Source of the DNA: Perkinsela sp. CCAP 1560/9 | Lineage: Eukaryota > Protista > Euglenozoa: Kinetoplastea | Assembly: GCA_965644495.1 (NCBI GenBank) | Contig: CBFFSA010000012.1 | Span: 310,001 to 374,000 of the forward strand | Direction of reading: 5' to 3' | Length of the DNA stretch: 64,000 nucleotides | Shown here: piece by piece, positions 1 to 64,000 of the stretch | Layout of the letters: every line of letters starts with the position of its first letter | How positions within the stretch are numbered: the first letter of the stretch is position 1 | Translations under genes and position numbers: made by a program | The notes under the pieces: model-generated | Databases searched by the model: none | What the model saw: the letters and a program-made list of their open reading frames with translations, nothing else | Told to the model about the DNA's origin: nothing

Positions 1-501
1 GTGGAAGAGTTCACAATCTGACTCCTCCGTCAGAATGGCCTGGAATTCCACCTTTACCAGTACAGAGTCAAGAAAGAGTTGAGAGAGGCATGGGGAGTCG
101 TAAGTTCTTATCAAACACTGGTACGGGCTTCGCTTCCCTTCACCCTTCTCCCCACCATCTTCAGCAGCACTCGATTCCTTCGGTGCCTTGCGCTCGGCTT
201 TGGTGGCGTGCTGCCGCTTCAGCACTATGCCAGCTATGGCCAGCAGAAGCTCTCCCGTAATCTTTTTATGAGCAGAGTTGCCCTCTTCCGTTAAATTAGC
301 AACTTTCAACTTTTCTCCCTGGGGAACCACATCACCAACCGCTTCTAGCACGGCAGAAGGGAAATTCAGGGCTTCTGCCCGCTTGCTGTGCCTTGCTTCG
401 AAAAGTGGTTGAAGAAGCATTTTGTCTTTGATTTTCAGTATTACGTATTTTCGAATGAGGCTGAACTCCCCTTCAAGGGCATCCACCAACGTATCAATCA
501 T
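1..501 (-). CDS. Partial ORF of unknown function, running off the left edge
   Basis: ATG at 501, then 167 open codons to base 1 (MIDTLVDALEGEFSLIRKYV...). Not in the ORF track because it has no stop in the window. No motif recognised. Confidence 0.4.
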   Translation of the reverse strand, partial: MIDTLVDALEGEFSLIRKYVILKIKDKMLLQPLFEARHSKRAEALNFPSAVLEAVGDVVPQGEKLKVANLTEEGNSAHKKITGELLLAIAGIVLKRQHATKAERKAPKESSAAEDGGEKGEGKRSPYQCLIRTYDSPCLSQLFLDSVLVKVEFQAILTEESDCELFH

Positions 502-799
502 GAGGAAAAAATAGAACTACCGAGAGTATAAACCTAGGGACACGATAAGTCACCCCCCTCTAAATTTTGTGAAGTCTTCGTTTGGGCTAATTTTTGTTGC
601 ATTTTGCGGATCTCGGTGATGCTTGTTTGGGGTTTGCTTGTTGGGATTGCTTGTTTGCGTGTTTCGGTGTACGCAAATTAAGTTCAGACTCAATTTTTCT
701 CTTAAAACTACCTCTCTATCCTCGATTACCATTGGAAGACGCTTTCGCAATATTTTTTTTGTAAACGACTCCTTAAGTGATGAAAATGTCATGGAATAG

Positions 800-862
800 A
801 AATGCATTAAGGGGTAAAAATGTCATTAAGGGGTAAAAATGTCATTATGGGGTAAAAATGGC
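800..862. repeat. Short tandem repeat, about 3 x 20 bp
   Basis: AAATGTCATTAAGGGGTAAA units. Confidence 0.8.
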
Positions 863-941
863 CGGGGAGCGGGGTTGGGTGTGGGCCTTGAAGGCACTCC
901 CGATCGCTCTCCCTTTGTAGTGAGGCCGCCAGGTTGCAAGT

Positions 942-1010
942 TTTGTCGATAGCGGGAATCGAACCTGCAGGTTGTAAGGCCCACCGTCTGCCAACTACGC
1001 CCGCACCGCA
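942..1010 (-). other. Degenerate tRNA-like / Pol III A-box and B-box element
   Basis: Minus strand has GGCGTAGTTGG (A-box-like) and GGTTCGATTCC (B-box) in a T-arm-like stem. The anticodon arm is poor, so it is not called a tRNA. Confidence 0.4.
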
Positions 1011-1177
1011 GTTTAGTAGTTTTTTGAACTATTTTCGTTATTTTTCGGAATTTTTATTGTACCTGTAGCCAATTATTGTGCCGCGGGGGTACATTAACCC
1101 GGACGGGTGTTTAATTGGGTCAACCGGAATTAGTTGCAAAGAAAAAGTCAGTAAAGTATTTTTTGGGCCTAAAATTA

Positions 1178-2155
1178 ATGATTTCACGTACGCGACTGTC
1201 AGACGTAGAAGCGCGGCCCACAAAGAAACGAAAAATAGATGACGGAAAGAAATCGTCTGTAGGGCAATTATCGGGAACAGATCTTCCGAAGTCGAATGCA
1301 ACAAACTGTAGGCCAGTGGTTACACGGAAGGGCAAAATCAGTAGAATCACATTACCCCAAGAATATACGTTAGAAGCTTTGGTAAGCGGACTGAGTGTGA
1401 AGCCAGAATGCTGGACCACTGAAACACCGGCTTGTGAGTGGACTGGAGTCTACTGCGATGAGGGTGGAAACGTTGAATCAATCCACTGGTCCTGGACACA
1501 TCTAGTAGGTTCACTTGATTTCGAACATATTCCCGCTACTGTGAAAGAGTTTGGAGCATTTTACTGTGGCCTCTCAGGTGACGTGAGTTTTGCAAATATT
1601 GCCACGGGAAGTTGCTTACACAGTTGCGTACTCAGCGATAACGCTCTGACCGGGTCGTTAGATCTGACTTTGCTTCCTGGTAGTATGAATGTGCTCAATT
1701 TAATGCGCAACTTTTTGACTGATTGTATATGTCTCGTAACTTTACCTCCCAACTTAGTGGAACTAAAACTTTCGTATAACGTACTGTCAGGAAAATTGGT
1801 ATTAACCAAACTACCCGGGACTCTTAAGGAGCTTCTCTTGGATCACAACGCGTTCGAAGGAAACGTAGATTTGCACCAACTCCCCCGTGTCATGACACAT
1901 CTCTTTTTGCATGAAAATAAGAAATTAAGGGGAAATTTGAGAGTGGCAAAGCTTCCTGTGGGAGTTCTTGACCACCTTGAGGAAGTATGGATGGGCACCT
2001 GTATATCCCTTGAGCGAGTCGCGTGCTCCTGTGTGCGGTCTTTTTTCAGTTTTGTGCAGAGTTTTTGGTTGGGTTTGCCTGGGTTTGCATTTTACTGGTT
2101 TCAGCCCTCTTACATTGCGCCCCAAGAAAAGGAAAGGAAAGAAAATTTCTCTTGA
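1178..2155 (+). CDS. Leucine-rich repeat protein, LRR family copy 1
   Basis: First ATG at 1178. Family N-cap GKI..LPQEY.L...TPACEWTGVYC, then LxLxxNxLxGxxDLxxLP repeats. KKRK motif near the N-terminus. Confidence 0.9.
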   Translation: MISRTRLSDVEARPTKKRKIDDGKKSSVGQLSGTDLPKSNATNCRPVVTRKGKISRITLPQEYTLEALVSGLSVKPECWTTETPACEWTGVYCDEGGNVESIHWSWTHLVGSLDFEHIPATVKEFGAFYCGLSGDVSFANIATGSCLHSCVLSDNALTGSLDLTLLPGSMNVLNLMRNFLTDCICLVTLPPNLVELKLSYNVLSGKLVLTKLPGTLKELLLDHNAFEGNVDLHQLPRVMTHLFLHENKKLRGNLRVAKLPVGVLDHLEEVWMGTCISLERVACSCVRSFFSFVQSFWLGLPGFAFYWFQPSYIAPQEKERKENFS

Positions 2156-2179
2156 ATTGTAGTAACCCGGTCCCTAATA

Positions 2180-3148
2180 TTTTAGGCTCTTCGTTAAACG
2201 AGGTGGTTGTTTTCAATTTAGAAGTTACTCATGCTGCGCGCTTAGCGTTGAAAACTACCACCGCGTTGAACGAAGAACCTAAAAAAGAAAAATGGCCAGG
2301 AAAGCCGAAGAAACTGGAAGGATTTGAGACAAAAATAGCCGATTTCTGGGGTAAAAATATGGGAATTTGTGTATTTTTGCTCTAAAATCGATATTTGCGT
2401 GCGGGAAATCACTCGTAGGCATGAATTCAAGGATACGATCAATAGCACGAAATTTTTTTGAAAAAATTATTTTTCGAAACAAACCCGCAGAAGCGGTAGC
2501 CGGGGTCTTGGCGCGCATTTTCCACTCCCCTACCCGGGGGTGACCCCCCCGCGTATCCGCAGGACGGGTCCGCCAAGTTCGGATTTTTTCGGAAAAAAAA
2601 ATTGAATAAAATTGCAACTTGGCGAAAAAAATAGCAAACAAATTATTATATATTTTTCCAAAATCGTTTCCCCTATTGTATTTTGAGAGTTTGTGACCTA
2701 TACTAGCTTTCTCCGCAGCTGTATTCGCAGGCTATCTCTTCTTCGAGCCGTGGTATGCCCGCGAAAATGGCCCATTTTTGACTAAAAAAGGTGAAAAAGT
2801 ATTTTTCGGACCCCAAGGGACCTTTTTGGGTCGAAAAAATGGTGTGGTTGGAGTCGTATTCTCTACCCAATACGTTTGGTAGGCTTTCATTCCTGCCTAC
2901 GAGTGATTTCCCGTACGCAAATGTCGGATTTAGTGCTCTGAGAGGTAAAATACGCAAAAATGGCCCCATTTTTACCCAAACATCGGCTATTATCATCAAC
3001 ATCGGCTATAATCATTCTGTTTTCTTCAGCTTTCCATACCAAATTTTCTTTTTTAGGCTCCTCGTTGGTGGTAGTTTTCAACGCGAAGCGCGCAGCATGA
3101 GTGACTTCTAAGTTGAAAACAACCACCGCGTTTAACGAAGAGCCTAAA
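2180..3148. mobile_element. Two head-to-head 5'-truncated copies of the palindrome-ended element (subfamily B)
   Basis: 99-bp palindrome at 2183-2281 followed by reversed body. Forward body from about 2444, ending in a palindrome at 3054-3146 that has a small deletion. Confidence 0.85.
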
Positions 3149-3154
3149 TTTGTA

Positions 3155-3209
3155 ATGCATATAGCACATTTATAATGCTATATGCACTATAAATGTGCTA
3201 TATGCATTA
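3155..3209. repeat. 21-bp-arm palindrome
   Basis: AATGCATATAGCACATTTATA ... TATAAATGTGCTATATGCATT. Confidence 0.75.
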
Positions 3210-4743
3210 GCAATGTGCAGCTTAATATGCATTATAATGTGCGGGTGCCAGGGCTTGATCATGACTGCAGAAGAAAACGGAATCGCCTACATCTGTTCAC
3301 CCTGTCCAAGTTTCAGTAGGCCTTTCCCGAAACCTTTCGTGGAGTCTTCTACAGTCCAGATTGTTGCCTCGCCACATTTTTTGCCACACCACCCGTCAGT
3401 AAAGTCCACTGTTCCACTAGGCAGCCGTATTCTGTTGCTTTTTTTGAAAAAATAAAAATAAAGTTTTTTAAAGTTTTATAGTAAAATAAAGTCAATAAAG
3501 TACTGTTTAGTAACTTTATTCGCAAACAAAAACTTTATTTTACTTTACTAAAGTTTCCGCGAATCCTGAAAAATAAACCATTTCGATAGGCGTACCACGG
3601 CTCCAAGAAGGGGTATCTTGCCAAAACAACCTCGTAGAAAGCCAGATAGCCTGCGAAAACAACTGCGGAGAAAGCTAGTATAGGTCCCAAACTATCAAAA
3701 TACAATAGGTGAAACGGTTTTGAAGAAATATTTTTGTTTACTTTATTGTTAAAGTGTGAGAAATTGGTCTCTTGAAAAATGTGAAGAAAGTGATAATCCA
3801 TCTATCGGATGCACGCATTTGAGAGCCTTGGTTCCATGCTATAACGCGCAAAGTCTTTGTGTTGGGAACAGCAAAATGCAACAAAAATGAGCTCAAACGG
3901 ACACTTGGCTGAAAAGTTAGAGGGGGGTGACTTTTTGCTGTGGGGGGGTTATTGCTGTGTTTCTCTTTATAATTTATTTTAACTGTTTCTATTCACTTTT
4001 TAATCGAGGGTAGAGCGATAGTTATACAACCACCGCAAATTTTGCAGCTATGTTCACAAGGTAATTAAGTGCCAAGCTTGCACGCCATCCATCAGTTCTG
4101 GCCACTGAGCGTCCCAGTGGCCAAATTTAGCACATGCCAGTCATTATAGACTCCGATCGATTTGTTGGGTTCTTTAAAAAGGTTTTCTATGCCTGATCGA
4201 TCACTTTTGTTATCTCCAAATGATACAACTCGCGCGAAGTATAGCTTGACTTGCCCCGCTCGGGTGCCAGTCACGCACACTTCCTGTAGGATGGAAGGTC
4301 GGACGTTCCCTTGCAGGAGAATTAAGTGTACCTGTATTTTTTGTCATTACTTAGCTTTCCATTCTTTTCTTGGTTCATTTTTTGTTTGTTTGTTTGTTTG
4401 GTACAGGAGCGCCTGCAATTCCCACGTGCAGACGCCACAAGTACCACTCCGGCTCCCGACTGATTCCATGTACGGGGACGCAAGGCTCTCCCAGGGCGCT
4501 TCACCAGTGACACTGTACACTATGTAGTGAGCCTACTACACCCCCGTTCAGAAAAAATATTACAAAAGTTTTGAGAGCATGGAAAGAGCTTTTTAGTAGT
4601 CTTTTTCGTAGTTACTCGGATACGTTAGGATAACAACGGAAAAATAGTCAGAATTCATCATTTTGCAGTACGACCAAAAAAAATATTATCTTAAATTTTT
4701 ATCTGAAAATTGTCTACTTTCTGGGATTTGTTCTTATTTTTCA

Positions 4744-5694
4744 ATGTCACAAACGGACTCAAATCTCTCTGCGGAGAGTCTTTTCGTGTCTTCCGCAACG
4801 GATACAGACTGGGAAGCTTCTGAAACGGAGTATAATTCATCTTGCTCGACTACGGGGGATTCTGAAGAATCCGAATCTACCTACCACGAAAGTGGTTCAG
4901 ATATCGCTTTCGTTGTAGGTGAAGATATCGATTCGGAAAGTTGCGATTCCGAAGATACATGTATGACTCTCCCCTTTCTTTATCAAAAATCGAAACTGAA
5001 GCACCATTCAACGAAATGTATAGCGGATCACACTTTTCAAGCAGATCTATTAGAAATCACTCAGAGCATATCGAATCACTTGGCATCCACTTTAGAATCC
5101 CCCGCCTTAGAACCCCCAGAACTACAGATTCAGCAAAGTGGAGAAGTTCAGAAGACGTCTTCCGAAGTTTGTCTCGCACTCAGAGACTGCAACGAACCCC
5201 CGGACGTACAGGTGATGGAGCGAAGGGCAGTTGAGATTACCGGTGATTCGTTGGAATCCCCTTCCGAAATTGAGGCTTCTCATTCAACCACACCTTTAGT
5301 CACGCATAAAAAAAACAATTCGTTCGCTAAATCGAACTGTGCAGGCACAGAGAAATGCGATAAAGCGTTTAAAGAAGAGCCTGCGGATTCAAAGGGGGGT
5401 TATGCATCTGAGGAACGAGAGGCTCGTTCAAAAGAGTTCGTCCGTGTTTCTGTACTCGAATCTGACGAATGCAGGATAAGGTGCCAGATGCTTAGGCACG
5501 AAGTTCTTGAATATTCTCATAGACTTGATTCCCTAAAAAACTCATATTCTACACTGTTTGGAGAGCAGCAGCGAATTCTACGAAGCATGCGGGAGTTAAG
5601 AAAACAGATGGTCGAGGGGCCTACTGGCTTGGCTTTTATTTTTCCCCGCAGTGCATCGCTGATCAAGAAGAAATTCGTAGAAATCAGCGCATAA
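4744..5694 (+). CDS. Hypothetical protein, acidic Ser-rich N-terminus and C-terminal coiled-coil-like region
   Basis: 316-aa ORF from the first ATG, on the gene-cluster strand. Confidence 0.7.
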   Translation: MSQTDSNLSAESLFVSSATDTDWEASETEYNSSCSTTGDSEESESTYHESGSDIAFVVGEDIDSESCDSEDTCMTLPFLYQKSKLKHHSTKCIADHTFQADLLEITQSISNHLASTLESPALEPPELQIQQSGEVQKTSSEVCLALRDCNEPPDVQVMERRAVEITGDSLESPSEIEASHSTTPLVTHKKNNSFAKSNCAGTEKCDKAFKEEPADSKGGYASEEREARSKEFVRVSVLESDECRIRCQMLRHEVLEYSHRLDSLKNSYSTLFGEQQRILRSMRELRKQMVEGPTGLAFIFPRSASLIKKKFVEISA

Positions 5695-6492
5695 TCACGT
5701 TTGTGGAGACAAAGGGACAGGAAGAATTTTCTCCAGAAAGTGCAGATCAACCTTTTGTACCTTAGTCCTCCCTTCATTACTCTATCATAGACTATGGGCG
5801 CTTAAGCAAATATTTATCGTTAATATCTCATAATTATCATCCTCGTTTATTCGCAATCTATCCTTACAGCGAAACAAATTGGTTCATCCTATCAGCTAAA
5901 GTGCTGTATATCACCCTCCTTCCACCTACCCTCTCTCATTAATTTTAATAAATATAAATTTTCATTTTTGTTATAATTTATATTTATAAAAATTAATGAG
6001 AGGGGGAGTACACTCTTTCTGAATGTCTGGACGGAGAGGTGAGGTGCCTAGTAACTTCAGTGCCTGGCATGCAAAGGGAATATGAGCGAAGTCGGAACTC
6101 ATTATTTTTATTCCCCCAACGTTTTGTAGGGGACAAAGAGGATCCCGATCATTCGCAAATGAACCTCGACCACGCCAAGCCGTGATTCCTTCATTGTGAT
6201 AAACATCCCCGCTTAAATCAGTGTCGATGAAGGAGTGCGCAATCATTCCTTGATATAGATTTTGAAATATGAAATGTGTTTATAAGTATGGAAGATGTGG
6301 CACAATTCGTCGTAGGCGTTCGTAGAACGCTCCTCATCTTAAACTAATGGAGTAGTATGTACACGGCGTGTAGAACAGTGGAGATGTGCAGTGACTGCAT
6401 CGAATAATTTAATTTTGTTCATTGTTTCAGCAATGTCGTACAACATGATTATGTCATGCTCCACAGATCTCCTGGATTACAAAATAAAGTAA

Positions 6493-6690
6493 TTCTTTGT
6501 TAGGCTCTTCGTTAAACGCGGTGGTTGTTTGCAACTTAGAAGTTACTCATGGTGCGCGCTTCGCGTTGAAAACTACCACCGCGTTTAACGAAGAGCCTAA
6601 GAAAGAAAATTTGGCCTGGAAAGCCAAAAATATCCTATCTTCAAAAAATGTGGTCATTTTTGGGTATTTTTGCTCTCAGAGCACTAAATG
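6493..6690 (-). mobile_element. 3' fragment of the palindrome-ended element
   Basis: Palindrome 6501-6599 plus about 90 bp of body. Confidence 0.85.
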
Positions 6691-7121
6691 CCGGCGTTGG
6701 TAATACCTTCTCAGGATAATAGCAAAGCCACGTTTTCTCAGCCTCGGAAATGGAGCTTGCTTGCCTGAAATGATGAATATAACAAAAACATCAATGTCAG
6801 GTACTTCCCCTGAATAAAAGGGGGATGTTTTCATAGGCTAGTGATCTTTCGGGCAGCGAGCTGACAGAAAGGCTAGCAAATGAGAACTGTTTCACTTATA
6901 CCTAATAGGTTCTACTTAATAGGTAGCTGCCCACTACAGTAACCTTCATTTGCGGGTAACGGGATGGTCTTCTTGATGGGAACTGTTGACAAAATGTTGT
7001 TACAAAGGAGATGAAATACGTTATTTAAAACTATGAGGTTGAATAAAAGGCATATAAACAAAAATTCAATATACGCACGTCTAAATTAACGAATCGTTTT
7101 TTGTTTTTGTTTTGCGATAGA

Positions 7122-8725
7122 TTACGTTCGAAACTGCACGTGCAACTGTGCTTGTTGCACGGCATTAACCATTAACGCGTGATCCGTGCACAATCCTTTC
7201 TGTTGACGTGTAAGAGAATTTGCCGGATTTTCTTTAGAAGAAATGTAAAAGACATTAAAGCTCTTGCTATGAGTTTCTTGAAATTCAGAAAGTAACGTCA
7301 GTTGATCACATATTTCGTGCCGTACCGACGTTCGTCTCTGCAAAGCCCGTACAACATCCGTGTTGTCACACCCCAAAAGCACGTGGAGCCCGTAACCACC
7401 CGGAGTGTAAGGCATCGACTGCAGTTTCAAACTCCAAGGCGTATATATCGCATTTTTTAGAGACTACTCGGCTAACTTCCTCAATTATAGTATGATTGGG
7501 GTGAAGAACACAATAGCCCGTGTAACTCAAAGAAGCATCAGAGAAAGCTACCACGTGATGTGATGGGATGGTTGGAGGGTTTCGAGGTTGGAGGGATTCG
7601 GCTTATTGGCCACCACGCGAGATAAAGCGTCGGCAACGGGTTTTTCCTCCTTTTGTGTGATTGGATAGTATTTGTTTCCGACACAGCGTGCAAGACGTTT
7701 GCTGATTACTCTGATCTCGTAAATGCCAGCGAATGGAAAATCACTGACCAAAGTGTCCCAAACTACAATTCCAATTAGATGTTGCAAGAAACGCACTGTA
7801 GTGCAGCATCCTACCGAGAGTTGTGCCCAACGCTCAACGTTGGATACGCAATGTTTCCAATGCAATTTTTCCTCCACCCACCAATACGTGATCCCTAGGA
7901 ACGTGCCGGAAGATTGAGGTGGTTCCAGGTATTTCCACACAACACCACATCCTTTAGGTGGGGGCTTGGAGCAAGATTGCAATTTACGAAAGAGCTCCGT
8001 GAGAAATCCACCTCTATTTGAAACCACAAAAATATTATCATACCATACAAAAACAACGCCGATATTTTCCTCTTTGCTAATTTTTCGGATCCACACATAA
8101 GAAGGAAATGTACTCTTCCCTCCACCATCGATTCGTACCCCTGCGGTAGGATGGTTAACACTATTGCCCAAATTAAGCACTGGGAGAAATATGGGGCCCA
8201 AGAAAACCCCATAGGTAGCACTTTAAGTGTGAAAACCCTACCAGCGCATTGAAATGATACATAATTTTCTATTCTTGAGGGAAGGGGAATTTGGTGGAAG
8301 CCATGCCGCATATCTTCAGATAACATTTGTGCCTTAGAAAAACATGATATTGCGAATCTAATTTCCTCTAAAGGTGGTAAGTTCGCTGACAGGGGTTTCT
8401 TGCACAATGCATTTATGAGAGTATCATCAAAGATGCTGCGCGAGAAAGAGCAAGTTTTTGAAATTGCAAAATACCTTAGAAACACTCGAGAAACTCGGCG
8501 TGGATCTTTGATTTCCCTCAGGACTCCGCAGTTCACCAAGTCGAGCAGATGCTGTAGCCATTTTCTCTCTGAGTGCGAGCCGTGGCGGCTTTTGATAGGT
8601 CCCAGTCCGACCATTTCCATGAAAAAAGAACCATTTAGAAGAGCTTCGGACGTGTCCACTGCCCACTGATAACCAAATTTGCGCGCCATTGTATTGATGT
8701 GAGATATTTGAAGAACTCCAGACAT
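7122..8725 (-). pseudogene. Reverse transcriptase/RNase H of a tyrosine-recombinase retrotransposon (VIPER/TATE/DIRS type), frameshifted
   Basis: RT motifs DMRHGFHQIPL, LPMGFSWAP and VWYDN; RNase H motifs FSDAS, IYALE, CDN and ENPANSLTR; spread over four frames. Confidence 0.9.
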
Positions 8726-9055
8726 AGTGATAGGATCTAGGGGAAGAGTCTTTTGAACTCGGTCTCCTAGTCGGACATTTTCCTCCGGAGGAGAGGAGTA
8801 CTATGTATAAGTCTATAATGTAAGAGGAGTATTATGTTGAGTTGTATTCATACGATCGATGTATACTGTTGATAACGCCTTGACAACTTTGTATTTTATT
8901 CCTCTCGATTTCGTGACTGTTAATGAGAAGAAACAGTCGCCCATTAGTAAAGATAAAATTCTTTGTTTTATTCATTCTTGTAGACATCGTAATACAGTAT
9001 ATAGTTTCTTCTACATAAGATTTGGGTGGGATCGGGTTAAACTGCATTGACTCGT

Positions 9056-9636
9056 TCAGTAGTTTAATGGAAGCGAAAATATAATTAAAGGAAATGCAAG
9101 CGCCCCATGGGGTACGCGCTGAAGTATCGAGCGAATTACAGTTTCTCCTTTTTGACTCAGTGGTTTAAACCTCGGTTTGTTAGACGTTACCTTCCTGGAC
9201 TTGTCGCATCGCAGAAGCAGATGAGCCGGACTTGCACCGCACAAGTCTCCCCCTCGTACGAGTTCCACCTCGCATGATCGTAGTGCTGCGTGGAACTGAA
9301 CTTGGACAGCATCACCGAGCTGCTTCCCATCTGGTAGAGCTCTCAACCACACAACCAGGTGACTTAACATACTTTCTGATATAAAACCACGTGGAGGTAT
9401 ATATAAAACCACGTGGAGGTACCGGAGTTCAATGTTCCTTGAAGAGCACACAGCTTCATCGCGAATCCAAAGTCTCCGCTTTGCGGGGCCACAAGCGCAC
9501 GGCGAATCGCTTGACCCCCCCGAGAGCTGTCGCCACTCCCACCATGAGCTGAAGCGCGCTCAAAAATGTCATCAATGCCATGCTTAACATGGCATTCTGA
9601 CCTTAACATGGCAGACTGCGCCGGAAATCGCATCAA
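9056..9636 (-). pseudogene. Tyrosine recombinase remnant upstream of the RT (YR-RT-RH order)
   Basis: RGFISESML...QFHAALRSCEV..GDL box-I-like motif and a downstream DK. Frame broken by a tandem duplication at 9379-9421. Confidence 0.75.
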
Positions 9637-10246
9637 GGATCTCGGGCCGCAAGGTGACCCCCATTCGTTTCATTGAACAGAGGCTCAGAAATGCTTGGTG
9701 AGCGTCTCCGATTCCTGAAATTGAGTCGGGAACCAAGTTCGGAAGAGCGTCGGGCATAGGTACTCAAAGATAAAATAGGATAGTAACTTTCAGTCTCCTT
9801 GAAAACAAAAACATGTCATTTTGTTCGCTGCATGCTTAGCTTTTATTCACCTGATGATCACAATGACTTATATGATTGAATTGTCCTTTTCCATTGACGA
9901 ACGAAATTAATTGAATTAATTTCGTTATAGCCACATTTGATTGTCTTCACAATGTGTATAGTCTTCGAACTCATTGGAAGAGACGTCAAAAAACGGCGAA
10001 CCATTACCCAACATATCATTCACTACCTCGATATCAGGGGGCGTCAGAAGAAAGGAACCATCTTCACGACGTGCTGTCCACTTGATAAACCGGGGATTCA
10101 ACCATTGAATGGTCTCGAAAAAGTTACAGACATGCTCGCGGCGGAGGCGGGCTCGATGACGCTGGAAGGCATCTGATGTGATAGGCTCCGCTTGTAAGTA
10201 CCCTTCAAGTTCAAAAACACAAAAACAAAATATGTTTTAATTAGTA

Positions 10247-10427
10247 CTATCCCCCCTCCCCTTAAGCGCACCCGGTCAGATCCCCCCTTTTAAGCGCACA
10301 TAGAGTTGAAGGGAAGAGACCGACGCCGCGAAAGGGCGCCAAATTTTTTTTACGTAGTGATTCAGACCCCCCCCCGTTTAAGCGCACTTTTCAGTGAAAA
10401 CGAGGTGCTCTTAAACGGGGGGGACAG
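10247..10427. mobile_element. MITE, TA-flanked
   Basis: TA-CTATCCCCCC ... GGGGGGACAG-TA, with internal TTAAGCGCAC repeats. Confidence 0.65.
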
Positions 10428-10729
10428 TATTTTAAATAGTACTAATTTTAGCATCTACATTCTAACCTTCAGGACAATTTCGTGCCACCCAAGAAATCGT
10501 CACCAGGAATACACCTGTAGGTTGGTTCAGTTGGTTCAATCGTGGTTCATTGAACCAAAAGGTGTGTACTATAGGACCAGGCCTCGGGGGGGGGGGTGTA
10601 AACCGCGGTTTCGCGCGGGTTCGTCGCGAGTTCGCTGGACACCACCCGCAGCCCCTCAAATATCGAAAGCGGGAAATTATGGCCCAAAGGCTTTTCTTCT
10701 TCTTTCTCAATTTTGTTTAACGAAGTCTT

Positions 10730-11732
10730 ATGATTGACAGGTTGCGATACGAGAATATATTACGAGCGGGTGTTTCGTATGCTTTATTGCGCATCTCCTT
10801 CACTACGAGTGTAGATGAGTGTCTTCAGCAACCGGCGCAAAAGAGACGAAAATTTGGAAGTAAGGTGAGCTTCGTAACTTTGCCTGAGATTGAAATGATG
10901 CGTCGGCTCGTCCAATATGTCAAAAAAAACCCTCCCTCATGGAAGAGCACGTCCGCGTGCTCTTGGGAAGGAGTGAAGTGCAACTCTGACTCACAAGTCA
11001 TACAACTCTGGTGGAATCATTTCGATCTTTCCGGAAACATTACATGGATTTTTTTACCTCCCCGCGTTGAAAAAGTTGGAGCTCAACGTCGTCCGAATAA
11101 TGGGCGACTCACAGGGACATTATCCTCCTCTGATTTCACTTCCTCATTGATGATTTTTTCTGTTGCTTATCATTACCATCAAGGAGTATTCGATTTCTCT
11201 ACACTTCCTTCTTCTATGAAAGATCTTATGATATCCTACAATCGTCTACAAGGCACCGTCGACCTGACTCAGCTACCCCCGAATATGAGCATTTCTTAAT
11301 GCTGATCACAACCAATTCGAGGGTACAATTCAACTTTCTTCGTTGCCCAAGACTATCGACTATATTAACTTGAGTTATAATCAATTAAGTGGTACACTTA
11401 ATCTTGATGGTCTCCCAGAGTCACTGTGGAAGTTAGAATTAGGAGGGAACATGTTTGAGGGCACAATTAATGTTTCGTCTCTTTCTCCAAGTTTTAGTGC
11501 TTTGGATGTTTCGAATAACAAAATCAGTGGGGTCGTGGATTTGACAGCGCATGGTCTAGAAGGGATAGGTATTAACCTTTGCGACAATCCTATTACGGCG
11601 GTGATCTACAAAGATTTGCTACCTGGGGTCAGTCAGTGTGGTTATCATCGTATAAACGATTCCGTTACTCGATATACCCCAGAAACGTACGCCGCTTTTA
11701 TGTCAGAAAAATCCGTCAAGAAAGGTGTATGA
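10730..11732 (+). pseudogene. LRR family copy 2, single frameshift near 11291
   Basis: ORF 10730-11299 continues in a shifted frame as FLNADHNQFEGTIQLSSLPK into ORF 11343-11732. Could be a real lesion or a sequence error. Confidence 0.8.
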
Positions 11733-12041
11733 CTCAAGTTTAATCTCACAAACGGGGGTCGTTTATTGTCAATATTCGACTATTGTTAGCAAAAAATATC
11801 CAAAAAAATTGTTAACAACACGCGAGCCCCCCCTTTACTCTAATGGTTTAAGTTGAGGAGCTGCGGGTGAGGTCCCGCGAGATCCTTCTAAACAAGCTCA
11901 GACATAGATTGTATGTAGTAGCGTAGTTTTTTTCAACGGGTTTGTCCTCACTTACATTTCCATTTTCTGGGTGCGTTTTTCATCATAAATTATGATACAT
12001 GTATTATGATACATGCTATAACTTTTATCATGCTAAAACTC

Positions 12042-13056
12042 GGACGGTAGGGACAAATATTTGACGAAAAATTGATTTTTTTCGTAAATGATTCAAAAGT
12101 CCTTTTAAATGTTTTTATGGCATTTGCAGGTTCATGCACCTATTTTAAGCGTTTAAAAGAGACATCACCGCCCGCCCAGCTACCGTCACCCATCCCAGCC
12201 AAGATCCCCCATCCAGCCACCCGCTCAGCCCCTCGAACTAAATCTCGCTTACTGGGGCCAAATCTCTCTTACGGGACTTACGGTAATAGTGGGCGGTCTA
12301 ACACTCCGAGAAATTCGACCAGTCAGATATCCACGAGGAAGAACAATGATCAGTGATCCACACAGCTGCTCCGAATCCACACAGACCCTCCGAATAGGTC
12401 TGAGGTCTGGGGGACCGACTCGGACCCCCCGCATGGAACCAACTCCCCTACCCGATGTGGTCGTTAAAAAACGTTAAACACGTCGGCAGAAACTGGTAGA
12501 GGCGTTCGGACCTCGCACCCCCAAACGTCTGTGAAGGGCCTATTGTGCCACCCTTGAAGGAGAGTGGCAACTTCCCAAAGGGGGAACATCCTGAGGGAGC
12601 CAGCGGCCAGCCGGGGCGACCCGATGCCCTTCATTCACTCAGAAACGCATTTGCCGTCCTGCGATAGTCAGCTGCGTTTGTCAGGTAAGAAAATGTTGAT
12701 TTCATGTGGATCAAATCGTCGAAACTTCCTTCAGATCGCCGGGAAGAAACAAAGTAACCGATCATTCCCAAGTAATCGTCAGGGGAGCTCAAGCGCCCAC
12801 AAGAACGTCTCGCCGCGCTGACTTATTGCACTCTCGACCAGAGTGTTGGATTTCTGGGTGATCTACCCATGGGAAAAGTTTCGATAGAGTGAATTACTAT
12901 GCCATGTTACTAAAGAAGTGTGGTGCAACAAGTTAATAAAATTATGCGCTCAGAGACGCTGAAAATGGCTGCATGAATACGAAAATGATTTGAAAACGTT
13001 TAAAAAATTATTTCGAAAAAAATCAGTTTTGCGTCAAATATTTGTCCCTACTGCCC
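12042..13056. mobile_element. Non-autonomous Mutator-like element
   Basis: TIRs GGACGGTAGGGACAAATATTTGACG / CGTCAAATATTTGTCCCTACTGCCC. Perfect 9-bp TSD CTAAAACTC at 12033-12041 and 13057-13065. Confidence 0.85.
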
Positions 13057-13146
13057 CTAAAACTCTAACTATTTATTGATAAAGCTCTTATCATGCTATT
13101 ATGACGGGAGTGCAAGTCACTGGTTTTCGTCTTTATCTCTTTACTT

Positions 13147-13818
13147 ATGCCGCGACTTGCTAAAGCGCGATCATCTTTTCATCCTCCCGAAGTTCGTTTG
13201 ATTTCCTTCTTGCAAAACGTATATAATACCGATCCTTCCTGGAACGTATTAACTCCATTGCTAAAGTGGAATAAAGTGCAGCCCGCATTTAGATCTCCAA
13301 ACCTCATCCGACTCGAATGGGCGATGATGAACCTGAGAGGAAATCTCACGTGGTGTTCTTTCCCCGTTGAGGTATACCGCATAGATATTTCGCACAACAA
13401 GCTTCAAGGGGAGGTTTCGTTAGGAAATGTGGGGAACGAACTCTTGGAAGCAAAACTTGAACACAATGAGTTTTCATCCGAACTTGATCTAACTTCACTA
13501 CCCTCCAACCTCAACTACTTTACCGTCAATGACAACTTTCTTAACGGAATCCTTGATCTGGCCTCCCTGCCAGCATCCTTGGCAAGACTTCATCTTAATC
13601 AGAACTATTTCATGGGTGTCGTTGATGTTTCTTTTCTTCCTACCTTCATCCGGGTCGACTTGCGAGGAAACAAAGTTCTCGTGTTTCCTGAAGATACTTC
13701 GGAGTCTGCTTGGCCTTCGATTTTGCACGATCACATGGACGAAATTTCTAAGCCACAACACTATTTTGGATGCGCTACGTTAATTACACTACTCGCGTTT
13801 CCTTTTCTTTTTGATTAA
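13147..13818 (+). CDS. LRR family copy 3, hydrophobic C-terminus
   Basis: LRR repeats; ends ATLITLLAFPFLFD. Confidence 0.88.
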   Translation: MPRLAKARSSFHPPEVRLISFLQNVYNTDPSWNVLTPLLKWNKVQPAFRSPNLIRLEWAMMNLRGNLTWCSFPVEVYRIDISHNKLQGEVSLGNVGNELLEAKLEHNEFSSELDLTSLPSNLNYFTVNDNFLNGILDLASLPASLARLHLNQNYFMGVVDVSFLPTFIRVDLRGNKVLVFPEDTSESAWPSILHDHMDEISKPQHYFGCATLITLLAFPFLFD

Positions 13819-14759
13819 TCACTATGCCCCCCATACCTACTTACCGTCGATCCCCCTAGCACTAAGAAACCCCCTAGTACGAGACATTGGGCCCTTTTGG
13901 GAAGACCGCTGGTAAGAGAGACTTGGCTCAGCAGGCTGGCTGGCTCGCCTTGTGGTCGTCCTGGGACCCTTGGATGGTCGGGTTCCTGAGGCCGTTGGCA
14001 AACGAGAAAATTCCGAAGAAATCACAGAAAACACGAAAATAATTGCGTGCCGCGCATTTTCCTTCAAAAAAGCATTCACCTCCCTTAAGAGAGATTAGGC
14101 TACTTGGTTCGAACTTCGAAAACAATTCTCTTACTGGGGTCTAACGGTAGGAGGCTAAAATATTTCACATATTAGAGGGGGGCTAGAGGCCAGAGGGGGC
14201 CTAGAGGGGCTAAAACATTTAGCCTCCTATTTAGGGGAAACGGTCAAATCTCCCTTTTTCCCCCCAATTTTTCAAAAATTTTGAAGGGCATCCTGAACAC
14301 TAAAATTATTTACTTGTATTTCGTCAGCTCATCTTCAAAGGCTGAAATAACGGCTATTCGTGTTTTCAATGTCCCATTTCGCTTATTCATGTGTTGTCCA
14401 TACAGTATCGACCCGAGCTACATACAGTCCATACAGTATACACCCGAGCTCTATATTTTTGTCACACCTTTTCTTAACCTGGTGTGCCACAATTTAGGCC
14501 CTAGAACTTTATTTTCTGTATATTCCCTAGAATGACTTGGTGTAAATAAGTCTCTGTCCTCTCTTTCGTTAATACCAATATTAAAGGACTGTTAAAATCG
14601 TTGAACTCGGAAAACGATTGAACAATTTCTTTTTTTTTGTGGGAAAAAAGGCAGATTCCACCATAGCGACAATTTACTTTGTCTGGGGTCTTGGCAGAAA
14701 TAAATTTATTATCCAGCATTCTACTTTTAGGAATTTCTTTGAAGTAATCTCCCTTTTAT

Positions 14760-17700
14760 ATGTCTTCAAAGAAGGAAAGAAATCATTCAGCTACAAAGGA
14801 ATTTAACTTGTCGACTTCTCAAGCCGAATATCCTTTCGAAAAGTTTAAGGAAAACAACCCCTTTGTGCAGGTTTACAATACAGATGGTGAGGAAGAACAC
14901 CACCAAAAGGACAACCGTTCCTGTGAGTTTTTGTCGCATCCACGCAATTTACCATTTGTCTTTACCGGAACAAAAAGCATGTCGAATTGGAGCACATCGC
15001 AGCCGAAAGAAGTTTTTACTCCATCGACCGTCAGCGCATCTTCTCGCACATCGTCGATGCAAAGTAGTAACACATTTCGTGAATATAATGTGAAAAGTCA
15101 ATATTCGGCCTCACAAGAGGTCTTTTCCGACTTCGCAGGTATTCAAACCGACTCCCCATCGCAACCAATTTCTTTCTTCAATGGCTCGCAAAAGCAAATC
15201 CGTGCTGTCAATCCGAATGTCGCTCTTCCTGTTTCTTGCACCGATAATGCTCCTTACACTAGTCATATCACACATGGATCTCCATCCGTTCCGCAAGACA
15301 ATTCAATTTGTGACAATCCCTTTTCACTATCTTCCGTCGTTGCACCAGCCCATCCGTTTACACCCCATTTTTCTTACAACCACAGCAGAGCAAGTTTTAA
15401 TTCAATCAACCCTCCCGAAGGTTCTTCACCAACCTCGACGCAAACTAACAGGGTTAACCAAAATTCATCTTCAGCAACCGACGGACTAACCTCCCTTTTC
15501 TCATCCCTCCAAGTCTCCTCTTCGGCGTCCCGCAACCCTCTCGCTCCCGCGAACTCCGAAAACCCCGCAACCTCCAAAACCCTCGCGGCGAGCCTTCAAT
15601 CCGCCTTCTACTCGACACCCCCCCAACCTCCACCCCCACCCCCACCCCCCTCCCCCCACCGTGGGAGGCTACCTCCCCCCACCCCCCTCCCCCACGACCC
15701 TCTCCCCATCGACCCCTACCTCCCCACACTGGTCCACACGATCCAGCACAACCCCGTGACCTGTGTGGTCGGGGAAACGGGCTGTGGGAAAAGTACCCAA
15801 GTCCCTCTCGCACTGTGGCGAAATCTTACCGAAATCTCCCCTCACACGGGAAGAGAGCCCCCATCCCCTGTGAGGGGCGAGACGACCTTTTCGGGGGGGG
15901 GTGAGTCGTCAGCGTACGACTAAGGGGGTAAACCCCCTTAGCCCACGTACTACGACTACTACGGCTAACACGCCCTATTTGGTCGTGACCCAGCCCCGAC
16001 GCTTGGCCGCCATCTCCCTGGCCCAGCGTGTCGCGGCTCTCCTTGGGGAGCCGCTGGGGCGCACGGTGGGGTATGCGATTGCCAACGACAGTGTCGGGGG
16101 GCCACACACACGAATTGTGTTCGTCACCACAGGGTACCTCCTGCAGTCGTTGCTGCATCACACCCGTCTGTGGGACCGTCTCACCCACCTGGTGTTTGAC
16201 GAGGCCCACGAGCGCGGGTTGGAGGAGGATATGACCCTGTTGGTGGTGAAGCTTAAGCTGGCCCGGGAACGGGAGGCGGCCGCGGTAAAAGGGTGGCACG
16301 GTGGACCCCCCCATGACACGTTGGACCCACAGCCTTCGGGTGTCCCTACAAACGCTAAAAGGCTTATCATCATGTCCGCAACGCTGGAGACGGAGCGTTT
16401 TGTGACGTACTTTCACTCGGTTCAAGGCGGACCCCCACCGTGTCTACAAGTCGGCACCCGCCGGTTTCCGGTCGTCGAGTATTATCTCGAGACACTCCCG
16501 TTGGAGATCACCTCCGGGCTCACGCGGGAGGGCACAGAGGCGATCCAGAACTGGGCCTCTCGCCTGGTTCGTCTCCCCCGTGAGCCTCCAGGGCTGGACG
16601 CGATGCATCGCCTGTTGCTTTGCCTTATCCCAGCGGTTTGTAAACCCATGGGATGTGTGCTCGTGTTCCTCCCGGGGCTACAGGAGATGGAACTGCTCTA
16701 CTCCGAGCGTGAGGTTCTACAACAACGTGCCGCACAGCGTTGGGCGGAGACCCCCGACGCCGAGTTGGAGCTTTCCTTCTTTTTGCTCCACTCCACGGTG
16801 CCGCTGGAGGAGCAGCAAAAGGCCACCCGACGGCTCTCCTCGACAAGTTCTCCCGTGTGTCGGGTAATTTTAGCAACGAATCTCGCGGAGACAAGTCTCA
16901 CTATTCCCGATGTCCACATTGTGCTGGACAGCGGGCTTAGTCGACGCGTGTGCTACGCGGAGCGGCAAAAAATGGCACGGCTTCAAACCGTGTGGTGTTC
17001 CCAGGGCGCCGCCCGTCAACGTGCTGGGCGAGCGGGACGTACCCAGACGGGGATCGTGTGTCGTTTATACAGCGAACGTCTCCACGACGTCGTGATGCCT
17101 CCGGTAGAGCCCTCAGAGCTCTACCCGCTGGAATACAGCGTGCTTCGTGCTCGGGTCCACCTGAGAGCCTTTGGGACTCCTCAGGAGGTAATGTCACGTT
17201 TTATCGAGGCTCCGGCCACGGGTGCGGTCGAGGACGCGCTGCGGGGACTGATACAGGCCCAGCTACTCGGCAACCCTCCGGGGTATGAAGTTCGCCCACT
17301 TGGGGTGGTGGTGAGCCAACTTCCATTAAGTGTCACTCACAGCGGGTGGCTCGTTTCGGCAGCGTATTTAGGGATTATCCCCGAGACCCTGGTAGTGGTC
17401 TGTGGGCTTTCACTATCAAAACCGCTGTTTAAATATCCTATGCGGGTGTTTTACGATAACAATGCAGATTATCACGCGGCGTTTGCACAGACCGTTGAAG
17501 GGGTGCGCTCTCTGTCAGCAGGCTTTGCTAATGATATTGTGGCCTTTCTGGTGATTTACCTGGAAGCAAGCACCTATCTCGGAATGGACCGAGCCCAGAC
17601 AAGAGAGGCCGGGCAGTCGAACGCACTGCGTGAGTTTTGTCGAATACACAGTCTGATCTACGCCCGGGTACGGTCCTTTGTGACAGAGGTCCGCGGAATT

Positions 17701-19917
17701 GCACAGAAACTGCTCAAGCTTATACCCACATTGCTCAGTGTGCGAGATCGCCAGCTCCTCGAGGTGATGGAGAAACTGCCCTGTTGTGGAACCTCCCTGA
17801 CGGCAGCCGAAACCACCCGTCTCCTTCGCATGCGTCGAGAAATCAACCCGAATGTTTTCCGGCCGCGTCGTCTGTCTCTGTTTATACTCCTCGCAAGTCA
17901 GTCTCATGTCTTAGTGATGCAGCCCCCACGAGAATCCGAGGCACACCGCGAGCTCAACCCCCAGGAAGTGGAATTCGGTTCCACCTCTCTTATTGTAAAA
18001 AACAGCACAGAAGCGAGTGTTCGGGCCCATTTTGAGGAACTAGGACCTGTGCGTCAGATTACCAAATCGCAGTACGGCAGTCATCTCAAAGTGGAGTTCG
18101 TCAATGACCAATTCTATCACGATGGGTATTTGGAAACAAATGTGGAGAAGGAGAACGATGATTCAGATGAGGAATACTCCTCCTCCTCAGAAGAGGAGTC
18201 CGAAATGTGCGAAAGCTTGAGCACGGTCGAAATCCCTCCTCCCCTTGTCTGTACCTTTTGTGACACCCCCGCACCCCATAGAGAGACCACTCTAGGATCA
18301 AATCCTAATGACAACGACCCCGACGCTAACTCGAATCCTTCCCTGGCCACCTTTTCTTCCTCCTCCTCCTCCTCCTCCTTCTCTCGTGGTTTCTGTTCCT
18401 CTTCCCGCCGAAAATTCTACGGCACGGAGCTCTGCGGCTACAGTGATGACGATGAGGATGCTGATGAAGAAATCGATCCCCAACCGACTAAATCGAGCCC
18501 CACCCCCTCCCCCCCTCCCCCCCTCCTTCGACGCTTCCCCCTCCCCGTCGACCTCCTCCGACGGCTCTACCGTAAAGAAAAAGGCAAACTCCAATCCGAG
18601 TTCGCTCACATCCAGGATAGCCACTTTCTCGGCTTCTCCTCCAAACCGAAAGTTTTGTATCAACTGTTAACCAACCCCAATGCCGGGGTCTTGTTTTCGT
18701 CCTCTTCTTCTTTTTCACAAGATGAAAGCGAAAACAACGAAAACAACAGATTCGTGGGAGGAAAACAAAAGCCACACAAAAGGAGTCCCGCACACGGGGA
18801 CGCCCGTGTGTTTCTCGACAGCTGGAGTGTCGTGGAGGGGTACTACGACAGCTCACCCTACGGTGGGCCCCACCGAGGGGACCACGGCCACGGGGCCAGC
18901 CCCCGGGGCCTGGCCTACCCTCCATTTCCCTCCCCCTTTCCCCGGGCCGCCCCGCCCCGGTACGGGTACGCGCTCCAGACCCAGGCGGTGGGTCGCGAGG
19001 CCCACACGTCCTATGTGGTCACCAGCGCCCTGCTGCCGGGGGTGGAGACCGGGGAGGAGTTCCTGTGCTTTATGGTGTCGCAGTTTAGTGGGCCCCAGGC
19101 CCGGGGGGCCACGGTGTGGGGCGCGGGGCTCGACCCTTCGGGGTTTGTGCGACACTGGGGGTACGGGGACCCCCGGGTCCCGGGCCAGGGTCACGGGTTC
19201 CACCATGTGTACCTCCCCCTGTGGGGGGTGATGGTGATGAATGGGCTGCGGGTGGTCCTCGCGCTGGGGGCGGTGATGGCCCCGATGGTGGGGGGGATGG
19301 GACGGGTGCGACGGCGGGTGAGGGCCTCCCTGGAGGTGTTAAACCGGTTTATGCAGGCCAGGAGGGGGGGGGTGCTGCGTTGTGCGGCGAGGGGTTGTCA
19401 GAGCGTGACCTCGGGTTCGTACGCGAGGGGGACTCACTTTTGTGGGGGGCAGAAGGAGAAGCGCATGACGTTGCGCTTGCCCAACCTTGCGGCGTGTTTT
19501 CAAGCGATGGGGATGAAGGCGCCGTGCTCAGAGAGTGCGGTGGGTTCCCGGGAGGAGCAGCCCAAGCAAGCTCTTCCTTTGATGGATTACGGTGCTCTTT
19601 GGGACACGTTTAAAAAGACGTTCAAAAAACCTTTGAGGAAAAAAGAGGAGAGAAGAGAGTGGGAAGAGGACGGAGAATGGGAAGAGGACGGAGAATGGGA
19701 AGAGGACGGAGAATGGGAAGAGGACGGAGAATGTGAAGCGGAAGGGGATGAGGAAGATGGAGAAGAGGGGGACGAGGAAGAGGGGGACGATTCCTGGATA
19801 GAGGGTCTTCCAAGTGTTCCGAAACCTGTTTTAGAACTCGGCGCCATGTTGTATCCTCTTTTTGAGAATCCCGATGCGAAGAACGTAATTCTGGGACCGC
19901 ACGCATGCTATTATTGA
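14760..19917 (+). CDS. DEAH/RHA-family RNA helicase, split by a +1 shift at a G9 run (15893-15901)
   Basis: Walker A GETGCGKSTQ in ORF 14760-15923. TQPRRLAA, DEAHER, MSAT, VFLPG, ATNLAETSLTIPD and QRAGRAGR in ORF 15901-19917. Confidence 0.92.
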
Positions 19918-20185
19918 ACTGGGACCATGTGAACCGCTTCCAAATTGAAACTTCGTGTTGGCAATCTTGATCTTCATGCACGTATTCTTCGTAATATCCT
20001 ACGTATGCATGAAATATATTTTCTAGTAGCACTTAATACTGTGCTTAATCTATTGAGAACTACTTAGAGTACATCTACTTAGAGCTAAATTAGTTCTTTG
20101 TTCTCTTGATTAATCTAAAACTCTTTCACACAGTACGGAAATTTCATGCAGATTTGATATGAACCAGAAGCGTCTCGCGGTATTT

Positions 20186-20246
20186 CGTCTCTTTCCTTCA
20201 TTTCCATGTTTTATACCTATTCGAATTCTTTTTTATTATTTTTAGT
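20186..20246 (+). promoter_or_regulatory. Polypyrimidine tract and AG, putative trans-splice acceptor
   Basis: Pyrimidine-rich run ending TTTTTAG about 33 nt before the ATG at 20279. Similar tracts at about 21895-21923 and 63360-63495. Confidence 0.55.
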
Positions 20247-20278
20247 ACCGTTTTCTTGCTACTCTTCCCTTCAACTCC

Positions 20279-21328
20279 ATGACCTCTACCGAGACCCTAC
20301 CTACCCCCCATGAACTCCTCAAGGAGGCACAATCCATGACCGTGGAAAAATTCCTCAATCTCTCCTGCGACTTTCGCATTGCGGTTATCCCCTACTGCTC
20401 CACCGAGCTCCGTCGTGAGATTGCCTCCATGGCGAACGAGACCCCTGAAGAAGAGAAAGTAGACACCTCCGCCGAAACCTCCGAGTCTCCTTCAAAAAAT
20501 ACAGAATGTAAAAGCCCTGCACGTAAGATGGCCAAATCCGCCGAGGAGAACAACACAACCTGCGAAACAACCCCTAAAAGCCAAACCAAAATCTCCCTGG
20601 CGAATTTTAACAAGTACCCCGACAAAGTCGCGCTTCGTCGAGGTCCCATGGGGATCTCTCCGGTCGCTGCGGTGGATCTCGCGGAGAACGAGGAGATCTA
20701 CACGCTCCGTGGACCCATCCTCCCCTACGCGACGGTATTTACCATTCAAGTCACCAAGGAGCTCCACATGAACCCCTATGGGGGATCTGAGTTCCTGGCC
20801 CACAGTTGCCGCCCCAACACCAAGGTGGTGATTGAAAAATTAAAAGGGGAACCGGAGTGTGAGATTCCGGAACAGAAAAAAGAGGAAAGTTCTGCCCAAG
20901 AGGGGGGGGAGAAGAACGAAAACGGGACGCCTAGAAATGAGACCAAAGATTTTATGGTTGCCCACCCCTATGTGCTTCGGGTGATTACGATTGCGGCGAT
21001 TCCCGCCGGGGAGGTGTTGAGTTTCAACTACCTCACCACGGAGTACGCCATGGATGAGCCCTTCGAGTGTGTGTGTGCGGCCCAGGACATGACCACCGGG
21101 GCTGTGATCGGGTCCGTCCCCCCGGACATGACCCCACCGCGGAAACGGAAAGGGTCCCAGACCCGCGCGGGGTCCCTCTCCCCGAGTATCTCCCCCGCCC
21201 GGCTGTTTTGTTTCGGCAAAATCAGCGGGTTCAAGGATTTGAACTCGATGGAGCGGGAGGAGTTGGCGCCGTACTGCACGGAGGTGGTGAAGCAGTGCGC
21301 AATGGAAAACGGGCTGTTGAAACCGTAA
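20279..21328 (+). CDS. SET-domain protein (lysine methyltransferase fold)
   Basis: AHSCRPN, IPAGEVLSFNY and post-SET-like FECVC...CFG. Confidence 0.88.
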   Translation: MTSTETLPTPHELLKEAQSMTVEKFLNLSCDFRIAVIPYCSTELRREIASMANETPEEEKVDTSAETSESPSKNTECKSPARKMAKSAEENNTTCETTPKSQTKISLANFNKYPDKVALRRGPMGISPVAAVDLAENEEIYTLRGPILPYATVFTIQVTKELHMNPYGGSEFLAHSCRPNTKVVIEKLKGEPECEIPEQKKEESSAQEGGEKNENGTPRNETKDFMVAHPYVLRVITIAAIPAGEVLSFNYLTTEYAMDEPFECVCAAQDMTTGAVIGSVPPDMTPPRKRKGSQTRAGSLSPSISPARLFCFGKISGFKDLNSMEREELAPYCTEVVKQCAMENGLLKP

Positions 21329-21944
21329 ATAAATAACAGCCAGCGGAGGGGGGAACGAATGAGGGAGGAAGGTTGATGTAATGTGGTGAAAAAGGGGATA
21401 GATTTTAATACATTTTTTCTTAAATTCCTGTTCTTGTTACGACAGTCACTTTTCCTACTGGTATTTTTACAGTTCGTTTTAAATGTTGTTTGCGTTTTTG
21501 AGGTAGATCACCCTGGTTTCTATTACTTATTATTCGAATGAATGAATATTGTCTACTTTTTATTGGGAAATCCTTGTTCTGTTTACGGGGTTCGTTTAGA
21601 ATTGGTGTTTTCTTCTAGTGTGTTTTGAATATTTTAAGTGAACGTTTCGGAACTGTTTTTGGTCCTATTAATTCTAATAAATGTTATTTCAGATTGCAAT
21701 TAAGTGTTTTTCGTTGTAAATGAATGTTTTTGCTACCTTTTTCGTTATCTGTATCACTGATTCTCATACACTACTAATCTTAGTATCCGAGATCACACTA
21801 AAAATGTATTCGATCTTGATTCTTTTCCACAGACTTTTCCATTCTCTGGCAGTGTTTTAGGCGTAATAGTAATGTTTGTCGTAAAACGCAGTATCTCTTT
21901 TTATTCTTTGTGTTTCCTACAAGCTATTCTATATTCTATTTTTC

Positions 21945-22547
21945 ATGTCTCTGGTACGCACATCCCTGGCATCAGATGCGCAACCGACTGTACGTCCAGG
22001 TAAGGTTACTGGAGCGTCGCTACCCGCGGAATATGATTTAATGCGGCTCTTACAAAAGGTAGAGAATCTTGACTCTACCTGGAGCACGAATACACCAGCG
22101 GGTGAATGGGATGGTGTCGAATGCGATAAAGCTGGCAAGGTGGTCTATATAGATTGGTCGTATTTAAATCTTCGTGGTGAACTGAATCTGAAATATTTGC
22201 CCGTCACATTGGTGGCTCTACTTCTTCATGACAATGAGTTTTCGGGAAATTTCCCTTTTGAAGCTTTTCCTAGAACGTTAAAAACTATTACTTTATCTAG
22301 CAACCAATTTACGGGCACCCCAAACCTGTGTAATTTGCCGCCCATGCTAAAGCAAATCGCATTCGGTCACAACGAATTTGATGGCTGTGTTGATTTTTCT
22401 TCACTCCCGCTAACTTTGAGAGAGTTATATTTGAATCGTAACATAAACTTGGAAGGTTACTTGGATGTAGATGGCGTACTAAAGAATTTGTGCTATAATG
22501 TTGAATGGACGCGAATTACGGTGAGTAATGGAATACTAAAAACTTGA
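21945..22547 (+). CDS. LRR family copy 4
   Basis: GKVTGASLPAEYDL N-cap plus LRR repeats. Confidence 0.9.
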   Translation: MSLVRTSLASDAQPTVRPGKVTGASLPAEYDLMRLLQKVENLDSTWSTNTPAGEWDGVECDKAGKVVYIDWSYLNLRGELNLKYLPVTLVALLLHDNEFSGNFPFEAFPRTLKTITLSSNQFTGTPNLCNLPPMLKQIAFGHNEFDGCVDFSSLPLTLRELYLNRNINLEGYLDVDGVLKNLCYNVEWTRITVSNGILKT

Positions 22548-22926
22548 ATCAAACGTTTCGAAATTAGGGAAAGTCTAAACTTATAAATAGAACTTACAGT
22601 GCATCCAATATTTCATATCTATCTGATCTACACTCTTTATGTGTACACTCTTTATGTGTACTCTTTATGTGTATGAAGAGTCTTTCTGTTCAATTCATGA
22701 AAAAAAAATAGATTATGTGTATGTGATTATTTTTTTCTTTATGAACCTGTTTATTTTGTATTCATTAAAACGTTTTTTTTCAGGGTTCGCAGAAACTATA
22801 AAACTATCAATATAGTACTATATAGTTACTATAAACGTTTTTTAAAAACTATAAAAAACTATGTTTTTTTGTTTCACTTTTTAAACACTCTTGAGCTCAC
22901 CAACACGCCTTAAATACACAGAGAAT

Positions 22927-23439
22927 TCATTTGTGTCCAATTCTTCCTATTTTTAAACCCAAAAATTGATGCCCGAAATAAAAGCTAAGAGGGGTAATTT
23001 CTGCTCCACGAATATCATGTGTTCCTCTACTTCCAGCTCCCTTGAGCATCTTTTTTAATATGTCAGAAAGCAGCCACGAGCATTCGTGTCCTGCACGTCG
23101 TTTCACAAATATTAGTGCACTCCAAATACCTGCAGGTGAGCACATGCCTTGATTGTACCATTCCACAAGAAATGACATGAACTCTTCCTCTGAACACGTC
23201 TCGATTTTAATACTCTTGACTTTTCTCACCCTCTTTAGGAAGCTTTCAAGGGGATTCAAAACTCGCTCATAAGTCTTTAAGGTAGTAGGCTTCACAGATG
23301 CATTCACGAGAACCATGCGTGCTGTGCTGCACCTAATTAGCTTAGCGCGCGAAGGCTTAAACTTACGAGACATACGATATACACTAATGAAACGACTAAG
23401 AGGGGTGAACCGGGATCGGTGCGAGCGGGTGCGGCTCAA
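22927..23439 (-). pseudogene. N-terminal fragment of a tyrosine recombinase (VIPER/TATE-like)
   Basis: SVKPTTLKTYERV...FMSFL...SAL...KGA...RGA pattern; truncated before the catalytic domain. Confidence 0.65.
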
Positions 23440-23605
23440 AGTAAAAATGCAGTGCCCCGAAAAAGATCACTCCTAGATATTCAGGAGTTAAGCAATTTTA
23501 TACACCCTCTTATCAGTTCAGAATTTTGAGATGTACACGTTCCCGTTACTTTTAGTGAAATGAAATTTTGATGAAATGCAGTCGAAATGTATCCTAAAAA
23601 AATTA

Positions 23606-23797
23606 AACCACTCCGGGTTAATATTCCTATACCCTTGTATTATTCCTACCAGGAATATTACCGTCCCCCCTCCTATTTACTATTTAGTATCTTGCCCCCC
23701 GGCGCGAAAAACTTTTTGGTCCTTTTCTGCTAATTTTTTTTTAATATTCATATACCTCTTAATATTCCTACCAGGAATATTAACCCGGACAGTGGTT
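23606..23797. mobile_element. MITE, TA-flanked
   Basis: AACCACTCCGGGTTAATATTCCT / AGGAATATTAACCCGGACAGTGGTT. Confidence 0.75.
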
Positions 23798-23834
23798 TAG
23801 TTCCAAAATTTACTTTAAGCTTGCAAATCTTTTG

Positions 23835-24659
23835 ATGGATCTTCTACCTGACGACACTGTGTTTCTCGAAGACAAGTATGCTAGCTCTTCTTCACCCAGT
23901 TATGACCGTTTACGCAAGTGGGTAGGCCACAAGTTGCGCGAAACTATGATTGTTCCTTTAACACGAAAAGAAATTGTAAACTTAAAATTTGCTGGCCTTT
24001 CTGATATAGAAAAGAACAGGATCAAGTACGCAGACACACATCTTCCTGCGCCGGAAATAATGGAACGCATGGAGGAGAACATATTGGATAATTGCGCTGA
24101 GTGGTTGTTGAATCGTCGTCAGCAGCTTCTAAACGGATCAGAAACCTGCTCAAAGACGCTTTTTGAAGTGTCAATCGATGAGACTATCCTGCTTGAGGCA
24201 TTGGTCATGAAGGCCCGGGACACGGGACTCATGTTCTACAAAGATGCCATGAAATCTGAACTTCATGGCGTCAAGGAGCATGAGATGGACAATTTTTGGC
24301 GATGGAATAGTCCGGAGGAGAAATGGAAACTTGTTATACAAGATTTGCCTGTGGAATCGTTGGCTAAGGATATGAGTGACTTCCTTGGGAAGTACTATGG
24401 TGGGAAATATGAGCATTCTCCTCGCTCCTTAGAAGCTATGGCAGAATGGTTTCGCACTATGCGGCGAAGTTTGCGTGGGGACACGGTGGAAGCGAGCAAG
24501 AAGCACCGCGACCGTCACGGAGACCTTAAGCAGGTCGTTTGTGGAACGCAAGTGGAGACAAAAAAGGCTGCTGACGAAATTATAGTTCTACATCAGCAAG
24601 TACATGACCTCGAAAGCAAAGTGAAGAAGTTGAAAGCATACAAACGTTCGCGTCATTGA
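23835..24659 (+). CDS. Hypothetical protein with a C-terminal coiled coil
   Basis: 274-aa ORF on the cluster strand, no recognised domain. Confidence 0.65.
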   Translation: MDLLPDDTVFLEDKYASSSSPSYDRLRKWVGHKLRETMIVPLTRKEIVNLKFAGLSDIEKNRIKYADTHLPAPEIMERMEENILDNCAEWLLNRRQQLLNGSETCSKTLFEVSIDETILLEALVMKARDTGLMFYKDAMKSELHGVKEHEMDNFWRWNSPEEKWKLVIQDLPVESLAKDMSDFLGKYYGGKYEHSPRSLEAMAEWFRTMRRSLRGDTVEASKKHRDRHGDLKQVVCGTQVETKKAADEIIVLHQQVHDLESKVKKLKAYKRSRH

Positions 24660-24765
24660 GTGTCATTCACCTCAATTTAAGCTATGAGCAGGCTGCGGCC
24701 GTCCTACTTCCCTATCTCGGTAAATTGAAACTACAGGAAAGAAATTATTGACTATCTGCGAAGTC

Positions 24766-24850
24766 CAAGGTCGGGACTGTCCCTCTTGTCGATGAAGCAG
24801 GGGACGCACCTTCACCCCTCCCCGGCTCGCTCCCCCGGAGTGAGTTTTCT
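24766..24850 (+). repeat. Headless fragment of the SL-headed repeat
   Basis: AAGGTCGGGACTGTCCCTCTT...GAAGCAGGGGACGC...CTCGCTCCC matches 58982-59060. Confidence 0.65.
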
Positions 24851-25581
24851 TCCCCCTCGGCTTAATAAAAGCGCGCGTACCTCTTCGAACGACCTAGGCA
24901 TCACGTTAGTGAGGTAGCGACAAAAGGAAAGCAACATTTCAAAAACTCAAGAAACACTCAGACCATATGGACAGGTGTCGAAAAATTCTCCAAGTATTTT
25001 CGCCCGTTGAAACAGCTTCGCTTCAGCGGGTGCGGCCGGGTGCGCCAAGTAATCGTAATTTCGCCGGTCCACCCCTCTAATTACAATTTTAGTTAATAAA
25101 GCTGTATCCGTTTCTCCACTTCTTTTTTTTTTGCTGTCTAATATCTCAACTTGCTTTCCTTTCTCATCTTAGTTGTACTCGTCTTACTTGCACTTCTTTC
25201 CCGTGCTTCTCACGCCTACCTCTTCAATCTATGAAATTACCCGAGTCTGCTGATCAGTGAACTATTTTGTAGTCTTTTCTTGTAACGAAACCTATCTTGT
25301 GCTTTTCTTAAAAACAAAAAAAAATTACAAACTAATTGCCGCAGCAAAATTATAATATTAAACATGCCCACTCTCAGTCTTCCTTAAAATCCAAGCACTG
25401 AAGACGTTTTTCAGAACAACACTAGTCCTGACAACAAGAAGCCATAAGGCCTAGTAACTTAGCCCACCAAAAATAATAGTAACTATAAGAAATAATGATA
25501 CTAACACTTTATTCGCGATGTATGAAAAAAAGGAGATTTAGGTTTGTAATTCAAAAGGAATATACGGAAGTCTATCTTGAA

Positions 25582-26280
25582 TTGCGGTGGTTGTAAAATT
25601 ACCGCTCTACACTCGATTATTGAAAACAAAGTGAACAAAAACAGTGAAAATATAAAGAGGAACACAGTAATATAATAGAAGAAAAAATATAAAGGGGGGC
25701 CCCGGTGGTCCAAAACTGAAAAAAAGCATCAAAAAAATGGGGGGTCCACGGGGGGGGCATACGTCGCGAAATTTTTTTTCGAATTTTTTGCTTTGCAAAA
25801 TCGAGCGCAGGGAAGTGGTAGAGTAGGCCGCGGCGATAATTTTCCACCCCCCCTGCGGGTACCCCCCCTGGTACGCGCAGGAGGGGTCCGACAAGGTCAA
25901 AATTTCCGAAATTTTTAGGGTGACCAAAAAAAAAAATTTGACGCAAAAAAAAGGAAAAATATTATTTTTCCACAATCGACTCCTAAATCGTATTTTAAGA
26001 GTTTGGGACCTCAGCTACTAATCTACGGCGTTTTTTGCGACAGATTCGACTCCTGCCCCTACTGGGAAGGCATCCAAAACGGCCCAAATTCGGTGTAAAA
26101 TTTCGCAATTTTTGCCGAAAAATCGAGCTTTTACTCCCAAAAAAGTAGATTATTCATCATCTTTTTGCGATTTTCTTTTTTAGGCTCTTCGTTAAACGCG
26201 GTGGTAGTTTTCAACGCGAAGCGCGCAGCATGAGTGACTTCTAAGTTGAAAACAACCACCGCGTTTAACGAAGAGCCTAA
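25582..26280 (+). mobile_element. Full-length palindrome-ended element (subfamily A)
   Basis: Starts TTGCGGTGGTTGTAAAATTACCGC; ends in the 99-bp palindrome 26181-26279; flanked by A and T. Confidence 0.9.
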
Positions 26281-26300
26281 TAATGTCTTATCAGAAACAT

Positions 26301-27409
26301 TTATTGCTTTTTATCTGCAGATCGGTCTTTTGCGTCGATTGAGGGACAATCCGATTTGTGATGACCTGCACCGCCACAACCGTAACACAGAAACGGACGA
26401 CCACGTTCTTCAAAGCCGCGCGACCAAGTGCGCCGCGGAACATTGTCTGCAAAGCATTGAACTTCTTGTTTCTGCTGCTGTGGAAGCGTTGTCATGGGAC
26501 GGAGAGAATATGCTTCACTCACTGGTTCCCAACCCTTTATCATAAAGGAGCCCTTTATCGTACGTGCGCTTTCTTCAAAGCGCAACTTGAGGTCTAAGAG
26601 GTGATGTAGATGTTGTTGTTGCAGTCGACGAGCTTGTAGCTGCCACTTATACTCCAATTTTATGGATGTTGTTTGTTGCTTATGCCGAGCGATTGCTTCT
26701 TTAAGCGTCGAGTCGGCTGAACTTGTTTTCTGAGGAAGGATATTATTCTTGAGATCTCGTCAAATGTTTTTGGGGAATTACCCGTTGCGTTCGAGATTTC
26801 TTGCTTATCCCTCCCTGTAAGTATCTTGGAATAGGTTGGACGCATTCGGTCAACGGCCGCAAATTTCGTAAAAAGGCTGGAAGCATGGACCCGAAAGGGA
26901 CCAGTCCAAATACTAGGGGGCTTTGGACGAAGGGCAGCTCGTTTGCTAGTTGCACATTCTCCTTTTAGGAAGTCCTTGTGTGGGGTTGTATGCGGTGATT
27001 TCGCGTTTTTAGACCCTGTAACCGGGAAAGGGCTCCTTATGCTCGCAGGGCCCGCCTTATCTCGCTGGGCATCACGGTTACTGGATTTCCTTGACCAAGA
27101 CTTCTCCCTGGCTTCTTGATTGTTTCCTGATTTATCATGTAGTGGAAGCTTCTCGCTCGGCTTTGCACCCTTCTGGAGAACGCGGATACGATGCTCTCCT
27201 GGGCAATACCGCCCTGTCCTTTCGCTGTCTTTAAACGTAGAAACAAATGACGCCAATGGCTTGAAAAGTTCTGCGTTACTCATCCCTACATTCGAATCAC
27301 GGTTCATTACGGTATAGCACCGCTCGCACTGCTTGTGGAAGCTTTTACTAGGTCGAAAACGACGTCCGCAATCACGACAATTCCACTTGGGAATTCCCCA
27401 AGCGGACAT
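26301..27409 (-). pseudogene. Gag-like ORF with a CCHC zinc knuckle, one frameshift
   Basis: N-terminal CxxC...CxxC and C-terminal CYGCGGAGHHKSDC. The two ORFs join by a shift at about 26700-26760. Confidence 0.6.
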
Positions 27410-27419
27410 TTAATAGGAA

Positions 27420-27973
27420 TTTCAGTGGTTGTAAAACTGCCGCTCTACCCTCAATTATTAAAAAAAAAAGTGAACAAAAACAGTGAAAATATAAAGGGGA
27501 ACACAGTAATATAATAGAAGAAAAAAATATAAAAGGGGGCTCCGATGGTCCAAAATTGAAAAAATTGAAAAAAATGGGGGGTCCAGGGGGGGGGTCATGG
27601 TCGAGCAATTTTTTTCGAAAAAATTAGTTTTCGAAAAAAAAACCGCAGAAAGGGTAGCCGGGGTCTTGGCGCACATTTTCCACCCCCCTACCCGGGGGTG
27701 ACCCCCCGCGTATCCGCAGGACGGGTCCGCCAAGTTCGGATTTTTTCGGAAATGTCGGATTTAGTGCTCTGACAGCAAAAATACGCGAAAATCACCCCAT
27801 TTTTACCCGAAATTCGGCTATTTTTGGCTATAATCTTTCCGTTTTCCAGGCTAAATTTTCTTTTTTAGGCTCTTCGTTAAACGCGGCGGTAGTTTTCAAC
27901 GCGAAGCGCGCAGCATGAGTGACTTCTAAGTTGAAAACAACCACCGCGTTTAACAAAGAGCCTAAAAAAGAAA
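27420..27973 (+). mobile_element. Palindrome-ended element (subfamily B, internally deleted)
   Basis: Both ends present; palindrome 27866-27964. Confidence 0.88.
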
Positions 27974-28499
27974 TATAAAATTATGTAACACAACAAATAG
28001 TCAACAATTTATATACATTGTATATGTACATTGTATATAAATTATAGTGCTTAGAACGACTTTTAATGGAAATTTGGTCGAAGGGAACATTTGTTTTGAA
28101 AACGCGTATTTTTGGGTACAGTTTGAGTGCAGGTGACCCAAAGATTTTTTTTCTACATATTTTCTATTTCTTGTCAACGTTCAACGTCAAAATCAACGCG
28201 AAAATGAGAATAGAAATAAAACAAATCCTTTCAATGTTCAATTACGAGTTATGAGAATAGTGACGACCACTGTAAAGTGGAACACTGTACTCCGCCTTTC
28301 ATGTCCACCCACATGTCGTATACTCCCCCTTTCATAATTCTTTATAAGTGCGAGCCCAAGATGATTCATCGTTTTATATAAATTTATATAAAACTTGAAG
28401 GCGATTGCAAAACACTAAAAGAGCAGGATAAAAAACGGAGCCCGCGTATTTCTCATCCTTGATGGATCGATTCGCGTATCAAGAATATACATTTTAATA

Positions 28500-29190
28500 T
28501 CATGGTTGAGCAATTTTTTTTTTTTTAAAATTGGTTTTCGAAAAAAAACCGCAGAAAGGGTAGCCGGGGTCTTGGCGCGTATTTTCCACCCCCCTACCCG
28601 GGGGTGACCCCCCCGCATATCCGCAGGACGGGTCCGCCAAGTTTGGATTTTTTCGGAAAATTCTTTTTGCAAAAAAATTCAACTTGGCGAAAAAAATGGT
28701 AAAAAAAGCATATTTTCCCAAAATCGTTTCACCTATTGTATTTTGAGAGTTTGGGACCTATACTAGCTTTCTACGCCGTTGTTTCGCAAGATATCACTTC
28801 TTGGAGGCGTGGTACGCCTCCCAAAATGGCCCGTTTTTGACCACCAAATGCGAAAAAAGTAATTTTCGAACCCAAAGGGGTCTTTTCGTGTGGTAACAAT
28901 GGTGTGGTTGGATTCGCATTATCTACCCATTACGTTCCGTAGCCTTGAATGCATGCCTACGAGGGATTTCCCGCACACTAATGTCGAATTCAGTGCTCGA
29001 TACGATAATATGGCCCTATTTTTTCCTAAAAATTGGTTATTTTTGACTCAAATCCTTCCGGTTTCTTCGGCTTTCCTGGCCAATTTTTTTTAGGTTCTTC
29101 GTTCAACGCGTTGGTAGTTTTCAACGCGAAGCGCGCAGCATGAGTGAATCCTAAGTTGAAAACAACCACCGCGTTTAACGAAGAACCTAA
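28500..29190 (+). mobile_element. Palindrome-ended element (subfamily B, 5'-truncated)
   Basis: Palindrome 29091-29189 with TAGGTT/AACCTA changed in both arms. Confidence 0.88.
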
Positions 29191-29276
29191 TATAATTAAA
29201 CATTCAATAATATTAGTCGGCAGTATATCTTAACAATTTCAACAGTCACCTCACAGATTTCTATGAATTATTATTC

Positions 29277-29897
29277 ATGCTTCTGCTTCTTGCACTTCAC
29301 ACATCGGATACACAATCGACACATGCTGTACATCGAGGAAAGGTTACCGGAGCTTCACTACCAGTGGAATTTGATTTAATGCGACTCACACAGAATGTTG
29401 AGAATCCCGACACTACATGGAGTACGAATACAACAGCGTGCATGTGGCGGGGGATAGCGTGCAATACGGCTGATGAGGTGATCACTATTGACTGGATAAA
29501 CTTCAAGCTCCGCGGTGAGCTTCACCTGAAATATTTTCCCGTGACTTTGAAGAGGCTCTATATCCATCATAATATTTTTTCAGGAGATTTTTCCTTCGAA
29601 ATATCACCTCCAGTACTCGTATCTATGATAATAGCGGGTAACAATTTCAACGGCACTCCAAATTTTTGTAGCCTGCCTCCTATGCTAGAATATCTTTCGA
29701 TGAGTAATAATAAATTTGAAGGTCGCGTTGATTTTTCTTCCCTTCCTTTAACCTTGAATGAAATGTATCTGAACTCTAATCTGAAGTTGCAGGGAACTTT
29801 GGATGTTAGCGGAGTATTGAAGAATTTGTATTACAATGTTCAAGCGACACAAATTAAGGTCAGTAGTGGAAACCTTTATCGCTTTAAATGGTCGTAG
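29277..29897 (+). CDS. LRR family copy 5
   Basis: Close paralogue of 21945-22547. Confidence 0.9.
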   Translation: MLLLLALHTSDTQSTHAVHRGKVTGASLPVEFDLMRLTQNVENPDTTWSTNTTACMWRGIACNTADEVITIDWINFKLRGELHLKYFPVTLKRLYIHHNIFSGDFSFEISPPVLVSMIIAGNNFNGTPNFCSLPPMLEYLSMSNNKFEGRVDFSSLPLTLNEMYLNSNLKLQGTLDVSGVLKNLYYNVQATQIKVSSGNLYRFKWS

Positions 29898-30112
29898 TCG
29901 GGTTATATTGCACCCTCAGCCTAGTATTTCACTCCTTAGAGCTTTTGTGAACTTTTAACATAAAATCCGGATTCTTGTTAAATAAGAACAAAAGATGTTT
30001 GCTATCCTTCGTAAAATCTTTCCTAGTACGAAAGTTCTCTTTTCTTTAGAAAAGAACTTTTTTTTACTTAAAAGGAACTTTCCTAAAGGGGGGTCTCGTC
30101 TATTATTAACAA

Positions 30113-30670
30113 TTTTAGGCTCTTCGTTAAACGCGGTGGTCGTTTTCAACTTAGAAGTCACTCATGCTGCGCGCTTCGCGTTGAAAACTACCACCGCGTT
30201 TAACGAAGAACCTAAAAAATAAAAATCGCCAAAAGATCATCAACAATCTATTATTTCGAGTGAAAAAGCTCTTTTTTCGGCGAAGATTGCGAAATTTTAC
30301 ACCGAATTTGGGCCGCTTTGGATGCCTTACCAGTAGGGGTAGAATGCGAATCTGTCGAAAGAAACGTCGTAGAATGGTAGCTGAGGTCCCAAACTCTCAA
30401 AATACGTTTTAGGGGTTGATTTTGGAAAAATATTGTTTTTACTTTTTTGGGATCGAATTTTTTTTTTTGGTCATTCCAAAAATTTCGGAAAATTTGACCT
30501 TGTCGGACCCCCCTGCGCGTACCAGGGGGGGTCACCCCCAAATATGGGGGTGGAAAATCATCGCCTCGGCCTACTCTACCACTTCCCTGCGCTCGATTTC
30601 GAAAATCAGGATTCTGAAAATTTCAAAAAACGACGTACATATACCCCCCCTGGACCCCCCTTTTTTTTGA
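30113..30670 (-). mobile_element. Palindrome-ended element (subfamily A, 5'-truncated)
   Basis: Palindrome 30116-30214 followed by reversed body. Confidence 0.88.
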
Positions 30671-31002
30671 ATACTTTTTTATTAGAACGATTATCTATTT
30701 GAAGCGCTTATTTGTGAAATTGTGATGGCAAGTATCTAAGATAACAACTTTTACTCCCCTCCAAGTTCACCAGTTTCACATCCATAAGTAATTATAATTA
30801 TAAATTCAAAAAAATTATAATTTATACTTATAATTACTTATGGAGGGGGGAGTAGGTACGCCGGCCCCTCACGCACGACCTACCCAGACCAAGCAAAATC
30901 TTCATCACAGGTTTAGTGTTTCCACGCGACGCTAAGATAAGCTCCGACTCGAACGAACTTACAAAGCGCCCGCACCGCCCCTCTCTATAATTCTCTATAA
31001 TT

Positions 31003-31602
31003 TCAATAAGGTATCTTCTCACCTTTATACTCAATAACCATTCTCAGTCGCTTTTGAAATGACGCGTGGAGTTTGGCGCACTTCGTCCGACGCGAAGTAA
31101 GCATTACATGATTCAATAATTTCTTACCTAGTTCGTGGCCGCTTCTTATTTTTGAAGCGCTTTACTACGTCCCAAAGATTCTCTATCGGGTTGAGATCAG
31201 GGGAGTCCGCTGGCCAACGAAGAAAAGGTCCATCTTCCTCTGCTTGCAGTAAGCGTAGCACGGTAAGATCCCCGCGAGCTTCCCACCACTGCATCGTATC
31301 CTTCGCTCGATGCCCAGGGGCTCCATCATCCACAGGAACAGAATTACGGTCTTGGGCCCATGGCGAATAGGTTTTGTCTAATATTTCCTTGCGGTAATAC
31401 AAACTTCCCAAGCCCTTGTTCGGTGGAATGGCTTCTGTTCCTCCTGATGCAATGTAGGAACAATAAAATTCTTCGAACGCGCACCAATGGTACGTGTAAT
31501 TTCCGAATCTATCAAAAGCTCCCCACACCATAACTTGCGTTGGGTGATGAGTGCGATCCATAAAGACGGGAGCGTCAGGGTGCTGCCATGCCTCTTGGTC
31601 TT
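31003..31602 (-). pseudogene. Tc1/mariner (IS630-Tc1) transposase, C-terminal part
   Basis: VMVWGAF, DDGAPGH and WPADSPDLNPIENLW; after a stop and frameshift, KRLRMVIEYKGEKIPY*. Confidence 0.9.
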
Positions 31603-33746
31603 TTTAGGACTCCCGCGCTTCACAGTTTTTTTCTCACTCGTTTCACTAGCGTTTGAAAAAATTTACTGTTTTTGAATTTTTCCGAGGACTTCCAACAAAT
31701 GCTTTTCATGTAGTGCCTTGGAAGCGCACTCTGCTTCTATGAGCCTATTTCGCTCTTCTAATTTCTTTTTAGTGTTGGCTGAAATGACGTTCTCTTCTCG
31801 CAAAGTTGCTAGGTTCTCTAGCGCAATAGCAAAATTTTTGCAGTTTTTTTCTATCTTCGTTTCAAGACGTTTGATTTTGCTTGACAAACGTCGAATTTTT
31901 TTCACATCTGCATATTTTCTTTGCGTGTTATGTTGCGGAGCCTTGTGAACGTCAAGCGACCCTCTTGCCACTGAAGCAGGGATTGGATCGATACTGTCCC
32001 CCCCCACGCGGGTTCCGATTGAAGTTGTGATAATCGGTTTATCGTAGTCGGACAGCTCACCGACAGCAATCAGACCGGTGATTTCCTTTTCTACGCGGGT
32101 TGCAACTGATGTTGTAATTCTCGGGGTGTCGTACAGCCCGCAGTCAGAAACCTCATTCTGTGTGACCTGTGGGGCATCATACCCGTCTGCATCAAGACAC
32201 ATGAGTTTTCCATTCAGAAGGCGGATTAGACCATCTTCTGGATGATATTATTATTATTGGTCAAATGGCGTACGAAATAAAGTCTTATAAAAAAAATGCG
32301 AAAATCTTGAAAAATACGAAATGTGAGCATAGAAAAATGGATAAAAATCACGCAAATATATTCTAGCTGAGTTAATATGGAGATAATGAACGAAAACGCA
32401 CCTTTCTAAGGTGCACAACGGACGTACATGTCGTATCGCGAAGGAATTAGTTAAAAAGCTCCCACGAGCCGCTCAATCAATTGCGGGCAGTGAATGTGAA
32501 CGGGGTGTATATTCGTTTATGGAAATGTTTTATGATTGTTGTTTGGATAGTAGTATCTCGTATGATGTCATGGAAGAAGAAAAAGCATTTTAGTCTAATT
32601 TATGTTAAGATGTTAAGACATCTCAAACGGGGGGTTCAAATGAGGTGCATCATTCAATCGAAATGCAACGTACTAACTCTATACAAAATACAGTTCTGGA
32701 CAATGTACCGTTACAATCTTTTTGTTTCATGCACAGTGATAATCATACATCTTTTTAGAAGTTTTTGCTAAATATCAACAAACTACATAGTTTATGACAC
32801 CGGTTGCGAGGGGTTTCACGGGGAGTGTCTTTATGTCGTATCGGTCCTTCTTTTGCCTGCCTTAATCATGTCCGAAACTGCTGCTCCACACTCTCAAAAG
32901 GAGCATGTAGTAATCGACGTAGCAATCAGTATTCGGTGTAGTAATCAGTAACCAAAATGTTGCGGTGGTTGTATAACTACCGCTCTACCCTCGATTATTG
33001 CAAAAAAAGTGAACAAAAACAGTGAAAATATAGAGGAACACAGTAATATAATAGAAGAAAATAATATAAAAGGGGGCTCCGGTGGTCCAAAATTGAAAAA
33101 AATGGGGGGTCTAGGGGGGGTTCATGGGGGGGGTCTAGTTTTGACATAGGGGAGCTCGCTTCGTATTTCAGAAGATCCTACTGGTGGTCGGTTTTCTTCG
33201 TCCTCTTGGATAAAAGTCAGAAAGCGCGAAGTTGACATGTTCATTTTGCTCGCGAAAAGTGGAAGTTGCGTTCGGAAGAACTTATCATGGTCCTCGGAAG
33301 CCATTACCTGATTTACAGGTTTCCCTCCTTTGGGATGCAGAACATTGGGCGATGGAGGGGGGGGTCTATGAGTACTCACCGAACGTGGAGCCCCTTCGGT
33401 AAATAATTCATTGAACCGACAGTCGACCATAAAAAAATCCTTTTTGCGCCTTTCAAGCCGCGACAGTTGCGTCCTAGTTTACCTGTATGAAGGCAACGCC
33501 CTACTGTGAGCGTTTTTAAGTGTGCGCCGCTGAATTTAATCTCGAAGGCATTGGCGATCGATTCCTTACATGAATAATTTATACCAAACACATCGTAAAA
33601 AGCTAACACATCTTCTTCCGGCTAACCCGATAGCCGAAATGCAGTACATCACGCGATAGTATTGTTATCTTTAATAAATCTTTATATAAATTATACAAAT
33701 TATTTCAACAATTCAGGTTGTTCGCTTCACATTTTCTAAACGTTAC

Positions 33747-34904
33747 ATGTCTCCTCTCCTGCGTCTCAATGTCGGGGGAAAGTTCTTTACCACGCTACGC
33801 AGCACCCTGGAGCGTAGCCCTGTGCTGCTGGACCAACTCGCCCACCTCCCCCGGGACCCGAGCAACCCCTCCGTACCTTTCCTCGACATGGACCCAGCTG
33901 TCTTTCGTTACGTGCTGCACTACTTGCGTACCGGCGACCGTGCCGCGCTTCGTCCTCGAACCCCGCTGTTGGCTTCTGGGATTTACCACACCCTCGCGGC
34001 TTGGGAGATTTTACCGAAATGTATGAAAACAAGCCATGAAAAAACGAGCGAACAGCAGCCCCCGAATCGTCTCGTCGTACATCTCTGCGACCAGTTTCAA
34101 CAAGATGTGGGGGTGAAACGACATGGGATTAGTATTTGCTACGGCTCCCCCGGGTTTGCGGTATCGGCGCTCACCCGGAGGATTCGAAAAGAGCTTCGAT
34201 CACAGCTCGCGAGTACGTACTGGCAGATTCACAAAACCCACGAGCGGGCGGCGTTTTTCCAATGCACGAAGATACCGACCGGAACTGCGGATTTGCTGCT
34301 CACGACGGTGACGCAGCAGGTGATTGAACATACCGAGTCCCAGGGGTACTCGCTGGATAATTCATACGTGACCATGACCCCGGATCCGGGACATTTACAA
34401 ATTCGTCTGATTCTGCATTGTTTGTTGTTTAAACGAGACCGCCCATTGGTACTCGGTGGAGGAAGGGAGGAGATGGAGGACATGAAGGCATCGAGTTTGT
34501 TGGAAACAACGTCAGCACAAGAAGAAGGGGTGGGTGGGGAAGCCAACCCGATTGAGGGGTGGAAATTGGATGATAATAAGGGGACAGAAGAAAACAACAA
34601 AGAATATAGGGCAGGCAGTTCTGAAGCTGCAACGGGCAATGGCGCGCTGCATTCGGATTCCGAAAATATTTATGATGAAAATGGAAATGTCATTCATCCT
34701 GGATCGCTTCCGCTTCCAAGTGGTGCCCCGCAGTCCCCCAAATGGGCGACGCTTGAATCAAAAGACGAAACAAAAGATGTTGTGAAAAAAGAAGGTAGCG
34801 GGATAACGGGTATTGCCCCCACTCTTACTGACGTCGGTCATCAAATTGGGCCCATTCCTCCCAAGATTATGTCCGATCGGTTGGAAGGCATTTGGCCGGA
34901 ATGA
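33747..34904 (+). CDS. BTB/POZ (potassium-channel tetramerisation-type) domain protein
   Basis: LNVGGKFFTTLRSTL...FLDMDPAVFRYVLHYLRTG. From memory, the central domain resembles a conserved trypanosomatid protein; not verified. Confidence 0.9.
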   Translation: MSPLLRLNVGGKFFTTLRSTLERSPVLLDQLAHLPRDPSNPSVPFLDMDPAVFRYVLHYLRTGDRAALRPRTPLLASGIYHTLAAWEILPKCMKTSHEKTSEQQPPNRLVVHLCDQFQQDVGVKRHGISICYGSPGFAVSALTRRIRKELRSQLASTYWQIHKTHERAAFFQCTKIPTGTADLLLTTVTQQVIEHTESQGYSLDNSYVTMTPDPGHLQIRLILHCLLFKRDRPLVLGGGREEMEDMKASSLLETTSAQEEGVGGEANPIEGWKLDDNKGTEENNKEYRAGSSEAATGNGALHSDSENIYDENGNVIHPGSLPLPSGAPQSPKWATLESKDETKDVVKKEGSGITGIAPTLTDVGHQIGPIPPKIMSDRLEGIWPE

Positions 34905-35081
34905 CGTTGCTGTAGTGCTGTGCTGGAATAAACTATGTTGAGATAGTGTGCTTTCAACTTACAGGAAATACAGAACTTAGCATTGTTGTGCCCCCCCCAA
35001 CAGAAAAGAGTTCTCAACGCATTTTTTGACCCTGCTGCAGACCAGGCACGTACGATATTGAGGTAGTCAAAACACTATTTA

Positions 35082-35716
35082 CAGTGCTCGCAAAAATTAG
35101 TAAAACTTTTATTGTAAAATATATAAAAACGTTTTACTAATTAAAAATTCACTAATTTTTGTTTTACTAATTTTTGCACTGCCCCAAAAAATTTGCCAAC
35201 TTGATAAAATCAATTTTTACAGAAACGGTATTTCTGTCGTTTGAGTAGGTTGTCTCCTCTAAGGTCGGCGTTAGTACCATCTGCAAAATGGTAATGCTAG
35301 GGAAGGCCGCGAGGAGGTCCCGACCATGCTTCCCCATGCTGAGTGTGTCAGTCTTCAGTGAAGCGTATTACAAAGAAAATCCTTACAAAGAATATTCCCC
35401 AAAAAGGGATTGACTTTTACCCCCTCCCATACAATGTCCCTACATGAGCATTTTCTTCAATATGAAAAAAATCTCTTAAATACAAGAGAGAAAAACACCC
35501 AAAGAAAATAATATTAATAAAAATCTTGCTCACAGAAATCTTGCTCGCTTTCGTGCGACATAGTAATCTGAAAACTTTTCGTAAAAAAAATAGCATTCCG
35601 AAAAAAAGAAAAAAAGGTAAGGTGTAAAACCTGAATTTTTCAAAATGTTTTACTAATTAAAAATTTACTAATTTTTGTTTTACGAATTATTGTTACACTA
35701 ATAATTGTGTGCACTG
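35082..35716. mobile_element. Tc1-like MITE
   Basis: TA-CAGTGC...GCACTG-TA with subterminal TTTTACTAATT repeats. Confidence 0.7.
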
Positions 35717-35785
35717 TAAATCGAAAAAATCATCACAATGGATTAGCTTTCACATTTCAGAGGTATTTTACTTACCCTATTTCAT

Positions 35786-36973
35786 ACCCTGGATGTGGTA
35801 ATGTGGTAATTTACAACATGTGTGGTAATAGGTGGTAATTACCACATTTTAATTACCCGATTATCACATTCGAAAGCTACTCGAGATTTGACGCGCATTC
35901 GTCGACGTAACAGCTGCAGGAAGCACAGATGGAGTAACCTTTGCCCATGTTCCAATTATTTTACGCATATCTTTGAAAGCAAGCTCCCGTTCGGTTTGAA
36001 CTAGCACAACTTTTTTATAACTATACTGCATGCTTCAATATAATGAATTCTTGAAAAATACAAACATAATACAGGGGGGAAATTAAGTTGTGTCAGCAAA
36101 AGTCGTGTTAATTTCTGGGATTAACACGACTTTTGTTGACACAACTTTTGTCCCCTCCATCAGTGCCAGAGTGTCATGTAATACCCCTGAAACCGCACTC
36201 TCGATGGTCAAGTGACCTTCGCTCCAAAGGAAAGGAGTGAGTATGCACCCATTTTACCAAAAATAAAGAACCATTCTATTTTTTAACATATTTTTTTTCC
36301 TCACCAGGTTTTCGCATTAACACGACTTTTGTTGACACAACTTTTGTTGCCTAGACTTTGGTTGACATAACTTTTCCCCCCAGTGACTCGACATGTACAA
36401 CCTACTCGCAGAACATCATTGATACGAGCTCAGAAACCTGAAGGGACCACTTAGAACCCGTGGTGTTACAATGAAGATACATGTATAGAAGACAAGCGCT
36501 TTTTTTCAAATGATACATTTCGCCCCTCTAAAGTGGGAGAACTGCTACCCTAGTCGCCCAGTCCAAACGGGATATCCAACCTGAAGTTTCGCGAGTATTT
36601 CGGGATCAGGGACTATTTTTCCTATGCGCCCAACTGAGGAGTCTCACGTAGTTCACGAATCAACTCGCGAGGTTTTTATTCGCCAGAGATTCAATCCAAA
36701 CCTCCCATGCAAGAGGAACATGCGGAAATTTTCGCCGGGTCAGCTATCTGCAATTCCTGCATCGACGCCTAATGGTCATCTTCCCCCAGATCTTGCTTTG
36801 TAAGTCTCCACCTGTAAGTAAAATCATGGTCTGCAGCTTAGGATACAAAAAAGCTCCGAATCAGAATTTCATTTTTCGCTCAAATTAGTACATATAGATA
36901 ATGAGGTAATGAAAAAGTGTTAATTACCACTTTAGCACATATTCTGTAATTACCACATTAGCACATCCAGGGT
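35786..36973. mobile_element. TIR element containing a nested palindromic MITE (about 36070-36384)
   Basis: ACCCTGGATGTGGTAATGTGGTAATT / AATTACCACATTAGCACATCCAGGGT; inner 28-bp-arm palindrome 36086-36148; no TSD found. Confidence 0.65.
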
Positions 36974-37083
36974 GTGCTTTAATGTATCTCGAAGACTAGC
37001 ATAAAAGAAGCTTTGCACTTTCTACTCCGAATGTTTCGTATCTTGTCTTTCTTATGGTTTTTGATTTCTATACAACATTTTTC

Positions 37084-38436
37084 ATGTCTCTCATACGCAC
37101 ACTCCTGGCATCAGATACACAATCGACTGTACGTCTAGGTAAGGTTACTGGAGCTTCACTACCAGTGGAATATGATTTAATGCAATTCTTACAAGGCGTA
37201 GAGAATCATCATTCTACCTGGGGTACGAGTACGCCAGCGTGTGAATGGAAACATATCGATTGCGATATATCTGGCAATGTAGTCGATCTGCAGTGGTCGC
37301 ATTTACACCTTCGTGGTGAGCTGAATCTGAAATATTTGCCCGTCATATTGGTGAATCTACAATAAAAATACAGTTTCTGTACCTTGTTGGTACATTTTCC
37401 TAGCTCATCATTTCTCTCCCGGAAACGGGCATATTTTTACTATGTTAATTCCCGTTTCCGGATGGCGCTAGGAGAGGAACTGTCCCTCTTGTCGCAAAGT
37501 AGGGGTGCGCCTCCCTTCCCTCATCTCCCAGCACCCCGCTCGGAACACGGTTCCGAGTCCCCATGCGCTGCAGGACCCTACTACGGGACCACGCGTCGTG
37601 CCTCCACCATCCGGCGACACCGGTACTGCTGCGCGCAGGAGGCTTCCATATACCGGAAGTCTCCTACACGGCGAGCAAACACGTTGTATGCGTGTTCTAG
37701 AGGATGCTCTATGCACCTCTCTTGCTCACCAGCCGTGGCGGATTCTGTGGGACCCCGATGCCCATGATGCATCATGAACCATGACTCCATTTGCCAGCAT
37801 GCATCCATGGCCCTGACCATGTTGTATCATGAACCATGGAAGTTATTTGTAGCATGTACGATGGGAATACCATTCGCGTCCCACAAATCCGTATGTCTTC
37901 CCTGGCAGGACTGCGCTCTCTTCCCGTCTCGGGACATCTTATCCCGATGAAGCCGTTCTTTTCGTTTCCCCAGGAGGATATGCCGTGCTTTTCCCGGTGT
38001 CGTAGAGTGAGGCGACAGGTTCAGCAGGGAGCGCCCTTTGCGTCACCCCTGCTGAGCCCAGTATCTCTACAGGTTTTCGCCCTGTATGAATAAAACCTTT
38101 CATCGTAATGAATTTTCGGGAAATTTTGATTTTGAAGTACTGCCTCCAAGATTAGAAATAATTTCTTTATCTGGCAACCAATTTACGGGCACCCCAAACC
38201 TCTGTAATCTGCCCATGCTAGAATACGCCTCCATCAGTCACAACGAATTTCAAGGTTATATGAACTTTTATTCGCTCCCGCTAACCTTGACCCATTTGTT
38301 TTTGAAATTTAACAGTAAATTGGAAGGTTACTTGAACGTAGGTGGTGTACTGAAGAATTTGTATTACAATGTTGGGGGGACGCGGATTAAAGTGAGTAAT
38401 GGGAGACTAAAACAAGTAATGAGATCATACAAATAA
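37084..38436 (+). pseudogene. LRR family copy 6, interrupted by a 735-bp insertion
   Basis: Removing 37360-38094 restores ...YLPVILVNL|TFHRNEFSG, colinear with copy 4. Confidence 0.88.
37360..38094 (+). mobile_element. SL-RNA-headed insertion element
   Basis: Starts CAATAAAAATACAGTTTCTGTACCTTGTTG|GTAC and ends CTGTATGAATAAA; no TSD; relatives at 49018-49455 (-), 58888-59070, 24766 and 63970. Confidence 0.8.
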
Positions 38437-38699
38437 ATATGTTTTACTTAGGTAAGTCTTTAGTGGCAGAAATGGTCCTGATTTATTTTAAGATAGTAGA
38501 CTAGCTTACTGGCAACTTCTTTCCTTTTTCGGTCAAACTAAAGCAAATTCGGCCCTTTTGTTCAATTATTGTTAAATATTCTCACCGCTAAATACCGTCC
38601 GATCCATAATTGAGGAATAACTTTAAATAGTGCGCAAGATTTTAAGAGATTAAGTATTGCACTAATTGAATGCGAAAGACATTATAGCTATGTGAAAGA

Positions 38700-39235
38700 T
38701 ATAATGTGAAAGACAATGTACATCTCAATGTACATCTTAATGCACACTGATAATGTATATAGGCACACTGATAATGCATAAAACTCGCACACTGATAATA
38801 CATAATGCACATTGATAATGCATAATTGACACTGATAGTGCATGAAGACTATATTCATACAAAGACTGTTTTTTCTGATAATTTTTGCTGCATTTTAGTA
38901 TGAGTGAACCGCGTGTACGGTGGAATTGTTGGGCTTCGCAAATTGCTTCCCACTAACGTCAGACGTTTTTGTCCTGCAGACGGGTAAACAAGGTCTTATC
39001 ATCATTACGGGTTGGGTATGGTGGAATTGATGGGCCTCGCAAATTGCTTCCCACTAACTTCAGACGTTTTTCTATTGCAGACGGGGAAACAAGGTCTTGG
39101 CTTTACTACGGGTTGGGTATGGTGAAATTGTTGGGCTTACCTTTGAAGGGCTTACCCAAAATATGCATTATCAGTGTGCGAGTTTTATGCATTATCAGTG
39201 CGCGAGTTTTATGCATTATCAGTGTGCGAGTTTTT
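38700..39235. repeat. Satellite-like block
   Basis: GCACACTGATAATG repeats at 38741-38830, their inverse 3 x 24 bp at 39163-39235, and about 100-bp direct repeats at 38919-39135. Confidence 0.75.
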
Positions 39236-40153
39236 ATCCCCGCCCCCCTGGACCCCGCCCTGGACCCCCTGGTTCCCCGAGTCCAAAATACATCGGGGGT
39301 CATTTTTCTAAAACACATCATTTGTTCTCCCTTTTTTATGCTTTGTTACATGTATAATATTTTCTTTCGCGTTTTAGCTTGTTTTCTTTGTGTTTGATAG
39401 ATCTCGTTCCTTTATTCCTTTTTTTTATGGAGAAATCTTTGCCACAACCCGCTCGACCACCACCCAGTGTCCAACCGGCAGGCTTTTCTTGATCGAGTAA
39501 GCTGGCCACCTTCCAGTGGTAAGATGAATGATTATTTCCACTCACGCACCTCCCCCCAACCTGGACCCGGCTTCGCCCTCCCCTATACCTTCCATATGTA
39601 ATATCCTTCGGTATGTGTTTATATCCCCCTGGAGTCCCCTAGACCCCCCACCCGGATTCTCCAGCGAACTCCATAGCCGAAAAAACGACAAGTACCTTTG
39701 CCATTGGTGTCTCCTGGGACCTGACTGGGTTTGCATTTTACTGGTTTCAGCCCTCTTATGAATCGGACGGTAGGGGAAATGTGGTAGTTGTAGGGTGGTG
39801 TATATGGAGGCCTTCACGCAACTCGTGGGCCTCACCAGTAGTACAAGTGAGGTTACCTATTTTTTATGTTAACTATTCTGCAAAAACGTAAAAATTTTAG
39901 GGGTTGAATTTTTTTAGCGATCCAGTTTTTTTCAAAAAACCAAACAATGTGCAATCTTCGCTGAATTCCACCTTATTTTATAATAACACTCAATGGGTTA
40001 AGGTGTTAAATGAGATCATGTTATTTTTCACGTGAGAACATGTGAACTCTTCCTCATAGTTTGTCACCGCAAATAATGTATCCGCATATTTCCTCCTAGG
40101 GACGATAATATTGTGTTGCTTTTTGCTTCATAATTACTACTATAGTAACATTG

Positions 40154-41701
40154 ATGGAATCGCATTCTGCATCACAAAGCTTTTCTCCGGAGCCGTGCGA
40201 GCCGCCGCCTTCCCGCACGTTACATCCCAACCCACCTGTCTTCTCCCCTGAACTCGAAACAAACCATCCAAACGCAGCTCACGAAGGGTTTCCCAATTCT
40301 GATAATCCTTCCGGTCACGTCTCTTCCGAGGAGACCAGCCATTCCGAACCATTTCTTGTGGACCCTGTCCCCACAGAACACTCCTCACAAAACCGAGCCT
40401 CTCACTCAACTCCCACGTTCGAAAATCATCCACCCCCTCCTGAACCTCCTTTCCATGATTCTTTTTTCGACCCCCCGCACCCTCCTCAAGATACGAAAAA
40501 GAGCGAACAGCCCTCCCCCCTTTCTACCCGAGAGTTTCCTCCCCGACGTCTTCGCTCCTTATTCTCCTCTTCCTCCTCCTCTCAACCCCTCAAACGGTTG
40601 GCTTCCCTTTCCCACCCTCTCCGCCGACCCCTCCCCACCTCCTCTCATCATGGATCACATTACCCCACACGTACTCGGGTGGCCTTGCAGCCTTCTGCTC
40701 CTGCCCCTGCTCCTTCACGAGAGTCTTCTGCTGCTGCTGCTTCCTTATCCGACCCTGCTGCTTCTTTTTCTTCTTCTTCTTTTTCTTTTTCTAATCCCAC
40801 TACAAATTCTTTATTCTCTCCACAACAACAACAACAACAACATGACCAACAACAAAAGAATACCAAACAACAGCAACACGATTTCTTCTTTTCTGAAATC
40901 CGTGACGCCCTTCGTCGTCTCGACAACGCCTCCGAGAGCTGTTCCCAGGACCTGGCCTCGATCCACACCCAGTTCGAGGGGGTGCTGGTCCACCAGGAGC
41001 AGCTCACGGGGCGGATGGCAGAGAACACCCAGCACGTGCGGTACATCCTCACACGGCTGTCCGCGCTGCAGCAGTCCCAGAACCGGCTGAAGGGGAAAGG
41101 GGGGCTGCTGCGGGGGGTGCTGGGCTACGCCTACTCCCCGTTGGTGTTTTGGTTTAAAGGGGTGTGGCTGGTGGTGCATTTCGTGCTCGGCACCCTGAGG
41201 GGGTTGTGGTTGTGGCAAAGGGGGGTGAGAGCGCTCACGGGAGGGGGCGGGGGGAGCAAGGAAAGAGGGAAAAGGCAAGGGAAGGGGGAAGAGGGGGTGG
41301 TGCGCCATTTTTGGACACACCCGTGGTGGAGCCTTTGGCGGCGTTCGGGGAGTAATCGGACTTCGGAGTCGGGAAAAGGGGGTGGGGAGATCGGCACGGC
41401 GGTGGGAAAAGAAGGCTCGGGTTTCCAGGTTTCGGATCCTAGAGTTTCGTTGCCGAGCGTATTGGAAGGCGAGAGCGCAGAAGGAGGTCGCGAAGGAAAC
41501 TCTTCAACGCCCTTGTTGAGAAATGTAGAAGAGCGCGTTTCGGATGAGACCGCCCCACTTAATCTTAAAGTATCAGAGGCGGAGAATAGTGAATTTCGAC
41601 CCTTACCCCGTCGTTTGAGCACTCACTCGCTAAGCACTCGCACAGATTCCGATGCTCATTCTCTTTTATATCGGTTGAAAGGGGTTCCTTTGGAGTCCTG
41701 A
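40154..41701 (+). CDS. Hypothetical protein: Pro/Ser-rich N-terminus, coiled coil, hydrophobic segment
   Basis: 515-aa ORF; LLRGVLGYAYSPLVFWFKGVWLVVHFVLGTL. Confidence 0.8.
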   Translation: MESHSASQSFSPEPCEPPPSRTLHPNPPVFSPELETNHPNAAHEGFPNSDNPSGHVSSEETSHSEPFLVDPVPTEHSSQNRASHSTPTFENHPPPPEPPFHDSFFDPPHPPQDTKKSEQPSPLSTREFPPRRLRSLFSSSSSSQPLKRLASLSHPLRRPLPTSSHHGSHYPTRTRVALQPSAPAPAPSRESSAAAASLSDPAASFSSSSFSFSNPTTNSLFSPQQQQQQHDQQQKNTKQQQHDFFFSEIRDALRRLDNASESCSQDLASIHTQFEGVLVHQEQLTGRMAENTQHVRYILTRLSALQQSQNRLKGKGGLLRGVLGYAYSPLVFWFKGVWLVVHFVLGTLRGLWLWQRGVRALTGGGGGSKERGKRQGKGEEGVVRHFWTHPWWSLWRRSGSNRTSESGKGGGEIGTAVGKEGSGFQVSDPRVSLPSVLEGESAEGGREGNSSTPLLRNVEERVSDETAPLNLKVSEAENSEFRPLPRRLSTHSLSTRTDSDAHSLLYRLKGVPLES

Positions 41702-42576
41702 AGATAGGATGCAAAGAACGAAAATTAGCTGTTTTTCCAAACACATTGAGTATTTGCACTCATAGTAGTCCTGTAACGTCGCTGTGGTAGCTGTTTCGTA
41801 AAACATGGTGGTTGTTCGGGTTCGCGAATTGCTTCCCATGAGCGTTACGTCGGATATGGATCCGGGTATTCAACTTGTTAAAATGTTCAAACAGATCGTT
41901 TGTCGCCGAAGCAATGTGGTCTTATCCCTCTCTGGCACCGAAGCCTGTACCAGCGGGACGTAGGCGCCCGTGCAGATGACAAGTCGTTCACACGGAAAAC
42001 ACCTCGAAAGGTTCCAAAGGGAGTGCTTTCCGCTGTGTGGGTCAGCTATGAAAATGTTGTGTTGGCGCCGGATGGCCCAGTCAGCAAATTGTTTAGGTCT
42101 GCGTTTTGGGTTTTTCCGCCGGCCCGCCGTAAGAAGACACCGGTTTTTCTCTTAGCACACGCCGAGTCAGGACGGTGTATTCCTGGCCTGTAGTAAAACC
42201 TCATAAGGTGGCCGAAAACGGCTGGATGATTAAATGATGTGTGATTAAATGATGTGTCGCGAAGCGTGTGTGTCGCGCGAATTCTCTTGTAACTGCAATA
42301 GAGTTGCAGGCGTTCCCGTAGTCGAGCCCTGGCCGTCCACGTAGTATTGGCCCACATCTCCTACTTCTATTTAACTCTCCTGCTGCTATTCTTTCTTCTG
42401 GTGTTATTTGATTGAGATATCTCCACATATCTCCGGCTATCTGCAGCTATTCTCCATTGTAAGGGGCAGAATGAAGTAGGGACTTAGTTTCGGTTTGCGG
42501 AGATAGGATCTTTCATGTTTGTATACCGTAATAGTTCACTTAAAAAATAGTTCTAAATGCCTGTTCAATCATTTTC

Positions 42577-43347
42577 ATGATTCTCTTGACCACTTCTCAC
42601 GACGTTTCGGCTAAGAGACGTAAAATCAGTGCCATCGACCCATCTACGCCGGAATCTGATTGCAGAATCTCAGTAGCACGTACTGGAAAGATAAATCAGG
42701 CTATGCTACCGGAAGAATATAAGCTCGCACGACTAGTCGAAGAGCTTGAAAACTTGGACTCATCCTGGATCACCGATACGCCCGCGTGTGAGTGGTTCGG
42801 TGTAAAGTGTAACGAGCGCAGTCACATTACTGAAATTCATTGGGACGAGAAGCACTTATCCGGAGAATTATTTATTCATCATTTTCCAGAAACTCTGTTC
42901 CTCTTTAGTGCACGAAATAATAATATGACGGGACGCGCCTTACTGGGTGATCTTCCTCCAATTCATGAGACTTTTATTATTACAAAGAATCATTTTCATG
43001 GAGAACTAGACTTAACTGTTCTTCCGCAAAGTATGAAGGTTCTCCGACTGAGCTGTAATGATTTCGCTGGAGAAGTCTGTCTCACAAGTCTTCCTCCGCG
43101 ATTGGAAAAGCTCTTCCTTTCGCGCAATCGTCTGTGCGGAACTCCCAACCTTACAGCCCTTCCCCCATTGTTGCTTCACTTGGGATTAAGCAGCAACGCA
43201 TTTTCTGGTACTGCTGATCTAAGTCAGTTGCCTCGATCTCTTAGAGAAGTCAGCTTGTCAAATAACCCGGATTTACTATGTCGTATGAAGTACGTAGATG
43301 AGCTACAAAACGCAGGGAGTTTTGCTTTTACGTACAGAAATCAATAA
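42577..43347 (+). CDS. LRR family copy 7
   Basis: KRRK motif, GKINQAMLPEEYKL N-cap, LRR repeats. Confidence 0.9.
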   Translation: MILLTTSHDVSAKRRKISAIDPSTPESDCRISVARTGKINQAMLPEEYKLARLVEELENLDSSWITDTPACEWFGVKCNERSHITEIHWDEKHLSGELFIHHFPETLFLFSARNNNMTGRALLGDLPPIHETFIITKNHFHGELDLTVLPQSMKVLRLSCNDFAGEVCLTSLPPRLEKLFLSRNRLCGTPNLTALPPLLLHLGLSSNAFSGTADLSQLPRSLREVSLSNNPDLLCRMKYVDELQNAGSFAFTYRNQ

Positions 43348-43677
43348 ATTTTGTTGAAATTTTATCCTTCCGAAAAGCACTGACATATGCAATTTCCTAA
43401 TACGTGTGCATGATTATTATTCCAGAAAACAAGTTCACATTACTATTACAATTTAGTCACATTACATTATATGTAGTCTAGAAAATAATAGACAACAAAG
43501 AGTTCTTAACACAAAAAAAATCGTACTTATAGGTAATGGACTACTTATGCGCTATTCAGAGCAAACGCTGTGCCACGCGTGCTTCTATTGTGTGGCAAAA
43601 TAATATTATAAACTTTATAAGCTCTAAATTGATTTTTTTCTTCTGGTTTTACGTGTGTGTTCTTCCGTAGGTTCGTA

Positions 43678-44300
43678 TCATTGATTTTCCTTATCGATTA
43701 AAAAAGGACATGGAATTGCAGCTTGCAGTTCCTTACGGTTTGTGGGACGGAGAGTAAATTTGATGTGGTGGTCCATCATGCTCCACAAATTTTCGATTAG
43801 TAAATTTAAATCCAGGGACTTGGTAGGCCAATCCGGAATGCTAATACCCATGTCTGCCGACACGGCGAGTATGATTATGGCCCGTAGCGTTGTCCATGAT
43901 CACTGTAGTCGCTGGTTTACGCTTTAACCAGTTATAGAAACCATTTCGTTTTGTCATGACAGAGAGAAAGTTTTCATTAGTTACCGTCTCGTTCTCTGCA
44001 AACTCATGAAAGCAGTGAACCTTGGGAACCCCCCTTTCAAGGCTCACCGCCATCGAAATATGAACCCCCTTTTCCCCACAATATTTCTCAAAATCTTTTT
44101 GTGCCTCAAGGGGTTTATCTGACCTTTTGCAAATGTACCAAATGTTGCGTGCGTGGTACCCGCATTTAAAAAAAAAATCATCCGTCCACAGAATACGGGC
44201 GTATTAAAAAAGGGTGGGCCTCTCCAAACGATTTACCAACTACAGGCGGTTGAATTTGTGCTGAGGCGTAAGGTGAGGAACTTTTTCACATATTAAAGAG
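43678..44300 (-). pseudogene. Tc1/mariner transposase remnant
   Basis: LTPQHKFNRL, ILWTDD, IMDNATGH and DWPTKSLDLNLLIENLW across frameshifts. Confidence 0.8.
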
Positions 44301-45124
44301 AGCATGGGTACTTGGTTTGATCGATTTGGCGGTGAACCCACCTCCAAGATGGACAGCCAATGGGACTACGTTGATTTTCTTCATCTACAATAGATCCTAA
44401 CATTATTCGAAACTCCACCTTATCAATTGCATTTTTACCTATATATTTTATACCTACGTCCTAACCCTCCTGTCTCCCGGTGGCGTTTAACCCATCCAGA
44501 GACAGTAGATTCACTGCATTTCATAAGAGCAGAAGTGTCTGTAATTTAACGTCCCTGGTTTTGGACGTCATTGACGCAAATTACACGTGTTTCATAAGTG
44601 ATTTGTTGCACCGAGAGGGTGCATAGTTTGATGCAATAAAATCCGAAAAAAGGATAAAAATCTAACTTTAGAAGAATAAAAATCTGAAGAGAGTGCTATT
44701 ATAAACCGTTTCTGTAATTCCATGTTCTGACTTTTTTTGTGACAGACCCCCTCCCTAGTTATCTGTCGCACACTGATCCGCCTAGTTATCTGTCGCACCC
44801 CTACACCCCCCCCTAGTTATCTGTCACCTTTTCGCGAAAAGTAGTGACAGATAAGTAGGGGGGGGTACAGTACTATCCTAGTACGGATAGTACGGTAGTT
44901 AGTGCGTACTAGTACGAAAATAAAGGTCCGTACTAGATTTAGTACATCGTACCGTAGGCTCGGAAAGTGAAATTTCGAGAAAGTGTGTTAATAGGCGTAC
45001 ATTTCACGTAGTATCACGTTTGGGTTGCATATTTCGATTTTTTGACCTAAACTATGAAATATTGATATGCAGACTCAGCAAGGGTTGGGAGTGCCTTGGT
45101 CATGGGCGGAAAGAATAATGATTA

Positions 45125-45513
45125 CTGCCCCCCCTTTATACTTCAGGGGGGGTGAACCCCCCCCTTTATATGTACCGTTTTCATTCAGATAAAAAATCAG
45201 CACCCCCCCTTTATACTTCCGGTCAAAAAACTACAGAGCGCGTGGTATGTACAGAGCAGCAATCCAAGAGAAGAATCAAGGCAGGTTTTGTTCAGTTTGT
45301 AAAATATGTCCCCCCACATGGCTTTTATACAAATGCCCACAGCGTTCATAAAGATATATCCCCAACCGAGTGAAAAAAATACTATAATCATGGTTTTGAA
45401 AACAATACGCCGCGAAGCGGCGCTCTTTCTTTTGAGGGGAGGAGATTTTTTACCCCCCCTATTTAGTGTTGAATTTTTCCGAATTTCACTCAAAACTAAA
45501 TAGGGGGGGGCAG
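45125..45513. mobile_element. MITE of the CCCCCCTTTATACTTC family
   Basis: TA-CTGCCCCCCC ... GGGGGGGCAG-TA; left part matches 53942-54030 inverted. Confidence 0.65.
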
Positions 45514-45650
45514 TAATTATGAATCCAAAAGTTCTATATTTTATAATTTAACTTTCCCTATTTACCTATTTAACCTTATTTACCCACTTATTTACCCACT
45601 TAGAAAGAGGGAAAGAGGGAAGAAAGAGGAAGAAAGGGGAAGACCTTTTA

Positions 45651-46884
45651 CCCCCCCCCCTACAGGTCTTGTATTTTGTCCGATTTTGGAAATATTTGGT
45701 ATAACACCGTTTTTCGACCCAATCGTTCCGAATCCGAGATCCTTTTCACTCGAGCGACCCCCTACCCCCCCTAGCCAGGTAGGGGTCAAAAAAGCTAATT
45801 GCGACTTTTTTCGGGGCATTTTTCCGAATTTTTCGGATGAATGTCAGTAGTAAAGTAGGTCAGAAGACATGGAAAAAGAGTACAAAGTAATCTCTAGCAT
45901 TTAGTCATATGCCCTTTGGCCTCCTTGACCAAAAGTAAAGTTTACGATAGTTCCGGAAGATATTCAGAAGCACCCTGTTCTCCCTCAAAGATGAAGAAGA
46001 ACAGACCGTAGTTATAGGAATACCCCATCCACACCATTATCCCCCTCCCCCCAAAATGTTTTCCCCGCCAGTCCGATTGCCTCAGACGAGGTGCTCGCTT
46101 GCGACCGACGTAAAAGTCGGCATTTGACCCCGCACAGCAACTGAACAGTTTTTCGTAGGTAAAAACAGTGTTCAGGCAGTCAGCGTCACTCCACTTAAAC
46201 ATGTCCTTCACATACTTAAGACGGAGTTGAATGTGACGCGGTTTGAGACCAAGGTCTTTGGCCTTGCGAAGGCGCCGATAATCCTTAAAATTAACAGCTC
46301 GCCGGACACTACTCAGGGAGCCTCCGTGATTGCTTCGCACCTCGCGATGCACGACAGAGAACGTAGGACAACCCTCCACGGTATCCGACACTCTCCAGCA
46401 CGCAGAAACACATGCTTCAACGTACCTTTGTGTAAGGACCGTACGCACCCCCTCGCGAGGTGGAGTACTGACATGCCCGTGCTCCTCATACTTCCGCACC
46501 CAATACTTTACAGTCCTGGGGGCAAGTTTATGGAGTTTTGCGACTGCCTTATAGGACTTAAGTCGCTCGTCATCGATTACGAGTGCCGTGCGCATCTCGG
46601 GGCGCACGCGGGAGGAAGGTAAACACAGGGGGCGGTGCCTCTTCGTCATGAATAAATTCGTCACCAATAAATGTACCAATTTTGAAAAACAAATGTACTC
46701 TGTGAAAACAAAATCGACTTTTTTGCAGTTCTTTTTCGGTTTAGGTATGATACAGGTGTCCATGAGTGAAAAGGACCTCGGATTCGGAACGATTGGGTCG
46801 AAAAACAGTCCCATACAAAATATTTCCAAAATCAGACAAAATACAAGACCTGTAGGGGGGCGGGGGGGGGGGGGGGGGGGGGGG
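45651..46884 (-). mobile_element. Internally deleted Tc1-like transposon with about 100-bp TIRs
   Basis: TIRs at 45651-45751 and 46764-46884, TA on both sides. ORF from about 46649 to 45942 has HTH regions, RLKYVK..W...VFTYEK and IMVW, and is truncated before the second D. Confidence 0.88.
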
Positions 46885-47362
46885 TAAAAGAGGCTGAACA
46901 CTACTGTACTTGGCGAGCTGGGCGGGATGACAGCCAGCGCGGACATGCGCCTGCTGCAGCAAAGGCGAATGTGCATCGTTTCAAGGACTGTCCCATGAAG
47001 CTTCTAATGGTAGATCGTCCCGACACATATTCACTACAGCGTAATGTACAGCGTATGTTGATTATGTGCAAGAGGAACGCGGAAGCAAACATTATGCCCT
47101 GCATGTTTGGAGATTAGATGACTGATTTTTAGCTAGAATAATAGAAAACCAGCGCCGCGAAGCGGCGCATTTTTTTTGCCCCTTTTCCAAAACATTTGCT
47201 TCTCGGATTTTTCAAAAAATCAGACCCCCCCTTTATACTTCCAAAAGTACCGAAACCGTCGGAAGTATAAAGGGAGGGTGACATTACTTAGTAATTATAA
47301 ATTGCCTGAAAATGCCAAAAAATGACGAAAAATAATTATTCCCTTAATTAGCGTTCCTTTAA

Positions 47363-48182
47363 TTGCGGTGGATGTATAACTACCGCTCTACCCTCGATTA
47401 TTGAAAAAAAAGTGAACAAAAACAATGAAAATATAAAGAGGAACACAGTGATATAATAGAAGAAAAAAATATAAAAGGGGGCTCTGGCGGTCCAAAACTG
47501 AAAAAAAAAATTGAAAAAAATGGGGGGTCCAGCGGGGAATCCAGGGGGGGGCATACAGTGCGCCCAGATAGTAAAGTTTTTTTTTGGTAGTTACCACCGA
47601 CTTTGGGTAACTACTAAAAAAACCTTTACTATTTGGGAAAACCGTTTTTTGGGACATTACTAACTGGGCGCACTGTACGCCGTTTTTTGAAATTTTCAAA
47701 ATCTTGATTTTCGAAATCGAGCGCATGGAAGTGGTAGAGTAGGCTGCAGCGATGACTTTCCATCCCCCCACCTGGGGGTACCCCCCCTGGTACGCGCAGG
47801 AGGGGTCCAACAAGGACAAAAATTCCGAATTTTTTGGTATGACCAAAAAATAAATTTGACCCAAGAAAAAGGAAAAATATCATTTTTCCAAAATCGGCTT
47901 CTAAAACGTAATTGGAGAGTTTGGGACCTCAGCTACCGTTCCACGACGTTTGTTTCGACAGATTCGCCTCCTGCCCCTGCTGGTAAGGCATCCAAAACGT
48001 CCCAAATTCGGGTTTGGATGAATCGAACTTTTTCACGCAACAAAACTAGATTATTCATGACCTTTTGGCGATTTTGCTTTTTTAGGCTCCTCGTTAAACG
48101 CGGAGGTAGTTTTCAATGCGAAGCGCGCAGCATGAGTGACTTCTAAGTTGAAAACAACCACCGCGTTTAACGAAGAGCCTAA
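47363..48182 (+). mobile_element. Full-length palindrome-ended element (subfamily A) with a nested 120-bp MITE
   Basis: Palindrome 48083-48181; nested TA-CAGTGCGCCCAG...CTGGGCGCACTG-TA at 47556-47675. Confidence 0.9.
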
Positions 48183-48273
48183 TTGGCGTTCCCTTATTTA
48201 ATCTGTCTTTTAATGAATGTTTCCACGGTATTATCATTACATCACTTAGGCACGATATTAAATACTAACAACA

Positions 48274-48828
48274 ATGTTCGTCGCTCTCTTCACTCTGTTG
48301 GTAACAATACCGCCTCAACTTTATTTTGAGGACACAGCACCTCAGTTATCTCGATTAGGAAAACCCCTTGCGGCTATGTTGCCCGAAGAAATTTTGCTTG
48401 TTCAATTTATTTCCAATCTCACCAACACAGACCGTAGTTGGCGAGCGACGAAGAAAAATATATTTTACAAGACAAAAGTTGTGTCAGCTTGCACGTGGAG
48501 GGGTGTTCAATGTACCTCGGAGTCCAAAGTACAAGGATTGTGGTGGAATTACTTCAGTCTGTCTGGAGAGCCAAACTGGCATTCGCTTCCGGCACATCTT
48601 CGTGATATTGATTTATCTTTTAATAGATTAACCGGCGAAGTACCATTTTCTGTTCTCCCACCGAGCCTGCGGATACTCCATTTACAGAATAACCAGTTTG
48701 TTGGTGAATTACGCTTAAACGATCTTCCGTTCGGTATACGCAGCGCTGATCTGCAAAACAACGAATTCATCAAAACCAAGGGCTTCGCAGACAAATATCC
48801 GGAATCTCTCAAAGACCTTCACTATTGA
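48274..48828 (+). CDS. LRR family copy 8, signal-peptide-like N-terminus
   Basis: MFVALFTLLV, GKPLAAMLPEE, ACTWRGVQC, LRRs. Confidence 0.88.
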   Translation: MFVALFTLLVTIPPQLYFEDTAPQLSRLGKPLAAMLPEEILLVQFISNLTNTDRSWRATKKNIFYKTKVVSACTWRGVQCTSESKVQGLWWNYFSLSGEPNWHSLPAHLRDIDLSFNRLTGEVPFSVLPPSLRILHLQNNQFVGELRLNDLPFGIRSADLQNNEFIKTKGFADKYPESLKDLHY

Positions 48829-49017
48829 AGTTATGAACCCTTTTCACGCAAACAAAATGATTCTACTGATATGCATTGTACACCATTGTAATAATTTTCA
48901 ATGATTTGGAAAACATTTTTATGGGTCGACTTTAATACGCTGCGTTTTATCACATAATACCGGGCAAAACAGGGAAACGGGGGTGTAGTGCAGAGGTTTT
49001 CTTAACCAATATTAACC

Positions 49018-49455
49018 AGGGCCATGGATGCATGCTGGCAAATGGAGTCATGGTTCATGATGCATCATGGGCATCGGGGTCCCACAGAATCCACCACGGC
49101 TGGTGAGCAAGAGAGGTGCATAGAACATCCTCTAGAACACGCATACAACGTGTTTGCTCGCCGTGTGGGAGACTTCCGGTATATGGAAGCCTCTTGAGCG
49201 CAGAAGCACCGGTGTCGCGTTTGTGCGAAGGGTGTGGCACGCCGCGTGGTCCCGTAGAAGGGTCCTGCAGCGCTCGGAGGACGGTTCCGAGCGGGGTGGT
49301 GGGAGATGAGGGAAGGGAGGCGCACCCCTACTTTGCGACAAGAGGGACAGTTCCTCTCCTAGCGCCATCCGGAAACGGGCATTAACATAGTGAAAATATC
49401 CCCGTTTCCGGGAGAGTAAAGATGAGCTAGAAATAGATAGAAATGTATCTTTATC
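49018..49455 (-). mobile_element. SL-headed repeat, degenerate head
   Basis: Highly similar to 37398-37815 in reverse orientation. Confidence 0.8.
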
Positions 49456-49883
49456 ACTTATGAGATGTACTCATGTTGACACATTACAATGGCAGGCGTC
49501 CTTTATCCGAAATGGGCTACGGCGTTTGTGTAGGCAAAGAAGTGGTAAGGCAAGGGGTATATAAAAAGCGAAGGGGTATATAAGGTAAGCAGAAAAAGAA
49601 TATAATTTGAGGATAACTTGTTTATTTCTCTTTCCCAAATAAATTTTTTATCGCATGTGACGACGCTACACTAAAATATATTTTAAATAAAAAATATTTT
49701 TTTATCTGTTCTTGGCGATATTTTCATGAGCTTCCGCCCAAATAATCTTATTTGTGTCGATTGCTTTCTTTAAGTTTTTTAAACGGAAGCTCGAAAATTG
49801 TAGCGCCTTTTACTAGTTTACTAGTCCAAGCTATGACCAAATTGTTTCACCGGTAATGTTTTCACGGTAAAATACTTTTATTT

Positions 49884-50534
49884 ATGACTGCTCTTGCTCA
49901 TCTCCTGAAGCTACATCTTACAACGTTTGCTGTGATCCGCACTGCCGACTCGCACATGTCTACGTCGCGTCCTTCTAAGGTGAGAAACACAGAACTTCCA
50001 GATGAATACAATCTGGAGCGTTTTCTTAGAAATGTGGGGAAGCAGCATGATTCGTGGAGGGTTGAGAATCCTGTTTCTATGTGGGATGGCGTCACATGTA
50101 ACATGCTGGACATTGTGCATAGTATATGTATCTCGTGGACAAACCGCGACCTTACTGGAACTTTTCTGTGGGAATATATGCCGAAATCGACCGTTGCATT
50201 CGACGTTCAACAAAATAGACTAAGTGGTGAAGTGCGCTTCGAACTTTTGTCACCTAGTCTAGAATCGCTCAATTTAGCTCAGAATCTGTTTTTCGGTCCT
50301 ATTGATCTCAGATTTGCTCCGGGCGCTCTCACTGTGTTTTTCGGTGCGATGAATAAGTTCAGCGGCGAAGTTCTTCTTGGTAGTTTAAACCAAAACTTTC
50401 AGTATTTATACCTAATGAATAATCCGGATCTCAAAGGAACAATTTACAGATCTGAACTACCCCGTAGGCTTAAAACAACTGGGGTACTTCCGGGTCTTGA
50501 TGTGGGAGGCACGAACATTAAACTAATTCCATAG
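49884..50534 (+). CDS. LRR family copy 9
   Basis: SKVRNTELPDEYNL, WDGVTC, LRRs. Confidence 0.9.
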   Translation: MTALAHLLKLHLTTFAVIRTADSHMSTSRPSKVRNTELPDEYNLERFLRNVGKQHDSWRVENPVSMWDGVTCNMLDIVHSICISWTNRDLTGTFLWEYMPKSTVAFDVQQNRLSGEVRFELLSPSLESLNLAQNLFFGPIDLRFAPGALTVFFGAMNKFSGEVLLGSLNQNFQYLYLMNNPDLKGTIYRSELPRRLKTTGVLPGLDVGGTNIKLIP

Positions 50535-50913
50535 AAGATTTCCACATCGATATATGAGTTTCTATTATTGCGGAGCCTGGAATTGAAAAAAAGAGTGAAT
50601 ACGTCCAGATTGCGGTGGTTGTATAACTACCGCTCTACCCTCGATTATTGAAAAAAAGTCAACAAAAACAGTGAAAATATAAAGAGGAACACAGTAATAT
50701 AAATTTAACAGAGCAAATAATTATTTTTAGTGGCTTCGTTAAACGCGGTGGTTGTTTTGAACTTAGAAGTCACTCATGCTGCGCGCTTCACGCTGAAAAC
50801 TACCTCCGGGGGGTTTCCTACCCCTAGGGGTGGTCTGGACCCCCCATTTTTTTCAATTGTTTTTCAGTTTTGGGCCATATTCTTTTTATTATATTACTGT
50901 ATTCCTCTTTATA

Positions 50914-51649
50914 TTGAGGGAGATACTACTCCCTCGCTACCGTAGGTTAATTCGTCGTGCCCGATTTGTGGCCCGATTTCGTGCCCGATATCGTTTCAGG
51001 TGAGTTTTCGAAAAAAATGTTTACAAAGACGTATGAATCGAACTTAGTGACAAGACCACTAGTTTTTCAACAATTCCGATGGGTTCCCCCTGCCCCCTCC
51101 CCTCCCCACCAGGGTGATCATAGCAATTTCTGAAATTTTGAAAAAAAAACTGAAAATTTATGGGTGAAAGTGAAAAATTATATTTTTCCCGAATCAACTC
51201 CTAGACTGCTTTTTGAGCGTTTGGAGCCTTCTATACCTGTATACGCTTTGGTTTCATTCGATATTTCTCCACCCTGTGCCGGTAATTCACCTATAAAGGC
51301 CAAAATTTACCTGGAAGTGTGTGACACGCAAGGCCGTAGAGGAAGGAGGAGGCGCAAGGCAGAAGGCGTAGCCTTCTGTCTTTTTGCCGCGGCGACGACG
51401 ACTTCCTCGCGTGGGAAGCTGTAAGATTTCCTAGTGGGCATCTTTCGATGGCTATGTAACCCAGGCTAAAGTGGACGAGGGAGATACTAAAGGCACCTTT
51501 GGCAAACTACCACAAAACTGGAACGGTATCTCCCGGTTTGTAGAGCACTCTGATGTGACAAAAGGGTCTTTAACGGGAGATACCGTTCCAGTTTTGTGGT
51601 AGTTTGCCAAAGGTGCCTTTAATATCTCCCTCGTCCACTTTAGCCTGGG
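50914..51649 (+). mobile_element. Divergent palindrome-ended element (family C), nested in a reversed, deleted family A/B copy (50728-50913 plus 51650-51715)
   Basis: 5' hairpin GAGGGAG-ATACTA-CTCCCTC; 78-bp-arm palindrome 51458-51651; host sequence rejoins exactly when it is removed. Confidence 0.85.
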
Positions 51650-51928
51650 TTTTCAATGTTTTTGTTCACTTTTTCAATTATCGAGGGTAGAGCGGTAGTT
51701 ATACAACCACCACAATGTACGTTAAAGTGAAACTTTTCAGTAATTTTTAATTTTAATCCTTGATATGAGTGATGTTTCTAGGATTATTTGCCGTTTGTTT
51801 GCCCATCACCCCTCCTGGGTCATGGGTGGGCATGGTCAAAGTTGGCAAAATTCAAAAAAAAAATTGAACGGGGGTAGAAAATGGAAAAAAAAAGTTTATG
51901 AATTCCTATGTAAATTAATTTACATTTA

Positions 51929-52160
51929 TTAATACCCACCATGGTCTCCTTGAACGCTCTGCACTATTCGCAAGCGTTTAGGTACTGAACTTAAACTATT
52001 TAAGACTTGGCGTCGATAATGGTGACGCTTAAGTATCAGAAAGGCTTTCTTTACTGCCTTCCGGAGCTGTGTTTCAGTCTCTAGCTTCAAAATTTCTTTC
52101 ACAATTCGGTCCATTATTGACCAGACATTCTCGATCGGATTGAGGCCAGGAGAGAGTATA
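51929..52160 (-). pseudogene. Tc1/mariner transposase C-terminal fragment
   Basis: SPGLNPIENVW...SVPKRLRIVQSVQGDHGGY*. Confidence 0.82.
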
Positions 52161-52644
52161 TTGACGGACAATTTCAAGGCGCTCTGGGAGTGTACATCGC
52201 GACGTTTTATGGGTAATAGTGGGTGTCTTATTTTTCGGCGAGTTGGAGTACTGGCCTTTAGTAGATTTAACGGGGGTGTCCCTCAAATTCATAGAATAAG
52301 AAACCATATTTGAATAAAAAGCTCCTAAATTCTTGAAATATTGGGACTTTTCGGTAAAATTATGCTATTTTTTCGTATTTATTTCTATATATTTTTGACC
52401 CAGGGGGGGGGATGGGCAAACAAACGGCGGGAAATGCTCTAGTTTTTCGAGATCTGCTGGATGTCGAAGGAATTAGGTCAAAAGTTCTTACGGTGTGTTC
52501 TGGAGCCTGGGGGACCAGTACTTGGACTGTATACATGTACATGTATCTCCAAGTATCTGCAGCTACTGACAGCATACTCTCCAATGATCTAACCTGCAGT
52601 GTGATCTGCAATGTTGATTATTAACATCTACTTACGCAAAATAC

Positions 52645-54033
52645 TGTCACCCCCCCTTTATACTTCCGCCGGTTTCGGTGCCTTTGGAAGTATAAAGGGG
52701 GGGTCTGACTTTCGGAAGTATAAAGTCGGGTGGTATACCCAAAGTCGGTGGTAACTACCAAAAAAAACTTTACTATCTGGGCGCACTGTATGCCCCCCCC
52801 TGGATTCCCCGCTGGACCCCCCATTTTTTTCAATTTTTTTTTTCAGTTTTGGACCGCCAGAGCCCCCTTTTATATTTTTTTCTTCTATTATATCACTGTG
52901 TTCCTCTTTATATTTTCATTGTTTTTGTTCACTTTTTTTTCAATAATCGAGGGTAGAGCGGTAGTTATACATCCACCGCAATTAAAGGAACGCTAATTAA
53001 GGGAATAATTATTTTTCGTCATTTTTTGGCATTTTCAGGCAATTTATAATTACTAAGTAATGTCACCCTCCCTTTATACTTCCGACGGTTTCGGTACTTT
53101 TGGAAGTATAAAGGGGGGGTCTGATTTTTTGAAAAATCCGAGAAGCAAATGTTTTGGAAAAGGGGCAAAAAAAAATGCGCCGCTTCGCGGCGCTGGTTTC
53201 CTATTATTCTAGCTAAAAATCAATCATCTAATCTCCAAACAAGCAGGGCATAATGTTTGCTTCCGTGTTCCTCTTGCACACAATCAACATACGCTGTATA
53301 TTACGCTGTAGTGAATATGTGTCGGGACGATCTACCATTAGAAGCTTCATGGGACAGTCTTTGAAACGAGGTACATTCGCCTTTGCTGCAGCAGGAGCAT
53401 GTCCGCGCTGGCTGTCATCCCGCCCAGTTCGCTAAGGAGGAGTTCGTCAATTTTTTCGCATCTCGACATGTTTGTCCTTGTGCAAACCCCATCGCGCTTG
53501 CGACTATGATAGATTTACTTTTTTCTGGAAAAATCCGATACCATTTTTCCGGATGGAGCGGATGGTTCGAGATCAGACGCCGTACTTCTCGCTGATTTGT
53601 GGAGCACTGCTACTTTCATTTATTCTCGAATGACACGCATTCAACTTCTCCTACATTGTTGGGTTCTTTCCTTCCTGGGGTGAACCGACGGACACTTGTA
53701 ATGTGCAGGCTCCGCGCAGGCTCCGCGCTTGAAACCATTATTTCGTTGGGAGGCCGAACGCGATGAAGAGGGGAATAAAGCTTAACCCACTGTGAGTATT
53801 GACATGGGAAAAAATACGGCAAATAATTTAAATGTATATCTAGCAATATCTCTACACACATCTCTAACGTTTAATAAAAAAAATGTAGAAAATTGTTGAT
53901 TTATGTAGAAAATTTGTTGCTTCGCGGCGCATTTTTTTTGGGACCGGAAGTATAAAGCGGGGGTGCTGATTTTTCATCTGGATGAAAACGGAAAAAAAAA
54001 ATTGACCCCCCTGAAGTATAAAGGGGGGGTGAC
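52645..54033. mobile_element. Composite TIR element containing an inverted duplicate of about 46905-47609
   Basis: TGTCACCCCCCTTTATACTTC-type ends at 52645, 53061 and, inverted, 54033. Confidence 0.7.
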
Positions 54034-54553
54034 ACTTCCTAAACGAAAAATAGAATAAAAATCAGAAGTTTCATCAATTTTTGCGCCACAAAGACAGGAG
54101 TGTGCACTGCAAAGGGAGGAAAACACTCATCAAATATTTTCAATAAGAAAATTAATTTTAAGTAATTTTAGAATTAATTTTAATTTAGACTTTAAAAATT
54201 TTAATTAAGAATTTATTTTAGGTTTACATTTTACCGTCAAAGTGCTAATTAACAGAAGAAATATCATTGGAATAGTAATTAACGGAATAATAATTAACGG
54301 AATATTTATCTTTTTTTAGATTTTCACCAAAATCTTCCCAAACATTTTAGCCAGTGAGCGGTCTGTTCATCGACGAAATTCGAAGCACTTCTCTCCTGAA
54401 GAAACAAAAGCGACGTTACCACGAAAAGATGAATCGATTAAGCCGTATCAGCGGAGCGTTTCTCTTAACGTTTAAAGTTTTGTAGAAATTTAGTAAAAAT
54501 CATTGGAATAGTAATTAACGGAATAATTTCAGCCCAAAAAAACATTCCGTTAA

Positions 54554-55341
54554 TTTTTTAGTGGCTTCGTTAAACGCGGTGGTTGTTTTCAACTTAGAAG
54601 TCGCTCATGCAGCGCTCTTCGCGTTGAAAACTACCTTCGCGTTTAACGAATCCACTAAAAAAGAAAAATTCCCAAAACATTGTGAATAAACAATTTTTTC
54701 GGGCAAAACGGCCCGATTTTTCGGCGAAAATGGCGAAATTTTAACCGAAATTTAGGCCGTTTTTGATGCCTGACCATTAGTGGTAGGAGGCGAATCTGTT
54801 GAAAAAAACGTCGTAGAATGGTAGCTGAGGTCCAAAACTCTTAAAATACGTTTTAGGAGTCCATTTCGGAAAAATAATATTTTTCCTTTTTTTTGGGTCA
54901 AAATCTTATTTTTGGGTCATCCCAAATATTTCGGAAATTTTGACCTTGTCGGACCCCTCCTGCGCGTACCAGGGGCGGTCACCCCCAAGTGGGGGGGGGG
55001 ACTTCTTTAGGGGGACTTCTTTAGGGGGACTTCTTTTAACTCTACCACTTCCCTGCGCTCGATTTTAAAAAGCAAAAAAATCGAGAAAAAATTGTGACGT
55101 ACGCCCCCTGGACCTCCACCTGGACCACCCCCTGGATATGCCCCCCATGGACCCCCCCATGGACCCCCCATGTTTTTGAATTTGTTTTTTTCAGTTTTGG
55201 ACCACCGGAGCCCCCTTTTATATTTTTTTCTTCTATTATATTACTGTGTTTCTCTTTATAAAATTTCTCTTTATTTTCACTGTTTTTGTTCATTTTTTTT
55301 CAATAATCGAGGGTAGAGCGGTAGTTATACAACGACCGCAA
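54554..55341 (-). mobile_element. Full-length palindrome-ended element (subfamily A variant)
   Basis: Palindrome 54559-54657 with TAGTGG/CCACTA arms; 5' hairpin at 55318-55339. Confidence 0.88.
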
Positions 55342-55976
55342 TTATTATTATTGTTAATAACTTATTAACAATGCTTATTAATAATAAGCACTTTGACAGT
55401 AGTTTAATTTTTTAGGAAATTATTATTGTGTATGTTCTGAATGGATCATCCGCGCAACCATGCAGCGAAACTTCGCTCTCAAAAGCCTCCAACAAACTCG
55501 TCCCTTCTGGGATTTTTCACCTCGTATCGCACAGTTCTTGTGCTTACCACAAGCGTGTTCGCGTTTCTTACCATGGCTTACAACGTGCAAGAGCAGATGC
55601 ACTCCGAAAGAAGGTGTGTAAAATGCAAAGCGCAACCTTATAGAGGTTGAAAAAGAAAACATGGCACAAACGTTGGACTACGATTTAAAACGCCATACTA
55701 GGCGTAGATCCATCTTTGCTTCTAGGCGAATTAGCACTAGACAATCTAGTTGAATTAAGATCGCGTCGTAAAATACTTTTTTATTGCACGTTTATCCACT
55801 TTTGCACTACGTCTATTGTAAGAGTGGCGGTGCCAAAGATCTCTATGGAACCCTCTTATTATTACATATTTTTTGTTAGAAAACATTTCTCACTAAAGAA
55901 ATTACCTAGTCATCAATTTCTTTTGTGCACTTCCTTTGATCAAACTGGCGAAAGCGTATACCTACGCTTAATAAAA

Positions 55977-58382
55977 ATGTCGGCTAATAGCTGTTCGTTG
56001 GAAGCTGACAATCACATGTCAAACAGCGTGGAATTGCACCTCAGTTCCGCGCACAATCCATTAGACGGGTATGACCCGCACTCGAGTTCAACACCAGCTC
56101 TTTTTAGCCAACCCCACGAAATAAGTAAGTCAACGTCCAATCACCCTTTTCCAGGTGAGCACAATACCTCGCATTCTACCTCCACGACCTCAAACCCATC
56201 TCCACTGCATATCGATCCTGTTTCCGACCCCCACCTGGACCACATTTTGGAAAGTCCCACACTTCCGATCAGTGACAGCGCATACTCCCCTGTAGCGGAG
56301 CACGAACTACCGCCACAGCCTACCGATCTTCCTGTACCAGGATCCTCGCATGAAACCGATCCCTCCTTCGGCTCTCTTCCCCCTCATCCCTCTCTACCCT
56401 ATCCTCCTCCCGGGTTCTACCCCCCGTACTACGATCCCATAGAGTCCGCCAAATGGGGTACCCCCGGAACCACCGCGGAGCCAAGCGGTTTCCTATCCCA
56501 ACCCTGCCCCTTTACCGACCCCTCGGGGTTCGACCCTTCCTCCCTGTACGACCCCAACATGGGGTCCTACCCACCCCCGTTGGATCCACACTACCTGAAC
56601 CCGGAGACGGGTCTCCCGTACCCCTACCCCCCAGAGATGTACTCCGGCTCAGCGAACTGGGCCATGACGGAGGGGGTTGTGGGGTCCGTGGAATCTCCCT
56701 GGGCCGCCGGGGATGCCTATCCCCCCGTCCCCCCCATGGACATCACACCCGGGCCACCCTCCATGTTATCCCCTATGATCTCCAATACAGGGGGTTCCTC
56801 CTCCTACCTTCCCTCCCACCTACCCCAGGGAACTGTCCCGGAGCCCTACTCCCCGACGGTAAACCCCTTTTACCGTCCCAATGAATCGTTTCCCCCTCCC
56901 AGCGGTTCAGCAGAGCCGGTAGATGAAATGGAACAGATTCCTAGTAAGCCTAAAAAGAGAAGCTCGTCACCTCTTTTTGCTGCTACAGCAACAGCCCCTC
57001 CACCCACAATATTGCCTCCCCTCCCCCCTAACCTCTCCCTCCCCCACTCCGGGTCTCTTGTCCCTCGGGCGCCTCTCCTGGAGGAGAGTCCCTTTATGGA
57101 ACCACTACGTTCTCGCACCGGCGCCTCCCTGTCTCACATTAAACTCGACCAACGCTACGGTTGTAAAGGGAGTCACAAAGAAAGCTCAAACAAAAACGCG
57201 TTCAAAGAAGAAACCCAAACCCCTACCGAAACGAACACCTTCGCCAAACCCACGTTTCACGAAAAAAATGAAAACAAACCACCGCAACATGGGTTTCCTA
57301 CCGAAACCCCCCAAAACACAACTCTACCCCCACCTCTTTTGCGGGAACAAAACCTTAACCCTTTTCCTCTCTCAAAACAAACCAACCCTCCTCCTCACCA
57401 CAACCACAACAACAACAAAAGGGTTTCCCCATCGCCTCCCCCCTCTCCTCGACCCTCCCGGGACGCCCTCCCCCACTTCCTCCTCTCCCCCACCACCCCC
57501 CCCTCCCCCCCCCTCCACTTCCACGACCTCCCCCCCGGGGACCTCCTCGAGTACCACTACGACCTCAGCCTCATCCTCCACACCATCGCGACCGCCCACA
57601 CCCTCGCCCTTGTCTTCGGCCCCGAGGGTAACCCCCACGCCCTCCCCCCCCACGCCTACCTCTGGTGCGCGGACTACGCCGCGGAGGTGAGGGCGCTGGT
57701 CCCCGGGGCCGCGGTCAACGCCCGGGAGGAGGCCGTGGGGGAGGGGGACACGCTCAAGGAGGTCACGGGGGCCTTGCTGTCGCGGGTCCCCGAGATGGGG
57801 TTCCTGCGGTCCATGTCGCTGTACCAGGCGATGGCGACGCGGGTGGATCTCACGCCGCTGTACAGGGCGGTGTGTGAGATGTTCGCGGGGGGGCTGGGGA
57901 GCTACGAGGTGCAGTTCCGGGGGCTGTTCGGGGTGCCGACGAGGGTGGTGGTGAGGACGGGAGGGGGGGGGGAGGGATCGGGGGGGGGACCGAGGGTGTT
58001 TCGGGGAAAGGTGGCGTGGGAGAGCCTGCCGGAGGCCCCGGCGATGTTTAGTAATGGGAAAATGGTGGAGGAGATCGTTTCCGGGGAAAGGGATTGTGGG
58101 GTAGATAATGAGGTAGGGGTAGGGGAGGGTAGAACAGAATGGGATAGGACGGCCTCATGTGACGCGAATGTCGTGTCAAAGTCGGAAGCCAGTGCCAATG
58201 GAAAAAGCGAGGTGAGGGGTCTCCCATTGGATAAGGGAGAGAGGGGTGAGACACAGGTAAGATCCGCGTCAGTAAGACGCGGCTTAATGTCTTCGCGGAT
58301 GCGGCGGATGAGGCTCAGTCTTCTATTCGGAATGCTTTCGGTCTCGGCAATATGTTTTTGGGCACGTCGGAAGAGAAATTAG
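55977..58382 (+). CDS. Proline-rich hypothetical protein, probable C-terminal tail anchor
   Basis: About 800-aa ORF (start uncertain); ends LSLLFGMLSVSAICFWARRKRN. Confidence 0.8.
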   Translation: MSANSCSLEADNHMSNSVELHLSSAHNPLDGYDPHSSSTPALFSQPHEISKSTSNHPFPGEHNTSHSTSTTSNPSPLHIDPVSDPHLDHILESPTLPISDSAYSPVAEHELPPQPTDLPVPGSSHETDPSFGSLPPHPSLPYPPPGFYPPYYDPIESAKWGTPGTTAEPSGFLSQPCPFTDPSGFDPSSLYDPNMGSYPPPLDPHYLNPETGLPYPYPPEMYSGSANWAMTEGVVGSVESPWAAGDAYPPVPPMDITPGPPSMLSPMISNTGGSSSYLPSHLPQGTVPEPYSPTVNPFYRPNESFPPPSGSAEPVDEMEQIPSKPKKRSSSPLFAATATAPPPTILPPLPPNLSLPHSGSLVPRAPLLEESPFMEPLRSRTGASLSHIKLDQRYGCKGSHKESSNKNAFKEETQTPTETNTFAKPTFHEKNENKPPQHGFPTETPQNTTLPPPLLREQNLNPFPLSKQTNPPPHHNHNNNKRVSPSPPPSPRPSRDALPHFLLSPTTPPSPPLHFHDLPPGDLLEYHYDLSLILHTIATAHTLALVFGPEGNPHALPPHAYLWCADYAAEVRALVPGAAVNAREEAVGEGDTLKEVTGALLSRVPEMGFLRSMSLYQAMATRVDLTPLYRAVCEMFAGGLGSYEVQFRGLFGVPTRVVVRTGGGGEGSGGGPRVFRGKVAWESLPEAPAMFSNGKMVEEIVSGERDCGVDNEVGVGEGRTEWDRTASCDANVVSKSEASANGKSEVRGLPLDKGERGETQVRSASVRRGLMSSRMRRMRLSLLFGMLSVSAICFWARRKRN

Positions 58383-58887
58383 TCTGTGAAGCACAGTCGA
58401 ATCTGTGTGGTCTCACACACTTTTATAGGTTCCAGTTAACGGGTATTTGATGACTGTTCTTTTTATGGGGCCCGGAGTACTGACTTGACATAGGATAGGG
58501 TGAGCTCTCTCTAACGTTGGAGTCATATAACAAGATGGGTTATCGTTTCAATTTTCCATCCATGAATGCGACGATTTCGCAATTCAGATCCACGTTTTCT
58601 CTTTCAAAAAGGTTTTCTTTGACATTGATAGCTGGACAGTATGCACTTATCTTTCGAAATCAACAATTGTTACCTTTTCGAAGCTTCTATACATGAAGCT
58701 TCTGTATGTGTACCGTTTCAGCTCAAGATTGATGTATGAAAGGTATTTATTTTCTTTCAATTCTCTTATTTGCATTACAGAATGGCGTTTCTTTTTTCCT
58801 AACGGTGCTGGTATCTCTCGTACTTTACAAGCGAGGATTTCGGTGAGAAGCAAAAGGTCAGTTCAGTTGGTGTGGGTTTCCAAAGTA

Positions 58888-58972
58888 AACTTCGCATCGG
58901 ATACAGTTTCTGTACCTCGTTGGTACATTACCTTAGTTCATCTTTTTTATGCCCGGAGACGGGCATACTCTT
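58888..58972 (+). ncRNA. Spliced-leader (SL) RNA-like gene or pseudogene
   Basis: AACTTCGCATCGGATACAGTTTCTGTACCTCGTTG|GTAC matches the kinetoplastid SL core CAGTTTCTGTAC....TTG|GTA. It is followed by a U-rich tract and a GCCCG-GAGA-CGGGC stem-loop. Confidence 0.6.
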
Positions 58973-59105
58973 ACTGTACCTAAGGTCGGAACTGTCCCTC
59001 TTTATTACTGAAGCAGGGGACGCGCTTCCACCCCTTCACGCCTCCCCGACTCGCTCCCTTGGAGTGAATGCTTCCCTCTCTTTGCTTCTTTTTCTCCTGC
59101 GATTA

Positions 59106-59765
59106 CCGTATACCCCCCAGTAAGATACCCCGCCAGTAAGAGAGATTTGGCCCTTTTTGTGTTGACCCCCCGTAAGAGAGATTTCACTCGGGAGCCCCAC
59201 AGGAGGTGTATAGGGCGTAGGTGGTGGGTGTCCGCATGTCGGGGGCCTCGGGGGTATCCCAAATAAGCGTTTAATCACATTTCAAGAAGAAAAAATAGAA
59301 AACTTCGCTTAAAAAGTTGGGAGAAAAGAGAAAACTGGCCGAAAGAGCGTACCCCCCAGTAAACGGGGGTACGACTTAATGTACCGGGTACCCTTTTATA
59401 TACCGGGGGGCATAATCGCTACCCAATATACCCCCCCCTGGGCACTGTGGAAAACAAGGGGGTGGGGGGTATAAACGCTCAAAAAAAAATAGAGCGTTTA
59501 TACCCCCCACCCCCTTGTTTCCCACGGTGCCATCATGTATTGCCCCTTTTAGCCTCTTTGGTTACCGCAAAAAAACATTGGAGCTAATATATCCCCCACC
59601 CCCACGCATTATACCCCCCACCCGGTATAAACGGTGAGCGAATATACCCCCCCTTAATATACAGGGTACACTTTATTATACCCCTGTACATTAAGTCGTA
59701 CCCCCGTTTAAGAGATATTTGGCCATTTTGACCCAAAACCCATTCTCTTACTGGGGGGGATACGG
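59106..59765. mobile_element. MITE with a nested TA-TSD MITE (59362-59708)
   Basis: Outer CCGTA..CCCCCCAGTAAGA TIRs; inner AACGGGGGTACGACTTAATGTAC TIRs duplicating the TA of CAGTAAGAGA; inner hairpin 59441-59531. Confidence 0.75.
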
Positions 59766-60145
59766 CGTCTTCTTTTGTTTTTTTAAGGAAATTCTAAAAC
59801 AAATTTAGATTAAATTTTAGTACCGTACCCACTTACCGTGGACCCCCCAGTAAGAGAATGGGTTTTGGGTCAAAATGGCCAAATCTCTTTGACTGGGGGA
59901 GGGCAGTAGGGACCAATATTTGACGAAAATTTGTTCTTTTTTCGAAATTGCTCACAATGATTTTTCTCTTTTTCTCCACTTTTTTTGACGAATTTTTCTA
60001 TTTTTGCTTCTGAAAACGTGTTAAAATGCTAATTTAGGGTACCCCCGAGGCACCCGACATGTGGAGACCCACCCCCCTACGTCCTATGCGCATCCTCTGG
60101 GTCTCACGAACCGAATCTCTCTTACTGGGGGGGAGGGGGGGGGGG

Positions 60146-62122
60146 GGGCAGTAGGGAAAAATTGCGCTGGTTGTATAACTACCGCTCTACCCTCGATTAT
60201 TGAAAAAAATTGAACAAAAACAGTGAAAATATAAAGAGGAATACAGTAATATAATAGAAGAAAAATTTATAAAAGGGGCTCCGGTGGTTCAAAAATTTTC
60301 AAAAAAAATCGGACCCTTGAGGGGTCCAGGGGAGGGGGGCGTACCGCACGAATTTTTTTTGAAAAAATTACTTTTCGATATAAAAGCGCAGAAAGGGTAG
60401 CCGGGGTCTTGGCGCGCATTTTCCATTCCCCTACCCGGGGGTAGAAAGAGTTTTCGGATTTTTTTTTGGAAAAAATTTCAACTTGACGAAAATAATGGTA
60501 AAAAAAATATTTTTCCAAAAATATTTTTTCGCCTATTGTATTTTGATAGTTTGGGACCTATATTAGCTTTCTACGCCATTGTTTTCGCGACATGTCGCTT
60601 CTTAAAGCCGTGATACGCCTTCCAAAATGACCCACTTTTTACCAAAAAATGCGAAAATGTAATTTTCGGACCCAAAGGTGTCTTTTTGTGTCACAAGAAT
60701 GGTGTGGTTGGAGTCGCATTCTCTACCCAATACGTTTGGTAGCCTCGAATACATGCGTACGAGTGATTTCCCACACGCAAAAGTCGAAATTAGTGCTCTG
60801 AGAGCAAAAATACCCAAATATCACCCCATTTTTACCTAAAAATCGGCTATTTTTCGCTCAAATCCTTCCGTTTTCTTCAGCTTCCCTGGCCAATTTTTCT
60901 TTTTTAGGCTCTTCGTTAAACGCGGTGGTAGTTTTCAACGCGAAGCGCGCAGCATGAATGACTTCTAAGTTGAAAACAACCACCGCGTTTAACGAAGAGC
61001 CTAAAAAAGAAAAATATTTGACGAAAATTTGATTTTTTTCGAAATTGCTCACAATAATTTTTTAAACGTTTTCAAATCATTTTCGTATTCATGCAGCCAT
61101 TTTCAGCGTCTCTGAGCGCATAATTTTATTAACTTGTTGCACCATACTTCTTTAGTAACATGGCATAGTAATTCACTCTATCGAAACTTTTCCCTTGGGT
61201 AGATCACCCAGAAATCCAACACTCTGGTCGAGAGTGCAATAAGTCAGCGCGGCGAGACGTTCTTGTGGGCGCTTGAGCTCCCCTGACGATTACTTGGGAA
61301 TGATCGGTTACTTTGTTTCTTCCCGGCGATCTTAAGGAACATCCCTCTTATAATCTCTCTCTTTCGGGTGCTCGAGAGCAGTTTCGACGCTTTGATCCAC
61401 ATGAAATCAACATTTTCTTACCTGACAAACGCAGATGACTATCGCAGGACGGCAAATGCATTTCTGAGTGAATGAAGGGCACCGGGTCGCCCCGGCTGGC
61501 CGCTGGCTCCCTCAGGATGTTCCCCCTTTGGGAAGTTGCCACCCTCCTTCAAGAGTGACACAATAGGCCCTTCACAGACGTTTGGGGGTGCGAGGTCCGA
61601 ACGCCTCTACCAGTTTCTGCCGACGTGTTTAACGTTGTTTAACGACCACATCGGGTACGGGAGTTGGTTCCGTGCGGGGGGGGGCCGAGTCGGTCCCCCA
61701 GACCTCAGACCTATTCGGAGGGTCTGGGTCCCTAATGTGAGGCCGCCAGGGAAACTGGCATACCCCGGGCTTGGGCGTTTCTTGGATAGCAGCAGCTGTG
61801 TGGATCACTAATCATTGTTCTTCCTTGTGGATAGCTGACTGGTCGAATTTCTCGGAGTGTTACCGTAGACCGCCCACTATTACCGTAGGTCCCGTAAGAG
61901 AGATTTGACCCCAGTAAGCGAGATTTGGTTCGAGGGGCTGAGCGGGTGGCTGGATTGGGGATCGTGGCTGGGATGGGTGACGGTAGCTGGGCGGGCGGTG
62001 ATGTCTCTTTTAAACGCTTGAAATGGGTGTATGAACCTGCAAATGCCATAAAAACATTTAAAAGGACTTGAATCACTTTCGAAAAAAATCAATTTTTCGC
62101 CAAATATTTGTCCCTACCGTCC
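60146..62122. mobile_element. Second, inverted copy of the Mutator-like element; its TIR is interrupted by 60162-61014
   Basis: 61015-62122 matches 12042-13040 in reverse; candidate TSD TACTGGGGG. Confidence 0.8.
60162..61014 (+). mobile_element. Full-length palindrome-ended element (subfamily B)
   Basis: Palindrome 60905-61003 extended by AAAAAGAAAAA; inserted at A|T within a known TIR. Confidence 0.9.
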
Positions 62123-62397
62123 TACTGGGGGTGAGCCTAAAAAGATCCACATCTCTCTTACTGTGGGGGGTCTCTTACTGGGGGGTCTACGGTAGTATCC
62201 GTACCCATTTTAAAAAAATGCCCCTTTTGGGGGGAAAATTTGCTTTGTCTATACCTAGTTACTATGTCTATGACCAGTTACTGTGTCGTGGGGGCACAGT
62301 AAACTGCACGGGAGTTTAGTATACCTATCAGCTATACTATTCTGGAATATGGTTTAATTTGTTCTTGGAATAATTATTTCTTGAATATAGCAATATC

Positions 62398-63120
62398 ATG
62401 CTTATCACCAAGTCTTCCGACTCACAACAAGTGAATTCTGTGAGTAGATGTACTCGTCCTTCCAAAGTACGAGGTGCTTCCTTGCCACAAGAATACGAAC
62501 TGGCGCGACTTATACAAAATGTAGAAAATCAGCATCCCTCCTGGAGTACCGCAACACCCGCTTGTGAATGGTGCTACGTAGAATGCAATCAAGAAGAAAA
62601 GGTAGAAGAAGTTTCTTGGTCGCATACGTCGTTGAGCGGTGAACTTCATCTGTCTTATCTTCCGTTTTCAGTCAAAATCTTCGACGTTTCAGACAACCAA
62701 CTCACAGGAAGCGTAGATCTTACGCATTTGCCGGAAGCAAATTGTAGATTTAATCTTTCACGAAACCGCTTTTCAGGTCAGGCAGATCTCACAAAACTAC
62801 CGAATGAAATGGAAGAACTGTATTTGATACAGAACCAGTTTTCGGGAAATGTCTGTCTCACTCAACTACCCATACATTTCCTAATTTTGGCCTTGAACGG
62901 AAATCAATTTGAAGGAACTTTGGACTTGGAACATCTTCCCATTAAAATGGAAGCTTTGTATCTTGAGGAAAATAAGTTTCGTGGAACGGTAATCTTGGAT
63001 ACATTGCCGCCAAACCTACACGATCTGTGGTTAAATGACAATACAGAGCTTTGCGGCACATTAGACAAAAAGGAGACCGGGTTTGCCAGGATTCAGAATA
63101 CGAAAATAATTGCAGAGTAA
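62398..63120 (+). CDS. LRR family copy 10
   Basis: SKVRGASLPQEYEL, TPACEW, LRR repeats. Confidence 0.92.
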   Translation: MLITKSSDSQQVNSVSRCTRPSKVRGASLPQEYELARLIQNVENQHPSWSTATPACEWCYVECNQEEKVEEVSWSHTSLSGELHLSYLPFSVKIFDVSDNQLTGSVDLTHLPEANCRFNLSRNRFSGQADLTKLPNEMEELYLIQNQFSGNVCLTQLPIHFLILALNGNQFEGTLDLEHLPIKMEALYLEENKFRGTVILDTLPPNLHDLWLNDNTELCGTLDKKETGFARIQNTKIIAE

Positions 63121-63546
63121 TTTTTTCACACTAATATTTGGCGGCCACAGAGTCGTTTATCTGTGGGCCCAGAATTCATTTATTTGCAGATCGATTTATT
63201 TGTGGATAATCTACTCAAGGGTCAAATCATCAATTTTTTATCCTTAATACGTAAGTACTTCCGTAAATACCCCTCCACCTGTTTCGTTCCAAATTTTTAT
63301 GAGTCATATTGTCAATATGATTGACTCAATCATTGAGTCAATTTCATGTGGTGGGATTCTCCTTTTCTTATTTTCCTTCTTTGCTTCTTAATTTTCTTTC
63401 TAAAGATTCTCCACTTTACTACTTTTCGACTATTTTATCCCCTATCCTTTTCTTCCTCTCTCTACCCACTCCTCTTCCACCCCACCCCCCTCCTTAAGAC
63501 TATAAGAATTGTATTTCTAAAGAGGTTTTTAACGAATAATACATTT

Positions 63547-64000
63547 ATGTTTATTACACAGTCTTCCGACACACCCCAAGCGAATTCTGTGAGAAGCTGT
63601 ACTCGTCCTTCCAAAGTACGAGGTGTTTCCTTGCCACAAGAATACGAACTGGCGCGACTTATACAAAATGTAGAAACTCAACATCCCTCCTGGAGTACCG
63701 CAACACCCGCTTGTCAATGGCACCGTGTAAAATGCAATCAAGAAAAAAAGGTTAGCGAAATTTCTTGGTCGCATAGCTCGCTGAGTGGTGAACTTCATCT
63801 GTCTTGTCTTCCGCTTTCCACTACATTATTTAGCGTTGCAGACAACAAGCTCACAGGAAGCGTAGATCTTACGCATTTGCCGGAAGTAATGCATAGACTC
63901 AATCTTTCACGAAACCGCTTCTCGGGCCATCCAGATCTCACAAGACTACCGCACAAAATGGAAGAATTGGAAGGGGACGCACTTCGCACTCTTCACCCCT
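63547..64000 (+). CDS. LRR family copy 11, tandem duplicate of copy 10, apparently interrupted at about 63970
   Basis: Open from ATG 63547. Similarity to copy 10 stops after LPHKMEEL, where AGGGGACGCAC (SL-headed-repeat body) begins. Confidence 0.8.
   Translation, partial: MFITQSSDTPQANSVRSCTRPSKVRGVSLPQEYELARLIQNVETQHPSWSTATPACQWHRVKCNQEKKVSEISWSHSSLSGELHLSCLPLSTTLFSVADNKLTGSVDLTHLPEVMHRLNLSRNRFSGHPDLTRLPHKMEELEGDALRTLHP

What the first reader, a model, noticed from the sequence alone, without database searches (positions are those of the whole stretch)
25582..26280. Abundant TSD-less elements inserted at A|T, with a 5' mini-hairpin and a long 3' palindrome
Seen: about 15 whole or partial copies (2183, 3054, 3960, 6501, 25582, 27420, 28500, 30116, 32960, 47363, 50610, 50728, 52738, 54559, 60162) in two subfamilies that share ends. 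The left end is TT+GCGGTGGTT-GTAT-AACTACCGC. The right end is a 99-bp palindrome (35-bp arms) that contains the same GCGGTGGT motif, so the element has asymmetric inverted repeats. The copy at 60162-61014 sits in a TIR whose empty form is visible at 12047-12066 (GTAGGGACAAA|TATTTGACG), which shows an A|T target and no duplication. Known: absence of a TSD, A|T or T-rich targets, asymmetric TIRs and a 5' hairpin characterise Helitron/Helitron2 (Helentron) rolling-circle elements, but their 3' hairpins are short. Inference: a non-autonomous family with an ssDNA intermediate and an unusual terminus. No mobilising gene is visible in this window.
Basis: partly seen in the sequence, partly recalled or inferred. 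Interest (0 to 1): 0.85.

Follow-up and report, generated by a model that had tools for sequence, protein, structure and literature searches.

The report
Helitron2 offspring with giant end hairpin
These repeats are short, non-coding passengers of a rolling-circle jumping gene (Helitron2 type). They are copied hundreds of times in a relative of trypanosomes, a group reported to lack such elements, and they end in an unusually large DNA hairpin whose last bases differ from copy to copy.

Summary
The 0.55-0.95 kb element has a fixed left end (TT plus a 9-bp hairpin) and an 11-bp asymmetric inverted repeat. Its right end is a palindrome with 36-46-bp arms and a 29-nt loop. There are 529 left ends genome-wide. 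Four empty-site comparisons show no target duplication.

The mobiliser is outside the window. The genome encodes RepHel proteins (DUF6570 + HUH Rep + Pif1; the model matches Helraiser, Z 16.9), and several copies end in the same right end, with left ends upstream by coordinates. So this is a non-autonomous Helitron2/HLE2 family.

Three points differ from described elements:
- The host is a kinetoplastid (Prokinetoplastina), where Helitrons were reported absent.
- The 3' hairpin is giant and runs to the terminus.
- The right end is ragged (45 of 48 stop 36-46 nt into the arm), and some outer-stem variants are mirrored in both arms.

A second, unrelated family with the same plan is nested at 50914-51649. 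An apparent 3-bp overlap (TTA|TTA) in five copies is unresolved. The scan has noted this family elsewhere in this genome. Verdict: new variant of a known kind.

The parts
25582..26280 (+). Full non-autonomous copy, subfamily A (the finding)
   Evidence: about 20 near-full-length relatives at 83-90% among the best-scored hits
25582..25605 (+). Left end: TT + 9-bp hairpin (GCGGTGGTT/AATTACCGC); 5' asymmetric repeat at 25584-25594
   Evidence: fold z -2.6; 47 of 48 left ends start TT, 44 of 48 preceded by A
26180..26280 (+). Right-end palindrome: 5' arm 26180-26215, 29-nt loop 26216-26244, 3' arm 26245-26280; 3' asymmetric repeat at 26252-26262, 18 nt from the end
60162..61014 (+). Full copy, subfamily B, 46-bp arms (60894-61014), inserted in the TIR of a 1-kb foldback element; empty sites at 12047, 13057, 59895, 62117
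   Evidence: last 550 bp are 87% like the 3' end of a RepHel copy
27420..27973 (+). Full copy with internal deletion, 44-bp 3' arm
47363..48182 (+). Full copy; empty paralog in L005, no duplication
54554..55341 (-). Full copy, GCCAC subfamily (change mirrored in both arms); empty paralog in L015
50724..51715 (-). Copy that keeps both ends (5' arm partly deleted), with a family-2 element nested inside
50914..51649 (+). Family 2: unrelated sequence, same plan (TT + 7-bp hairpin; 194-bp right palindrome at 51458-51651), inserted at A|T without duplication
   Evidence: fold z -24
2180..4038 (-). Left end (4038) and right end (2180) of a probably single interrupted copy
   Evidence: the joining is inferred
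2445..3148 (+). 5'-truncated copy
6493..6687 (-). Right-end fragment
28516..29190 (+). 5'-truncated copy
30113..30680 (-). 5'-truncated copy, subfamily A
32960..33102 (+). Left-end fragment
50610..50702 (+). Left-end fragment abutting the right end of the minus-strand copy
52738..52981 (-). Left-end fragment, part of an inverted duplication of 46909-47609

Best explanation
A non-autonomous Helitron2 (HLE2) family, moved in trans by the genome's RepHel lineage F1. Shown: shared ends with RepHel-coding copies, a fixed left end, a ragged right end, no duplication at four empty sites, and head-to-tail arrays. Inferred from Helraiser biochemistry: RepHel binds the left-end repeat, nicks just before the TT and stays bound through a tyrosine; the Pif1 domain peels off one strand; in that strand the right palindrome snaps into a 36-46-bp stem that stops the enzyme; the strand is released in the A-rich foot of the stem and is joined either to the left end (a circle, giving arrays) or to a T in AT-rich target DNA. 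The ragged end is best read as imprecise cutting or trimming where the A:T foot frays, bounded by the GC clamp. Occasional copying of the outer arm from its partner arm is possible but weakly supported.
For: 19 Helitron Rep hits and Rep-Pif1 pairs. HUH motif and YxxKY tyrosines; two copies 99.7-99.8% alike with open frames of 2975 and 2257 aa. The model's best PDB match is Helraiser 7LCC, Z 16.9, next 6.5. Nine RepHel 3' regions at 95-100% identity run into the palindrome's 5' arm. Three continue to a full right end followed at once by a left end (C2:43533, C51:41348, C2:836861). Left ends lie upstream of RepHel at C4:1129394, C2:942787 and C2:26535. DUF6570 is present and is reported as HLE2-specific (PMC11417382). 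End geometry fits the Helitron2 definition (PMC3627910). Empty sites. Arrays joined right end to left end. Of 48 right ends, 45 stop 36-46 nt into the arm and 47 are followed by T.
Against: The 3' hairpin is not of the described kind. No labelled HLE1/HLE2 references were available for a tree. Five copies show TTA|TTA flanks (Fisher p 0.011, post hoc). There is no evidence of expression or of circles.
Confidence: 0.9

Rival explanations
1. Same family and enzyme, but the right end is a free, self-primed hairpin during transposition. The outer 3' arm is re-synthesised from the copy's own 5' arm (a fold-back, parvovirus-like step) and re-cut at the first A|T. This would explain both the size of the palindrome and the ragged end.
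For: The longest ends stop exactly where the mirrored 5' arm reaches its first T, including in copies with private arm lengths. Six distinct variants are mirrored in both arms in the outer stem, against none of 21 in the inner stem (Fisher p 0.026).
Against: 20 outer-stem variants are not mirrored, including one (21G) shared by two copies, so re-synthesis is not obligatory. The test is post hoc and hand-listed. Inner-stem asymmetry may be selected, and ordinary arm-to-arm conversion after insertion gives the same pattern. The loop always keeps one orientation (no flip/flop).
Confidence: 0.22
2. A cut-and-paste MITE or foldback element (Tc1/mariner with TA, or PIF/Harbinger with TTA duplications).
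For: Long inverted repeat; DDE transposase remnants in the window; apparent 2-4-bp overlaps in 9 of 24 full copies.
Against: The inverted repeats are not terminal on both sides. 15 of 24 copies have no overlap at all, and four empty sites show none, one of them at an apparent 4-bp overlap. The ends are shared with RepHel genes.
Confidence: 0.03
3. A tyrosine-recombinase (VIPER/TATE/Crypton-like) derivative or a SINE-like retroposon with an A-rich tail.
For: No TSD and tandem copies fit a recombinase circle; such elements exist in the window; the variable end is A-rich.
Against: The A-rich tail is the mirror of the 5' arm, not poly(A). No RT or recombinase lies between the ends in the DNA held, whereas RepHel does. 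No Rfam match.
Confidence: 0.03

Closest known systems
Helitron2 / HLE2 (Bao & Jurka 2013, PMC3627910; Li et al. 2024, PMC11417382)
   Same: 5' T start; 11-bp asymmetric inverted repeat 2 nt from the 5' end, folded into a 5' hairpin; 3' repeat 18-28 nt from the end; no TSD; RepHel with DUF6570.
   Different: The 3' repeat lies inside a 101-121-bp palindrome that reaches the terminus, rather than upstream of a separate short hairpin. The right end is ragged in A's. RepHel is only 24-33% like its nearest relatives from other samples (one 375-aa fragment 41-44%). The host is a kinetoplastid.
FoHeli1/FoHeli2 of Fusarium oxysporum (PMC5148889)
   Same: Hairpins at both ends; the 3' inverted repeat is itself part of a hairpin; self-insertions; joined ends. 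Their TNAT|T target resembles the alternative boundary here (WAT|W).
   Different: FoHeli hairpins are short and 38-51 bp from a fixed ATATTTT end; here the stem is 36-46 bp and the end varies.
DINE-1 / HINE (non-autonomous Helentrons; PMC4067079)
   Same: Non-coding, high-copy, subterminal repeats, 5' repeat in a hairpin, no TSD, variable terminal homopolymer.
   Different: Their 3' palindrome is 5-10 bp, the variable bases are T's, the target is TT, and the partner has a C-terminal endonuclease. F1 stops soon after the helicase.
Helraiser / HLE1 (PMC4778049, PMC5876387; PDB 7LCC)
   Same: Fold of the Rep region (Z 16.9, 317 residues, 18% identity); A|T junction; essential left end; hairpin as terminator; circles.
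   Different: HLE1 has TC...CTRR ends, a 16-20-nt hairpin, no asymmetric repeats, no DUF6570, and L in motif 2; none of these applies here.

Membership tests
Helitron superfamily | Autonomous partner encoding HUH Rep fused to a Pif1 helicase | tested here: met
   PF14214 + PF05970 in one open frame; motifs; fold match to 7LCC
Helitron superfamily | Non-autonomous copies share both ends with the autonomous element | tested here: met
   Right end shown in DNA (L011) and by coordinates; left end by coordinates only
Helitron superfamily | No target-site duplication | tested here: met
   Four of four empty-site comparisons; five TTA|TTA copies without an empty site remain open
Helitron2/HLE2 | 8-15-bp asymmetric inverted repeats, the 5' one 0-2 nt and the 3' one about 20-30 nt from the ends | tested here: met
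   11 bp; 2 nt; 18-28 nt
Helitron2/HLE2 | 5' hairpin using the 5' repeat; 5' T | tested here: met
Helitron2/HLE2 | A 3' hairpin, described as short and downstream of the 3' repeat | tested here: inconclusive
   A 3' hairpin is present but it is 36-46 bp and contains the repeat; FoHeli1/2 are a precedent for the repeat lying in the hairpin, not for the size
Helitron2/HLE2 | DUF6570 domain in RepHel | tested here: met
   E 1e-11 in F1, 1e-19 in F3; 17 of 20 nearest long relatives
Helitron2/HLE2 | Insertion between T and T/C | tested here: inconclusive
   Junction reads A|T or, shifted by one base, AT|W; sequence cannot separate the two
Helitron2/HLE2 | Falls in the HLE2 clade of a RepHel tree with labelled references | not testable with these tools
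   No Repbase-labelled proteins on hand; the tree (quick method) had unnamed relatives only
Helentron (strict sense) | AP endonuclease domain after the helicase | tested here: not met
   F1 frame stops about 45 aa after the last helicase motif; no such Pfam hit
Helitron1/HLE1 | 5'-TC and CTRR-3' ends; L after RG in Rep motif 2 | tested here: not met
   Ends are TT and A-rich; motif 2 has A, N or S in F1-F3, and L in none of 86 relatives
DDE MITE (Tc1/mariner, PIF/Harbinger) | Terminal inverted repeats at both ends and a constant TSD | tested here: not met

The most novel reading that the evidence does not exclude
These kinetoplastid Helitron2 lineages use a giant terminal hairpin as a self-primer: the released 3' end is trimmed and re-extended on the element's own 5' arm before joining. 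This would be a fold-back step not described for Helitrons, shared by at least two sequence-unrelated families in this genome.
Probability: 0.22. Interest if true: 0.8.

Novelty: new variant of a known kind. Interest (0 to 1): 0.55.

Why it matters
First, published surveys state that Helitron transposases are absent from kinetoplastids (PMC8788227) and reject reported cases in trypanosomatids as false positives (PMC12278014). Here a basal kinetoplastid carries at least three RepHel lineages, two near-identical copies with long open frames and over 500 passengers (roughly up to 2% of the genome). That changes the inferred ancestral mobilome of the group or points to horizontal entry.

Second, how HLE2 elements stop copying has never been tested biochemically. 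A young, apparently intact enzyme with a ragged, hairpin-bounded end gives a natural read-out and a testable substrate.

Third, annotation tools that expect short hairpins and TT targets would call these repeats foldback MITEs.

Tried and rejected
- Reads laid on 25300-31100 (5,801 letters; contigs only) showed no joint that cleanly skips a copy among the rows shown, and the one RNA-guess run laid nothing, so they say nothing on polymorphism or expression.
- The left-end motif is absent from the metagenome and viral collections.
- Loci of other organisms (L058-L062) have no matching ends, and the two RepHel loci searched have no giant palindrome, but the contigs may not reach the termini.
- Sequence search of the PDB missed Helraiser; the fold search found it.
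- No Rfam family matched.
- No paper held both 'Helentron' and 'long palindrome'; the library is incomplete.
- Flip/flop of the loop was looked for and not seen.
- A link of family 2 to RepHel F2 was not established: the copy beside F2 faces the other way and looks inserted.
- MITE, retroposon and recombinase readings were rejected as set out under rivals.

Full report
OBSERVATION. The left end is TT followed by a 9-bp hairpin; 9 matches in the window against 0.00 expected, and 529 in the 21-Mb genome against 0 for the control. Of 48 distinct left ends held, 47 start with TT and 44 follow an A. In the 25582 copy the right end is a palindrome at 26180-26280 (36-bp arms, 29-nt loop); in the 60162 copy the arms are 46 bp. 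As single-stranded DNA they fold at -45 and -55 kcal/mol, z -10.7 and -14.3. An 11-bp repeat 2 nt inside the left end pairs with a site 18-28 nt inside the right end. Copies are 0.55-0.95 kb; the best full-length hits are 75-90% alike.

TARGET SITE. Joining the flanks of full copies gave four clean empty paralogs: for the 60162, 47363 and 55341 copies and for L009. None shows a duplication, including L009, where the flanks seem to overlap by 4 bp. Among 24 full copies, 15 have no overlap (18.6 expected after shuffling). One wrinkle remains: all five copies whose left flank ends in TTA have a right flank starting TTA, against 6 of the other 19 (p 0.011, post hoc), and none of the five has an empty site in the DNA held. 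A TTA|TTA preference, a 3-nt read-through (the C8 array has right end + TTA + left end junctions) or a minority short duplication could each explain it. The junction can be drawn as A|T or, one base over, as AT|W.

RAGGED RIGHT END. Among 48 distinct right ends, 45 stop 36-46 nt into the 3' arm, with peaks at 45 and 36; 47 are followed by T. The lower limit is 2 nt past the last GC-rich pairs. The upper limit is where the mirrored 5' arm first reaches a T. The loop never flips. Variants in the inner stem are never mirrored (0 of 21), while 6 of 26 in the outer stem occur in both arms (Fisher p 0.026, hand-listed, post hoc). Head-to-tail arrays are joined right end to left end, and left ends repeated at 38-bp spacing fit self-insertion at an internal A|TT followed by re-mobilisation (inference).

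THE MOBILISER. The genome has 19 matches to the Helitron Rep profile and paired Pif1 domains. Lineage F1 has two copies 99.7-99.8% alike in the parts held, with open frames of 2975 aa (C8) and 2257 aa (C4). It carries DUF6570, the HUH motif (ECQKRGALHFH), a YxxKY tyrosine pair and Pif1. An AlphaFold model of the Rep region (pLDDT 84) matches the Helraiser transposase 7LCC best (Foldseek E 6e-5; Z 16.9 over 317 residues, next 6.5). The 800 bp downstream of one F1 gene, ending in the start of the palindrome's 5' arm, recur at 95-100% identity at nine places beside F1 helicase domains. At C2:43533, C51:41348 and C2:836861 this runs on through about 550 bp (87% like window 60460-61013) to a complete right end, followed at once by a left end. 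Left ends lie upstream of F1 genes at C4:1129394, C2:942787 and C2:26535. Two further broken lineages, F2 and F3, are 24-28% like F1 and 50% like each other; a quick tree sets them apart from F1. Relatives elsewhere are unnamed metagenome or assembly proteins at 24-33% (one fragment 41-44%); 17 of 20 have DUF6570.

HOST. The genome encodes a JBP1 DNA-binding domain (E 1e-55) and a RET2 middle domain, on contig C1, which also carries RepHel genes and many left ends. A window gene and a host Pif1 have as nearest named relatives Papus ankaliazontas (PhM-4) and the PhF-6 transcriptome, at 50-54% for Pif1 against 45% or less for all others. PhF-6 is Apiculatamorpha spiralis and both are Prokinetoplastina (own knowledge). 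So the host is a basal kinetoplastid; a Perkinsela-like endosymbiont is my guess and was not shown. [quoted passage not shown] PMC12278014 found no DNA transposons in 57 trypanosomatids and calls reported helitrons false positives. PMC8101967 reports only Merlin. Helitron-like ORFs are mentioned for the sister group Diplonema (PMC10161547).

A SECOND FAMILY. Window 50914-51649 is a different repeat, with dozens of matches genome-wide. It has the same plan in unrelated sequence: TT plus a 7-bp hairpin, a 194-bp right palindrome holding the inverted repeat (fold z -24), and insertion at A|T in a copy of the first family without duplication. The giant hairpin is therefore an architectural trait, not an accident of one family. 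Which RepHel moves it is unknown.

MECHANISM. Shown: shared ends with RepHel copies, a fixed left end, a ragged right end, no TSD at tested sites, and arrays. Taken from Helraiser work (PMC4778049, PMC5876387): the left end is essential, one strand is used, the 3' hairpin acts as terminator and can be bypassed, and circles form. Inferred here: nick before TT, strand displacement, folding of the long stem, release in its fraying A-rich foot, then joining to the left end or to a target T (about 0.9 for the family assignment; lower for the detail of the last step). The fold-back alternative, in which the paired 3' end primes copying of the 5' arm and is re-cut at the first A|T, explains the upper limit and the mirrored variants. 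But most outer variants are not mirrored, and post-insertion conversion would look the same (about 0.2).

COMPARISON. It works like a Helitron2/HLE2 element and meets the tested defining features (PMC3627910, PMC11417382) except for the form of the 3' hairpin and an undecidable target base. FoHeli1/2 (PMC5148889) are a precedent for a 3' repeat inside a hairpin, though not for its size. It is not a strict Helentron (no endonuclease after the helicase) and not HLE1. I did not compare it with the Paramecium clade (PMC13085455).

VERDICT. A real, abundant, non-autonomous Helitron2 family with an unusual terminus in an unexpected host: a new variant of a known kind, interest 0.55. Earlier notes of this scan describe the same family on other pieces of this genome. 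I reached the reading before consulting them and do not count them as support.

Noticed in passing
window 50914-51649: Second family with the same end plan (TT + short hairpin; 194-bp right palindrome) but unrelated sequence, nested in the first; many copies genome-wide; partner enzyme unknown.
   Followed up: partly
window 12042-13057 and about 60140-62122; TIR also at 59895: About 1-kb foldback/MITE-like element with ~105-bp imperfect TIRs, 87% alike between the two copies; host of the 60162 insertion.
   Followed up: partly
window 46909-47609 and 52736-53436: Inverted duplication, 98% alike (415 bp at 100%), enclosing about 5 kb with two LRR genes; it copies a left end together with its upstream flank.
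   Followed up: no
window 7548-8725 (-) and 22927-23439 (-): Reverse-transcriptase pieces and a weak integrase SAM-like hit, probably VIPER/TATE-type tyrosine-recombinase retroelement remnants.
   Followed up: no
window 31124-31561 (-) and 45942-46976 (-): Tc1/mariner-like transposase pieces (DDE_3; HTH domains); a 101-bp inverted pair at 45651-45751/46764-46864. DNA transposons other than Merlin are not reported for kinetoplastids in the papers read.
   Followed up: no
window, about 12 ORFs (e.g. 1115, 21945, 29277, 42577, 48274, 49884, 62398): Expanded family of short intronless leucine-rich-repeat genes, often next to element copies.
   Followed up: no
L035-L037, L054-L056: Two more RepHel lineages (F2, F3), broken, only 24-28% like F1; they branch apart from F1, which suggests separate origins or an old split.
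   Followed up: partly
run X3, joint 26281 to 25581: A high-depth contig joins a right end to a left end through a 32-nt spacer not seen in the window: an array or circle junction with captured flank.
   Followed up: no
L006, L010, L012, L013, L017 flanks: TTA on both sides of the copy in all five cases where the left flank ends in TTA; no empty site available; unexplained.
   Followed up: partly
right-end stem, positions 9, 7 and 13 of the arms: An A/A mismatch in the inner stem is kept in nearly all copies, and subfamily variants there are never mirrored; the 5' arm resembles the reverse complement of the left-end hairpin, as if built from it.
   Followed up: partly
window 36085-36147, 44805-44866, 59441-59531, 59701-59898, 5929-6006: Other short local palindromes, possibly tiny foldback elements.
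   Followed up: no

Follow-up and report, generated by a model that had tools for sequence, protein, structure and literature searches.

The sequence at positions 50914-51651 of the window (the whole 64,000-nt stretch of DNA analyzed here) is very probably a non-autonomous rolling-circle transposon of the Helitron2, or HLE2, type, belonging to a family (family C) that shares common ancestry with A/B, an abundant family of the same genome (window 25582-26280 and 60162-61000). We tie family C to the Helitron2 system on the basis of the published features that it displays and of its homology with A/B. The first-pass annotation had seen in these sequences an old, functional superfamily of elements; that view is supported, and the superfamily is one that already has a name, the Helitron2/HLE2 rolling-circle transposons.

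Anatomy of the family C element

The insertion is non-coding and adds 736 nt, comprising a 734-nt core and two T residues. Its features and the host sequence on either side are listed below by window coordinates.

50834-50913, minus strand: host, a reversed family A element (flank BLAST)
50914-50915, plus strand: TT at the 5' boundary, its sequence being compatible with either element or target
50916-50935, plus strand: 5' hairpin, stem 50916-50922 with 50929-50935, loop 50923-50928
50916-50928, plus strand: asymmetric terminal inverted repeat of the 5' end, 13 nt long and offset by 2 nt from the element start
50937-50949, plus strand: box CTACCGTAGGTTA, one base past the hairpin; A/B has a box at equal offset
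51099-51319, plus strand: internal block taken as homologous to A/B (element positions 186-406), best-kept core ~51170-51260
51458-51535, plus strand: left arm of the 3' palindrome, with the 5' 13-mer direct at 51477-51489 and the inverted core at 51526-51534
51536-51573, plus strand: palindrome loop, 38 nt, in the "flip" orientation in the window copy
51574-51651, plus strand: right arm of the 3' palindrome, with the core in direct orientation at 51575, the terminal inverted repeat of the 3' end at 51620-51632, its tail GT-N7-AGCCTGGG at 51633-51649, then TT at 51650-51651
51652-51716, minus strand: host, the 5' end of the same reversed family A element that the window copy invaded (flank BLAST, 89-91% to the A 5' ends at window 50609, 32960 and 47362)

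The 5' hairpin is a perfect 7-bp stem in which GAGGGAG pairs with CTCCCTC across a 6-nt loop; folded as DNA, it has an energy of -6.7 kcal/mol. The 13-mer forming the 5' inverted repeat begins 2 nt past the first boundary T, or 0 nt from the start if the TT belongs to the host, and both offsets lie in the 0-4 nt range expected of HLE2 elements. About 500 nt separate box CTACCGTAGGTTA from the 3' palindrome. The box pattern CTACCNTNGNTTA occurs eight times in the window against 0.12 expected, and 342 times genome-wide against 26 for a reversed control.

The 3' palindrome spans ~194 nt in total. As had been described, its arms are 78 nt long and hold the 5' motif; they are 99% complementary, with one mismatch, and as single-stranded DNA the structure folds to -100 kcal/mol. 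The inverted copy of the 5' 13-mer at 51620-51632 matches at 12 of 13 bases in the window copy and at all 13 in most others. A 9-nt core, GGGAGATAC, is present five times in the window copy (direct at 50918, 51479 and 51575; inverted at 51526 and 51622), and 20 of 23 family C palindromes contain two direct and two inverted cores. With two cores per arm, each arm can also fold back on itself. Beyond the 3' inverted repeat there is no separate small hairpin, the 17-19-nt tail having none of its own. An ORF scan of the window copy found nothing longer than 86 aa, and an Rfam scan of it returned no family above threshold.

Both end structures are retained across family C

Searching the 21-Mb assembly with the window element by BLAST identified 121 matching pieces. 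These include at least nine independent full-length copies, 84-90% identical to the window copy and flanked by different sequence at each locus. All full-length copies carry TT and a 7-bp hairpin, the box CTACCnTnGnTTA, and a palindrome with 78-nt arms that contains the 13-mer in direct and inverted form. Among the nine independent copies, the 5' hairpin is kept at 6-7 of 7 pairs, the 5' 13-mer and its 3' inverted copy are complementary at 12-13 of 13 positions, and the 3' inverted repeat sits 17-19 nt from a 3' end whose tail is conserved throughout. An A is found three bases ahead of the hairpin in all nine, within A-TT in eight and A-CT in the other. The proposal that other copies would keep both end structures therefore holds for 9 of 9. 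Two of the independent copies (L011 and L019) have bodies that differ by ~2%, indicating that family C moved fairly recently.

Some family C copies are internally repeated. At three loci (L025, L020 and L022; contigs C5:630568-632608, C1:2291205-2292321 and C2:935141-936230), element positions ~114-446 are arranged in head-to-tail repeats, with up to four units on C5; these resemble the central tandem repeats of DINE-1/HINE elements. On contig C4 (6416-6500, L047:6416-6500), family C pieces lie in tandem with the same ~11-nt spacer, TT-ATATTTATA, occurring twice, which suggests rolling-circle read-through or local duplication.

Families C and A/B differ in end sequence but not in end structure

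At its 5' end, A/B consists of TT, GCGGTGG, an 8-nt loop, CTACCGC, one base, and then CTACCCTCGATTA or CTACACTCGATTA, the general form of the box being CTAC(C/A)CTCGATTA. Its 3' palindrome contains GCGGTGGT in direct and ACCACCGC in inverted orientation, and the element ends GT-N9-AGCCT followed by a run of A. Paired substitutions had been noted between the hairpin arms of the two families, GAGGGAG/CTCCCTC and GCGGT(G/A)G/CTACCGC, each preceded by TT. All of this is present: pairs 2 and 5 of the stem are altered on both sides, and pair 6 changes from G.T to A-T. In all, 6 of 11 positions of the terminal inverted repeat (leaving 5 of 11 identical) and 3 of 7 hairpin pairs differ between families, yet complementarity is kept at every one, although this between-family covariation represents two lineages only. 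Because the stems differ while their complementarity is intact, structure is conserved where sequence is not, in agreement with the first-pass annotation.

The two families are alike in overall architecture, the CTACC box, the AGCCT tail, the internal block and the insertion signature, and each nests into the other. Their tails were correctly described as motif-GT-N7-9-AGCCT, the spacing being N7 in C and N9 in A/B. The palindrome arms, in contrast, cannot be aligned between families except at AGGCT-N7/9-AC-core; those of A/B are ~45-50 nt long versus 78 nt in C and have, by inspection, one copy of the core each versus two. An autonomous partner was identified for A/B, and none was found for C (see below).

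Candidates for further combinations of ends were examined and set aside. Every apparent hybrid combining the 5' end of A with the 3' end of C is a reversed C element nested inside A, and variant CTACC boxes that might have marked additional end families proved to be mutated C 3' ends. A palindrome scan of ~0.36 Mb detected only A/B-type and C-type Helitron palindromes and no further end family.

The 3' palindrome covaries and has been inverted

We aligned 23 distinct family C palindromes, in which 92.7% of cells are Watson-Crick pairs. RNAalifold reports changes on both sides for 21 of 76 pairs. Our own count is 22 double-changed pairs among 78; 500 column shuffles averaged 8.4 such pairs and never exceeded 15, and sliding the partner column by 1-3 leaves 4-7. 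Several of the double changes, A-T/C-G at columns 46/149 and C-G/T-A at 51/144 among them, are each common to 6-9 of the 23 palindromes and so arose in lineages that kept transposing. We regard this within-family covariation as support rather than proof, since the counts are inflated by sequence relatedness. The 5' hairpin, examined in the same way within family C, displays one-sided decay only, with no compensatory change.

With copies oriented by their bodies, the palindrome loop is in the flip orientation in 15, in the opposite (flop) orientation in 10, and unclear in 1. In the alignment, an asymmetric G.T pair 10 nt into the arms moves together with the loop, which means that the whole hairpin was inverted and not the loop alone. 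The two states cluster on the body tree (3 changes versus 7.4 with shuffled labels), and the tree is compatible with a single origin (p-AU 0.37). From this clustering, inversion is rare and heritable rather than a part of every cycle. Loop orientation is evidently neutral, as both forms went on to multiply. Among A/B palindromes, an inverted loop was seen in none of the 26 whose orientation is readable; one further A/B palindrome is symmetric.

These patterns bear on the possibility, which we judge real but somewhat unlikely, that the complementarity of the ends, and above all of the 78-nt arms, is not selected but is regenerated mechanically, either by fold-back synthesis at a free 3' end during transposition or by arm conversion or template switching, with the compensatory changes as a by-product. 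The arms vary among copies much like the body (pairwise identity 0.88 versus 0.90), yet pairing is as extensive, and double changes are as numerous, as described above. The window copy has its single mismatch in 78 pairs despite a body branch of ~0.057 changes per site. In addition, the right arm of C usually runs 5 nt beyond AGCCT, as GG(G/A)TT, in register with its own left-arm flank, and in two copies (L006 and L024) it reaches 20-30 nt further; the whole hairpin has also been inverted at least once. Templating of this kind cannot, however, explain why the 5' end, which lies ~540 nt upstream of the palindrome, also underwent matched changes, its 13-mer and the short hairpin partner having altered together with both copies in the palindrome. 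Moreover, individual copies carry 1-9 mismatches (mean 5.4 of 78 pairs), close to what plain decay after insertion would produce, and the flip and flop states are clustered on the tree, with inversion rare.

At one locus, on contig C1 (2626700-2627060, L051:1700-2060), a solo C-type palindrome lies between two family A 5' sequences, one forward and one reversed, and is in effect lengthened by these inverted A fragments. The adjoining A/B palindrome (L051:1565-1741) is similarly lengthened, to 179 nt.

The internal block points to common ancestry with A/B

A profile built from nine C copies was searched against A/B copies with nhmmer, E values being given for a 1-Mb search space. Every one of the 12 full-length A/B copies was matched, with strand and order preserved (E 6.7e-8 to 2.7e-15), with C positions 186-406 (~220 nt) collinear with A positions 269-509. 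Local alignment of the C and A/B bodies gave z = 10 against dinucleotide shuffles. The body alignment proposed earlier, of 51125-51310 with 25900-26090, is therefore significant. The best-kept block is ~75 nt long and roughly 70% identical, as judged by eye on the alignment. Families C and A/B are therefore homologous: besides this block, they have in common the CTACC box, a tail of the form GT...AGCCT and the insertion signature.

Only ~220 of the 736 nt align with A/B, and sequence capture and shuffling are well known in Helitrons. Family C might on these grounds be a recent chimera, in which an A/B-derived internal block sits between unrelated ends whose architecture converged on the needs of the Rep-helicase. 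We consider this improbable, as the resemblance extends to the ends themselves: in both families the CTACC box stands one base past the hairpin, AC precedes and GT follows the core in both arms, AGCCT is followed by purines at the tail, and the A-TT insertion signature is identical.

Rep-helicases of the genome and candidate partners of family C

The Pfam domain Helitron_like_N has 17 matches in the genome, which fall into three lineages. Lineage 1 encodes an intact ORF of 2975 aa with DUF6570, Helitron_like_N and PIF1 domains (Pfam). It resides in a 12.9-kb element on contig C8 (151113-163970) that has an A/B 5' end on one side and, on the other, the 3' palindrome of A/B. A second copy, on contig C4, is 99.5% identical and also has A/B ends, and both of its flanks are unlike those of the C8 locus. 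As A/B ends bound the element at two loci with different flanks, the lineage 1 element has transposed and is the autonomous partner of A/B. Identity is 24% between lineage 1 and either lineage 2 or lineage 3, and ~50% between the latter two. In none of the three lineages, including the 2975-aa ORF of lineage 1, did Pfam detect Exo_endo_phos or another endonuclease domain.

Just ahead of the 2975-aa ORF, in the 5' region of the autonomous element (C8:151113-152783, L041:3113-4783), lie two partial B-like units. They cover B positions 160-779 and 39-808, and both are truncated within the 3' palindrome. Such truncated units may be a way of tolerating read-through past internal terminators.

No Rep-helicase bounded by C-type ends was found among the three lineages, with part of the genome scanned for end pairs. 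Two candidate partners were rejected. In lineage 2 (contig C2:930982-), the gap between the ORF and a C palindrome is filled by an unrelated 304-bp repeat also found at seven or more other loci, and the whole arrangement is a 99% segmental duplication. In lineage 3 (contig C1:2627985-2633867), the nearby palindrome is a solo one, ~1 kb away and between inverted family A fragments. A search for inverted words shared by the regions upstream and downstream of the lineage 2 and 3 ORFs revealed nothing convincing. Further solo C-type palindromes occur at C1:2211930, C9:430113, C6:800453, C18:45641, C5:806900, C6:425496 and C2:1103537. Family C is mobilized either by a partner elsewhere in the genome or by lineage 1, through cross-mobilization via the shared boxes and shape.

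In the lineage 2 region, the 304-bp repeat (C2:934840-935143, L022:1200-1503) is 95-96% identical to its copies at at least seven other loci; it adds ~100 codons to the apparent Rep-helicase ORF, up to the C palindrome, and so gives the false appearance of an ORF that ends in the terminus. The lineage 2 Rep-helicase element is split by a ~1.4-kb repeat with internal inverted repeats (L049:2954-4352), present at dozens of loci at 94-99%, and by a second insert of ~390 bp (L049:4396-4783). Directly upstream of the lineage 2 Rep-helicase region is a ~2-kb array of a 27-bp tandem repeat (C2:925001-927000, L049:1-2000).

Insertion occurs at A-TT without loss of host bases

Nested and paralogous copies supplied empty sites for comparison. 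Family A contexts lacking the insertion read CTTTATA-TTTT-CA in 19 of 19 distinct paralogs, and the window reads CTTTATA-TT-core-TTTT-CA. A second family C copy, L007, reads ...GTTTA-TT-core-TT-AAC, and two paralogous empty sites (window 61120-61135 and ~12930-12945) read ...TTTTA-TT-AAC. Empty sites carry one TT where filled sites carry two. A family B copy within a family C element, compared with many uninterrupted C copies, again corresponds to core plus TT at A-TT; in total, this pattern is seen with two empty sites for family C and two for A/B. Insertion of family C thus adds the 734-nt core and two T residues (736 nt) at A-TT, and no host bases are lost. It had been reported that removing the element restores the host CTTTATA^TTTTCA (the caret marks a junction). 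This is correct when 736 nt are removed, leaving the four T residues found in the 19 paralogs; it fails for the 738 nt originally delimited, with TT on each side.

The filled-site sequence is the same whether insertion occurs as A^TT, AT^T or ATT^ or with duplication of TT. There are, however, A/B copies with A-TT on the 5' side and TA at the 3' flank (window 26273 and the autonomous copy on contig C4). These argue against strict target duplication, and they would be best fitted by an element that starts with TT and inserted between A and T. For the insertion site generally, the simplest reading would be A^T(T), with an element that starts with TT and ends in a CTRR-like tail (CTGG, CTAA). Such a junction and end would be nearer to canonical Helitrons than to the T^T rule given for HLE2.

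Three family C copies (window 50914-51651, L003:1501-2230 and L015:1501-2196) lie in reverse orientation within the AT-rich first 100 nt of family A elements, and two of the three abut the identical A position. This AT-rich segment of family A seems to be a preferred A-TT target.

That family C is instead a cut-and-paste foldback or MITE-like element with a 2-bp TT target duplication and a superficial likeness to Helitron2 is highly improbable: the doubled TT of filled sites and copy L004, in which the 5' flank is CT and the 3' junction can be parsed as ...CCTGG-CT, would suit it, but its inverted repeat is placed asymmetrically (2 nt in at the 5' end versus 17-19 nt in at the 3' end, with the 3' tail kept in all copies), the homologous A/B ends bound a Rep-helicase element, the A/B copies with TA at the 3' flank lack a strict duplication, and a non-exhaustive search saw no DDE transposase linked to these ends.

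Comparison with known rolling-circle elements

Canonical Helitrons (HLE1) start with 5'-TC, have no 5' hairpin, carry a 16-20-nt palindrome ~11 nt from a CTRR end, and insert at A^T. Family C resembles them in its presumed connection to a rolling-circle Rep-helicase and in the probable absence of target duplication; its junction is read most parsimoniously as A^T, and the CTGG and CTAA tails fit CTRR. It differs in starting with TT rather than TC, in possessing a 5' hairpin and terminal inverted repeats, in a palindrome that is far larger and reaches the end, and in the DUF6570 domain of the Rep-helicase (of the A/B lineage). Single-strand transposition of the IS200/IS605 kind, also considered, was dropped once Rep-helicase elements with sister ends appeared.

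The agreement with Helitron2 is more extensive. By definition, these elements carry a 5' inverted repeat that begins 0-2 nt into the element and pairs with downstream bases as a 5' hairpin, together with a subterminal 3' inverted repeat 20-30 nt from the end (PMC3627910). Family C shares with them (e.g., Helitron-1N1_CRe and Helitron-1N1/1N2_CQu) the 5' inverted repeat 0-2 nt in and its hairpin, a 3' inverted repeat in subterminal position (~20 nt from the end), and a 3' hairpin. Typical Helitron2 elements also lack target duplication (the one-ended Chlamydomonas elements CRe-1, 2 and 3 are the exception) and insert beside T residues, and their Rep-helicase has no endonuclease domain, as is the case for that of the sister family A/B. 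Compensatory mutations between two related Helitron2 families were described by Bao & Jurka (2013, PMC3627910), and comparable changes separate C from A/B. Three differences stand out: in Helitron2 a small hairpin follows the 3' inverted repeat, whereas in C the repeat lies inside the ~194-nt palindrome; this palindrome also contains the 5' end in direct orientation and, further in, another pair of 9-nt cores; and the host of C is a kinetoplastid-like protist.

Further similarities are found with the Helentron-derived HINEs, which have subterminal repeats 2-4 nt from the 5' end, boundary T residues and TT insertion (Thomas et al. 2014, PMC4067079). Like animal HINE and DINE-1 elements, family C is non-coding, with inverted repeats corresponding to their 12-15-bp subterminal ones, a short inverted repeat whose 5' partner is nested in the 5' repeat, a 3' palindrome, boundary T residues at a TT target and, in some copies, internal tandem repeats. 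The boundary T residues belong to Helentron-type elements and vary in number (PMC4067079). HINE palindromes, in contrast, measure 5-10 bp and lie 8-35 bp from the end, and autonomous Helentrons carry an endonuclease domain, which Pfam did not detect in any of the three Rep-helicase lineages. In the HELIANO study (PMC11417382), DUF6570 was a marker of the HLE2 clade, to which both Helitron2 and Helentron belong.

Compensatory conservation of structure is thus already known for Helitron2, and the gain here is incremental, family C being new within that kind. What is unusual in family C is the enlarged 3' palindrome, which embeds the terminal repeat, covaries and has been inverted at least once. 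The placement of the 3' inverted repeat inside a giant palindrome, the within-family covariation and the occurrence of the loop in both orientations all go beyond these two published descriptions of Helitron2 and HINEs (PMC3627910, PMC4067079).

A model for the recognition of family C ends

For Helitron2, it has been proposed that pairing of the two inverted repeats opens the 5' hairpin and sets the end point of replication (PMC3627910). The steps that follow derive from this published model; the position of the nick, the roles of the motifs and the Rep-helicase that would move C are our own extrapolations. The Rep-helicase would nick the top strand at the A-TT junction ahead of the 5' hairpin, unwind and displace the strand 5' to 3', and halt at the point of folding of the 3' palindrome, where the two terminal inverted repeats pair with each other. 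A joined, circular or tandem form would then present an 11-13-bp stem and a ~19-22-nt loop holding AGCCT...TT and the joint. When the ends are joined in silico and folded, the 3' and 5' inverted repeats pair across the joint in both families, and the joint lies in the loop beside AGCCT...TT. The stems would be read as shape, and so be free to vary provided that both partners vary, and the short boxes (the AGCCT tail and CTACCnTnGnTTA) would probably be read as sequence.

We speculate further, on a scenario that we hold unlikely as a whole, that the lineage 1 Rep-helicase reads shape together with two short boxes, one in the junction loop (AGCCT...TT) and one past the 5' hairpin (CTACCnTnGnTTA), and could thereby mobilize both A/B and C despite their unrelated stems. 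The C palindrome, with its nested cores, covarying arms and invertible hairpin, would act like a viral inverted terminal repeat, copied by hairpin-templated synthesis in the course of rolling-circle transposition.

Significance for the host lineage and for Helitron2 biology

At window 37371-37394, the host genome has a sequence that resembles the 3' part of a kinetoplastid spliced leader and is followed by GT. A survey of 57 trypanosomatid genomes found no DNA transposons and dismissed earlier Helitron calls there as false positives (PMC12278014). Family C, together with A/B and lineage 1, adds to the evidence that a relative of the trypanosomes carries active rolling-circle DNA transposons. 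The two families constitute a natural experiment on how Helitron2-type transposases read their ends, with the same architecture and boxes, an intact Rep-helicase in the genome, and unrelated stems. The giant 3' palindrome, which embeds the terminal repeat, covaries and occasionally inverts, provides a handle on whether such hairpins serve only as stop signals or are themselves copied.
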